Shown here: piece by piece, positions 1 to 64,000 of the stretch
How the letters are laid out: every line of letters starts with the position of its first letter
Position numbering within the stretch: position 1 is the first letter of the stretch
Source: Haliotis rubra
Lineage: Eukaryota
NCBI RefSeq assembly: GCF_003918875.1
Contig: NW_025766558.1
Coordinates: 1,364,001-1,428,000, forward strand
Direction of reading: 5' to 3'
Length of the DNA stretch: 64,000 bases
Made by a program: the position numbers and the translations under genes
The notes under the pieces: generated by a model
What the model saw: only the letters and a program-made list of their open reading frames with translations
Database searches by the model: none
What the model was told of the DNA's origin: nothing

Positions 1-284
1 GTGATGGCTTTACCGAAGGTTTACATATTCAGCTGAGGTTCAGACATGTTGCGTATTGTGACAGGCAGAAGTGTTATTAAAGATATAACAACACAGAATC
101 ACCAACAAGGTGGTCTTAGAAATAACAAATAATCACATGCACAAATTTTATCGAGATCATAATGTCATAATTTCAGGTGTACAGTTATTATGAATACAAA
201 CAAAATTGTATTGGTTGGCACCTCTGTTAAATGCATTAACCACATGGATATCCATTTCCCCACAAAGTAATGGGGAAAACTCAC

Positions 285-3200
285 CCAGTCAAGTTCTTCA
301 TCATTGATGCCTTCTAAGTCCAATTCCCCATCCACGCCCACAACCACAGACTCTGAAGACACATAAAATACTTGTCAAGTATGAAGTAATATGGAGGAGA
401 AGACATCCATCGATTATACTGACGTACCAACGGATCATTTATCAGGCTTAGATGAACAAATTATACGTCAGGTAACTCGTAATCAATATTTGGCTCTCCT
501 AACTCTAATCTCCATGTTGATGTCTGTGTTCACCACCCACCTGAATCACCGTCTCCTGGCTCCCACCCACCTGAATCACCGTCTCCTGACCCCTACCCAC
601 CTGAATCACTGTCCTCTTTCATACATTCTTCCACCACCTCCTTGATGCCCAGACTGGCAGCAGACGGCGTTAACCCTTTCGCTGTCAATGCTTCTCGACG
701 GGTGAGACTCTCTTTGGACTCTAGCTTGACTGCATCTTCCACTCCTGAACGGCATCCCTCTGTCTTAACGGTCTTGTCCTTCACGTCACCAGCTTCTTCA
801 TCACTCAGTAGGTCCACTGTTGCATCTTTCACAGCCTCCTCAGCGAGGTAGTTACTTGCAGCCACTATTTCATCGTTCTCTTCACAGTCGTCTCCCATTT
901 CTAAATTCAAATGAATCTGTGTCAGTATTAATTGATTATGCTAGTTTTGGAAATAGAGACAGAAAGGGCCTCAGTCCCCATTTTCTGTGAGTATACGAGG
1001 CTTTGGCAGATGGTCAAAAGTCCGCACTATTTCAGCCGTGCCGTAGCTGTGTCCTCTGATAGTGTGACTGACATGAATAAAGGAGCAAACAATTTTCTCA
1101 AAAAATACTTTCACATACTGTCTGTAATTTGTTTATAGCGGTATCTCAATAAAGCTTTATCTCACTTGAGTATGATGCAAATATTCCTCTTGGTTTTCTC
1201 GGCTCCAGGGACTTCTCAATTTCCGTCTGGAGGCTGCTCACCTCCGCCGTGAGATCGCTGAACTTGTTGTGCTCCTCCAGCTGCAAGGGAAACATGAGTC
1301 AGTGTCATCCCACAGGCAACAAAGTGACATTATAGACAGGAACATGCATCAGCAGAATTCGTACAATTTATCAGCCATGTAATTTAAGTCCTTTTTAGGT
1401 CCTTTGCAAGGCTAAATCAACAATTTTAAGGCCTTAAACTAAAATTTTAGGCTTTTTCAAGCTGTGCCAACTGTGATCACAGTCTTTATTTTGTTGTGTA
1501 GTTATGATCTCTTGCTATATGAGCTGATGCCCTCCCCCCTGTATCTTTATCATACCTGGGCCAGCTTGGCCTTCCGCTTGCTCTCCGTGAAGCATGGTGG
1601 GTCATGTTCCTCCTCCAGGTCTATCTTGATAAACTCATCAATGGTCAGCTGACTCGATGCTGTGTCGGAGAATTCTGTCAGTCTGTGAACATCTACATTG
1701 GATTAATTACAGGGCACTTTTCCGTGTTCTCAAACATCAGTGTAATAAAATGTCTGACTACCCCTGACTACCTCATAATGTGAGGGCTATGTGACTACCC
1801 CTGACTACCTCATAATGTGAGGGCTATGTGACTACCCCTGGCTACCTCATAATGTGAGGGCTATGTGACTACCCCTGACTACCTCATAATGTGAGGGCTA
1901 TGTGACTACCCCTGACTACCTCACAATGTGAGGGCTATGTGACTACCCCTGACTACCTCATAACGTGAGGGCTATGTGACTACCCCTGGCTACCTCATAA
2001 TGTGAGGGCTATGTGACTACCCCTGGCTACCTCACAATGTGAGGATTATGTGACTACCCCTGACTACCTCATAATGTGAGGGCTATGTGACTACCCCTGA
2101 CTACCTCATAATGTGAGGGCTATGTGACTACCCCTGGCTACCTCATAATGTGAGGGCTATGTGACTACCCCTGGCTACCTCATAATGTGAACACTGTGGT
2201 GGTTTTCTGAAGAAATTACAATCAAAATGCGTCAGTGCCTCACAAATAAAAAATCAACTTGTAAACTGAAATTAACAAATTTCTAACAGGGCACATTTAA
2301 AAAACAAGTTAAAAAACAAGTTAAAAAACATTTTAAGACAATATAATTACCGTTTCCTAATTGTTGTTTCACAAACTTTGACAACTCTGATCAAATCTCG
2401 AACAGTGCGGCTGAAATTGTGCATTCTTGCTGCCACAAGGATAGCTGAAAAACATTAAAAATACAACATTTGTATTGCTGTGTCTGACTTTTAGGGGAAG
2501 AGGTGTAAGCTTTAGAAACTTGTTAGCGATATGATGGCAGGGGTCATGAGAAATGGGCTTCATACATTGCATCAATATTGGAAATGGAACCATGGTTTTG
2601 GTATGACAAACAATTGTAAACCACAAAGCTATCCTTCCACCCATGTGGGAAGGGGACTACAGTCTGTTCCATCAACAACATTGTGGAAAGTTCCATCTTC
2701 TGATGGAAATATGATAGACTGGGTAATCCAGAATGTTCTTCAATCAAATTAATGGGCAGAACGAAAAAAATGTCATAAAATCCTGACGTTCCAAATCAGC
2801 TATGACAAGTACTGATATGGCATCAACAGGCCAGAAATTGTAACTGGGTTGAATCATGTATTTGAACCCACAGAAGATCCTTGTGTCTAAGGGGACACAA
2901 CTCTGCACAACTAGGTCTAGTTTTACGTGTATACTTATGTTAACTGCGGTCAATACTGGTGTGAATACATGCTGTTAATGGAATATTTCATTTATAATTA
3001 CTCAAAAGAAATTCAAGAACACACAAACACATTTATATGACTTAGGTTAATATTGTGATGCCATGACTTATGTACTATATTCAGTGGAAACAATCTGATG
3101 TTCATTAACTTCTGTGTAATACATAGCAAACTATAACTGGGCCAGTCAAGACATGAACCTTTATCATGTGCTCCTGTCTGAAATGACAGGGGCAAACCAG

Positions 3201-6200
3201 TTACAGAAGGCAAGGGGCCATGAGAAGGGTAACTGAGCCATAACATACCAATATTGCAAAAGTCCCCAAAAAGCAGGTCCAGATTTCCCCGAAGTTCTGA
3301 AGTCTCCCATCCCACTGGGGATCCTAATCAATTTATATTAAGTTGCTTATTTCTATGAAAAATATATATTTTCTTGCGCCAAGTGGCGTACGGGTGAGTT
3401 GCTGCATGGCAAGACCAGTTGTGCTTACCTGCGCCACACAGGCCGGAGGGGCGTCTCCCCGTGTGCATCCAGTCTCGCTTCATCCTCTGCACCAGCCTTA
3501 GGGCTGTCATAGACACCTCGTGGGTCTTGTCACCGAACTCCAGCTTGTGGGCAAACCGGCTCACGTACAGACAAGGATCTGTAATAAAGTAGGACAGTTC
3601 AGTTGAGAATCAGAAACAGCATATTGGTAAGCTGGCGAATCTCTCATGATTCTCTCCAACATAGATGTGTGAGTGAGTGAGTTTAGTTTTAGCAATATTC
3701 CAGCAACATCAAACATTGTAACCATGTGGGGAATCGAAACCGGGTCCTCGGCGTGACGAGCGAACGCACTGCAACCACTAGTTCGTTTTCACAAGTTGTC
3801 CACCATTAACAGTCAAGTATGGGCTTCAGATATTACACTCAAGACAAGTCAACGCTTGCCACAACTACAGATACCCATCTGCCTTACACATGCGTTCAAA
3901 CTATTTGATTCAGGAATCCACAGACTCAGATCTACTGTAATGTGAATGAAAAAAAAACAAAAACAAATTATTTACATTGGATGTTTTTTATTTATTTCTT
4001 CAACCTACAGGCACCTGGATTTTACTGACAAAACTCTGATAATCGAGAAAGGAAACAGGCTAAAACTTTAACAGTTTGCGAATTATTATTTAGGTCTAAG
4101 TCACGCCATAATTGTTCATGATATCGTTTAAGTCTGAAATCGTGAGAATACATGTACACAACACCATTTATTTATGATATGAATATTGGCTTATAGAAAC
4201 ACATAGCCACAAGTCTACTATTTCTCTAAATATTTTTGGTAGTATGCTGAATTTCGACCTAAGTTCAAAATCACACGTCGTCTACCATCCATGTATTCCA
4301 TGCTCCATTATGGTGTTCCGGCGGTCTGTCATTGCCCATTCATTGATGGAATGGTACTAAAACATTGACTTGTGCTCGCCTGTGTGACCGAATATATGTT
4401 GGATAACGATTAATTATGTATGAAAACACCACCACAACACTGGAACAACAGAGCGAATCCAGCTCAGAGCTTTGAGATCCGCGGGTATATTTTACGAACG
4501 CTTCGATCGCACGTGCTTTTTGGTGTTACGTCCCCAAAGTCATTGTGACATCACTGATGCGGCTTGCCTGCGTCTTCAGCTCCAGAAATGGGTTTTCTTA
4601 CTCACAGTGATAATACATGACCGTATGGGGATAAAAAAGTATTTAGTAACATTATTTACATTTAGATCTAGACGCCATGCGTCAAACTTTTCAAATAATT
4701 ACAACGCTATGCCTATGTATTCTGATTGACTATGGGTTTCTAAAATAGGAGTTGTGATTGATTCCAATACAAAACGCACTGAAAGGTTTCATGATAAGCT
4801 AGGCATAGCACAATGCCATTTGTGAAAACGTATTTACACTTGATAAAACAGACATTACTTTATTAACAGCCGCATGGTTGAGTCTCGCTGCTTTTCCAGA
4901 TGTCTGCACTTCTTTCTTTCAATAAAGGCTCGTTGGTACTTTTCATCGCGATAGCCGACATTTTAAGAAACTTTAATACGTTTTGACAAATACCACATGA
5001 TGTCACCGCGTAAGAAAAACATGACACCAAATCAAGATCGGGCCAAGAGACCTTACGTAAAACCACTAGTGGTATTGAACGCGTTTCCGTGGTTGCCTCC
5101 CTTAGACTATATTATGGGATGCGCAGTCGGGGGATGTGAAAGACGTAAACAGGAAAGTTGTGGGGGGATAACATCTTCTTGCTTGTGTAGAACACTTTCA
5201 CAACTGCAGAAAAAGAGGTTAAACTACATTCACTAAAACGTAAGTATTTCGTTCTCGTATAGGTCTTATTTAATAGGCAGCACTGACTATGACGCTGAAA
5301 GTGGCTAAAACTTGACAGGTACCGTGCTGCTTCCAGACAACAGAATCTTTGGATGTACGATGTGGGAACATCTCAGTTTAAAGAAAGATTAGTGACTCCT
5401 AATGACATTTAAATGGGCGTTATTACACCTAGCTGATCATTGTGGAAAGGTTTTGAAGGAACAGCTATTCCAGTTCCACTGGGGTAGATCCAGGTCTTTG
5501 CTTCTTTATGAAAGAGAAAGTAGAGATCAGAGATCTACTTAGGATTCAACGCTAAGTGCCTTTGTCAGATGAAGTGAAATATAACGTAAATTTGCAAAAA
5601 CTGGACCCTGCTAAAAGTCTACATTTTCTTACATTCAAGGAATGTATTTTTGTATACAGTGCATAAAACCTAAACCCCAAAGCTACTTCCTGTGTGTTTG
5701 TCCTGATCTGTTCATGTAATTATGAAGCAGGTATGTATACCAAAATACTACTGACAGTGATTCAGTTTGACCATACTAAGCCTGATATCTAAATGTCTGC
5801 ACAAACTAAGCAGACAGCAGCTCAAGACATAGGTTTTCCTTGAAACATAATGTGGTATTATTCTTATTCAGTTGAAGTATATTGATCATGGCCTTGTTTA
5901 TCATGTTTGTCTTATCTTATTTTGAAATGTTTCAGCTTGGCTGGATTGACATCTACACATAATGGCCATGAAGTCCTGCATTGCCTCTCGTCTCAAGGAT
6001 GATGAAGAAATAAATCAGGAAGTTCCACCAAACTTTGTTTCCCAACCCCCAGTGTCTGTTGAAACCCGGTCCCCTGACTGCCTTCCCCCAATCTCCTGGC
6101 AACCAGTGTCCAATAGCCGCCGCACCCCACCACCACCACCCCCACCTCTCCCAACATCCAAACAGAGCGAGGAACATAATTGGCAAGCCACTCAGACCAC

Positions 6201-9200
6201 AGTGCGAGAAAGAAATGCAGTCATGTTCAATAATCCTCTCATGGCTGACATCTATTTTTTAGTGGGAACTGAGCCAGGAGTTGAGAAAATTCCTGCCCAT
6301 AAGTATGTACTTGCTACAGGAAGTTCAGTGTTTTTCGCAATGTTCTATGGAGGCCTCGCTGATAAGACTGAGGAAATAATTATCCCTGACGTGGAGCCAG
6401 TAGCATTTAGGAACCTGCTCAGGTAAGGTGATACCTGGAATTATCCAGTCTACAGCTCAAACCAAGAGTCCAAGCTGTGGATGTCTCTTCTTGCAGCCTT
6501 AGTTCAGGGATTTACAGGACGCGAATTCCTGCGTCCTATACTCATAAAAATTGATAATGGACACAACCAAAATTATTAGCGCGTACACAGGGACTCAGAA
6601 AAAGTCCAAATACTTTTTGTAAAAATTCCAATCAAGTGACATACTGACAATAAGTTATCACTGAGTTTGCTACTGGGTTATGGTATTATTTGCAATTTAT
6701 TACTGTAACAATGTGATGATCATGATACACAATACAATAACAGTATTAATTATATTTAAGTGTCTGGGACCCACATTTTCATGTCCAGGATCCCTGAAAA
6801 TTAAGAGTGTGAGTCCAAGGGACCCTCAAAAACACTCCATGTAAATCCCCGCTTAGTTAATGAATTCTTCATCATGAATACTAAAAGCTGATGCAAATGA
6901 TGGCAAATTAGAGCTTGTAGTATCTATGTGAGTGAGTGAGTTTAGTCTTATGCCGCACTCGGCAATATTCCAGCTATATGATGGCGGTCTGTAAAGATTC
7001 AAACCTGGATCTGACAATCCAGTGATCAACAGCATGAGCACTTTGGATACAATGACATGTGTCAACCAAGTCAGCGAGCCTGACCACACTATCCCGTTAC
7101 TCGTAGCCTGACCACGCTATCCCGTTACTCGTAGCCTGACCACACTATCCTGTTACTCATATCTATGTAGTAGACGTTTCTTCTTTGTCATGACTGTCGT
7201 TGCTTAATGACCAAAAACTTGAAAATATGGCTCATAAATATTGAGTATAGTTATGATCTGGCCAGGGCCTTAATATGGCACTTAATGGACCGATATGTAA
7301 ATTATCTGATGAAGGTATGCATAGTATAAGCTGTGAGGTGTTGAGGTGAGTTTGCATTGAATCTCTTTTGTTAATTAGTATAATCGGAGCTTTCATACAT
7401 TAATAAAGTTTTCTAATTTGACGTCATTGTCTGAATGAATAGAGTAGTTGTACATTTTTGGTCCAGTTGAATTGAAATGTAAACATGTTTCACTTTGCAA
7501 GTATTTGACATCCATCTGTTAATTTGATGTAGCAAAATCCACAATTTTTAAAATATAATTTCACAAAAGTGATAGTTCAAGAACAACAATCTCTGCATCT
7601 CTTGACACTGATCTCTCCCAGACTCCCAGTACTTATTACGTATGTTTTCTACATTTTATGTTTTCATTGTTAGAGCAAGTGCTGAGGAAAGTGCACCCTT
7701 ACCCTGGAATGGATGTTGATATAACATTTCAGTGGTGTTTATGATATAGTGAGGCACCTAAAAATTGAAGTTAAATGAAGCATGTTTAAAATTTTATCAG
7801 AATTTCACAAATCACATCTAAACAGACAAAGCCTGATTTTCTGTCATTGGAAATGCTAAATAATTCTTGAATGAGCATGATGAGGGAAGTAAATTCCAAG
7901 GACAATTCTAGATCACTCAAAATTCCAGGGTTACGTCAGTACTTCCTGCACAGTATTCACCCTGTCATATGTTCCCTCTTCACAGTGTTTACTGTGGTCA
8001 TGGTCTCTGTTCACCATTGTCCCACATCTCGCACCATGTTCTCCCCTTTCGACACTAAGTTGCGTGACATTGCTAACAAGAATGTGTTGCTCAAACGATG
8101 ATTTGTAGGGAGTAGTATTGATGAACATGAATTTCTACAAATGATTTTTTCATGTTGCAGGTATCTGTATTGTGATGAAATTAAACTTGAAGCTGACATC
8201 GTTCTGTCAACTCTCTATGCTGCAAAAAAGTACATTGTTCCTCATCTTGCCAAGGCTTGTGTCCGTTTCCTTGAGACCAGTCTCAGTGCTCGCAATGCTT
8301 GTGTCCTTCTGAGCCAAGGTCGCCTGTTTGAAGAGGTGGAACTTATGCAGAGATGTTGGGAGGTGATAGACGCACAGGCAGAGGAGGCCTTAAAATCTGA
8401 TGGCTTCACAGACATAGATTATAAGACCTTGGAAACAATACTCAGTCGGGAAACCCTCAATGCTCAAGAAATCCATATCTTCTCTGCTGTGTCCCGCTGG
8501 GCTGAAGCTGAATGTCGACGTCAAGAGCATGATGTAACTCCTGAGAACTGTCGCTCAGTGTTGGGGGAGTGTCTCAATCTGATCCGCATGCCGCTCATGA
8601 CAATTGAAGAGTTTGCAAATGGACCAGCACAGTCCCGAATACTCACACTGGAGGAAACCAATGATGTGTTTCTTCATTTCACTGCTCGTGTGAAACCTAA
8701 ACTACCCTTCAACAGAAAACACCGCAAAGGACTTGAGCAGTACAGGGTTCACAGGTTCCAGTCTTCCGCTTATCGCAGCAATCAGTGGAGGTACAGGGGG
8801 CGCTGCGACAGCATCCAGTTTGCAGTTGATCGCAGAGTCTTTGTAGCTGGATTTGGACTGTATGGCTCCAGCAATGGGGCCTCTGAGTATCAAGTCAAAA
8901 TAGAACTGAAAAAAAAATGGTCTAATTCTTGGGCAAAATTTAACCCGATTTAAATCTGATGGATCCAGTAACACATTTCCTGTTATATTTGACAACCCAA
9001 TCCAGATTGAGCCAGATATCTATTACACGGCCAGTGCGGTGTTGGACGGTGCCGAGCTCAGCTACTTTGGTCAAGAGGGACTTGCTGAAATGCAGTGTGG
9101 CAAGGTCACATTTCAGTTCCAGTGTTCCTCCGACAGCACAAATGGTACTGGGGTACAGGGGGGACAGATACCAGAGCTGATATTCTACTGCTGACGTTGG

Positions 9201-12200
9201 ATTGTCATTAGAAGGATCACTGTCTATCATAACTGAAGACCAAATATCCAGACAGGCTTCAGTGCTGGCTCTATGGAACTTGCTTATCTGCAAGAACTAT
9301 TTGCATCCTAAACTGCATAAACAGTGTTGAAATTCATTTGGTGGGAGGAGAGCATAGCATTTGAATCTTGGTACCTCCAAAATCCTAAACTTTTACTGTT
9401 AGAGTATAAAACCCTTGACTGTTATGCTTTATTTCAAACATTGGTTGAAGTAATCATAGGACTGGTATAAATGATTACTAGTTGGAAGTTTTCCTGTCAT
9501 AGAGCCATGTGAGGATCAGTCACCAAACCTCTCATTGGCTTAAATATGCTCCTGTTAGAAACATCTACATGTTAGTTTGTTGCTCAGGTGCCCCTCAAGT
9601 GTTGCCCCAATGTTGGTGGTGTAGTCAAACCTTCCCCTTGATCATGTTGATGTCTCATCTATTATTAGACTGTTGAAATGGCTTGTGGCAGACTTGTTTG
9701 TGATGGTTAGAGAGTTTATTAGGAACCTGCTTCCTTGTCTCATCACCCGACACATTTATTAGGTAGCCTAGTGCTGGACATTAGACCACCCAAGACAATA
9801 TGAGGGTATTTAGTATGAATGCTACTGAATGATCAAGACACATTTCAAACAGTGCCATAATTACTTAGATGTTTTGATTGTCACAAATCATGAATATTGC
9901 ATTCTAAAAAGAGGGCTCTCCACCAATCAGTGGTCGCCCTTAGTAAGTATGTCTATGAGTTATTCCCTAACAGTCACCATGAATGAAATTCAAATATTGA
10001 GCTTCTTGGTACATGATATACATCATCGTTTACTTGAACTGATGCATAACACTGATGTGGTCAGTCTGCAACTTGGGCCACTGGTTGAAGTCAGAGTCCA
10101 GTAAAATGTATTTGGTAGGATAATACTGAATATGATGCTAAGCCATGTTCGGACAAAAGGACTCAAGTGTTTTGGTCCAACTCTAAGCTCCAATGAATTG
10201 AGTGACTGTATGTGTACATGCCGTAGTTATTACTAGTATTTCTTACCTCAGATTTGTCATGTTGGTAACCATGTGAAAAGGACATCAACCATGTTTTTTT
10301 TCTTCCCACATCACTGATAACAACTGTTTTATCATGGTAGCCCTCAGATTTCAATCAACCTACCTAGTCCTTCAAAAGCCAAGAATTATTTTTTTAAATG
10401 ACAATCATTTTGAAGTTGTTTCACACGTCCAACGAAAATATCACAAGAAGTCAAGTTTATCCCTGAAAGTGAAGACCCTGATAAACTGTAATATTGATTT
10501 GTTAGTAAACTGGAAATAAAGATTTTTTTATTGAAAATGTTTTAGTGTTTTCATAACAGGATAAATTAAACCAGGGGAGTTGACCTTGCTGTTAATGGCA
10601 GACAACTTGGGTCAGGTGCACTCTGGACACGGGTGCTACCAAACTCAGAATGAGTGAGTTGGGTAATATGCTGCCAGGTGCAGTGTACCAGTTTCATCGC
10701 ATATTAGGACGGAGCCTCAAAATGAATTCTTTTCACTGACATCAATACAGGTATGGTTCTGACAAACTGAAGCTCAATCAGAAAATATGGCAATGTAGAG
10801 TCAACCCCATGATCCACATGACGAAGGAACACAACTCTGGACTCATCCACTTAATTTTATGCAAATGTCGTAGTTGTTGTGATATTAATTGCAGTGAGTG
10901 TGTATGAGGTTCATATCCATGTTTACCAGCATTATGGTATCGCTGTGTGCTGACCCATACAACTGCATAATACAGTCGTTAGTGCATACACGTTGCTATG
11001 ATACAATAAATTGAAAGCACTTGAAATTTCCATTTCACATCATGTTAATAATTTCATACCAGAGTTGTTCTTGTGAACCAGTCACCATGGTAAACAATTA
11101 TGAATTTTCTATAATAATTCTTAAAACAGTAGCTTCAGTTAACTTAATTGACAGTTCTGTTGTGATTCTACAACTGTCCCACATCACTGGGCATTATGAC
11201 CCACAACAGTTAAACAGTATTCACGTTATATCCCACCGAGTTAGCTTGATGTTGGAGGAAAGCCCACGAGAAAGGCTATGGTGCTGACAAACCACAACAT
11301 TCGTAACTTCTCGTCCCTTTCCGTAATCTGAAAGAAGACTCGTACCCCTCTCATAGACATTTTACTTGAACTTGACTCTGTCTGAGCTCGCAAAAGCGCA
11401 GCGAGAAAGAAAGTCTAGTCGCTGATCTATTTTCAAGGGCATGGAAAAAAACATGGCATTCACGCCAAGGAAATTACCTCAAAGGGTACGTTTAACATAC
11501 TTAAATACTTTCCTACACCATAATGTTAATATATCCTGGTTATAAAAATTCAGGAAACCCAGGAGGACTATGCAAGAATTAATATATACTTGAAGTGTCT
11601 GGGGAAAAATTATGCAAGCAGAAATGAAAATTATTTCAACTAACTATTTTGACCCAATTTCTTCTCTACATACGAGCATTCTGAGTGGCTGGGGGAATAT
11701 TTCTCCTGGACATGGCTACGAGAGGGGTAAGAGTCGTCTTTCAGGTTACGGAAAGGGACGAGTACCGGTAGTTACGAATGAAACCACAAAACATTATTGT
11801 GGAGAACCGGGATCCAAACCCAGGTTCGTAGTTCTCTTACATTCCCCACTGCACATCAAATTCTGACGCCTAATCAACTGGGCCACCACTGCCATGCAGT
11901 AGAGCTCTGGAGAACTAACGTGTTGTTGCTAGTTGTGTGTAATACCGACATTACAGCAATCATAGCCCAAGTGTCTGAATGTAGGAAAGGACACTCACCT
12001 ATGGCTGGAATGTTGATGCACAGTTCTTTTGAAATGGCAAGATAAGTCCTACCGAGGGAGTACACATTCGTCTGTGGGAAAAGAATAAAAGAATACATAA
12101 CACTGCATCAGGATGGGTTGTCCACTCCATGGGAACTAGGGTAAAAAGCTTATACGGGGGATAAAGTGTTACACACACCTCACAAGAACATTCTAAATAA

Positions 12201-14469
12201 TATGTGGTCCCAATTTCAAATTCAAATCATTCATAATTTGCAAAATTCTACACAGTAATCCTATCCCACATAAATGTCATGAGTGGAACTTGAACATGAC
12301 TGTACAGTTGATAATGATGGAATGAGCCAGAGTGAGAGCCACACAGCTGTACATAGTAACATCAATGTGACTGATGTCTAAACCAGCTGCAGATTCTTTT
12401 GGCAGCTGTATCATATGTACAAATCTGTCTCACAAACCCAGAGTCTTTGGAGGAAATGGTTTCAGTGTGAGCTACAGACACACTTTCTTCTCTTGTAAAT
12501 ACACTTACACAAACAAAGTATTGAGTAATGGTTCAAACACATTTTGACTTGTGACAGCCATGATTAAAATTTGTTAAGAATCCTAGGCACTGGGAACATA
12601 CACAAGAGCATAACCACCCCAAAATACAGGTCTTAGGCTAAATCCTGCATTTATCAATATTACAGTAAACTCATTACAAGGGTGCCAAGAATGGGCTGAA
12701 TGTTGTCTGTTCCACTGTTCTCTTGTTGAGACATAGCTGCAGCCATTAATGAAGTTTATGAGATTCTTCAATAAAAACATTGCACTAACCTGTAACAAAT
12801 CACTGAAGTCCAGCAACATATGTACTGTGGATAAGGAAGATAATGTCAGAACAATAAGGATACAAGGTCTCATCCAAGAAACAAGATCATAAGCTGTGTC
12901 GTCCTGGTGTACTGATCAGAGCATGTGCCTAGATACTGCAAGGTCAGCAGTTTCATCCCTGTGACACATACACACACATCTACATGTACAAGTACACTAG
13001 TCTTGAACAAAACTCATTTCAGACCACATGACCACCATGAGCTAGATATAAGTACAAAGGATATGAGGTGTTCCTTCCGTCCTGCACACCAAATACAAGC
13101 ATGCAGCAATGACATTGTTGGTCTTGCGTCCCCGCGTCAGTCTTTTAGTGACAGCCATCTTGAAGAAGTTAAATGCAGTGTCTATGCAGTGTTGGTTCAG
13201 CTTCATCTGTGCACCAAGCTGCTGGATTTTCTTTTTACCTGCACACAAAGAAGTGAGATGTTGTAAATGTACTCGCATGATAAAGGGATATACTATCTTC
13301 ACATAGAAGAGTGATGACCTGTACATGTGCATCTTTTTTATATTCACGTAAAATAGTGATGCTTTGTAAATGTATATGATGCAGTTATGGGTGATAATGC
13401 CACTCTCCTCTAAGACTGCTATTATCCAGGTGAGAAGGTCCCCCTCACATAAGGAATGATATCTAAAAACAAAATCATCTCAAGACCCAGATTTACTGAA
13501 AACAAATTTATTTATTCAAATGGCTGCTCTTCCAAGATTATTCTGCTACATTATTTCATTGTATTTCACCAAGTATTTCTGGGGAAAAATCCCATTATAT
13601 TTCTACAAACCTGGTCAAGGGGAAATAACTCCTTTTGGCAGCTAGTAATGTAACCTGTAAGGGGGGATAACTCTGATTGGTTTTTATACTAACCCCCACT
13701 TTCCCAGAGATAACATGTTGGTCATGTTGTCACATTCATGTCATTAATGAACTAAACCTAATTACCCTCAAAGGCTCCTAATGTTATTGCTGCTGGAACC
13801 TATAGTGTTGATTGATGATTTTAAAGAACCAAAGTTTAGTTACCGTTCTGCAGCGTCATGGTCCGTGACTCCCGGGCAAAGCCATGATGAAAGCCTCCCA
13901 GACCCTGAGACTTGGTTCCTGGTTATAAACAAATTGAAAGCAATGGTTAAAAAACATCAAGGTTTTCATCATTCAAGCTTTCCATGCACAGTTTAGATTA
14001 TTTATTATCCATAATATCCATTTCATAATCATATGAATTGCTACATAATAGAAGCGGCAAAACCTGTCCCACATCCATAAGAAATCAGTGATTGTCATCA
14101 TGTGATACGATGACACAGCATGCGTTTATACATCACTATAACATAGGTTTGATAACAGGTGTTCGCGAGAAGGTGAGCGTATCCTGCCCCACTGGTGGCA
14201 CCCCTCATAAACATAACTCTAGTCCATTGTTCACCTGAAATAATTCGGGAACATATGGTATAAGTCAAAATAGGGCAGAACTCACCATCTTGTGACACAT
14301 ATTGGCCTATCACTGAGGCACCCCCTGCTGAGTTTTCCTGGAACTGCACCTCCGAGACAATGATCTGGTCCTCCAGGACAGATCCACAGTTGGTACAGAC
14401 TGCATCACCCCGGGCCTGATCAATGTCGATGTCAGTACACCCACACTGGGTGCACGCTCTGCTCGACAT
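285..14469 (-). CDS. BRF1: Transcription factor IIIB 90 kDa subunit (TFIIB-related factor 1); 3' part lies beyond the left window edge
   Basis: Phase-consistent exons on the minus strand: 14469-14286, 13918-13844, 13238-13065, 12821-12790, 12071-11999, 3578-3429, 2444-2351, 1682-1556, 1280-1166, 900-601, 352-285. Encodes a Zn-ribbon (CTQCG...[19 protein letters not shown]), cyclin repeats ([36 protein letters not shown]; [16 protein letters not shown]...[18 protein letters not shown]) and [14 protein letters not shown]. Exon 9/10 boundaries are less certain. Confidence 0.95.
531..616 (-). repeat. 30-bp x3 tandem duplication of a BRF1 exon end plus 5' splice site
   Basis: Minus strand GTGATTCAG|GTGGGT occurs three times at 30-bp spacing. 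Confidence 0.85.
1755..2190. repeat. 37-bp minisatellite, about 12 copies (BRF1 intron)
   Basis: Unit TGACTACCCCTGACTACCTCATAATGTGAGGGCTATG. Confidence 0.95.
4440..5245 (+). promoter_or_regulatory. Probable BTBD6 promoter and non-coding first exon
   Basis: Locally CpG-enriched stretch ending in a consensus donor AAAC|GTAAGT (GT at 5240-5241), upstream of the acceptor at 5935. Confidence 0.5.
5962..9194 (+). CDS. BTBD6: BTB/POZ-BACK-PHR protein of the BTBD3/BTBD6 family, nested antisense in a BRF1 intron; one +1 frameshift in an A9 run (8909-8917)
   Basis: Exons 5962-6422 (acceptor ending 5935, donor AG|GTAAGG) and 8161-9194. Motifs [40 protein letters not shown] and the PHR domain [27 protein letters not shown]. 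Removing one A gives ...[12 protein letters not shown]...[27 protein letters not shown], about 497 aa. The symbol could equally be BTBD3, as invertebrates likely have one co-ortholog. Confidence 0.92.
6505..6851. mobile_element. hAT-like MITE in the BTBD6 intron
   Basis: TIR CAGGGATTTACA / TGTAAATCCCCG; flanking direct repeat CTTAGTT. Confidence 0.65.
11298..11780. mobile_element. Mutator-like MITE (9-bp TSD, long TIRs)
   Basis: Imperfect TIRs of about 60 bp (CATTCGTAACT...CGTCCCTTTCCGTAATCTGAAAGA / TCTTTCAGGTTACGGAAAGGGACG...AGTTACGAATG); AAACCACAA duplicated on both sides. Confidence 0.85.
12822..13064 (-). other. U12-type (minor spliceosome) AT-AC intron in BRF1
   Basis: On the minus strand the 5' end reads ATATCCTTT, a branch-like TTCCTTATC lies at 12838-12830, and the 3' end reads ...AGTAC. 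Joining restores [14 protein letters not shown] in frame. Confidence 0.92.
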
Positions 14470-15457
14470 TCTGGCAAAAGATAACAGTCAATTAGTATCT
14501 ATAAACAAAACAACAGATGCAGAATAGCTGGATATGAAATACTTAAGTGCATATGCAGGGGATAATAATTATATATTTCTAATCATACATCTTAAGATTG
14601 TGATTTGTTGCTACACTATGGTACATTTACAATGTATATGTAATATACAACCAGGGCTCCAGATTATTTTTCATGATCAGAAGTATGTACTCCTTATTTT
14701 TTCAATATAGGAGTACTGGAAAAAAACAATAAGAGTACATTTAAAGTACTAAAGAAATTTAATGGAATATCAGTAATCTTGAAATATTTTATTTTGTGAA
14801 TTATGCTTCATATTTCTAGACTAATTTTTGCTTGGTGATGATGCCTATCTAATTAATCGTGTCTAATAACTGAACTTCAAGAACTATATTTTAATTCCCT
14901 AGAAAACAGATCAACAATTTTGACATGTTTGAGAGTCATTGTACAATTCTGACTTTATGACAAGTATGTGTTTATGAATTACTGTTAATAAAAGCTTTGG
15001 CGCAAAATAAGCTTTAATATTCAGAAGGAATGTCTACAGGGTTTTATACCTTTTTAGTGGGTTTACAAGGCAGACTGACAAGAAACAAGTAAAAACAGTG
15101 GGGAAAAATGACTATTGACAAATACCCATTTTGTATTTTGTCCAATACTATTTTGCAATTTAGTTAATGAAGAAAAACAATAACTTTCATCATAATCATT
15201 ATCATCTATTCATAAGAAATGTTAACTAATATTTATCAAGTTTGTTTGTCACATAATGAAAAAGATCCAATCAATTATCTTTTCGTATCACTTTGCAATT
15301 GTACTTCCTGGTCAAGATAATGTATATGGAGAGTGTATAAATGACAAGGGTATCGTTTCACATTTTACAAAGCATAACAAGAAACAAACAGGATGGAGTA
15401 CTTTATGCTTTGAATAGTTTGTCTTACAACAAAGAGGGATGCCTGAACACAGCTTAA

Positions 15458-16539
15458 AGGTCACGTGCAACCAAAAAATCAAACAATAAAATTAAAACAC
15501 AATTATCACTTATTCATGACATATAATATACATTGCTGATTATGAAAAACATATAAACAAAATTATAAGCGTACAATCGCAAATCAAAAGTGCAATATTT
15601 TGTACTTGGGTTTACTTCCCAAGAAACGAAGCAGTTGGGATACCGAACCCAGTCAGAGTGGGTGGGTGAGCACTCAAGTGTAACGGCTGGTTCATTTGAA
15701 GATGCCCTCACAGCTCATTGTGTGTGTATATATATAGAGATGTTGGGTTTTGTAAATACATGCTCATTTTTTGTGTATAACATTTTGCAATCAACCGACA
15801 TCATAACATGTCATGTGTACAAGTATCACACCTGCCTGTCTGTGTAATTACATTAAATGTGACAGAGACCGAACTCGGGCCATAAATCAATGCGATTTGT
15901 TATGGTGTATAGCCTGATAGGTGTTAAGTTCAAATTGCATGTGGTCAGTGATCGCAGTTGTGTATTGAATATTGTCATTGGCAGACATGCAGGCAGACAC
16001 ATAGGTGTCAATAAAACAGACATTGAGATTTGTCTGTGTCAACGACATATCTATATCACAGTTAGAAATTCTGTCAACGCTAAATAATGACATTGCTTTT
16101 AAATATCTAACTGAGAAAGCGACTCGTAAGAAGAATGTGTGGTGAAATAGACAAATGAAATTATACAAACAGTTAAATCGGTAATCTATTGTCATAACAT
16201 ATAAAACGCTCGCGCCTGTGAAATATCAACAAAACATTAGAAAAATAGCTCACACCAAAGCCTTCACCGAGTATTCACTGGACAACCCGCTTCCAAGCTG
16301 CGAGAACCTATTTCACTGTGCATGTGCTATGAGCGCAGCCCAGCTGGTGAAACCACTTTTCCCCTAAGTACTGGGGGAAAATCAGTGAATCGCTTGAACT
16401 CTGATTTCGTGCGGGTTTTTTCATCGCGTTATTTTTCAACTTTATAAGTTGAATTTGCATTTTTGATGATTTGTTTCGGTAAATCCATACCGAAAGGTAT
16501 CAGAATCTGCAAAGTTGTGTTTTACGTTGCATGTGACCT
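15458..16539. mobile_element. Non-autonomous Kolobok-like DNA transposon
   Basis: TIR AGGTCACGTGCAAC / GTTGCATGTGACCT, flanked by TTAA on the left and TTCA on the right; no convincing ORF. Confidence 0.7.
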
Positions 16540-16565
16540 TTCAGATAAATTGTAACCACTATACC

Positions 16566-16672
16566 CATAGGCGCCTGACTCTGATATATTTATAAGCATG
16601 ACCTAATATATATAACATATATGTGTTATACATAGGTCATGCTTATAAATATATCAGAGTCGGGCGCCTATG
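16566..16672. mobile_element. 107-bp fold-back MITE with 8-bp TSD (hAT/P-type)
   Basis: Near-perfect palindrome CATAGGCGCCTGACTCTGATATATTTATAAGCATGACCTA...TAGGTCATGCTTATAAATATATCAGAGTCGGGCGCCTATG; ACTATACC duplicated at 16558-16565 and 16673-16680. Confidence 0.9.
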
Positions 16673-17399
16673 ACTATACCCATCTTTCTTATATGGCATG
16701 TGACAATACACAATAATATGGCTTGTGTCATTTTAGCTTTTTCATTTTAAGTTTTTATTAGAACTGAACAAAATATTGGGACTGCACAAAAAATTAATTA
16801 ATTCTCGAAAATTTAAAAGCATCTCTGCATACTGAAAATAGTGAAGTGAAATACTAATTGTCACTATAATATATATCTAAAACGATTACAAAAAAACCCG
16901 TAAATGTCTGGAAAACTATGACATTCACATTCCTGTACTGACGACAAACAGACTTATCTTAAAAACAAAACAAAGAGATCGTGGAGCAAAGATTCGAACT
17001 CACTCTTGTCGTAGCACGAGGGGACAGTAATCCCCGCCACTCTACCACGGAGCTACAGCTGCTGCAAAATATTAGAGTTTATTTATATACATTTTGAATC
17101 TCGTGTGTACATTTTCACAAACACGACTCGGCTACGATCGACACTGACGTATAAGTTCTAGAAACTGACATATTATTTCACATGCATATATATGAAACCA
17201 CAAAATATTCAACAACATAAAAATCGTGCTCAGACCACGCGTGACAGATAAATTGGGTAAATTATCCGAAATATAGAACTAAAGTCATACGCTATGGAAA
17301 AACACGTATACCAACCTCTTCTCTAATAGTGAATCTAGATATTGAGTCAAAACTACTGCTACATGTATTTCCTCTGTTTCGCAACTATGTCATGAGAAA

Positions 17400-17625
17400 T
17401 CGCCGATCAACGACGAGAGGAAAGACTCGAGTTACAACTTTGCGCATGTGCAAATTTTAACAGTAAATCACTTCCGGTTTTTACAGGAAAAGCCGTTCCT
17501 GCAACTCATAAGTAATATTGTAGCCAGGGAAATGTACAGCGTAAAATAATGTGCATGATCCTGGTTGAAATGTTTTTGTTGACATTGCGATCATCGAATC
17601 TGACACTATAAAGGTTTGGTAAGTG
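17400..17625. promoter_or_regulatory. Probable bidirectional promoter for BRF1 and the KLHL gene
   Basis: CpG-rich. NRF1-like TGCGCATGTGCA at 17441-17452 and ETS-type ACTTCCGG at 17470-17477. Plus-strand donor TTG|GTAAGT near 17617. Both first coding exons (14470 and 19878) begin at splice acceptors, so both genes need non-coding first exons. Confidence 0.6.
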
Positions 17626-19932
17626 ATAGACAGGTGAGACGAAGAATCTCGCGGCACCTGCTGCTTTGTCGTCAAGTCTGTAGCTTCCGTCCCAACTTGC
17701 TCTGACCTCATCAGATTTGCGTGGCTACTAACCCAAGTGATGTCACACTATATGGTATTCAAATTGTTATTACTTTGCATGTATATGATATTATTATGTT
17801 TTGCTAGTTAAATACATAGGACGTGGTATATTTGTGTATACTTTTCAAGTTTTGAGAATGATATGAGACAAAATGGTACTCTCTCGATTTTTGTGCACTA
17901 CACCTTCTAATCTTCATTTGGGACATTAATCTTTGAGATCAATATCCAACTCTCTCTCTGGCTTGATCAGTAGCAATGTACTGCATGCTTAATAACTTCA
18001 TTTGTTGTTTAGAGGACTCTATCGAGAGATGTTTGTGAAACAAGGGGAATCCCCCATCACTGACCATTTGTTGGGGAAATTCCCTTTTTTCTGAAATTGA
18101 TTCATCTAATAATGGTGAAGACCATTGGATTGTTTGTATCAGTTCAACATTCAACACTTTCTTGTTATTATGATCTGTAATGGACAGAATATTCCAAGTC
18201 CTCAGCATTGGAGTACTTATGTGTCAAAAACTCACCCGTCAAAATTGCATGCATGAGAAGACCATGGTGAACCCATTTTTACAGTACAATCAGAACTCCA
18301 GATGATATATGTATTTGTGTAAATGTATGCCAAAATCTGGACTCCCCAGCATATTAATATGCATGAAAATCATAATGCTGCAGTGTAATGACACTGGAGA
18401 ATTATCCAATGGAGCCTTTCCAGCTTGCATATTTGTTCACTTTACCATGTTTACAAATCCCTCCTTACTTATTGAATGCAAGCATTGTGTCCACACAAAC
18501 TCGAGTACGGTGAATAATGGGAAAAAAGTGCTTTGTCTGTCGTAAATAATTTTGACATATATCATGATGTTTTGATGTCATAATCTTTTGCAATATATGT
18601 GACACATTTAGGGCAACACATTGTCACATGAAGCTAGAAGTAACCAGGTAAAGAATTTAAAGCAGAATTATGTTATTAAGGCTTACTCACTGGGTTAATG
18701 ATACCCGGTAGACTGGACCCAAAGGACTGAAACTATGCTGAAGACCAAAAGAAAATTACCAATATCTAGTGTAAATGCGAGTAATAATCAGGGGTTAAGA
18801 AAATATCTGGATCCCTCTGTCATGTTTACTAGTGAGTGACTAGGTTTTACAAATATTTAGGCTTTATCACCACTTAAAATTTAAATTACATGGGAAACTC
18901 AACCCTTCAATTTTTTTGGGTTATGTATAGCAAACATTTTCTTATATGTGCAATATTGATTAATGTTGGAGTTGGGGTGGTGAGGTAGCCTAGTGATTAA
19001 AGCGTTCGCTCGTTACGTTGTTAAGATCCAGGTTAGATTCCCCACATGGGTACAATGTCTGAAGCCCATTTCTAGTGTCCCCTGCCATGATATTGCTGGA
19101 ATATTGCTAAAAGTGTCATAAAACTCACTCACTCACTAATGTTGGAGTTCAATAATCATAAGGTTGGTTTAAGTGCCTGCTTGTCATGCTGAAAGCTCAG
19201 GTTCAATTCCCCACAACACTACATTGTGTTAAGGCCATTCCTGGTGTCCCCTGTTCATGATATTGCTGGAATATTTTTTTAGCCAAAAGCCATGCAAACC
19301 CATGTTCTTGCATGATAGCAATTTACAATGTGCCTGTGTAAACACTAGGTCTGCAACAATCCATCATGAGGCGAATGTGATACAAATCACAAATGTAGGA
19401 GAACAAACTTGAATAATTTGTGTGAATACCATAACAATTCATGTATTATTCACTTTATTCTGTGAACTTTTAAACAAAACTCTATTCATAAAAAAATCAT
19501 GAATTTTATATTCTAATGATGGTGAATAAAGATTGAATTCTTGAAGGAATAATATCTGATTCAGCAAATAAGCATGTGAATCATAACAACCCAAGTAAAC
19601 ACTGCAAAGACTCATCTAGTAGTTTTGGTCTCCCCAAAGTCACAAACAATACTCTCCCTTCTTAATTGAGATACCTCGATAGTTTGGAAACAGAAATAGT
19701 TCAAATCTATAGTTCTAGATGGTTCATTATTTGAATATTGTGTTTGTCTTGTTGACCAGGTCTATAAGACTGATTCTTATTTCCTGCCTTTTAAGTCAAG
19801 TTTTGTACCTACTGAAAATCCTGATCATGGTATAGATTTGTGAATGGGGTAATTCACTAGTTTCTTTGTTTCACTAGGAAATGTTAAATGCATGAGGCTG
19901 AGGGGGTCAAGAGAAGAAGACTGCACGCCACA

Positions 19933-22081
19933 ATGGCCGAGGGTCAGGAAGGGACTACTACCACGAATGGAGAGGTTTTCCGTGTTGAGGAACGGCCAGA
20001 ACATGGCATGAAAATACTACAAGGCCTGAACAAGCTGAAGAATGATAAGATACTATGTGACGTTACTCTCATTGCAGAAGGTAATGGGAACTGTAGTAAG
20101 TGAAGATGGCAGAGATTGAAATCTGTGTTTATTTTTCTATCTTTTACTAAAGTCTTCTTCTTCTTTATCAAATACTTCTTTTCTAATGTAAGAAATGGTC
20201 ATTTAACTGTAACTGCAATTAAAGAAAGTTGATAATTTCAAGTAATCCCTATTCATTTTAAACTACATAACCTCCTGAACTTTCAACTCGAAAGAGCTGG
20301 TGCATAAGTCTGTAACGTTTGACCTTAAATATCAAATGGATTCATTTAAATAGATACAAGTGTATATGGGTTAGAATAGTCTTTAGGAGTGTTGGTCTCT
20401 ATTGTTTCAGGACGCAAGTTCGATGTCCACCGAGTCATCCTGGTGTCGTGTTCGGATTATTTCCGATCCATGTTCACCAGCGGGATGCGAGAGAGCACAC
20501 AGAAAGAGATTGAGCTTAAGGGGATCACAGCAAAAGGTCTGGAGAAAGTCCTTGAAGTCATCTACACCTCGACTACCACGCTGGAGGGGGATGACATCTT
20601 TGACGTCATTGCCGCTGCTACCCATTTGCAGGTGACTCCGGTCATCGAGTTTTGTGAACGCAACTTCCTGAGTGGAATGACCACTACCAACTTTTATGAT
20701 TTTATCAACACAGCTAAGCTGTACAGCATGAACAATGCCCTGAAGCAGATTGATGTGTTTATAGCAAAAAATCTGATGCAGATAGCCAAAGAAGGAACTC
20801 TACAGTTGCTGACATACGAGCAAATGCTGAACTGTCTCAACAGTGAGAAGTTATGTCAGCGTGAGATCGACATATTCCACATCACCTGGGAGTGGTTGAA
20901 ACAGTCGCAGGCATCGGCAGCAGCAGCGCAGTCACAGGAGGACCATTCTCCGGCTCTCATGAAGCTGATCCGATTTCCTCTCATCAATCCCGCCGATCTG
21001 GTACAACATGTACAGAGAGTTGAGACGATGATGACCAACCCCGAGCTACGGCAGATGGTTCTTGGAGCTCTTAACTACCACGTTGTGCCACACTCTCAGC
21101 CCCTCGTCATGGCTTCAACTGTACAGCTCCGGTCCTACGTGGAGCGACTCGTCAGTGTAGGTGGAAGAGAAATTCACCCCAATCCTTGTCTTCATGATGA
21201 GATTTTAGTTTTTGATTCCAAAATTACTTCCAACAGTTTATTAAACCGTCAAGAAATTGCCACCCTGCCTAGTGCTCTTAGTCATATGCAGGTGGTGGTG
21301 TACAACAACTTCCTGTACGTTCTAGGGGGCTGCACCACGCAGTGTGCCCACGGTGAATCAGCCGTCAACTCAGTTTTACGATATGATCCACGGTTTGACA
21401 GTTGGTTTCAGGTGTGCCCCATGCTGAACAAGAGAGCATACTTCTTTGCTGGAGCTTTGAACAATAAAATATATTCTGTGGGAGGAAAGTTCAAAGATGG
21501 CAGTCTTGCAACAGCCGAAGCTTATGATCCTGCAGAGAATACGTGGGAATTGATATCCTCCATGCCGATGTCTTATCATGCTCATGCAGGGGCGGTCTAT
21601 AGCGGGCCATATTTATATTTCGGGCGGATACAGTGGCAACCATTTTACACCTGATATGCAGCGGTATGATCCGCAGACCAACCAGTGGGAAGACATGGCG
21701 CCGATGTTGACACCACGTGGTTGGCATGTCATGTGTGCGACACACGACAAATTATTTGTGTTTGGAGGATGCAACTTAAATGTGAATCAGCAAGCACAAC
21801 CAGTGATGCAGTCCGAGTGCTACGACCCTGCCATAGACCAATGGACTATTATAGCCCCTCTGTCTATTTCACATAAAGAGGCTTCTTGTGTAGTGTACAA
21901 TGACCAAATATATGTTCTCGGTGGCTACAATGTACAAACCAAGACGGGACAGAAGCTGGTGTCGAAGTATGACATATACACTGGTATCTGGGAGACTGTC
22001 GGGGCCCTGCCCAGGAGCCTGACCGGAGTAGGATATTGCACTCTGCAGTTACCTTCGTACAATGTGGATGAAGGGGACTGA
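19933..22081 (+). CDS. Kelch-like BTB-BACK-Kelch Cul3 adaptor (KLHL9/13/26/36 subfamily, closest in appearance to KLHL9/13); one +1 frameshift in GGG at 21604-21606
   Basis: Exons 19933 (or in-frame ATG at 19888) to 20080, and 20411-22081. BTB: [41 protein letters not shown]. Kelch repeats: LYVLGG...RYDPRFDSW, IYSVGG, IYISGG, LFVFGG, IYVLGG. Deleting one G joins the two long ORFs (AVYSGHIYISGG), about 605 aa. Confidence 0.9.
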
Positions 22082-25000
22082 GCATATGTACACTCCCGAC
22101 ACGGACTTAAAATGTGTTCTTGGGCATACTAGAAAACCTCAGTGTTCATGGTATCAAAATGATGGAAGAAGTTTGCAAGGAGGATTTGACCACATGAAAT
22201 AAGCTGTTTATGTGTAGTTTTGATGTGATATCTAATATTCGTTGCTATGGTTACTTGTACAAGAAGATCTATAGTGGTTACTGATCTTACTGGGCGTAAG
22301 GTTGATATTACGTGAAACGTTTCGGTTTTTGAAATACCTTTCTGTGTTTGAAATTAAGTATGAGGTCAAAGGTCCTGCTCCCCTTGCGTTACAAATTGAG
22401 GAATTAGGGGTTCATGGTTTCATAGACCTTGAATACACTGGAGCAGCGACCCATCCTCTTAATTTCTGTCTGCCATTTGGTGAATCATAAACTTAAAAAT
22501 ATATCATAACATTTTGTATTCCGACAAATCACTGTGTGTCCATTGGTTGAGTTTTCTGTATGAAATGCACAGAAAGCCTTCGGTCATAATTTTTGCTGTT
22601 GTCAGAAAGTATATCATATTATGTCAGTACAAAAGTTAAGAAAAATACCTGATGTTAAATTCTTGTGTATTTTGGTCATGCTAGAGCACTAAGTGCATCC
22701 CATAACAAACTGTATCACACCAAGTTTAAAATATTACTATATGAAGGTTTCAAAATTACTGCTTGGGTTCTGCAGTTGTCAAGGTTTATGAATTATGTTA
22801 AATTAAATGCCACAAGACAAGACTTATTTCAGTTGGCTTATTCTGTTGTAATAGTATGTAAGCTGGCCAAAAATATCGGAAACACTTTATATTCTGCTTA
22901 ACTCCAATCATGGAACATTTTTCATACAATAAGGAATGCAAGGCGATTATATTAACACTACACACTTGACCACATATATTCACATACCGTTTGTTTTCAA
23001 TGATAAAAGAAAAACTGCTGCAATTTCTGGTTTACTTTATATTATCCAATGCTTCTCACAAAGAACTTTTTCTCTTTTCTAATCATCCCATAAACAAGGA
23101 ATTAAAAAGCCTGGCCTTTGCTGAATTTGAAAACAGAAAAGAAAACACGAAAAGAGGCACCATTACTGACGCCAAGACAATCAGACACAAACAGTAAGAA
23201 GAAATTAATGACACATAAACTCACAAATTCTCCCTTTTTATCCCTGCAAAGTTCAACATTACCATGTGCTGAAGTTCGTGTGATCAATCTACCTGATGTG
23301 TTGAAGCAAGTCACATTCTGTTACCATGGTTCCAATGCATATATACTAGCTGCTGTTTCTGCCTGCAAGTGGAATTAATTCATTCTCTGATAAATGTCAA
23401 AGTTCAGCAGCTCCAGCATAACTCTGAACTATTGTTCCCCCTTAAGATATTTTCTCATCATGATGAAACATCATACACAAATAAAATAAGTTGGAAACGG
23501 ATTTTGTTATGTGAGAAACAAGGGGCAGATAATCTTGTCACCTTGGCTGCTACACTGTTGTTGCATCAAGGCCGTCTTCTGTATCTCAAGGGCTCGTACG
23601 GCAAAGTTCCTTTCTTTAACCCTGGATCCATTCCCATGCTTCTCAGGAGCTTGAATTACTCGACCTTGACCTTCATTAACACCTTACTCGTAAATCAAAC
23701 ATAAAAAAATCGTGTTTTTCAATATTGTATTTTACTTACCAATACCCAGTCTTGCGTGCCGTTTGGTCTAATTTATTCTCGGACTATAACTATCTTGGCA
23801 AGCTAAGATTTGTCCGGACCAATTGTAAGTTTTCATTACAGCTTACAATGAATTTAGCCAAAAAACCCTTTGTCTAAGTGGATCTCGTTTAATTTAACTG
23901 ATTTACAATAGTTATTATGTAAGTGGGCCCTTGAGATGCAGTAGATGTACTTACTCTTTCAGGCTGTAACACTACCTGGTGGTTGGTAGGCAATCATTTT
24001 GAAGACATATGCAGGCAACCTCCTTCAGTGGTAAAATGATTAGAATTAACTTTGTAAAAGTTTAAAGCACATAATGAGGAGGAGGAAGCTGAGGATATAT
24101 CCACAACTGTTTACTATGTTGACATCTGTGCTTACAAGTAAATCTCGTAATATGGTGAAGGTAAACTAACTAACCATCGTGAAACCTTTGTTTTATATAG
24201 TTCTCTGTGTCAAGTTATTCCAAGAATATTGTTGTATACATGTACTAATATTGTCAGCAACTATACAAAGATGATCAATTACTAGGGCACATGGCATCAC
24301 TGAAAACCAGAAACGAACACAAGCAGCATTCTTGTAGTTATGGAAGTGAATATGTTTCAAGAACATTTAAATCTGGATCTCTTTCTTTCCGAAAAGACAT
24401 TGAAATATTGCTTGGACATATAATGACTTGAGTGGACCCATGTATTCTGCATAATGGAGTGTGCATATATAAAACCATGTAATGATACCATGGGAACCAC
24501 TATCGCTGGTAACCGAAGTGGAACTAAACAACCTTCTTGCGAACATCCAGGAACCTATTGATCATTGGTTCCACGTGGAATCTTTGTGATATCTGTTAAT
24601 AATTGTAAATAGTTTTGCATTGTGTATTTCTAGGGACAGTCTCAACAGTTTTATTGATTTTATGTGTAGAAAACAATGATCCTTGTCCCAGGTGATAACA
24701 CCATGTATAACCTGCAGCTGAGGTCATATGAAGGCGTGTTCTCATAGGAAGGGTTGTTATCCGTATCACATACAGAGGTGCAGATACAGTACATATTACA
24801 ATGCTACCACGTGTAAGCCTTGTGGTTAACTGTTGGATGATCAGTTTTAGATGTGAGCGTCGGTGAGTGTTGATCATATACTGTGTCAGCAGCTGTGTAC
24901 GGTGATACATTGTTGTCATCTCTGTACTCCACCATCAAGCTGCATGTGTTACCATGACAACTAATCATGGTACTGCATCATGTAGCTGTTCCTGTTGTGA

Positions 25001-28000
25001 TCTCTGACAGACCACTCTCTCTCTACCACAGCTCATCAAATCAGTGTGCTGTTTCTTTAGTTAAGGATCTTCATGCATCTTCGTCTGTGTCAGTCGGAGG
25101 CCATTTCAGGTTAGAATAAGTCCCCAGCAACCTGTTTGATGTAAGAAGCAACTAAATCGTCCAGATGGTGTGACTGTTGATGTCTGTGTACCCTGAAAGT
25201 ATGGGACATTACGGAACTGGTTTGTGTCGTCCCGACTCTCTCATGGGGCACAGTTGCTGAGCGCATCGGCATCAAACAACAAACTGTCTGATATTGTGTC
25301 AGTAGAAACCCATAGTAAAATAGTATTTATGAACATTGTTGTGTAAGGAAAGATTTTGTTGAGAAGTAAAGAAAAGATAATCTGAAGCATTTTTATGTTT
25401 TTCTGAAGGCAAACGTGTTTTCTGCAAATGAAGTTACAATATATAATAGGTTAAACTTGGAAAACTGATGAGGCATGCATGACCTCATGACGACATGATC
25501 AGGTATTGTGATTAAAAAGTCTCAGATATGTTTTTAAATCCTTATTTTTGCTTTCACCTACTGACCAGAATGAGTTCTTGTGAAATTGCATTTGTTTCCT
25601 AGGTTGTGAATTATTGACATTGTTTTCCTGATGCAGGGATCTTGAAGAATGAAAGGACCAAAAAAAGTGTTGCACTAAAGTATGCTAATGACAAAAAGTT
25701 ACTAAATTTGCCCCAGATATTATTCAAAATCCTTTCCCAAATATAATCATGAATTCATATGTTCTTATTTGTATTGCTGTCTCATCTTCTTTTCAATCCA
25801 TATATTTTGCTTATTTATTTTTGGGCCATCCTGCATCTGAAGATTTTGACCTAGGATATCTGTAAAACAGAAATAAAATAATTTAATACCCCAAGTGTTT
25901 CTAATGTGTATAGAATGTGTATACTGCCTATGAAAGGGCCACAACATCTTCAACAATTTATACTGGTTGTTGTGACAACGGGGTGCAAAGTGATGTAAGA
26001 TACAGCTAAGCAACAATTAAAGTTGTGTAACACAGAGACTATGCACAGTGCAAATGTCCGTTCATTCAAATTAAATTTACCTGCCTCAGAATATTTTATC
26101 AGTTTCCATTCAAAATTCTTTCCTGAGGAGCCCTCGTTCACACTTCAGGTTGTCAAGAATTGATGTTCAGGGAGTTTTGCACATTCAGTGTGTCGACCAT
26201 CAGTTTGCTGAGTGGGTGATGAGACATTACAGCAACATACACAGATAATGTGGGTTTAAGTCTAGTAGCTACCTTTTTGTATTTATTGAGACCATCAGGA
26301 TGATGCTGAGGGTCTAGGACAACTGCCATCTAGGACAATTGTCCTGCTCTCGATGATGAAAACATGATAAAACAATAAACAGTCTCTTTTACTTGATTGT
26401 GTTGTGAAGAGGCTCCAGAACAAATTCTGTCATGTATTATTGTTTCTGGATGATTTGCATCATTTGGCCAAAAGAATTGTCTCAGGATTTAAAGGAACGC
26501 CCGTTGTCATTTGACTAAAGTAATGGCCATGACAGATTAAATACAGTCTTTAAGAAAATATAAGGCCTTTCAACAACCTCACCTAGTTGTTGACTACAGT
26601 CCATCGGTGTCTAACAAATATCAACATATTCTAAATGATCTTTTGTCAATAGTACAGTTTAAAAGGCTTCACTGCTATGGTCATTTTTAGACTTAAAAAC
26701 ATTATGTATTGAACAAGTATATGTTATTTTTGTTCAAGATGTGTTAATATTTTTCAGTGTTAGAAAAGTATTGTGAAGAACAAATGTAATACCTGGTGGT
26801 TGTGGACCACTGAAGATGCTGTTGCTTCTTGGGCAAGAGAGAATCAGTGTAATACAGATGTTTTCCACACCTCATTTCAATATCTTTACAACTAATCTTC
26901 ATTTTGGGTTGTATATCTTTCTGGAATGGCAAGAACTCCTAACTTGGACTTGATTTTCATGTAATTTTTTATGTGAATATTATGACAACCAGGATGCGAG
27001 TCTTATTGCAGTGTTGTTGGTGGAGTTGTAAGGAAGCTGGTACAGATTACTGTGAACATTCATCCAAGATTTCCAGCATGGGTAGACAATGATATGGGGT
27101 GGAGAGTGTATACATGGGTAGAACTGACTTTTCAGTTGACTTTTATATTATGATTTGTCATGAAATGGATAGTGTTATCAATGCTATAGACCAATCTGGT
27201 AATTTTGGTATCACAACTTAACAGTATGGAAATGGTCACCTGGCTGAAACTGTGTTCAATAAACTCCATGCTGGGGTACACATGCTTCAATTACCCTAGA
27301 AAATGAGAAGGGTGATCGTAAGATGACAGGTCTTTTGTAACAGCCATGGGTGCAGATCATTTAGAGGTGTATCTTAGATCATGGAAATCAGTCAAGCTCT
27401 ATTGCCAAGAATTTTCTAAATTTGAAAAGTGAGCAGCTGTGTGACTTATGAATGGGATATATGATCAGGAGATTATGTATGCTGATACATGAGGGGTGAC
27501 AGATATGTGATGGGCCCACCATAAGCCTTGGATATTACCATGTTTGTTGCTGTATGTGATATTTGTCATACAAATACACTTTTGGCATTTCAGTTGCATT
27601 CAAATACAATTATATCAGATGTATATTTAGAAACTACCGCAGATTGGCAACCATTTTATATTAAGTACGGGGGCGCTGGCTTGGTGTTGTCCTGGCACTG
27701 ACAGCACATTTTTCAGAAAGTCCAGGGTGTCCCAAGGCCAAGTTTTGTTTTTGTGATATCTCAACAAGTACAAGGTCAACCCCTTAGCGAACTCATTTCG
27801 AATCCCCTTACAAAGGGGGCAGAGAGCTGGACTTGTAGAGCCTTTCAAACTGAATCTGCCTTAAATATGAAATGTCAAGAAAGGGTCTTAACTTTCAAAA
27901 ACTCTTTCGTGCTACTCAAAAATGTTAAGGAGTGTCCCATTCTTACTATTACTATACATGAAGCTAATCTGTCATGCCGTTCACTATAGTAATGCAATTG

Positions 28001-28359
28001 GGTGGACCTGAATTTATTTTGAGCAGGATAAATCTTGATCTGGAGATGTCAGAAGACTTGAAGTAATTACTGGTACTTGTCCTATGGCAACCTGTAATAC
28101 ACGTAACAGTTTGTACACTGAGTCCATCCTGTGATTACAACCTGAGTCAATGCTTGACTGTTGCCTGGGGCAACGTGGTGCTGTAGAATGGTGCCCATGA
28201 AAGTTGTGAAGGAACAGTGAAGGGGCGCTGCTGGCCAAGACGTTCAATGTGCAGTGTTGGATTGCATCTGCCGGTCTAGGAGCTGTTAATCTCATCTTTG
28301 CCTAGATTGTGTGGTATGTGACTATATAGTTTCTCCACCATGGTAAACTTCACGAGGCA

Positions 28360-28728
28360 AGTCTGACACAGAGGAGAAATGGTGTGGCATTCTACCCAAC
28401 TCCCTCCCTCGGTGAACAGCATCACGTGAGCAAAGTCTGACACAAAGAAATGGTGGCATTCTACCCAACTCCCTCCCTCGGTGAACAGCATCACGTGAGC
28501 AAAGTGACACAGAGGAGAGATGGTGGCATTCTACCCAACTCCCTCCCTCGGTGAACAGCATCACGTGAGCAAAGTGACACAGAGGAGAGATGGTGGCATT
28601 CTATCCAACTCCCTCCCTCGGTGAACAGCATCACGTGAGCAAAGTGACACAGAGGAGAGATGGTGGCATACTACCCAACTCCCTCCCTCGGTGAACAGCA
28701 TCACGTGGGGCAAGTCCGAGAGGAGAAA
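28360..28728. repeat. 70-bp minisatellite, 5 copies
   Basis: Unit ...TGGTGGCATTCTACCCAACTCCCTCCCTCGGTGAACAGCATCACGTGAGCAAAGTGACACAGAGGAGAGA. Confidence 0.95.
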
Positions 28729-29035
28729 TGTCCACAAACTATCTCATGCAGGTCTGGATAGTGATGTATTTATAAGTGTATGTGTATTATTTTGAGAGGA
28801 ACATAGATAATAAGTTATTAGAACTATTCTGAAGTACCATTAATTATTCTACTTGAAAAAAAGTTAAAGAACACCTGATTTTTTTTCAACTGACCAAGTG
28901 TTATCTGTCGGGACTATGACAGATAACTGTAGTCATGTTAACAGATTGTCTGTAACTGAAAGAGTCAGATGTTCTTTACTTGTTTTGAGTAGTATATGTT
29001 AAAGGACAACTGCTTTCACCACATTCACAATATAA

Positions 29036-29150
29036 GTTATCACATCGTGTCTCGGGATATACAGGGTTTTATCAGTCCCGAGTAAGGTTGTATTCCCCGA
29101 GCCGGAGGGACTGATAAAACCCTGTATTTCCCGAGACACGATGTGATAAC
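29036..29150. repeat. Long hairpin with 44-bp arms (one mismatch), likely the end of a non-autonomous element
   Basis: GTTATCACATCGTGTCTCGGGATATACAGGGTTTTATCAGTCCC (29036-29079) is complementary to 29107-29150. Confidence 0.85.
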
Positions 29151-31389
29151 GCATTTATTTAACGTTTTGCTTTAATTTCATTCTCAGCTGTTGTGGCAAA
29201 ACGTGTCCTTGCTGCCATGTTGACAACAGCTGATCGATTGACCTCAATGCAGCGCACGTTACTAAAGGCTTGGCGATGCGGCTTTTCTCACTTCGCGTGG
29301 TCACCGAGGCGTGGCGGGATAATATGACTTTTGTACTCCCTGCTCGCGGATCATGACGGGTGTACATGGTATTTTATCAGAGTCACGTGAACCAATCAAA
29401 ACTCAACATTCTTACATGAGGCTGGATAATGGTTGTTTGTTTCAGAGCTCCGATCCAATTGTGCAAGTTTGCCATCAAACATACTGAAAGGTGAACTTAA
29501 CCCTTTCAAGTATTTTTGGTTGAATTTAAGAGTAGAATATGACTGTCAGAAATACCTAGCTGTTGTTATTGATACTCATTACCATTTACATCTGATCTGA
29601 ATAGTTGTTGCCATGGTGACTGTTTTATAAAACCTTTGACTGGTATCCCCAGCCTGAACTTCACATGGGTGAATAGTCAGTCCCCTGGAATACAGCGTGC
29701 ATCGTGATTTTAAGATTACTCCAAAGCAGGCAGTCGTAAGTTTTATTTTGTCTTTTTACTGTTTCTGTGTCTGATCAACTGGGACATGTGCAGAAAGTCC
29801 TTTACACACTGTTCAGTGATTTTATTTTATAAGATAAAATGTGATATTTGAACGGACATGTTTCTGCACAGTCATCAACTATGACATGAAGGTGATCGTC
29901 TAGGTCTGTTTTATCTTCAATATCAGAATTGGAAACGATGAAGCAATTGTCATGCTTTAATCAATTTTGAGTGAATATACATTGCAAACTAATTAACTCT
30001 TGTTTGTTTTTATTTGTTAAAGTGAGGAAACACTTCAGTATCAGCTTGCTTCAAGAAAGACATGGATCTGTCCAACCATGGTAACAGGGTGGTTTGCTAG
30101 TGTGTGTATTGGAATCTGGATGAGAGCTTCACGAGCAAGGGGCGGCGGGGTAGCCCAGTGGTCAAGCCGATGACCTGGGTTCGATTCCCCACATGGGTAG
30201 ATTGTGTAAAGCCCATTTCTGGTGTCCCCCACCATAATATTGCTGGTATATTGCTAAAAGCGGCGTAAAACCCAACTCACTCACTCACTTGAGGAGCAAA
30301 CACTGCTACCTCTGGACTACCCTGACCTTGCAGAGGAAGGCACAGTGACAAATGAACTCACAACACACTATTTTGTATATACCTGCTTGTGCAGTTTCTT
30401 AATGTACTGAAGGGTTAGTGTCATCTAAAAATCTCCAAAATAAATGATCATTATAGAAAGTATATCAGCAACAAGGGTGACTACTATTTACAGAGTCAGG
30501 TAATTAACTGATAAACTGATTTCAAGTAGAGTAAATATTCTAGAAAATACTGTAGTGAATGTAAAAAGCCATGTTATCTGTGCACAGGGTAGAGGAGCTG
30601 AAATGGCTAAGAAGGTCAGACTGAAGATTACTGCACTTGTACACCTATGTTCTTGTCCATGTGAGTGAGGCTACTTGTACTGGTATATGCCGATTTTCTA
30701 TTGACCTTGTTCTTATCTCCTTCATGCAGACAACCAGGCAGGGAAACAAGTACCTTCTTTAAATTCTTTCATCTTACCACGGACCTTTTGGTCTCCAATG
30801 AATTGTTCCATCAACCTGACCACAGGCAGTTTCAGTTGTTTAGAACTAGTATAGGGCAAGCAAAGTGTTGGTGGAGACAAACCAATTATGAAAATTTGTC
30901 AGGAATGATGAAAGTGAAAAATAAAAGGTTACAAATACTTGACACTTTGGTGAAAACTGCGAGTTGGTGCAAGTTCAGGAGTGGACCATGATTTGACCAC
31001 ACGATCATGGATTTCTTTCATACCCATGGGACATAACTCTGCACACTGCTCACTGAATTGCAACGTTCAGGTGACTACCATCCTTGCTTGGAGGAGGATG
31101 TGGAATGTGCCTCATTGATAGAATCAGGAACAATACACCTATGAAGACCAAAAACAAAGCGTGAAGCAGTTTTGTAGTGTTTATTATGCCATACCTCTGA
31201 AAAGTAGGGTAGAGAGTATAAAAACAATTTACCTGGATGCTTTGCATGGGGCTGTTCATAAATACAGCGACATGTATGACTTCATGAATCACACTCATAC
31301 TGACAGGTGTACTTGAATGCCATATAGTCAGTTTGCATAGTAATGTCATGTGAAGGAGCTCACAGCCAACACTTGATATGTTTTATGTA

Positions 31390-32640
31390 TAGTATTCCCA
31401 GAAATTATTGAGAAAGTTGTTTCAGCAAATATCTAATACATGTATATAAACTGTAGAAGTTTTATTTAAATGAATATGTTGAGATATGATTCTCTTAGTC
31501 CAAGTTTCTTTTCAGTACTTGGTGAAACCTCCTTGTCCTGCGATACATGACTGAATGCGCCTTGGTACACTATACCAACCAAAGTTTGTAGAAAATCGTG
31601 ACAGCGTATCACAATATTGGACCACTTCTTTCTTCATATCCTCAATATTTCTAGGTCCTTTTTGGTTTATTCTGTCCTTCATGAGTCCCCACCATCTCAA
31701 TAGGATTAAGATCTGGGCTGTAGCTGGGCCAGTCATTTTCATCCGACAACCACAGTTTTGTGAAGCCCGCAGTGTGTTTTTGATCGGTATCATGTTGGAA
31801 AATCCAATTATCTTCATACAGTGTTCGTGCTGTTGGAAGCAGCCGACCATTTAAGATGTCAACATATGGTTCCTCCGTCAAATTTTCAGTGAAAATACAC
31901 AACAGTGTCACTCCACGTGATGATATCACACCCCACGTGGAATTTTGTGCTTTGTTTTGGGGCGTTGGTAACTTTCATGATATCTTTTATCCAAATTTTC
32001 ACACAGTTCAGAAAAACCCAGACAGAACTTTCATCAGAAAGAAAACATTATCCCAATCTTGATTTTCGTGAGCCCTACACCAGTTTAAACATCTTTCTTT
32101 TTGTGCATCTTTCATCAATGGTGAGGGAATTCTGCTTGTTCACCCAGCTAAGTCTTTGTAATTCTTGTCTAAGTATTTCATTGCATACCTGAGGACTCAT
32201 CTCATTTCTGATATTCTCAACGCTTTTCAATTTTCACCTACACACAATCTGAACAAGTCGCCGGCGATCCGTAGTACTGAACTTCCTTGGCCTCCCTGCC
32301 TGCTCAGTCCCAACTCCTGACTGAATATTCTTCAAAAAACTGTAAACTGTAGACAGAGGAATGCCATGACTACCAGCTTACTCTTTTGCATTAGTCACAC
32401 CCCTTTCAAAATCATCTGGAACCAGATTTCTTTTCTCTTCTGCTGTGAAATCTGCCATGTCAACAAAGGAAGCCGTCTGCTACACCATGGGAGATAACTC
32501 TTGATGTAGTAAGGTTCATTCTTAAGCCTACAAGAGTTGTGTCCCATACTGAGTACCTTACTACATAATGTAACACCTTTTTTAATTTTTTTATCAGTAT
32601 TAGGAAACAAAGATTTTCTCAATAATTTCTAGGAAAACTG
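31390..32640 (-). mobile_element. Degenerate Tc1/mariner transposon
   Basis: TA flanks and imperfect TIRs of about 26 bp (TAGTATTCCCAGAAATTATTGAGAAA / TTTCTCAATAATTTCTAGGAAAACTG). Frameshifted transposase pieces [25 protein letters not shown] and PRRIQSCIAGQGGFTKY. Confidence 0.88.
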
Positions 32641-34139
32641 TATGTACACAGACACCAGTACTGCATAGCATGATAATGAGAACATGTCATGGCAATGGGA
32701 ACACATAAACATGCAGTGGACATATGATCTGATGAATGTTGACCAGTTACCATGGTTACCGGCACCTTCTGCACCCCCAGTAGTGCAGTGTATACGAAGT
32801 GGGTTCCTCAGAACAAAACAAGTCCTCGACCCCAGATGTGTATGTTTCAGTAGTTCCGTGGTTGAGACCTTCAAACTTGCTTAAACAAGGTGCTATATTC
32901 AACCAGCAAATCACTTTACTTCATATGACATTCCTGACAATTTCATGTTACTGTGAGTGAGTGAGTGAGGACACAAGACCACACAATGTACCCATGTTGA
33001 GAATCAAGCCGAGTCCTCCTGCTTGACAAGCGGTGCTCACTAGACTATCGTCTTCTATTGCAAGTAATTAGGCTGTGATTCCTAAAGGCCCGAGAAGATC
33101 CAGGTTAGAATTGGTCTTTGGCAACCCATGCTTGTCGTAAGAGATGACTAACGGTTCAGGCTCGCTGACTTGCTTGACACATGCCATCGTATCCCAATAA
33201 CATAGATTCGATGCTCATGTTGATCACTGGATTGTCTGGTCCAGATGCTATTATTTACAGATCGTCGCCATATAGCTGTAATAAGGCCGAGTGCGGAATC
33301 AAACAACCAACCAAGCAACCTAAAGGCCCTAAAACGTTTAAGGTGCTTCAACATGCTGGTGAAAATCTTGGTAGAAAATTGTGTTTTTGATCATAGTATG
33401 CATTAATGATAATTGTCAGTCATATGTCCTTCCTTCTCTAAGTATGTTCCTGACCCGATATTTGCCGTCTTAGTGTCCTACTTGTGACGAATCACGTGGC
33501 CTTGTATGTTGTAGCTATTGAAACCTGTACTACGTGTATTACCGGAGCATTAACCGCTAGGCCACCCACTAGAACATGCACCAAACAAGCACACAAGCTT
33601 TGACCATGTTAAGGTTAAGAAGATTTAGTGAACAATAGCAACTTCGTCCATGACAGTTTTATGGAATATATGTATTTTTGTATATATTATACCAGAGACC
33701 ATATAATAGATTATATAGTCTCTGATTATACTGTAACAAACTGGATTATGTACATTCTGTCCACTATGAAATATACTCATTAGAAAAACTGTTGAAAAAA
33801 GTGACATAAATATACCGTAAGCCATAGGAAAACAAAGTGGCACAAATATGCCATCAACAATACACAACAAAATGAAACAAGAAACTTTAAACAATTCTGT
33901 GACTAGTTATATACAAAATTGTAAAAAATAATTAAAACCTTTTTGGAAACTGTCATTCACTACTATTAACAATATCATGGAATGACAATCATCAAAGCAA
34001 CATTTTCAAACTAAAACTTTGCGTAAATGAACATTGCACCAATGAAAACTCACTTATTCCAGTATGTTTACATGATGCGAAATGTATATCAAAAAGCTTT
34101 GTCAACATTTCATCAGCTATCCACAAACAACTTAAAAGC

Positions 34140-35550
34140 TATGAAGTGGTAAACCACTTACACTCCAGCCACAATAAGGTGTTACACCACTTACACCCCA
34201 GCTTCTATGACTTGTTACACCACTTACACTCCAGCCACAATAAGGTGGTAAACCACTTACACTCCAGCTACTATAAGGTGATAAACCACTTACATCCCAG
34301 CTACTGTAAGGTGATAAACCACTTACATCCCAGCTACTATAAGGTGATAAACCACTTACATCCCAGCTACTATAAGGTGATAAACCACTTACATCCAAGC
34401 TACTATAAGGTGATAAACCACTTACATCCCAGCTACTGTAAGGTGATAAACCACTTACATCCCAGCTACTATAAGGTGATAAACCACTTACATCCCAGCT
34501 ACTATAAAGTGATAGACCACTTACATCCCAGCTACTATAAGGTGATAAACCACTTACATCCCAGCTACTATAAGGTGATAAACCACTTACATCCCAGCTA
34601 CTATAAGGTGATAAACCACTTACATCCCAGCTACTGTAAGGTTACATCCCAGCTACTATAAGGTGATAAACCACTTACATCCCAGCTACTATAAGGTGAT
34701 AAACCACTTACATCCAGCTACTATAAGGTGATAAACCACTTACATCCCAGCTACTATAAGGTGATAAACCACTTACATCCCAGCTACTATAAGGTGATAA
34801 ACCACTTACATCCAAGCTACTATAAGGTGATAAACCACTTACATCCCAGCAGGTGATAAACCACTTACATCCCAGCTACTATAAGGTGATAGACCACTTA
34901 CATCCCAGCTACTATAAGGTGATAGACCACTTACATCCCAGCTACTATAAGGTGATAAACCACTTACATCCCAGCTACTATAAGGTGATAAACCACTTAC
35001 ATCCCAGCTACTATAAGGTGATAGACCACTTACATCCCAGCTACTATAAGGTGATAAACCACTTACATCCCAGCTACTATAAGGTGATAAACCACTTACA
35101 TCCCAGCTACTGTAAGGTGATACATCACTTACATCCCAGCTACTATAAGGTGATAAACCACTTACATCCCAGCTACTATAAGGTGATAAACCACTTACAT
35201 CCCAGCTACTATAAGGTGATAAACCACTTACATCCCAGCTACTATAAGGTGATAGACCACTTACATCCCAGCTACTATAAGGTGATAGACCACTTACATC
35301 CCAGCTACTATAAGGTGATAGACCACTTACATCCCAGCTACAATAAGGTGATAGACCACTTACATCCCAGCTACTATAAGGTGATAAACCACTTATATCC
35401 CAGCTACTATAAGGTGATACATCACTTACATCCCAGCTACTATAAGGTGATAGACCACTTACATCCCAGCTACTATAAGGTGATAAACCACTTATATCCC
35501 AGCTACTATAAGGTGATACATCACTTACATCCCAGCTACTATAAGGTGAA
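34140..35550. repeat. 33-bp minisatellite, about 43 copies, just downstream of the ABCB10 stop
   Basis: Unit AAGGTGATAAACCACTTACATCCCAGCTACTAT. Confidence 0.97.
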
Positions 35551-35818
35551 GAGTTAATTATCTTAAAGGGATGAAGGTGATTGTGTTTTGTGCACTCATC
35601 CATAAATTTGTTTTGATAGAGGTGCAGGTGAAATGGGGTAATATGAGGACAGCCCTGTATTGGTATACGGTCTTATCCTGAATGGTCGGGTTAGATTACC
35701 TCCCCTTGATCTCAACACAGTCCCTAACCCATGTGACTAAGGTACTAGTGGAACACTATCACTGATATATTAATATATATTTTGATGTAGAACTTGTGTC
35801 TGTAAATTATGCTGCTTC

Positions 35819-38800
35819 TCATCGTGTTATAGTTTGTCTTTCGACCAATCTCCGAAACATCCCATCTGTCAGCAACATCAGTTCATCGTAGCTGCCAACC
35901 TCTACGATACAGCCATCGTTTATCACAGCTATCTGACTGGCTGTTTTGATTGTAGAGAGTCTGTGAGCTATTGTGATAACTGTCCGGTCTACCAGCAGCC
36001 TCTCCAGGGCTTCCTGTACAAGATACTCGCTCTCTGCATCCAGGGCACTGTCATATAGAAACACACAGACGTACCACAGGTAATATACTCAAGTTACACA
36101 GGTAATACACTTACCTTACACAGGTAATATACCCACTTTACACTGGTAATACACCCACCTTACACAGGTAATACACCCACCTTACACAGGTAATACACCC
36201 ACCTTACACAGGTAATACACTCAAGCTACACTAGAAATACACCCACCTTACACAGGTAATACACCCACCTTACACAGGTAATACACTCAAGCTACACTAG
36301 AAATACACCCACCTTACACAGGTAATACACCCACTTTACACAGGTAATACACTAAAGCTACACTAGAAATACACCCACCTTACACAGGTAATATACTCAA
36401 GTTACACAGGTAATACACCCACCTTACACAGGTAATACACTCAAGTTACACAGGTAATACACCCACCTTACACAGGTAATATACTCAAGTTACACAGGTA
36501 ATACACCCACCTTACACAGGTAATACACTCAAGCTACACAGGTAATACACCCACCTTACACAGGTAATAAACCCACTTTACACTGGTAATACACATGCTT
36601 TACTAGTAATATGCTCAAGCTACACAGGTAACATACTCACCTGACACAGGTAACAGACTCACATTACACAGGTGATACACTCACATTACACAGGTAACAT
36701 ACTCACCTGCCACAGGTAATAGACTCACATTACACTGGTAATGTACCGGTACCGGTATGTCATTCCGTAATAAACTCGCATAACAACCAGCGATACACAA
36801 GTATAACAAGATAATTTCTTAATCCATATTTGATAAGAAAACCTGCTTCTGAACTGCCGGCATACCTCGTAGCTTCATCCAGAAGTAGAATGTTGGGATC
36901 CTGGAAGCAAGTACATATTGTCACTGACATGATATTACGTATATCTTCGCACATAATCCCCAGAATTACAGCCATATTAGAGCAGAGCCCACCCAGCCAT
37001 CAGTGGTTGATAACTTCAGCAAAGTCCCATGTCGTCAATCAACCAAGACCACTTAATAGCTACTTCATGACAGGCTATAGACCTGGCGTTCTCACCCCCC
37101 TGGCCCCAGCTTCGTCCATTCATAATGTTAGGGCCAAATATTTTAACACAGAAATATTAAGAAATATATAATTCAGATTACTCAGATGCAACAAAGGTGA
37201 CCTGTGAATGCAGACATTATGTATGTCCTACTTAACAGAAGTATAAGCACACTAGATTTTTACATATGACAATAATCTGTCATGCTGGAAGATCCTGTAT
37301 TTAACTCCACCATGATATTCATGTCCTGAAAACACATACCACATATGGTTTCCTTCTATAACAGTTACTGAGAAAATCTGTTCCCCTTTGGGACACCATG
37401 CACTAAGTCATGAAACGCATGACAAGGGCCATAACTCTGTAACAAATTGTAATACGTTTGACATTTTCAAACTTCATCAAGGCATTCATGTTCTGAAAAC
37501 ACATACCAAATTTAGTTTCCCTATCTATAATGGTTTCTGAGAAAATCTGTCCCCATCATCTCAGACAGACGGATGGACGGACTGACAGACGGAGCTCAAA
37601 CCTATATCCCCCTCACTTCATGGCGAGGGAAAAAAAAATCATATGAAACAAATTCAGGTATTCTTTATACTTCTTTTGAGCAGCAATTGTTACTGTTTTA
37701 AATATTTGTATATTACCTTCAAGATCGCCCTTGCTATAGCAACTCTCTGTCTCTGGCCACCTGCAGGCAAACATACAAACAGTTCAATAGCTTCTTACTG
37801 AATCAATATTTAAAGGCTGTTTCTGATACTACCCAACACTTGATAGGGTCAGTCAGTTAATCCATACTACCCAACACTTGATAGGGCTCAGTCAGTTAAT
37901 CCATACTACCCAACACTTGATAGGGTTCAGTCAGTTAATCCATACTACCCAACACTTGATAGGGTTCAGTCAGTTAATCCATACTACCCAGCACTTGATA
38001 GGGTTCAGTCAGTTAATCCATACTACCCAGCACTTGATAGGGTTCAGTCAGTTAATCCATACTACCCAACACTTGATAGGGTTCAGTCAGTTAATCCATA
38101 CTACCACATACTTGATAGGGTTCAGTCAGTTAATTCATACTACCAAACACTTGATAAGGTTCAGTCAGTTAATCCATACTACTCAACATCTGAAAGGGTC
38201 AGTCAATTACAATCCATGCTATCTGAAGATCTCCTAGATTTGACCTTATACCCACCAGATCCCTATTCACTAAGGATGTTACAGACATTATCAGAATTAC
38301 TGATGGACAGAGTATGTTTAAAAAAGTGATTGGTTCATATATTTATGTGATTACGACTAACAAAGACCTCATGAACAGACATGTACTGACGGACAGGGAC
38401 TAGAATATGAATCTGAAACCATAGCCAACTAGGAGACACGACTCTTCTCAGTGAGATTATTATTTATTTATTATTATTATAGGATATTTATATAGCGAAC
38501 ATATCCACGCAACAAAGCGCTTTTTTTTTTCCTCGATCATTGGATGTCAATCTCAATGGCACATCATATTATCAATCTCAACTCTTGCAGCCACAAGCAC
38601 ACTGAGTTATTGCATGAACTTGTCCCACAGGAGTGAAGCAGTGAAGCAGTGACTAATATTTCCTGGTCCCTTGAAGGTGACCCTAGCATGGGATGGAAGG
38701 AGGCCCTGTTCCGGTATCAAGTAGCATCTGTGCAACAGCAGCTTCCATCCTGGTGATACATGGACAAGACACCACGTTGTGGGCTTACCTGACAGCATGT

Positions 38801-41800
38801 GTCCTCTCTCCCCGACAAGAGTCTGGAAGCCCTCCGGGAATGACTGGATAAAGTTGTAAGCGTTTGCTTGTTTGGCTGCCATAACAATGTGGTCCTTTGT
38901 CACAGCGGTTGGGTCAGAGGCACCGTAGGCGATGTTCTCACCGATGGAGCAGGAGAACAACACAGGCTCCTAGGAAGCACAGCACATTCGGGCATTTACT
39001 GTACACTTCATAATCTTAATATTTGAAATCCTGAATGGAAACATTTATTGCTGATGATTAGGTCAATTCAGAGAGGGTACCTGTGATGTCGGCAACAGTG
39101 TGACAACTTCAGGGACAACAGGACAAATATCCATGAGCCACGGAAGGTGCCACTGGCAGCTCGCAAACACAAGGCTGACAAGGGAAAATACACATCATAA
39201 TACAGGTGATGATGCATGGACGATGATACAACTTACCTGGTTTACAGTTCCGATCTGATTCCTGAGCCAGGTGGGGTTCAACTCACGGATATCTTGGCCA
39301 TCAAGTTGGACACTTCCTACAAAACAGTCATATGTCAAGAATGACAAGTGTTTATGGATGATCAGCTTCTTCATCCATAAAACACCCGTGAAGATCCGGG
39401 TTAGAACTGATCTTCAGTAACACATGCTTGTCTCCACCCGTGAAGATCCGGGTTAGAACTGATCTTCAGTAACACATGCTTGTCTCCACCCGTGAAGATC
39501 CGGGTTAGAACTGATCTTCAGTAACACTCGCGTTTGTCTACCCGTGAAGATCCGGGTTAGAACTGATCTTCAGTAACACATGCTTGTCATAAGAGGCGAC
39601 TAATAGGATCGAGTGATCAGGCTCGCTGACTTGGTTGACACATGTCATCGTATCCCAATTGCGTAGATAGATGCTCATGCTGTTGATCACTGGACTGCCT
39701 GGTCCAGACTCGATTATTTACAGATAGTTGCCATATAGCTGGAATATTGCTGAGTGTGGCGTAAAACTAAACTCACTCACTTATTCATTTGTTATCAACA
39801 AACTAGCAAACTAGGGATCTTGTGCTCTCCCTTACAACAGTAGGCTCATTCTAAAACAGTTTGTGTTAAGTAAAACTGTTACGATAATCTCAATGCCAAT
39901 GCAATTAATCTTTGATAAAGCATGGGACTTCCAACTGTCTGAGCACTGTGATTGTCAGTCGAGTACAGGATCTAAGAATGTTGTATACTTCGCTACAGCT
40001 ACCCCTAATATGTGCACTGTAAACATGGATACAGTATGTAACACTACTTCATACAAAAGGTATGCGAGGAAGTGCCATGGGCTCGACTAGGGAATAATTG
40101 TAAAAATGTATGAGTACCATAGAGTGTACTTAACCTGTGTGGGATCGTACATATTTAGGAGCATCGTTGAGCCTACTTAACCTGTGTGGGATTGTACATA
40201 CTTAGGAGTGTCGTTGAGCGTACCTAACCTGTGTGGGATCATACAGTGATGTGGATCAGACTTATACTGTGAAGGATCGTACATACGTAGGAGCGGTGTG
40301 GATCAGACTTATACTGTGAGGGATCGTACATACGTAGGAGTGGTGTGGATCAGACTTACCCTGTGAGGGATCGTACATACGTAGGAGTGGTGTGGATCAG
40401 ACTTATACTGTGAGGGATCGTACATACGTAGGAGTGGTGTGGATCAGACTTACCCTGTGAGGGATCGTACATACGTAGGAGTGGTGTGGATCAGACTTAC
40501 CCTGTGAGGGATCGCATACTTTACCCTGTGAGGGAGTGGTGTGGATCAGACTTATACTGTGAGGGATCGTACATACGTAGGAGTGGTGTGGATCAGACTT
40601 ATACTGTGAGGGATCGTACATACGTAGGAGTGGTGTGGATCAGACTTAACCCTGTGAGGGATCGCGCATACACGTGAGGGAGTGGTTTGGATCAGACTTA
40701 CCCTGTGAGGGATCGTGCATCATTACCTAAGGAGTGGTGTGGATCAGACTTTACCCTGTGAGGGATCGCATACACGTAGGAGTGGTGTGGATCAGACTTA
40801 TACTGTGAGGGATCGCATATAATGTAGGAGTGGTGTGGATCAGACTTACCCTGTGAGGGATCGCACACACGAGGAGTGGTGTGGATCAGACTTACTGAAT
40901 GGGGAGTAGGGGTGGTGGATCAGACTTACCCTGTGAGGGATCGCACACACGTAGGAGTGGTGTGGATCAGACTTATACTCTGAGGGATCTGCACATACAT
41001 TAGGAGTGGTTTGGATCAGACTTACCCTGTGAGGGATCATTACATACCTAAGGAGTGGTGTGGATCAGACTTACCCTGTGAGGAATCGTACATACGTAGG
41101 AGTGGTTTGGATCAGACTTACCCTGTGAGGGATCGTACATACGTAGGAGTGGTGTGGATCAGACTTATACTGTGAGGGATCGTACATACGTAGGAGTGGT
41201 GTGGATCAGACTTACCCTGTGAAGGATCGTACATGCAGGGAGTGGTGTGGAACAGACTTACCCTGTGTGGGATCAGACTTACTACCCTGTGGGACGTATA
41301 CTACAAAGGAGTGATGTGGATCAGACATGTAGGAGTGGAGTGGTGGATCAGACTTACCCTGTGAGGGATCGTACATACGTAGGAGTGGTGTGGATCAGAC
41401 TTACCCTGTGAGGGATCGTACATACGTAGGAGTGGTGTGGATCAGACTTACCCTGTGAGGGATCGTACATACGTAGGAGTGGTGTGGATCAGACTTACCC
41501 TGTGAGGGATCGTACATACGTAGGAGTGGTGTGGATCAGACTTACCCTGTGAGGGATCATACATACGTAGGAATGGTTTGGATCAGACTTACCCTGTGAG
41601 GGGAGTGGGTGGATGGATCAGACTTACCCTGACTTACCCTGTGAGGGATCGTACATACATTAGGAGTGGTGTGGATCAGACTTATACTGTGAGGGATCGA
41701 GGGGGATCAGACTTACATAGTGCAGGGATGTAGGAGTGGTGTGGATCAGACTTATACTGTGAGGGATCTGTACATGCGTAGGGGTGGTGTGGATCAGACT

Positions 41801-44800
41801 TACCCTGTGAGGGGGGAATCGTACATACACGTAGGAGTGGTGTGGATCAGACTTACTCTGAATGGGATGTGACATACATGCGTAGGAGTGGTGTGGATCA
41901 GACTTACTCTGAATGGGATCATTACATGCATTAGGAGTGTTGTGGATCAGACTTATACTGTGAGGGATCGCGTACATACATTAGGGAGTGGTTTGGATCA
42001 GACTTACCCTGTGAGGGATCGCATATACACTGAAGGAGTGGTGTGGATCAGACTTACCCTGTGAGGAATCATTACATCATGTAGGAGTGGTTTGGATCAG
42101 ACTTACCCTGTGAGGGATCGTACATCACGAGGGAGTGGTGTGGATCAGACTTATACTGTGAGGGATCGTCGTACATCAGACTTACCCTAGGAGTGGTGTG
42201 GATCAGACTTACCCTGTGAGGGATCGTACATCACATTAGGGAGTGGTGTGGATCAGACTTACCCTGTGAGGGATCAGACTTACCCTGTACATACAGTAGG
42301 AGTGGTGTGGATCAGACTTACCCTGTGAGGGATCGTACATACAAAGGAGTGGTGTGGATCAGACTTACCCTGTGAGGGATCAGACTTACATACATGTAGG
42401 GAGTGGTGTGGATCAGACTTTACTGTGAAGGGATCCTGTGAGTGGTGTGGATCAGACTTTACCCTGTGTGGGATACACGCAGGAGTGGTGTGGATCAGAC
42501 TTACCCTGTGAGGGATCGCACATACGATCAGACTTACCCTGTGAGGGATGAGGGAGTGGTGTGGATCAGACTTACCCTGTGAGGGATCGTACATACGTAG
42601 GAGTGGTGTGGATCAGACTTACCCTGTGAGGGATCGTACATACATACAGTAGGAGTGGTTTGGATCAGACATACCCTGTGAGGGATCATTACATCTGAAG
42701 GAGTGGTGTGGATCAGACTTACCCCTGTGAGGGATCGATCAGACATATGGAATCATAGGAGTGAGGTGTGGATCAGACTTACTCTGAATGGAATCATACA
42801 TACGTAGGAATGGTTTGGATCAGACTTACCCTGTGAGGGATTGTACATACGTAGGAGTGGTGTGGATCAGACTTACCCTGTGAGGGATCGTACATACGTA
42901 GGAGTGTTATGGATCAGACATACGTAAGGGATCGTACATACGTAGGAGTGGTATGGATCAGACTTACCCTGTGAGGGATTGTACATACGTAGGAGTGTTA
43001 TGGAGCATACTTACCCTGCGTGGGATCATACATGCGGAGAAGCAAAGCACCTAGCGTGGACTTCCCCGACCCACTGGGACCAACCACGGCAGTCACAGAG
43101 CCAGATGGGACATTCAAGCTCAGGTCCGAGAAAATTGTTGTCTCGGGACGGGATGGGTAATGGAAATTGATGTTGTTGAAGCTAATGTTGCCCTGCGGCG
43201 AACTGGACGGTGATAGACCGGCTGAAATGAAGATTAAATATAATGTGTATGCTAGTTGGCGCCTTTGGGATTCTTGGTTAGAACAGGACTACCTTGATAT
43301 ATATGGGCTCAATGACTTGTGATGTCATACTCCAATACAACAAACCTTGCTATCAATCACTGCTCCAGATTTACAGGTGGTTTTCACATGGCTCTAATAT
43401 TGCTGAATACCGGTACATCATTAAATGATAAATAAAAAAACCCTTGATATTGTACATCATACACCAGATTGGGTGGGTGACGAAAGTGGAAGAAGAAATA
43501 AGTGTATACCTGTCACAGGAATCTGGGGCTGTCTGTCCATCAATTGCCAGAGTCGGGAACTTGCCCCCAGGCCACGCATCAGCTCGGTGTAAAATGTCGT
43601 CAAGCCTGCAATATATACCATACTTGATATCTGTGTAGAAAGTCGTCAAGCCTGCAATATATACCATACTTCATGTCTGTGTAGAAAGTCGTCAAGCCTG
43701 CAATATATACCAAACTTGATATCTATCCTGCAATATATACCATACTTCATGTCTGTGTAAAAAGTCGTCAAGCCTGCAATATATACCATACTTCATGTCT
43801 ATGTAGAAGGTCGTCAAGCCTGCAATATATACCATACTTGATATCTATCCTGCAATATATACCATACTTCATGTCTGTGTAGAAAGCCGTCAAGCCTGCA
43901 ATATATACCATACTTCATGTCTATGTAGAAAGTCGTCAAGCCTGCAATATATACCATACTTCTTATCTGTGTAGAAAGTGGTCAAGCCTGCAATATATAC
44001 CATACTTCATGTCTATGTAGAAAGCTGTCCAACCTGCAATATATACCATACTTGATATCTATCCTGCAATATATACCATACTTGATATCTGTGTAGAAAG
44101 TCGTCAAGCCTGCAATATAAACCATACTTCATTTCTATGTAGAAAATCGTCAAGCCTAAAATACACATATTCAATACCATCTTTAGATGAGCTTACAGTA
44201 AAATCTATGTGAAAACACATGCACTAAGGAATGAAGAACATCATCAGTTTGTAGGTTCAGGAAACCAGCCCACTTATTGCTGTGTACAAGTTGTGAGAGC
44301 TCACCTCCCATAGACACTCCCACGTAGGCTGCATACAGGAGGAACGCCGACAGCTCTCCGACTGTCATCTGTGACTCGGTCATCATCAGCCCTCCGTAGT
44401 AGAACACTGACAGCACGATGGCGTTACCAGACACCCCAGTCTGTCAGAAACAGGAGAGATAACTCATACTATGTACTGACTGCATGACCACATTACCAGA
44501 CATCCCAGTCTGTCAGAAACAGGGGAGATAACTCATGCTACATACAGACTGCATGACCACATTACCAGACATCCCAGTCTGTCAGAAACAGGAGAGATAA
44601 CTCATACTATGTACTGACTGCATGACCACATTACCAGACATCCCAGCCTGTCAGAAACAGGGGAGATAACTCATGCTATGTACTGACTGCATGACCACAT
44701 TACCAGACATCCCAGTCTGTCAGAAACAGGGGAGATAACTCATACTATGTACTGACTGCATGACCACATTACCAGACACCCCAGTCTGTCAGAAACAGGG

Positions 44801-47800
44801 GAGATAACTCATGCTACATACAGACTGCATGACCACATTACCAGACATCCCAGTCTGTCAGAAACAGGGGAGATAACTCATACTATGTACTGACTGCATG
44901 ACCACATTACCAGACATCCCAGTCTGTCAGAAACAGGGGAGATAACTCATGCTACATACTGACTGCATGACCACATTACCAGACATCCCAGTCTGTCAGA
45001 AACAGGAGAGATAACTCATACTATGTACTGACTGCATGACCACATTACCAGACACCCCAGTCTGTCAGAAACAGGGGAGATAACTCATACTATGTACTGA
45101 CTGCATGACCACATTACCAGACATCCCCTAGTCTGTCAGAAACAGGGGAGATAACTCATACTACCATGCTACATACAGACTGCATGACCACATTACCAGA
45201 CATCCCAGTCTGTACAGGAGAGATAACTCATACTGACTGCATGACCACATTACCAGACATCCCAGTCTGTCAGAAACAGGGGAGATAACTCATGCTACAT
45301 ACAGACTGCATGACCACATTACCAGACATCCCAGTCTGTCAGAAACAGGGGAGATAACTCATACTATGTACTGACTGCATGACCACATTACCAGACATCC
45401 CAGTCTGTCAGAAACAGGGAGATAACTCATGCTACATACAGGAGATAACTCATGCTATGTACTGACTGCATGACCACATTACCAGACATCCCAGTCTGTC
45501 AGAAACAGGGGAGATAACTCATGCTACATACTGACTGCATGACCACATTACCAGACATCCCAGTCTGTCAGAAACAGGGGAGATAACTCATACTACATAC
45601 AGACTGCATGACCACATTACCAGACACCCCAGTCTGTCAGAAACAGGGGAGATAACTCATGCTACATACTGACTGCATGACCACATTACCAGACATCCCA
45701 GTCTGTCAGAAACAGGAGAGATAACTCATACTATGTACTGACTGCATGACCACATTACCAGACATCCCAGCCTGTCAGAAACAGGGGAGATAACTCATGC
45801 TACATACTGACTGCATGACCACAGTACCATACATTCCTGTCTGTTCCATGCAACATACTGACAGTATAACAATATTACTTGATGCCTGTGACAGAGACAT
45901 GGAGAGATAACTCATGTTCTAGACAGATATTCCAGATTATTTATATTTTAGACTGAATGCACAGTTACCTGACATCCCAGATGACAGAAGTTAGGTTTGT
46001 AAAGCTGTGTGTTTTGTACCAGCCAGTCCTTATCTTTATTGAACCAATTATGCTGTGCAGGTACTCACAAATCCCCAGAAGACTCCACGAGCCAATGCTT
46101 CCTTGTATGACAACTTCAGAACATGGTCGATCTTTTGGTTATAGGCTTCACATTCCTTCTCTTCTTGTGCAAATGCTCGCACGGTGCGGATGTTGCCCAC
46201 CTTCTCTTCAGCAAGCTGCAGTTGTTAAGATACTATCATAGTCTCCAAAGAATCAAGCACATGAAAATGCAAAACAAGGCATCTAGAACTAGAATTTTCT
46301 ACATGTCACTTCCACTTTTCATAGTTGTCTCCCCTCATCACTGTCTGGGAACAATTCAATTCTCCAATTCATGTCTGACACATTAAATGCATTGTCTAGT
46401 AATTCAGGATGATGTAGGAATATGTAGTGCTGACAGGAAAGTAGTTCTCTACCTGAGTGGCATTGGCCAGAGAGGACTGTACTTGCTTGGTGATGTTCCG
46501 CACATACCGACCATATATGATAGACACAAGGGCCACTGGCGGCACAATGCCTAAGGATATCGCTGTTAGCTTGGCAGAGACATACACCTGAAAACAATGG
46601 CAACAAAACATAGTCAATGATAACTAGGGGCTTGAAAATTAATATTTGAAAATAACTTGAAGAGGTTTCATATAACTGTGTAACCAAATGACTGAAATAT
46701 TTAACTTCAATGTCGAAGCAAAAAACCTCAAGGATATTCTTCTCCAACTCATAATCTTCTCCCACTCCAATTGACCATTATCCCCCTCCAAGTCACCATC
46801 AACCCCTTCAACTCACCATCAAACCCTCCAACTCACCATCAACCCCTTCAACTCACCATCAACCCCTTCAACTCACCATCAAACCCTCCAACTCACCATC
46901 ATCCCAACCCCACCTACAGCTTGTGCTATCGACCTCAGTCCATCAGATATGTTGTTTGTCACAGACTGTCCAACAAGTGATGTATCGGCCGACAAACGAT
47001 TTATCAGCTCCCCAGTCTTAGTTTTGTCAAAGAATCCAATTTCTTGCTTCATAACTGAATTGAACAACTTTTCTCGAAGACTCTTCACAATGTTTTGGCC
47101 AGCGACCGTCATCAAATAGACCCGTCCAAAGTTTGCGACTCCTCCGATGAGAAAAACCACCAGTAATATCTTGCAGAGTGAATTGAGTCTCTCCTCCATC
47201 TTCCCCTCCTGTGACGCTGTGTAGATGATGTCGATCACCTTCCCGATACAGAACGGCACGGCCATGGTCACGCTACTGGACACCACCAGCAGCCCCAACG
47301 CACCTGGAGACAACCAGCACACAGTGGAATAACTACATGAAACATCAACACAGAAACATAAATATGTTTACATGATGGCAATGTTTCATCTCTAAGTACT
47401 GGGCACATTGAGCTAGCCCTGGCAGGAGATCAAGAAGTACTCTCAGCATAACTACAATATAAACCATGATGACTTCTTGCTGTAGGTGCAGTTGAGTCTG
47501 TGACAGTAAGACTGAAATGCTGTGCGTTATTATGCAAAATTAGTGACCCATTACATATCTATTCAGTCATACTTAAAAGTCAGAGACATCTTTCAGGGCT
47601 TGTTCATTGCAGAATCAACTGATTCCCATGACAACAAGTGATTATTGCGCTTGAATCACAAACATTCTTGCATGTTTCCCAGCAGTCATATCTCCCAATG
47701 GAGTCACCCTTTGTGATTTCTGACAGAGGCTAACCCTTGATCGTATTCATTCATTTACAGATAAAATTTAATGTCAACCTTTAACCTGAACTTGAAACAA

Positions 47801-50800
47801 ATCTTTTGTGTTCATTCCCATGGGGGAATTCAGATAAATACTAAAATGACCATTCTCATCACACACCAGATATTTGCTGTATGCAATGTCATTATGAAAC
47901 GTGCAGAAATGAGGATTCCAAAATGGCTGCTATGCCACACACAGAATACAGTCAACATGGACGTCCAGTAACCCACACACAGAATACAGTCATCATGGAC
48001 GTCCAGTAACCTGCACATAGAATACAGTCAACATGGACGTCCAGTAACCCACACACAGAATACAGTCAACATGGACGTCCAGTAACCCACACACAGAATA
48101 CAGTCAACATGGACGTCCAGTAACCCGCACATAGAATACAGTCAACATGGACGTCCAGTAACCCGCACATAGAATACAGTCAACATGGAACCCGCACCAG
48201 TAACCAGTCACATAGAATACAGTCAACATGGACAGTCCATGTAACCAGTAACCCACACACAGAATACAGTCAACATGGACGCCCAGTAACCCACACACAG
48301 AATACAGTCAACATGGACGTCCAGTAACCCCGAGAATACATAGAATACACACATACAGAATACGCCCAGTAGTCAACATAGGACGTCAACAGTACGCCCA
48401 GTAACCCGCACATAGAATACAGTCAACATGGACGTCCAGTAACCCGCACACAGAATACAGTCAACATGGACGTCCAGTAACCCCATACACAGAATACAGT
48501 CAACATGGACGCCCAGTAACCCGCACACACAGAATACAGTCAACATGGACGCCCAGTAACCCGCACACAGAATACAGTCAACATGGACGTCCAGTAACCC
48601 GCAGATATAGAATACAGTCAACATGGACGTCCAGTAACCCACACACAGACATACAGTCAATACAATCAACATGGGCGTCCAGTAACCAACACACAGAATA
48701 CAGTCAACGCGTCCAGTAACCCGCACACAGAATACAGTCAACATGGACGTCCAGTAACCCTACACACAGAATACAGTCAACATGGACGTCCCAGTAACCC
48801 CACAATAAGAAGTCAACACGTCCAGTAACCCAGTAAACACACAGAATGGAGTCGTCCAGTAACCCACACACAGAATACAGTCAACATGGACGTCCAGTAA
48901 CCCGCACACAGAATACAGTCAACATGGACGTCCAGTAACCCGCACACAGAATACAGTCAACATGGACGTCCAGTAACCCGCACACAGAATACAGTCAACA
49001 TGGACGTCCAGTAACCCACACACAGAATACAGTCAACATGGACGTCCAGTAACCCACACACAGAATACAGTCAACATGGACGTCCAGTAACCCCACACAG
49101 AATACAGTCAACATGGACGCCCAGTAACCCGCACACAGAATACAGTCAACATGGACGTCCAGTAACCCACACACAGAATACAGTCAACATGGACGCCCGT
49201 AACCCAGTACAGAATACAGTCAACCACACACAGAATACAGTCAACATGGACGTCCAGTAACCCACACACAGAATACAGTCAACATGGACGTCCAGTAACC
49301 CGCACACAGAATACAGTCAACATGGACGTCCAGTAACCCGCACACAGAATACAGTCAACATGGACGTCCAGTAACCCACACACAGAATACAGTCAACATG
49401 GACGTCCAGTAACCCGCACACAGAATACAGTCAACATGGACGTCCAGTAACCCACACACAGAATACAGTCAACATGGACGCCCGCCACAGTAAGTCCCAT
49501 CGTCCAGTAACCCACACACAGAATACAGTCAACATGGACGCCCAGTAACCCACACACAGAATACAGTCAACATGGACGTCCAGTAACCCACACACAGAAT
49601 ACAGTCAACATGGACGCCCGGTAACCCACGACACAGAATAATAGTCAACATGGACGTCCAGTAACCCACACACAGAATACAGTCAACATGGACGCAGTAA
49701 CCCACACACAGAATACAGTCAACATGGACGTCCAGTAACCCACACACAGAATACAGTCAACATGGACGTCCAGTAACCCACACACAGAATACAGTCAACA
49801 TGGACGTCCAGTAACCCGCACACAGAATACAGTCAACATGGACGTCCAGTAACCCACACACAGAATACAGTCAACATGGACGTCCAGTAACCCCCACACA
49901 CAGTAACCCGCACACAGAATACAGTCAACATGGACGCCCAGTAACCCGCACACAGAATACAGTCAACATGGACGTCCAGTAACCCGCACACAGAATACAG
50001 TCAACATGGACGTCCAGTAACCCACACACAGAATACAGTCAACATGGACGTCCAGTAACCCGCACACAGAATACAGTCAACATGGACGTCCAGTAACCCA
50101 CACACAGAATACAGTCAACATGGACGTCCAGTAACCCGCACACAGAATACAGAATACGATCCAGTCACACATGAATACAGTCAACATGGACGTCCAGTAA
50201 CCCGCACACAGAATACAGTCAACATGGACGTCCAGTAACCCACACACAGAATACAGTCAACATGGACGTCCAGTAACCCACACACAGAATACAGTCAACA
50301 TGGACGTCCAGTAACCCACACACAGCATGTCACAAGCTCTGAAGTAACAATAGTCGTACACTATGGCCTATTTTAAAGCTGTCACATATACAAAATGGTG
50401 ATGTTTGAACTTTTGCGTTGGTGGCTGCTGTCAGTTGATGTATGGATGAATCACACGTTCTAGCAAGGCATTCTCATAGCCACACATCTCCGTCTGTGTG
50501 ATGAGGGTACAGGTTCACATCAGGATGGGACTACTCAAAGCCTTAGACTTAAGAGGTACATGTATTTATTACCCATGTGGTCAACGTATGGGTAGTTGCA
50601 TACTAATCTCGTACGTCACACGAGTGTCGTATCGCGTTGATCTGTGTCGTAACGACTTGACCTGAGATTCTAACGATTTGATTGGATAACCGATGACCTC
50701 TCAGTTAGGTCACGTTGTGACAGAACTACTTGTTCATTCATAACAAACACGTGAATTCATTCATTCTACAACTTACATGCATTGTGGGAATGTAAACATT

Positions 50801-53800
50801 GCGAACGTTGCCGTGTCGCTGTTTAATTGTGAGTCGAACTGAGACATTATATCCGTCGAAAACATATACGCAATGTTTCCACCAGTGATGTTAGACGAGT
50901 GAAGCAGTTGCAAACCAAGAAACGGGGTGCTACGGAGTAGTTTACTGTAGGAGGCTGTACGAGAGGCGATGACAACTGACATGCATCATGACGTCGGTTA
51001 CCAAGGGGACAGCAGAATGGCGTAGTGACGTCAATACAGTGTGACGTCATGCAAAAGTGTACTTCAGGACAAATTCTTCCGCAACCTCTTTATGCAACCG
51101 GTTTCGGTTTGAAACCACAACAATAACAAAAATACGCTATTTTGTCAATTCAATGTATGTAAGACGTGGGTAATAAATAAAATACCACACTCGGTCTCAT
51201 TACATCACGAATTATCTGAAGCTTCGTGACCTTCCTATGGTTTCTGACTCGCGGCTTCGCCTCGGTCAGATACCATAGGAAGGACACTCGTTTCGTATAA
51301 TTCATATGTAATGAGACCGTGTGTAGTATTCTCTATATATGATAGCTTCCAATATTTGCCTTCTTAAACTATGAAACACTGGGGGTATATTTTACTCTGC
51401 TACTGCACATTCAATAAAACAATAAATTAAACCCATGGAGTTTTCTAGTTGTCATTATACACAGATCATGGACAGAGACATTAATATTATATGGTGGCAT
51501 GGAAATATAATTACATATTTGACCCTGTAAACAACTGGGAAGCTCGGAAAGGCGTGGAAATATGTGTATATGTATGGATATATTTCATTATATGAAATGA
51601 AGAGCTATCAAGTTGAGATATTTGTAATCAGCTCATCATCTGTGTATCAACATTAATTAAATGTCCACCTGAGCCATCTGTGTTCCACGTGAGTAGTGAT
51701 ATTATACTCTCCTTTCATCCAAAGTCATAAACAGCTGATATCACAGTTATCTGCCTAGTAGTGGAACAATACATACTGGCAGTTACAGTGGGCCAGCCAT
51801 TACAACAACTATGTCACAGACCACGGTTATGACTGGATGATGTACACAGCTGTTGGCACTTTTCCAGATACATCATGGCTGACAGAAATTTTTCTGAGAA
51901 ATGATCCCCAAATCCAGTTGACGACAGTGATGGTCCACACCATCAGGAATGATGATACGGTATACTCCACTATCAGCCTGTTCCCCCTTTGTGACCACCT
52001 AATCATGCATTTCACTTTCAGTCAGGTCTCACGACAACACCCATGGGTCACTGTGGATCTGTTCTGTTCCGCAAACCACATGGGGTACACAATGTCATCT
52101 GAAGTACTTGTTAAGCCCATTTCTGGTGTCCCCCGCGGTGATGTTGCTGGAATATTGCTAAAAGCGGCTTAAAACCAAACTAAGTCAGTCAGTCAGTCAA
52201 GTACTAGTTCCACCCAGACAATCTTCAGTTTAACATGCGGGATTTCGGCAAGAATATAGGTCTCAAGCATCCCGAGCTTGTCACAAGATGTGACTAAACT
52301 CATTGGTTGTCACGTTCAGGGCCAAGGTTAGCTGCATGCCATCATATCAATCAAGATCTCAATCAAAAGACCATGGCCTTATACCTGGAATATTGTTGTG
52401 GGCGACAGATTAAACTTGTATACTTGTCAGGGATTTGGGTGAGAAAAGGTTCCCAGCAACCTATGCTTATTGCATGACTACACGGAAAGGGTGGTGAGAT
52501 TCTGTGACAACAGCATGGACCATTGCTTACAACATCAATCACATGGTTTGACCAGCCATTAGTCCCATGTCATAATAGCTTGGATATTGCTGGCTGCTAA
52601 ATCACTAGAATATATCAATATATCATCCAGGGTATATCATCCTGGGCTCCTTTTCCCAAAGTTATCGTATCGCTACGACTGCTGTAAGTCTATGTTACAG
52701 TATATGAGGTATGATTGCTACAAGAACAGTTACAAGTAGAGCTGTGATGATATATCGTTGAATTTAAAATCGTGATACTTTATCTAACGATATATATATA
52801 TATATCAATTCTTTCTTTCGTATCGTGATATGTATCGTTGATCTTAAAACTGTTAATTTTCACCAGAAATTGACGGTTATTTCAAAACTTACACTGTACC
52901 TTGCTATCAAAATATACTTTTTAAAAGAAAATAACTAAACATGGCATATCGCGATTTGCATCGAATCGAATCGTATCGTTCCAAGATATCGCAATATGTA
53001 TTGTTTCGTGAAATTTCTATACCGTCACATCTCTAGTTACGAGATCTTAGGCTTACAAGAGTTTTGTGAAACGGGGTCCTGTACTGCACCTATTGTACCA
53101 GGGCATCTCAATCCAAGCAATACAAGAGATCTTTCACCCAACGTGTGCTTCGCTTACCAGACTGGCAAAGTGACAGTCAGAATGTGTTTTCTAATCAAGC
53201 AGCCTCGAAAAAGGTCAAGACAGGGTATTCTGAATGACAGATGCTGGCTGTACAACTAATTCCGTATAAATTCTAGCTTCTTAGGAATAAACATCTGAAA
53301 GGAAAGAGACTTTCCTAAACCTGGAGGGAAGCACTGCCTTTCAATCCAGACCATCCATAAGATTTTCCAGAATATGTAAAGCTCAGTTCATAAATCAGGC
53401 TTTACATTGAAAATAGTGAATTGAAATATTCATCCACATGAGTTAGCTTGGAAAAATATTGTGGTGGATGTTGCCAGTTTGAAACTGATTGTTTAACTGG
53501 TTTTAACTACATTTTTATACCTTATGAAAACTGACTATCAACAAGTCCATGACAAAAGTTGAATTTTTGATCATTTGGGCAGGCATTATATGTTTACAAT
53601 TTTACTTATATATTTTATCTATAAGTACTGGGCATGATACTGTCACTACATCTAGCTCTTCCATTTTTTCAAACACTCATTGCAATTTCTTGATTCAATA
53701 CCTCTTAAACTGTCTAAGAAACACATCCATATATCCTGTCATTGAGATATTACAAGTAATATTTGTGGTGGCAGTCTGTTTGCTAATTTGTTAAAATGGA

Positions 53801-54172
53801 CACTTGTCACAAAGGGGGCCTGTTTTGATTGGACAAAAGTCTACAAAGTGTGAAACATATTTCCTGTATCCTAAGCAACGTTGTTGCTAAAACACCATAA
53901 AATAATACTCACTCACACCAAATATGCTTAGTCATGGCATGTCTGGGGCTCTCAGTGGTCTCACCTGCTAATTTCAATCTTTCTGGTTTAGCCAAGCCAA
54001 TTATTCGCTTTACTTCAGAAATCTTTGGCACGGCTGTCTTTGAATTGTTCTGAACTCCTGGGGCCTTCTGACGCCATATAGGGGAAGTTTTTAGTGTCCG
54101 GTACTGTACCAAAACCTTCCACAGAGATGATGGCCGCAAAGGTGACCCTCCAAGTATCCTTATAGAATTCAT
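35819..54172 (-). CDS. ABCB10: Mitochondrial ATP-binding cassette sub-family B member 10 (half transporter)
   Basis: Twelve phase-consistent exons: 54172-53965, 47303-46897, 46587-46453, 46215-46069, 44440-44305, 43605-43510, 43221-43015, 39316-39237, 38969-38789, 37760-37717, 36900-36866, 36047-35819 (1905 nt, 634 aa). Basic, acid-poor N-terminal presequence; TMD ([38 protein letters not shown]); Walker [10 protein letters not shown]; signature [14 protein letters not shown]; Walker [13 protein letters not shown]; H-loop IAHRLST. Confidence 0.95.
36075..36740. repeat. 22-bp minisatellite, about 30 copies, filling most of the last ABCB10 intron
   Basis: Unit ACACAGGTAATACACCCACCTT and variants. 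Confidence 0.93.
37250..37640 (+). mobile_element. Non-autonomous Helitron/Helentron-like (HINE-type) element
   Basis: Starts near ACTAGA; two internal repeats about 168 bp apart (ATTCATGTYCTGAAAACACATACCA...CTGAGAAAATCTGT); GACA/GACG microsatellite; short 3' hairpin followed by an A-tract. Confidence 0.6.
37826..38205. repeat. 39-bp minisatellite, about 9-10 copies
   Basis: Unit TCCATACTACCCAACACTTGATAGGGTTCAGTCAGTTAA. Confidence 0.95.
39383..39781 (+). mobile_element. SINE-like family B with its 52-bp head tandemly repeated 4 times; other copies near 6927-7160 (-), 33088-33320, 58730-58947
   Basis: Conserved ATGCTTGTCRTAAGAGGCGACTAA...CAGGCTCGCTGACTTGGTTGACACATG...TGTCTGGTCCAGA; 3' tail GCTGGAATATTGCTGAGTGTGGCGTAAAAC(ACTC)n is shared with family A. 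Confidence 0.8.
40130..43014 (-). repeat. 47-bp minisatellite (about 60 copies) derived from the ABCB10 exon 7 end plus donor
   Basis: Minus-strand unit CTCCTACGTATGTACGATCCCTCACAGG|GTAAGTCTGATCCACACCA versus the true junction CTTCTCCGCATGTATGATCCCACGCAGG|GTAAGT. Confidence 0.95.
43606..44165 (-). repeat. 46-bp minisatellite (about 13 copies, some 30-bp truncated) derived from the ABCB10 exon 6 acceptor plus exon start
   Basis: Minus-strand unit TATGGTATATATTGCAG|GCTTGACGACTTTCTACACAGACATGAAG versus the true ATTGCAG|GCTTGACGACATTTTACACCGAGCTGATG. Confidence 0.93.
44441..45835 (-). repeat. 69-bp minisatellite (about 20 copies) derived from the ABCB10 exon 5 acceptor plus exon start
   Basis: Minus-strand unit ...TTATCTCYCCTGTTTCTGACAG|ACTGGGATGTCTGGTAATGTGGTCATGCAGTCAGT versus the true exon start ACTGGGGTGTCTGGTAACGCCATCGTGCTGTCAGT. 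Confidence 0.95.
46781..46900 (-). repeat. 20-bp repeat (5 intact plus 1 degenerate) of the ABCB10 exon 2 donor
   Basis: Minus strand GATG|GTGAGTTG repeated every 20 bp. Confidence 0.9.
47935..50325. repeat. 38-bp minisatellite, about 60 copies (ABCB10 intron 1)
   Basis: Unit CACACAGAATACAGTCAACATGGACGTCCAGTAACCCR, containing the palindrome TGGACGTCCA. Confidence 0.97.
50565..51330. mobile_element. Non-autonomous element with inverted repeats and a terminal long hairpin
   Basis: TATTACCCATGT (about 50567) and ACGTGGGTAATA (about 51164) form an inverted pair. It is followed by an imperfect hairpin of about 150 bp (51181-51330) centred on GGCTTCGCC. Confidence 0.55.
52737..53035. mobile_element. 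hAT-like MITE, apparently nested in a second TIR element (about 52642-53080)
   Basis: TIR TAGAGCTGTGATGATAT / ATACCGTCACATCTCTA; 8-bp TSD GTTACAAG/GTTACGAG; TATCG-rich interior. Outer imperfect inverted ends GGGCTCCTTTTCCCAAAG / TTTTGTGAAACGGGGTCC. Confidence 0.7.
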
Positions 54173-54734
54173 ATTCCGTAGTATTAGTGGCGCACACGAT
54201 CACCACGAATGTGTCTGCACAGGTGAGGAGCTATGAGCCCGACTCGTCACAGTTTCTGACACGGTGACTCGGAAGAGCTGTGCCTTGCCGACTAAATGAG
54301 GCTTATGCAACAGTTCACAGCCAGTGACAACTGCCAATCCAAGGGCAAAACAAATTTTGTCATTTTGTGTTTAATTAATGGCAATAAATCTAAGGTAATT
54401 ACGTTTCTCTTGCCATTGCAATATATTTAATGTTGTAAATAAGCAAATCAAAACATTCCACACGTGAACATACAGTACGCTGACATTTTTTTGCCTTAGA
54501 TCTACAGCGCCCTCTATGAGAAATGACGTATACATTTTGGTATTCATCCTAAACACAGTTATTTCCCTTATAATGTTTACAGTATAATGCTTCATACATA
54601 GATATTTCCTGGTGTGGATTTTATAGGTTGTAGGTGATTCCCCTGTTTAAGTTCCTTATTGAAACCGCGCAGGACTACAATCGTTTTCATCACAACGTTC
54701 TTTTATAATGAAATCCACAATGTACTGAGGGTCA
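54173..54734. promoter_or_regulatory. Probable bidirectional promoter between ABCB10 and the death-domain gene
   Basis: Only about 560 bp separate the two divergent predicted start codons; CpG-containing; CRE-like TGACGTA near 54524. Confidence 0.45.
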
Positions 54735-57700
54735 ATGGCTTCGAGAAGGACAGGTGAGGCAACTGAGCATTTCAACGGCAATATGATGATCAAATTTTCT
54801 ACGAATGTTATAACTTGTGCTGTAGGTACTCAGTTTAGACCGCACATTTGCAACCCGACTCGTAAACAACTTGTTTTGGAATATTCATACCCGTTTCCCC
54901 CACCAGTCACCCACAATCACCAACCCCCACCAATCAACCACAGCTAGCCGTTCCCCCCACCAATCACTCACAATCACCAACCCCCACCAATCACCCATAG
55001 CTACCCGTTCCCCCCACCAATCACCCACAGCTACCCGTTCCCCCCACCAATAGGGGTGGTGGGGTAGCCTAATGGTTAAACCGTTGGCTCGTCACGCCCA
55101 AGACCCGGGTTCGAATCCCCACATGGGCACAATGTGTGAAGCCCATTTCTGGTGTCCCCCGCGGTGATGTTGCTGGAATATTGCTAAAAAGCGGCGTAAA
55201 ACCAAACTCAGTCAGTCAGTCAGTCCCCCCACCAATCACCCACAGCTACCCGTCCCCCCACCAGTCACCTACAATCACCAATCACCACTCAGCTACCCAT
55301 CCCCACCAATGACGCACAGCTACCCATCCACCCACAGCTACACCCCCAACCCCCACCACCACCAATCACCACACAGCTACCTGACCAGTGTCCTCCCATT
55401 TGTGAGAACTCCCAGTTGTGAGACACATTAATTAATGGTTCAGTGCACATAGGTGGTGTTTCCACATCCCCACAATGAAAGTGGGATCAGCCCAGCCCAG
55501 TACCCACAGGAGGCATAGTTCATTGATGAGTTGATTAATGAAATAGATTATCAAAGATTTTATTTACAAAGACGAAATAATTCATTTAATATTTTATTTA
55601 TTCAGAAGAATATGTAATTATGATAACACATTTTTATTGACTATTATGAAGTTTGAAAGTCGTTTTGGTTTAAACATATTTTATTATCATTATCATAGTG
55701 TTTGATTTTTATGGACATTTACTGGAGTATGTTAATCAATTTATCTTATAAAGTTTCATTAAGTTACCTCCAAAAGATTCAGTTACATAGCAAATCAGTA
55801 ATTAGCTAGGGTTAATCCATTCCATCATGCAGGGTGTGTGTTTTCTTTGTTAATTACCTACTCCACTGTCTCTTAACTGGGAGTCTCACAAATGGGAGTT
55901 CTCACAAATGGGAGTAGACCACCTGACCCCCACCATTCACAACACAGCTACACAACCCCCAACCAATCACCACACAATCACAACCATCCCTATATGACCT
56001 CCCACCCTTCTGACAGATTGTCAAGGCTATTGAGGTTGTCAAATAGAATACCAACATGACCCATACTGGGGTATACATTCTTTGTAACCCTTTGAACCTC
56101 TCATGTTTTTTCCTTTTCTCATCTTCACCTATTTTATGCTTGTCTGATACATAGAGTGCCATTATCTATGTTTCTTGCGTTTCCTAGATATGAGAGTTGA
56201 GGGTACCCATGGAGATCAGTATGTGGGAGCGTATGGGTTTCCTGATGGAGTCAACACACAGTCTGGGGCTGCTAGTCCAGATACCTACAGTCAGTCTACA
56301 CCGAATCACAGAAACACCAGTCACATGTCAGGAGGCATAAATGCTGCCACGTCTTCTTCAGCACATGTGCTTGGTGGCACATCATCTCCAGAACGTGCCA
56401 CACCCCCTTCAAGATGTGTGCTGAGAGAGACACCCCCACCAGGTCAAATGCTTGGTGCAACACGCCCTCCAGGTCAAGTGATTGGTGCCACACCCACTCC
56501 AAGACATATGCTTGGTGCCACACCCCCTCCAGATCAAGAGCTTGGTGCCACACCTCCTTCATGCTCAACGACAATTGCTGTTCAACACCCAGCTTCTCAA
56601 GACAAGGATCATGATATTCCAGGACGGCATCAGATTCTGGAGTCACAGGAACCTATTTCTGAAACAGCAGCAGGTTAGCTTGACAATAACTCAACCACAG
56701 CTTTAATCAGTACGACTGGATACACAACAAGGCTCCTGACAGCCATTTGAGCTACTGACTATTTACCTTCCTGTTATCATCCACAATGGATGTTGACAGG
56801 TTTCATTGGGTGTTCGCTCATTTTTAACCCTCCTGATTAAAGTTTATTGTGTATTTTTACATCAATGAGCAGACATTTGGTTTACAAATACTTTTTCATT
56901 TGACTTCTTATCTATATTTCTTGGAGTGTTGTCACAAACATGTTGTATTATACTAGTGGGTTTTCACCCTGTTTCAAGAGTATTGTTCAAATTTAACTGG
57001 ATAAAGGTGATGCAATTTTTTTATGCAAATGAAACCTGTAACCAGGTAAAACATTAAAAGATTGATTCTAAGATCAAATATTTCATATATTTCTGACCTT
57101 TGGCAGAGTTGATATATTTAAAGTACTTCAAGCTGTAAAATCTAGATCATTACACAGATATTCTCTCTGTCCCCTAACAGCCCTGAAGAAGCTGCAGGAG
57201 GCTCCATCAATCTCCTCCCTCCCTCCAACACAGACCCCGGCGAGTGAATCATCGAAGAAATACAACAGTGAGTGCAAAGTCCCATCCTTCAATGACTGTA
57301 TGACATTGAATGATTTGTGAACACATCTGACGTATATTCTGGTATTCATAACCTCCAACTGAACTTCTTGTTGAATGGTGTCAATTCCTCTTTTCAGTAT
57401 GTTTATTACAGCTATCGGTACCAACATCCTGTTTATATTACCTGTCAGCACTGTTTATTGCATCTGTTAGTGCCCCCTATCCTGTTGATTCCTCAGTTAA
57501 TGTCCATCTATTCTGTTATTTCCCAGTAATGCCCCCTATCCTGTTTATTCCAGTTAATGCCCCTTCCCTTCTGCTTATTCTCCAGTTAACGACCTGTTAT
57601 CCTGTTAATTCACCAGATAATGCCCCTCTATTCTGTATATTCCCTAGTTAATAATCCACTATCCTGTTCAATCCACAGTTAATGCCCATTATCCTGTATA

Positions 57701-60700
57701 TTCCCAAATTAATACCCTGATATCCTGTTTAGAACCCAGTTAATGTCCCTGTATCCTGTTTATTCCATGATCAATGCCCCTATATCCTGTCTATTCCCCT
57801 TATTAATGCATCTATTTCCTGTTTATTCTCCCTGGTAATGCATCTGTACCTTGTTTATTCCTCCTGTTACTGCATCTATATCCTGTTTATTCCCCCTGTT
57901 ACTGCATCTATTTCCTGTTTATTCTCCCTGTTAATGCATCTATATCCTGTTTATTCCCCCTGTTACTGCATCTATTTCCTGTTTATTCTCCCTGTTAATG
58001 CATCTGTACCTTGTTTATTCTCCCTGTTAATGCCTCTATATCCTGTTTATTCCCCCTGTTAATGCATCTGTATCTCGTCAGTTGCTGTGCCGTCTGTGGG
58101 GTGTGAGAGTCTGTCGACGGCCCAGGCCTGGTTGCAGCTGAGTCTGAACAGTGGATCCCTGACTGGCGCTGCTCCCAAACTCCAGGATGCTCAAGTCTCC
58201 AACACCAACCCAGCAACAGGCATCAGCATCATTGAGGACAAGCAAGTGGAATCCAAGATGCCAAATATTTCATTTCATCAAAATTCCATTGAATCAGAAC
58301 AGATTGTTACATCTTATGTAGGAATGGCGCTGTCTGACAATGGAGAACGTTTAGCAGATTTCATGTCTGACCTCCCAACCGAGAAGCAAAACACATCATC
58401 CTGGTTTGCCAACAACCTTGACCAGAGTAGTCATGTTCGTCAGTGGGAGACAGAATCTTCCAACCTCCCACACAATATCTCACAACAGAGCATCTCTCTC
58501 AATGAAGGTAAACTAGAATGTTTTCTCCTATACTTTTGTAAAAGTAAAATAAAGATTTCATCATCAGTGCTCAAAATTTTACGGGCTTTAAATTAAGTGA
58601 TAGACATGTGAGACTTACATCACTTCAGGCTTCCACATGTTAAGCTGCCACACTGTAATTAAATGTGATGGGAATACTCTTGAAAAAGGCATTGCCTGTG
58701 CAGATCTGGCGTGGAATTGATCTTCAGCAGCAGATGCTTGCCGTAAGAGGCGACTAAGAGGATTGGGTGGTCAGGCTCACCAACTTGGTTGATGCATGTC
58801 ATTGTTCCCCAGTCATGTAGATCAATGCTCATTATGTCAATCATTGCATTATCTGATTCAGACTTCATTATTTACCGATCACCATCATACAGCTGGAAAA
58901 CTGCTTATAAACATACATCAAAGCAACATTAAACCCAACTCACTCACCTTAGAGTTTACTATAATACACTCTTCAAAAAAAGAAACGCATAAGCTTTGTT
59001 AGAAGAATTTATAGCATTAGTTTAAAAGCAATTACTTCATGTAATTTCAATGGTAAAAAGGTGAAAATTCACACATCTATAGACAAAGCAATCGCCAACA
59101 CAACAGCAGCCTTTATTGTTGTGTTTCTGTTTACTTGAGTCCACAAGATGGCGTCAAAGTCAGCACTTCGTGTGGCCACCGTTGGCATCAATTACTGCTC
59201 GGCACCATCTCGGCACAGACTGGAAAAGTCGACAAAGTCGCTCTTGCGGAATTCTTCCCCACTCTTCCTGCAATGTAATGGCCAGTTGTGGAAGTGTCTG
59301 AGGTGTGTTTTGACGCTGACGTCGATCGAGTTCATCCCATAGGTTCTATTGGGTTTAGATCTGGTGACTGGGAAGGGCATGGCAAGACATTGACGTTAGA
59401 ATTGGTAAGGTAGTGAACTGTGATGCGTGCTGTATGTGAAGTAGCATTGTCATGCTGGAACACCAGTGGGTCCCCACTTCACGCATTCGATTCCTGACAG
59501 TTTGGTCTGGAATTCTTCTGAAACCAGGGATGCTTTATGCAGTCTCCGTGGCTGTGGCAAGATGATGACGCAAGTGAGCATCCCGGATGTAGCGGTCCAG
59601 GGCTTGGGTGATAACTCTTGGACGGCCATTTCTCTGGTGATCTTGGGCAGAATTGATCTGCAGGAAATGATTCCAAAGGCAAGATATCGTGCTATGATGA
59701 ACGTTGAAATGTCGGGCAACTGCAGACTGCAACTCCCCAGCTTCAAGGTGGCCTATGGTGATGTTTCGATTGTAGGCACTCATGAGTCCAATATTCTCAA
59801 AATCACATATGCATTTCTTTTTTTGAAGAGTGTAGTATCTGTATCAAGAGATCCCACAAGCTCTATATGTCACTGAATTTTCTGTACTCAGTACTGATCA
59901 TTGTTTAGTCAGGGTGCTATTCATCATCATCATGTGGCTTCTACATCGGATTTGAAATTACTTGTTTACAGATCTAAGTCTAACGGCCCGGAAGACTCTC
60001 ACTAAGTCAACCCAGACTGACCCCACTGTTGGACAGGTAATGATTGTAACGAGCAGGTAACTTATGAAAATAAGCAGGGCATTGTAATAGTGAGGCTGCT
60101 CGTTGTTGTAATGAAGAAGGTAATTGATCTATGACCACTGCCAGGTAAATTTTCAAATAATTTAGGTGAAATAAATTTCATTTTTTAAATTAGATATGAA
60201 AGTTTAGGCAGGTAAATAATCTAATTAGGCAGGTAACTGACTTGTATGCCTGTGAGGGTCATGGGTACAAGTGGGGCAGCGTTATGTCCCCGGAATAGAA
60301 ATGCAATGATGAAACAGGTGAAAAAATCATTCATTCACACATAATATTGCAGTGAATTTAATGCAAGCAAAAATATAGCAAGGTTAAAGTCATGATAACA
60401 CTATAGAAGCTGCAGTGGCTGGGTGGGTTAGATGGCTGACTTTGTGTGCTGGTGATTAGCGCCTGACTCTGAGAGTGTGGGTTCAAATCCCAGTTAGGAC
60501 TCAACCGAACCAAAGTATTAGATTCTGTACTTTACTGAGAAAGTGTCATCCCAAATATAACGTGTTACACTGTAGCATTGAAGGGAATATGTATGATTAT
60601 CATCCTTCATATACACACACACTAAACACCACACCTATTGACTGTTGGAAGAAAAACTGAAAGTGTTGCCAACTATTTGCTGATGATTTTATGAGTGCCT

Positions 60701-61563
60701 CATTGTCTATCTCCAGGATCAGGAGGGGTGTGGAGGGGCGGCAAGCGCTGAGCTCGGAGGTGAGTGGCAGCATCTCATCACGTTAGGCAGGTCGAGGATT
60801 GTTTACACACTGCAATATTGAACTCAGTGATTCAACACTGTGTAGGTTTATTCTATGTCAGTATGAATAAAATAATGTACTGGACAGTTACCAAGCAGTC
60901 TCTGGTTACAGCAATTCCATTCTGAATGTGTATTTTGTTTAAGATAAGATAAGGTAACACTTTATTACCAAAAAGGAATTCTTTTTACACCAAACAGAGC
61001 ATGACATGATACAATAAAATGGTACTGTGTCAATGAAAACGTGCAATAATATCCCCAAACTTGTCACTAATGTTACCAGAGTAGATGGTGTCACTGATTA
61101 ATCTGAGGTCGGACATGTAAATGAGGTATTCTTTAAATCAGCTTTAAATCACATCTTAGAAGATACTGATGTTTGTATCTAACATGGATCTAATGAATCA
61201 GTGTTTTCCCTCTGCTGTTCAGTCCAAACAATGGCTTATGGATCCTCGTCCAGTCTGCCGCCAGATGACATCCTGGTGCGTAAGTTGAAGCGGCCAATCA
61301 TACAGTGGTTGCAGAGGAAGCTGGAGACACGAATCGGGGCAGCATGGCAGGACCTTGTTGATCTTCATGACTGGGACTATGACCGAATCACAGATTTTGA
61401 GAATCACTGCGACAGTTCTTCGAAGAGTCCTTTCTGTATGCTCCTGGCTGAATCTGAGTTCCAGATGTATCGACTTTGTGATTTGAAGAAAGATTTGTTA
61501 AAACTCCCACGGAAAGATATTCTGCATGACCTTGACGCCATCATGAACAAACACTACAAGTGA
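54735..61563 (+). CDS. Uncharacterised protein (about 488 aa): low-complexity disordered N-terminus with 10-aa repeats and a C-terminal death-domain-like fold
   Basis: Seven exons join in frame with GT-AG sites: 54735-54753, 56188-56673, 57181-57267, 58082-58507, 59972-60036, 60717-60759, 61223-61563 (1467 nt). The last exon shows the death-domain pattern L..KL......W..L......Y..I..F.......SP...LL........L..L...L..L.R.D....L. Confidence 0.72.
54890..55390. repeat. Degenerate C-rich tandem repeat interrupted by a SINE
   Basis: Units like ACCAATCACCCACAGCTACCCGTTCCCCCC. Confidence 0.75.
55053..55224 (+). mobile_element. tRNA-derived SINE family A; other copies near 3668-3780 (-), 18975-19137, 19160-19290, 30140-30288, 32954-33050 (-), 52075-52198
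   Basis: A box TAGCCTAATGG, B box GGTTCGAATCC, shared core GAAGCCCATTTCTGGTGTCCCCC, tail GCTGGAATATTGCTAAAAGCGGCGTAAAAC plus (ACTC/AGTC)n. Confidence 0.85.
57465..58075 (+). repeat. 32-bp pyrimidine-rich degenerate minisatellite running up to the exon 4 acceptor of the death-domain gene
   Basis: Unit CATCTATATCCTGTTTATTCCCCCTGTTAATG. Confidence 0.85.
58967..59832 (-). mobile_element. Internally deleted Tc1/mariner transposon in intron 4 of the death-domain gene
   Basis: TA TSD; TIRs CACTCTTCAAAAAAAGAAACGCATA / TATGCATTTCTTTTTTTGAAGAGTG. HTH fragment [28 protein letters not shown]...GRPRVIT and an SPDLNPIE remnant. Confidence 0.9.
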
Positions 61564-62269
61564 ATGAATGATACATCGTAGCCCTGGGTAAATCTGGGTC
61601 GTATCCCAAATACATCAGATGTCAAAGTATACTCCCCTCCCCCAATTTATTTCATAACGATCATCTGAATAATTGGCAAACTTACATGTCCCTTTTTGGC
61701 ATGTATGCCTGGTGAGCTAAGAATGAGGGCATTTTAAAAATGAATATGAAATAGACTGCATAGGGCATAAAATGAATTCAAAGATGAATCTGAATATCAG
61801 GTGATACTGAAGGCTGGAGCATAACTGAGGTTAGTGATTAGAAGATAATATCTTTGTTGGAGAAACTACAGTTGACAGTCAAAATAAAATCAGATTTTCA
61901 GACAAACTGAAAAGCTATTCCAATAATGGCCCAGACAACATGCCAGTATATTTATGTGAATGTGAGTTTTTAAATATTCAGTTATTGGGGGTAGAGGTTT
62001 CAGAAGTTTCAGCTTAATCCAGCAGCCATAAAATGTGTTTAATTTCAAATTGCATACTCGTGTTTCATTGCCCTGCTGCATGATGTCATTGGCTTCATAT
62101 TGTATACAGTGATTTTGTGCAAATTGTTAAATAAGCATTCTATGGAGTTATAATTGTTGACAGATTCATTTCTGTGAACTGACTTCGAAATGTTTGCACG
62201 TTTGTGAGAAAATGTTATAAATGAGAAAAATAACCCAGTGTGCATTACTGTTGGGAATCAGTTGAAATC

Positions 62270-62491
62270 TCACAATTGATAATCCTTCCGATTAACATGT
62301 GACACCCAAACACGACGACGATCTTCATTCACAGGAAACCTATGGAGATGATAGGGAAACAAACAAGGGCAGTCCTTCCGTGGCAGTTTGTGGACTGTAC
62401 AGGGCAATTCCTTCCATATACGTAGATTTCTCTGGCTATTTGTACAGTCTCTCATTGCACAAATTCTCCCTGATCCACGTTCAAAAGGCAT
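62270..62491 (-). mobile_element. Truncated THAP zinc-finger ORF, probably a DNA-transposon remnant (Kolobok/Harbinger/P-type)
   Basis: MPFERGSGRICAMRDCTNS...LHRFPVNEDRRRVWVSHVNRKD has the N-terminal CxxxxC, F-P and W of a THAP domain but stops before the C..H pair. Confidence 0.6.
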
Positions 62492-64000
62492 TCCTCTGTC
62501 CTGAGACATATTTTCGAAAAAACCCAGCACGTTTCCAGACGTAAAATGTCAATGTCAATTTGCAGCAGCGCTTAATGGCGGACAACTGAAAGCGCCACCA
62601 CAAAGGGGATAACTGAAAGTGGCACGAAGCACTGCTCGGTGGAAAGGTCTACATTTAGGATCCAATCCTGATTCAGACATTAATTAGAGGTGGAATGTAG
62701 TGATCTAGTGTGACAACCCAGGTATAGTTAACCAGCGCTGTGCTTGGACAGGTAACTGCAGAAGGAGATGGTTATGTGGCTGTTATCGTCTGGCACCTCA
62801 TATACTGCTTCTGTACTCCCCAGGGAGTTGAGAATGAAACTTGGAGTGCACACTGATCAAATGACAGGGTAACAATAATGCCACACTTCCAGTATACATT
62901 ATGTATGGAGTTATTCACTTTACAAGTGGACAGTATTGATTGCCATCATGTTTACCAATAGTGGTTCATTGAGGAAAACTGCTAGTCACGCTGGTTTGAG
63001 AGACTCATGTGGGATTGTGAGCTTACTAGTTTCATCACAGATCAGTCTGGACAGAGCATGTCTCAGCTGAGATACATCGTTGCAAGGAGAGTTTCACCTT
63101 AATTCCTAAAGCTGTAGTTTGTGCAGTTATGGGGAATTTGTTTGTTATATTTGTTGTTATATTTTGAGAGATGTGTTTTACATGTCATTGTAATTATGCA
63201 AACTAAAGAAAAACTGCACTGAACATCATATTTTATTATCCTATTTTGATTGACAGCAGTAGTGCTGAATTCTTGTATTGGAGTTGATTATTTTATAAAG
63301 AATTATGAACATACTGTTAAAGTTACTATAACATGTACTTGTTTAGTCCACTGCTGTTTAAATGTTCATGTTTTCACTTTTAAAGTTGAAGGCTTATGAT
63401 TTGTGTGGCTTTATGAAACAGTGCCTACTCCAATACCTGGTGAAGCTGTATATATGTCTTATATCACTGTATTATATCCCGTCTGAATCACCGTATCACC
63501 AGTTATAACCACCCTATTAAGAAATAATCAGGATAAAATTAGTTTATGTATGACATTGTGATAATTCAGTAAGGTTGGTTCCATGTTACCATGGTTACCA
63601 TAGTTACCATAGTGACAATAGCAAGTGGCTTTTGGCATGATTATTGAATATTGGTCATGCAGTATAAACCATTCATTGAGATGGGATATATACCAGTCAA
63701 TCTACACTAGACTGCTGGCCTGTGACTACTAAACTGTGCTGGGGACAAGTTAAACAATCCAATGTAGTCCTCTTTGACCAGGACACAAGTCAAGTCAAAA
63801 GTCAAAAGGAGTTTATTTGTAACGGGGCCAAGGGCCCATATACAAGATAAAACTATACAAAGTTAACAAGAGCATACAAATGAAGTCTAAAGTGTTTCTA
63901 AAGACCTATTTCTTTTTATATATGCATGGTAAATGTAATACTGTACACGTCTGATTAAATTCTCCTGAGTTGCACATATCAGCCTTTTAAGTTTATGGAT

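What the first reader, a model, noticed from the sequence alone, without database searches (positions are those of the whole stretch)
40130..46900. Exon-intron junctions amplified into tandem splice-site arrays at four ABCB10 exons
Seen: four unrelated minisatellites (47, 46, 69 and 20 bp units) each begin at an ABCB10 exon boundary. Each unit is a copy of that boundary, with exon codons plus GT donor, or AG acceptor plus exon codons, on the sense strand. A similar triplication occurs in BRF1 (531-616) and a donor cluster in the death-domain gene (60037-60240). Established: tandem duplication of a segment containing splice signals is a proposed route to intron gain and splice-site sliding, and decoy splice sites can regulate intron retention. 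Inference: this genome has a junction-targeted repeat-seeding or retention process, and/or splicing that picks one site among up to about 60 near-identical competitors. Where I checked the adjacent unit, using the copied site gives a stop or frameshift, so array length could tune productive versus NMD-bound ABCB10 mRNA.
Basis: partly seen in the sequence, partly recalled or inferred. Interest (0 to 1): 0.85.

Follow-up and report, generated by a model that had tools for sequence, protein, structure and literature searches.

The report
Splice-junction ("mirage") minisatellites in abalone ABCB10
Four introns of an abalone ABCB10 gene are swollen by tandem copies of their own exon-intron junction; this kind of repeat ("mirage" minisatellite) is already known, the RNA on hand shows only the real splice sites in use, and junctions are hit several times more often than chance, for an unknown reason.

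Summary
A 12-exon ABCB10 gene lies on the minus strand. Four minisatellites (units of 20, 69, 46 and 47 bp) are tandem copies of the exon A donor, exon D acceptor, exon E acceptor and exon F donor junctions. Most decoy sites are intact: 36 of 61 donor copies in the 47-bp array have the same 9-mer as the real site, and all listed acceptor copies keep their AG.

Spliced RNA contigs from a related species use only the exon-next site at all four arrays. That species' DNA carries the 20-bp array three units shorter and has contigs on the other three.

This is the "mirage" minisatellite known from amphioxus and from human F7 intron 7. This scan has reported it many times in this genome. The idea that array length tunes productive versus NMD-bound mRNA has no support.

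A bias towards junctions does have support. In abalone 4 of 8 intronic arrays straddle a junction, against 0.7-1.6 expected. An orthologue from an unnamed animal, picked by protein similarity alone, also has 4 of 8 against about 0.6 expected (P about 0.001-0.002). One of its arrays is a 100%-identical triplication missing from two close relatives. Three more distant orthologues have the same exons and essentially no arrays. The cause of the bias is unknown.

The parts
35819..54172 (-). ABCB10-like gene, coding part. 12 exons: 54172-53965, 47303-46897 (A), 46587-46453 (B), 46215-46069 (C), 44440-44305 (D), 43605-43510 (E), 43221-43015 (F), 39316-39237 (G), 38969-38789 (H), 37760-37717, 36900-36866, 36047-35819.
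   Evidence: tblastn with P0004; phase tracking exon by exon, all GT-AG, 1905 nt, no internal stop; RNA joints for introns A-B to E-F and the F-G donor; PDB ABCB10 8e-40; Pfam ABC_membrane.
46760..46905 (-). 20-bp donor array at the end of exon A. Real donor ATG|GTGAGT (gt at 46896-46895), then 4 identical decoys, 1 GTGACT variant and 2 degenerate copies.
   Evidence: RNA joint 46588-46896 uses the first donor; organism B DNA lacks 60 bp, i.e. 3 units.
44424..45844 (-). 69-bp acceptor array ahead of exon D. Unit = 33 nt of intron end (..CTGACAG) plus about 36 nt of exon start. 18 decoy acceptors listed, all with AG. Degenerate copies reach about 46000, so the array fills nearly the whole intron.
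   Evidence: RNA joint 44441-46068 uses the last acceptor.
43587..44157 (-). 46-bp acceptor array ahead of exon E (with 30-bp variant units). 13 decoy acceptors (12 ..ATTGCAG|G, the most distal ..TTTTAG|G), all keeping AG.
   Evidence: RNA joint 43606-44304 uses the last acceptor.
40127..43033 (-). 47-bp donor array after exon F: 61 decoy cores. 36 share the real donor 9-mer AGG|GTAAGT and 12 carry the dead variant AGTATAAGT. The three most distal copies (40240-40146) keep the exon-like ancestral form.
   Evidence: an RNA contig ends exon F at 43015/43014 and continues with the start of exon G (loose end).
533..613 (-).
   Evidence: real donor not verified by RNA; gene name not verified.
36075..36742 (-). 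22-bp x30 array in the last intron. It is rich in consensus donor 9-mers but is not a copy of any junction of this gene, so it counts as non-junction.
37826..38209 (-). 39-bp x10 intronic array, 65 nt from the next acceptor; not a junction copy.
39383..39588 (-). 52-bp x4 intronic array, 66 nt from the exon G acceptor; not a junction copy.
47935..50325 (-). 38-bp x about 62 array in the first coding intron; not a junction copy.

Best explanation
These are 'mirage' minisatellites. A short segment straddling an exon-intron junction was duplicated in tandem at the DNA level, most likely by replication slippage between short direct repeats. Unequal exchange then expanded and homogenised it.

One end copy is still joined to the intact exon, so the gene keeps working. 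The splicing machinery pairs sites across the exon and takes the site nearest the exon: the first donor, or the last acceptor. The other copies are removed with the intron.

The arrays therefore act as intron filler of 0.15-2.9 kb whose copy number changes quickly. They are not a dial on expression.

Shown: the junction origin of the units, use of the exon-next sites in a congener, presence of the arrays in a congener with a different copy number, and an excess of junction-straddling arrays over uniform placement.

Inferred: the slippage mechanism, exon definition or oriented scanning as the reason decoys stay silent, and neutrality.
For: - Units align in register with their own junction, including exon codons.
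- Both edges of the 47-bp array keep an older, exon-like form while the interior is homogenised. This is the usual signature of unequal exchange.
- RNA contigs X8 and X9 give GT-AG joints at 43222-43509, 43606-44304, 44441-46068, 46216-46452 and 46588-46896. Exon F ends at 43015 and is joined to exon G. The exon-next site is used at all four arrays.
- Decoys are mostly intact, so their silence does not come from mutation.
- Organism B DNA (X4) has 60 bp fewer in the 20-bp array and has contigs on the other three arrays.
- An orthologue in another animal (L001, L002, L006) has the same exon sizes. It carries its own junction arrays at the exon A donor (30 bp x22-24), exon B donor (15 bp x10-13) and exon H donor (40/20 bp).
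- Only L002 has an 88-bp x3.3 array at the exon D acceptor, with 100% identical copies. Its breakpoints lie in TTTTAC/TTGTAC microhomology.
- Literature: amphioxus mirages leave splicing intact (PMC3087553, PMC3902484). In human F7 IVS7 only the most upstream of identical donors is used, and earlier globin work found the proximal copy of a duplicated site is used (PMC1557585).
Against: - The RNA evidence consists of assembled contigs from a related species, not reads from this animal. Minor or NMD-degraded decoy isoforms would be invisible.
- A purely neutral, uniform-seed origin under-predicts the number of junction arrays by 2.5-7 fold. Something beyond tolerated accident is acting.
- With 18 intact acceptors each carrying its own pyrimidine tract, simple first-come kinetics would favour upstream decoys. 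The exon-definition explanation is plausible but untested here.
Confidence: 0.8

Rival explanations
1. Regulatory decoy arrays. The copies compete with the real site, and array length sets the ratio of productive to NMD-bound ABCB10 mRNA.
For: Many decoys match the real site exactly (36 donor 9-mers; all acceptor AGs kept). Every decoy tested gives a frameshift or an in-frame stop. NMD would hide such products from contigs.
Against: Only exon-next joints appear in two RNA contig sets. Copy number drifts freely between related genomes: 60 bp in abalone, and 22/23/24, 10/11/13 and 30/33/14 copies in L001/L006/L002. Orthologues in other animals do without any array. The junctions hit differ between lineages (E and F in abalone, B and H in the other animal), which argues against a conserved function. 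Mirages and F7 pseudo-sites are documented as silent (PMC3087553, PMC1557585).
Confidence: 0.07
2. Pure chance placement. The genome is very rich in minisatellites and the original introns were short, so some seeds straddle junctions with no junction bias at all.
For: About a fifth of this window is minisatellite. Pre-expansion introns were only 172-288 nt at three of the four sites. A 46-69-bp seed in those introns has about a 40% chance of straddling an end (own-intron null: 1.4-1.6 expected).
Against: Even the conservative own-intron null gives P 0.03-0.045. The orthologue chosen only by protein similarity repeats the excess: 4 of 8 against 0.55-0.63 expected, P about 0.001-0.002. Earlier follow-ups in this scan report 3-5 fold excesses in other genes (s1-325291, s1-349449; not re-tested here).
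Confidence: 0.15
3. Assembly artefact. The arrays are mis-assembled or inflated repeats.
For: Short-read contigs collapse such arrays, and no listed piece spans a whole array.
Against: Contigs from a second sample of the same organism (X3) and from another species (X4) cross from unique exon sequence into the first repeat units. They pile up on the array bins at many times the flanking word depth (the tool warns that depth is not copy number). Array interiors hold ordered variants, including 30-bp and 91-bp variant units and live/dead donor types. Comparable arrays sit in three independent assemblies of another animal.
Confidence: 0.02

Closest known systems
Amphioxus 'mirage' minisatellites (Adh3, globins BflGb6/9, troponin C, PGBD5; PMC3087553, PMC3902484)
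   Same: Tandem repeats whose unit spans an intron-exon boundary, at either the 5' or the 3' side. Unit lengths run from tens to about 150 bp. Many units keep AG or GT. Normal splicing is unaffected. Copy number differs between haplotypes. Edge copies are excluded from homogenisation.
   Different: The host is a mollusc, not a cephalochordate. Arrays here are far longer (up to about 60 copies, 2.9 kb), and four sit in one 12-exon gene. An excess over chance is quantified here; the amphioxus papers read here give no such figure.
Human F7 intron 7 37-bp VNTR (PMC1557585)
   Same: The first monomer spans the exon-intron donor junction. Downstream pseudo-donors are identical to the real one but silent. 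The most upstream site is selected.
   Different: F7 has 5-9 copies at a single junction. Here there are two donor arrays and two acceptor arrays. Whether the pseudo-sites are functional has been tested for F7 but not here.
Intron gain from tandem duplication of AG/GT-containing segments (Rogers model, as cited in PMC3087553)
   Same: Tandem duplication of a segment that carries splice signals.
   Different: No intron was gained here. Exons A-E align over the same residue ranges in array-free orthologues L003-L005, and exon sizes A-H are identical in L001/L002. The arrays sit inside old introns.

Membership tests
Mirage (splice-junction) minisatellite | Repeat unit spans an exon-intron boundary and includes exon sequence. 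| tested here: met
   In-register alignments show 5, about 36, 22 and about 25 exon nt plus the splice signal. Unit-to-own-junction scores are 35-59, against shuffle maxima of 15-23.
Mirage (splice-junction) minisatellite | Head-to-tail tandem array with a minisatellite-size unit. | tested here: met
   TRF: 20 bp x7, 69 bp x20, 46 bp x12, 47 bp x about 60, at 79-95% matches.
Mirage (splice-junction) minisatellite | The authentic junction is the one spliced; the copies do not disturb the mRNA. | tested here: met
   Spliced contigs X8 and X9 of a congener use the exon-next site at all four arrays. This is contig level only, so rare isoforms are not excluded.
Mirage (splice-junction) minisatellite | Length instability between haplotypes or individuals. 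| tested here: inconclusive
   There is a 60-bp (3-unit) difference between two species in the 20-bp array, and copy numbers differ among L001, L006 and L002. No within-population or somatic data are available.
F7 IVS7-type donor pseudo-site array | Pseudo-donors identical to the real donor, with only the most upstream one used. | tested here: met
   36 of 61 decoys (47-bp array) and 4 of 7 decoys (20-bp array) are identical over the 9-mer. The first donor is used.
F7 IVS7-type donor pseudo-site array | Pseudo-sites are functional when the upstream site is inactivated. | not testable with these tools
   Needs minigene mutagenesis.
Intron gain by tandem duplication | A new intron position created relative to orthologues. 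| tested here: not met
   Exon sizes 407/135/147/136/~96/207/80/181 are shared with L001/L002. Array-free L003-L005 align over the same exon residue ranges for A-E (A-D in L005, whose locus ends there).
Recursive-splicing ratchet sites | An acceptor directly abutting a regenerated donor (..YAG|GTRAGT) that is used stepwise. | tested here: inconclusive
   The 47-bp unit reads CACAG G GTAAGT, one G out of register. The acceptor arrays read CAG|AC and CAG|GC. No RNA intermediates are available.

The most novel reading that the evidence does not exclude
Exon-intron junctions may be true mutational hot spots for tandem duplication in minisatellite-rich animals (abalone, the unnamed animal of L001/L002, amphioxus). 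Possible causes are replication or repair trouble where transcription and splicing pause, or where exon-positioned nucleosomes end. If so, about half of all intronic minisatellites would be born on splice sites. That would be a steady engine of intron lengthening, splice-site sliding and occasional intron gain. It would also supply thousands of natural competition experiments with up to 60 identical splice sites.
Probability: 0.3. Interest if true: 0.7.

Novelty: new member of a known kind. Interest (0 to 1): 0.4.

Why it matters
Each array on its own is a tolerated by-product of a kind already described. The value lies in the numbers.

Half of the intronic minisatellites of this gene are junction copies, and the same is true of an orthologue picked without regard to repeats. 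That is 5-7 times the uniform-seed expectation.

If this holds genome-wide, it points to one of two things. Either tandem duplication is biased towards exon edges, or a selective filter favours exon-like seeds. Either would bear on how introns grow and how splice sites move.

The arrays are also ready-made test beds for splice-site choice: up to 36 identical donors or 18 intact acceptors in a row, with only the exon-next one seen in use.

Tried and rejected
- **Transposon or dispersed satellite origin:** rejected. Each unit matches only its own adjacent exon.
- **Other intronic arrays as 'orphan' junction copies:** the 38-, 52-, 39- and 22-bp arrays, and the 33-bp array 3' of the stop codon, score no better than shuffles against any junction.
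- **Selective killing of decoys:** not seen. All listed acceptor decoys keep AG (18 of 18 and 13 of 13), and most donor decoys are intact. The 12 dead AGTATAAGT donors look like one variant spread by exchange.
- **Same junctions hit in both animals:** 2 shared (A donor, D acceptor) out of 4 and 4 among 17 junctions. A hand hypergeometric calculation gives P about 0.22, so this is not evidence for site-specific predisposition.
- **Non-junction arrays lying closer to exons than chance:** a hand estimate was not significant.
- **Pfam on the BRF1-side reading frames:** no hit.
- **Naming the organism of L001-L006:** failed. There are no names in the cluster look-up and no paper cites the ENA accessions.
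- **A first fuzzy-regex copy finder** skipped copies and was replaced by a Hamming scan.
- **Joined spliced model:** not built for any search. Exons were searched one by one by reference, and the reading frame was followed exon by exon.
Full report
**What is there**

The window has no N. Tandem Repeats Finder lists about 20 separate minisatellite arrays in the 64 kb. A minus-strand gene spans 54172-35819. tblastn with a full-length relative (P0004) places 12 coding exons. Following the reading frame exon by exon gives 1905 nt, all introns GT-AG, with no internal stop.

Exon A matches human ABCB10 structures at 8e-40, against 1e-16 for ABCB8, and hits Pfam ABC_membrane. Exons were searched singly by reference.

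**The four arrays are junction copies**

In register with the real junction:
- The 20-bp unit holds the last 5 nt of exon A plus GTGAGT and 9 more intron nt.
- The 47-bp unit holds about 25 nt of the exon F end plus GTAAGT and the intron head.
- The 69-bp unit holds the last 33 nt of the intron (ending CTGACAG) plus about 36 nt of the exon D start.
- The 46-bp unit holds 24 nt of intron end (ending TTGCAG) plus 22 nt of the exon E start.

Alignment of each consensus unit to its own junction scores 35-59, against shuffle maxima of 15-23. Those scores are inflated, because the junction windows include the first intronic repeat copy. The exon-side identities are the clean evidence. The other four intronic arrays (38, 52, 39 and 22 bp), and the 33-bp array 3' of the stop codon, score no better than shuffles against any junction.

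Copy-by-copy scans:
- **47-bp array:** 61 decoy cores. 36 have the 9-mer of the real donor (AGG|GTAAGT) and 12 have a dead variant (AGTATAAGT).
- **69-bp array:** 18 listed decoys, all keeping the acceptor AG.
- **46-bp array:** 13 decoys, all keeping AG.
- **20-bp array:** 4 identical decoy donors, one GTGACT variant and two degenerate copies.

The three most distal copies of the 47-bp array keep the exon-like spelling CCCACACAGG, which the homogenised interior has lost. This is the pattern expected when array edges escape unequal exchange.

Use of a neighbouring copy would shift the frame for the 20-, 46- and 47-bp units. For the 69-bp unit it would add 23 codons with an in-frame TGA.

**Which sites are spliced**

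One search found 14 runs. I laid four of them on 42900-47400. Two small runs of a related organism (X8, X9) yield contigs that skip exactly 43222-43509, 43606-44304, 44441-46068, 46216-46452 and 46588-46896. All have GT..AG ends on the gene's strand.

One contig ends exon F at 43015/43014 and continues with the first bases of exon G. Another continues upstream of exon A with the end of exon 1. So the first donor and the last acceptor, the copies attached to the exon, are used at all four arrays.

These are assembled contigs from a congener. They show the dominant form only and cannot exclude rare or NMD-degraded decoy products.

On the DNA side:
- Contigs of a second sample of the same organism (X3) and of the other species (X4) run from unique exon sequence into the first units.
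- They pile up on array bins, though the tool warns that depth is not copy number.
- X4 lacks 60 bp (3 units) of the 20-bp array.
- The arrays are therefore real, older than the split of the two species, and variable in length.

**Is the junction placement more than chance?**

I collapsed each array to one unit to recover the pre-expansion introns: 183, 237, 276, 174, 288, 684, 267, 683, 816 and 172 nt, plus a 4.3-kb first intron. I then asked how often a seed of each unit length would straddle one of the 22 junctions.

| Null model | Expected straddlers | Observed | P |
|---|---|---|---|
| Seeds uniform over the gene | 0.72-0.83 | 4 of 8 | 0.003-0.005 |
| Each seed confined to its own intron (conservative) | 1.4-1.6 | 4 of 8 | 0.03-0.045 |

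Short original introns raise the chance expectation a good deal. The window alone is therefore suggestive, not decisive.

**An independent replicate**

A protein search with exon A led to genomic contigs of an unnamed animal (ENA assemblies; loci L001, L002 and L006). Its exon A is 75% identical in protein. Exon sizes are the same as in abalone: 407, 135, 147, 136, about 96, 207, 80 and 181 nt.

I chose it only by protein similarity. It carries junction arrays of its own:
- 30 bp x22-24 at the exon A donor (ATGATG|GTAAGT).
- 15 bp x10-13 at the exon B donor (CACACAG|GTGAGT).
- 40/20 bp at the exon H donor.
- In L002 only, 88 bp x3.3 at the exon D acceptor, with all copies 100% identical.

L001 is about 92% identical to L002 in unique intron sequence. 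L006 is about 96% identical to L001. Both have a single copy at the exon D acceptor, plus an upstream fused remnant. The unit ends lie in TTTTAC/TTGTAC microhomology. This is a junction array caught in birth-and-death turnover.

The same uniform null gives 0.55-0.63 expected against 4 of 8 observed in L002 (P 0.0009-0.0017). For L001 it is 3 of 9 (P 0.015-0.023).

Three more distant orthologues (L003-L005, 50-63% identity) align over the same exon residue ranges. They have essentially no minisatellite between exons A and E; the one exception is a 16-bp x2 repeat in L004. The phenomenon therefore goes with minisatellite-rich genomes.

Two junctions (A donor, D acceptor) are hit in both animals with different unit lengths. 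Given 4 and 4 hits among 17 junctions, that overlap is not significant (about 0.22 by hand).

**Comparison with what is known**

Tandem repeats spanning intron-exon boundaries were named 'mirages' in amphioxus Adh3. They recur in amphioxus globin, troponin C and PGBD5 genes. They occur at either boundary, keep AG/GT, vary between haplotypes and do not disturb splicing (PMC3087553, PMC3902484).

Human F7 intron 7 has a 37-bp VNTR whose first unit spans the donor junction. Its identical pseudo-donors are functional but silent, because the most upstream site is selected. Older globin experiments found that the proximal copy of a duplicated site is used (PMC1557585).

The abalone arrays meet every tested defining feature of that kind. 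They do not fit intron gain, because the exon structure is unchanged relative to array-free orthologues.

My text searches of the held library found abalone intron minisatellites (PMC6905558) but no description of junction arrays in molluscs.

Earlier follow-ups of this scan have reported the same thing at least 16 times in this genome. They name it Haliotis rubra, which I did not verify. I treated those notes as leads only.

**How it most likely works**

- **Origin:** local tandem duplication of a junction-straddling segment, then expansion and homogenisation by unequal exchange. This is inferred from array structure, edge copies, the newborn 88-bp case and copy-number differences.
- **Tolerance:** the copy attached to the exon gives the nearest pairing of acceptor and donor across the exon. 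Exon definition or oriented scanning therefore picks it, and the rest is spliced out as intron. This is inferred, and is consistent and with F7.
- **Junction bias:** unexplained. One lead is composition. Arrays are GC-richer than unique intron (0.40-0.50 in seven of eight, against 0.39) and approach exon composition (0.50). Seeds may favour exon-like DNA, with exon-internal ones purged by selection. A mutational hot spot at exon edges is the more novel alternative.

**Side claims**

- The 30-bp triplication at 533-613 repeats GATTCAG|GTGGGT three times at the end of a reading frame. It fits the pattern, but neither the splice site nor the BRF1 name was verified.
- The cluster at 60034-60236 has five CAGGTAA in 203 nt, out of 42 in the window (about 10 expected by chance). 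Its periodicity is only weak. It may be a decayed array.

**Verdict**

The regulatory interpretation is not supported. The junction bias is supported but unexplained. This is a new member of a known kind, of moderate interest.

Noticed in passing
window 36075-36742 (minus-strand sense): The 22-bp x30 array fills most of the last ABCB10 intron. It carries 17 strong donor 9-mers on the sense strand (AAGGTGGGT, CAGGTGAGT) and 23 CAGGTAA on the opposite strand. It matches no junction of this gene.
   Followed up: partly
window 34139-35549: A 33-bp x43 minisatellite starts about 270 nt downstream of the ABCB10 stop codon, probably in the 3' UTR or just beyond. Its unit holds GATGTAAGT on the sense strand.
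   Followed up: no
L002 14214-14501, against L001 14190-14345 and L006 near 14241: A newborn junction array: an 88-bp unit (46 nt of intron end plus 42 nt of exon D start) present 3.3 times with 100% identity in one assembly. Two close relatives have a single copy and keep a fused upstream remnant.
   Followed up: yes
L001 12310-13152, L002 12470-12973, L006 12334-13095: An 84-bp tandem array whose unit contains GGGAATCGAACC, which looks like a tRNA T-arm. It may be an amplified piece of a tRNA-derived SINE, inside the C-D intron of the orthologue.
   Followed up: no
window 54888-55381: C-rich 27/30/45-bp arrays (CCCCCACCAATCACCCACA..) lie between the ABCB10 start (54172) and the neighbouring death-domain gene. 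Their relation to either gene's exons was not examined.
   Followed up: no
window 56430-56558 and 57451-58074: Two further arrays (30 bp x4 with CCAGGTCAAAT; 31/32 bp x about 20) lie inside the plus-strand death-domain gene region. Whether they are junction copies could not be judged without an exon model.
   Followed up: no
window 40127-50325, the eight intronic arrays: Seven of the eight arrays are GC-richer than unique intron (0.40-0.50 against 0.39). Seven of eight have G>C on the sense strand. The 47-bp array is the exception, being C-rich.
   Followed up: partly
L003 3744-7132: A LINE-like element (RVT_1 plus Exo_endo_phos reading frames) lies upstream of the ABCB10 orthologue in the array-free control locus.
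   Followed up: no
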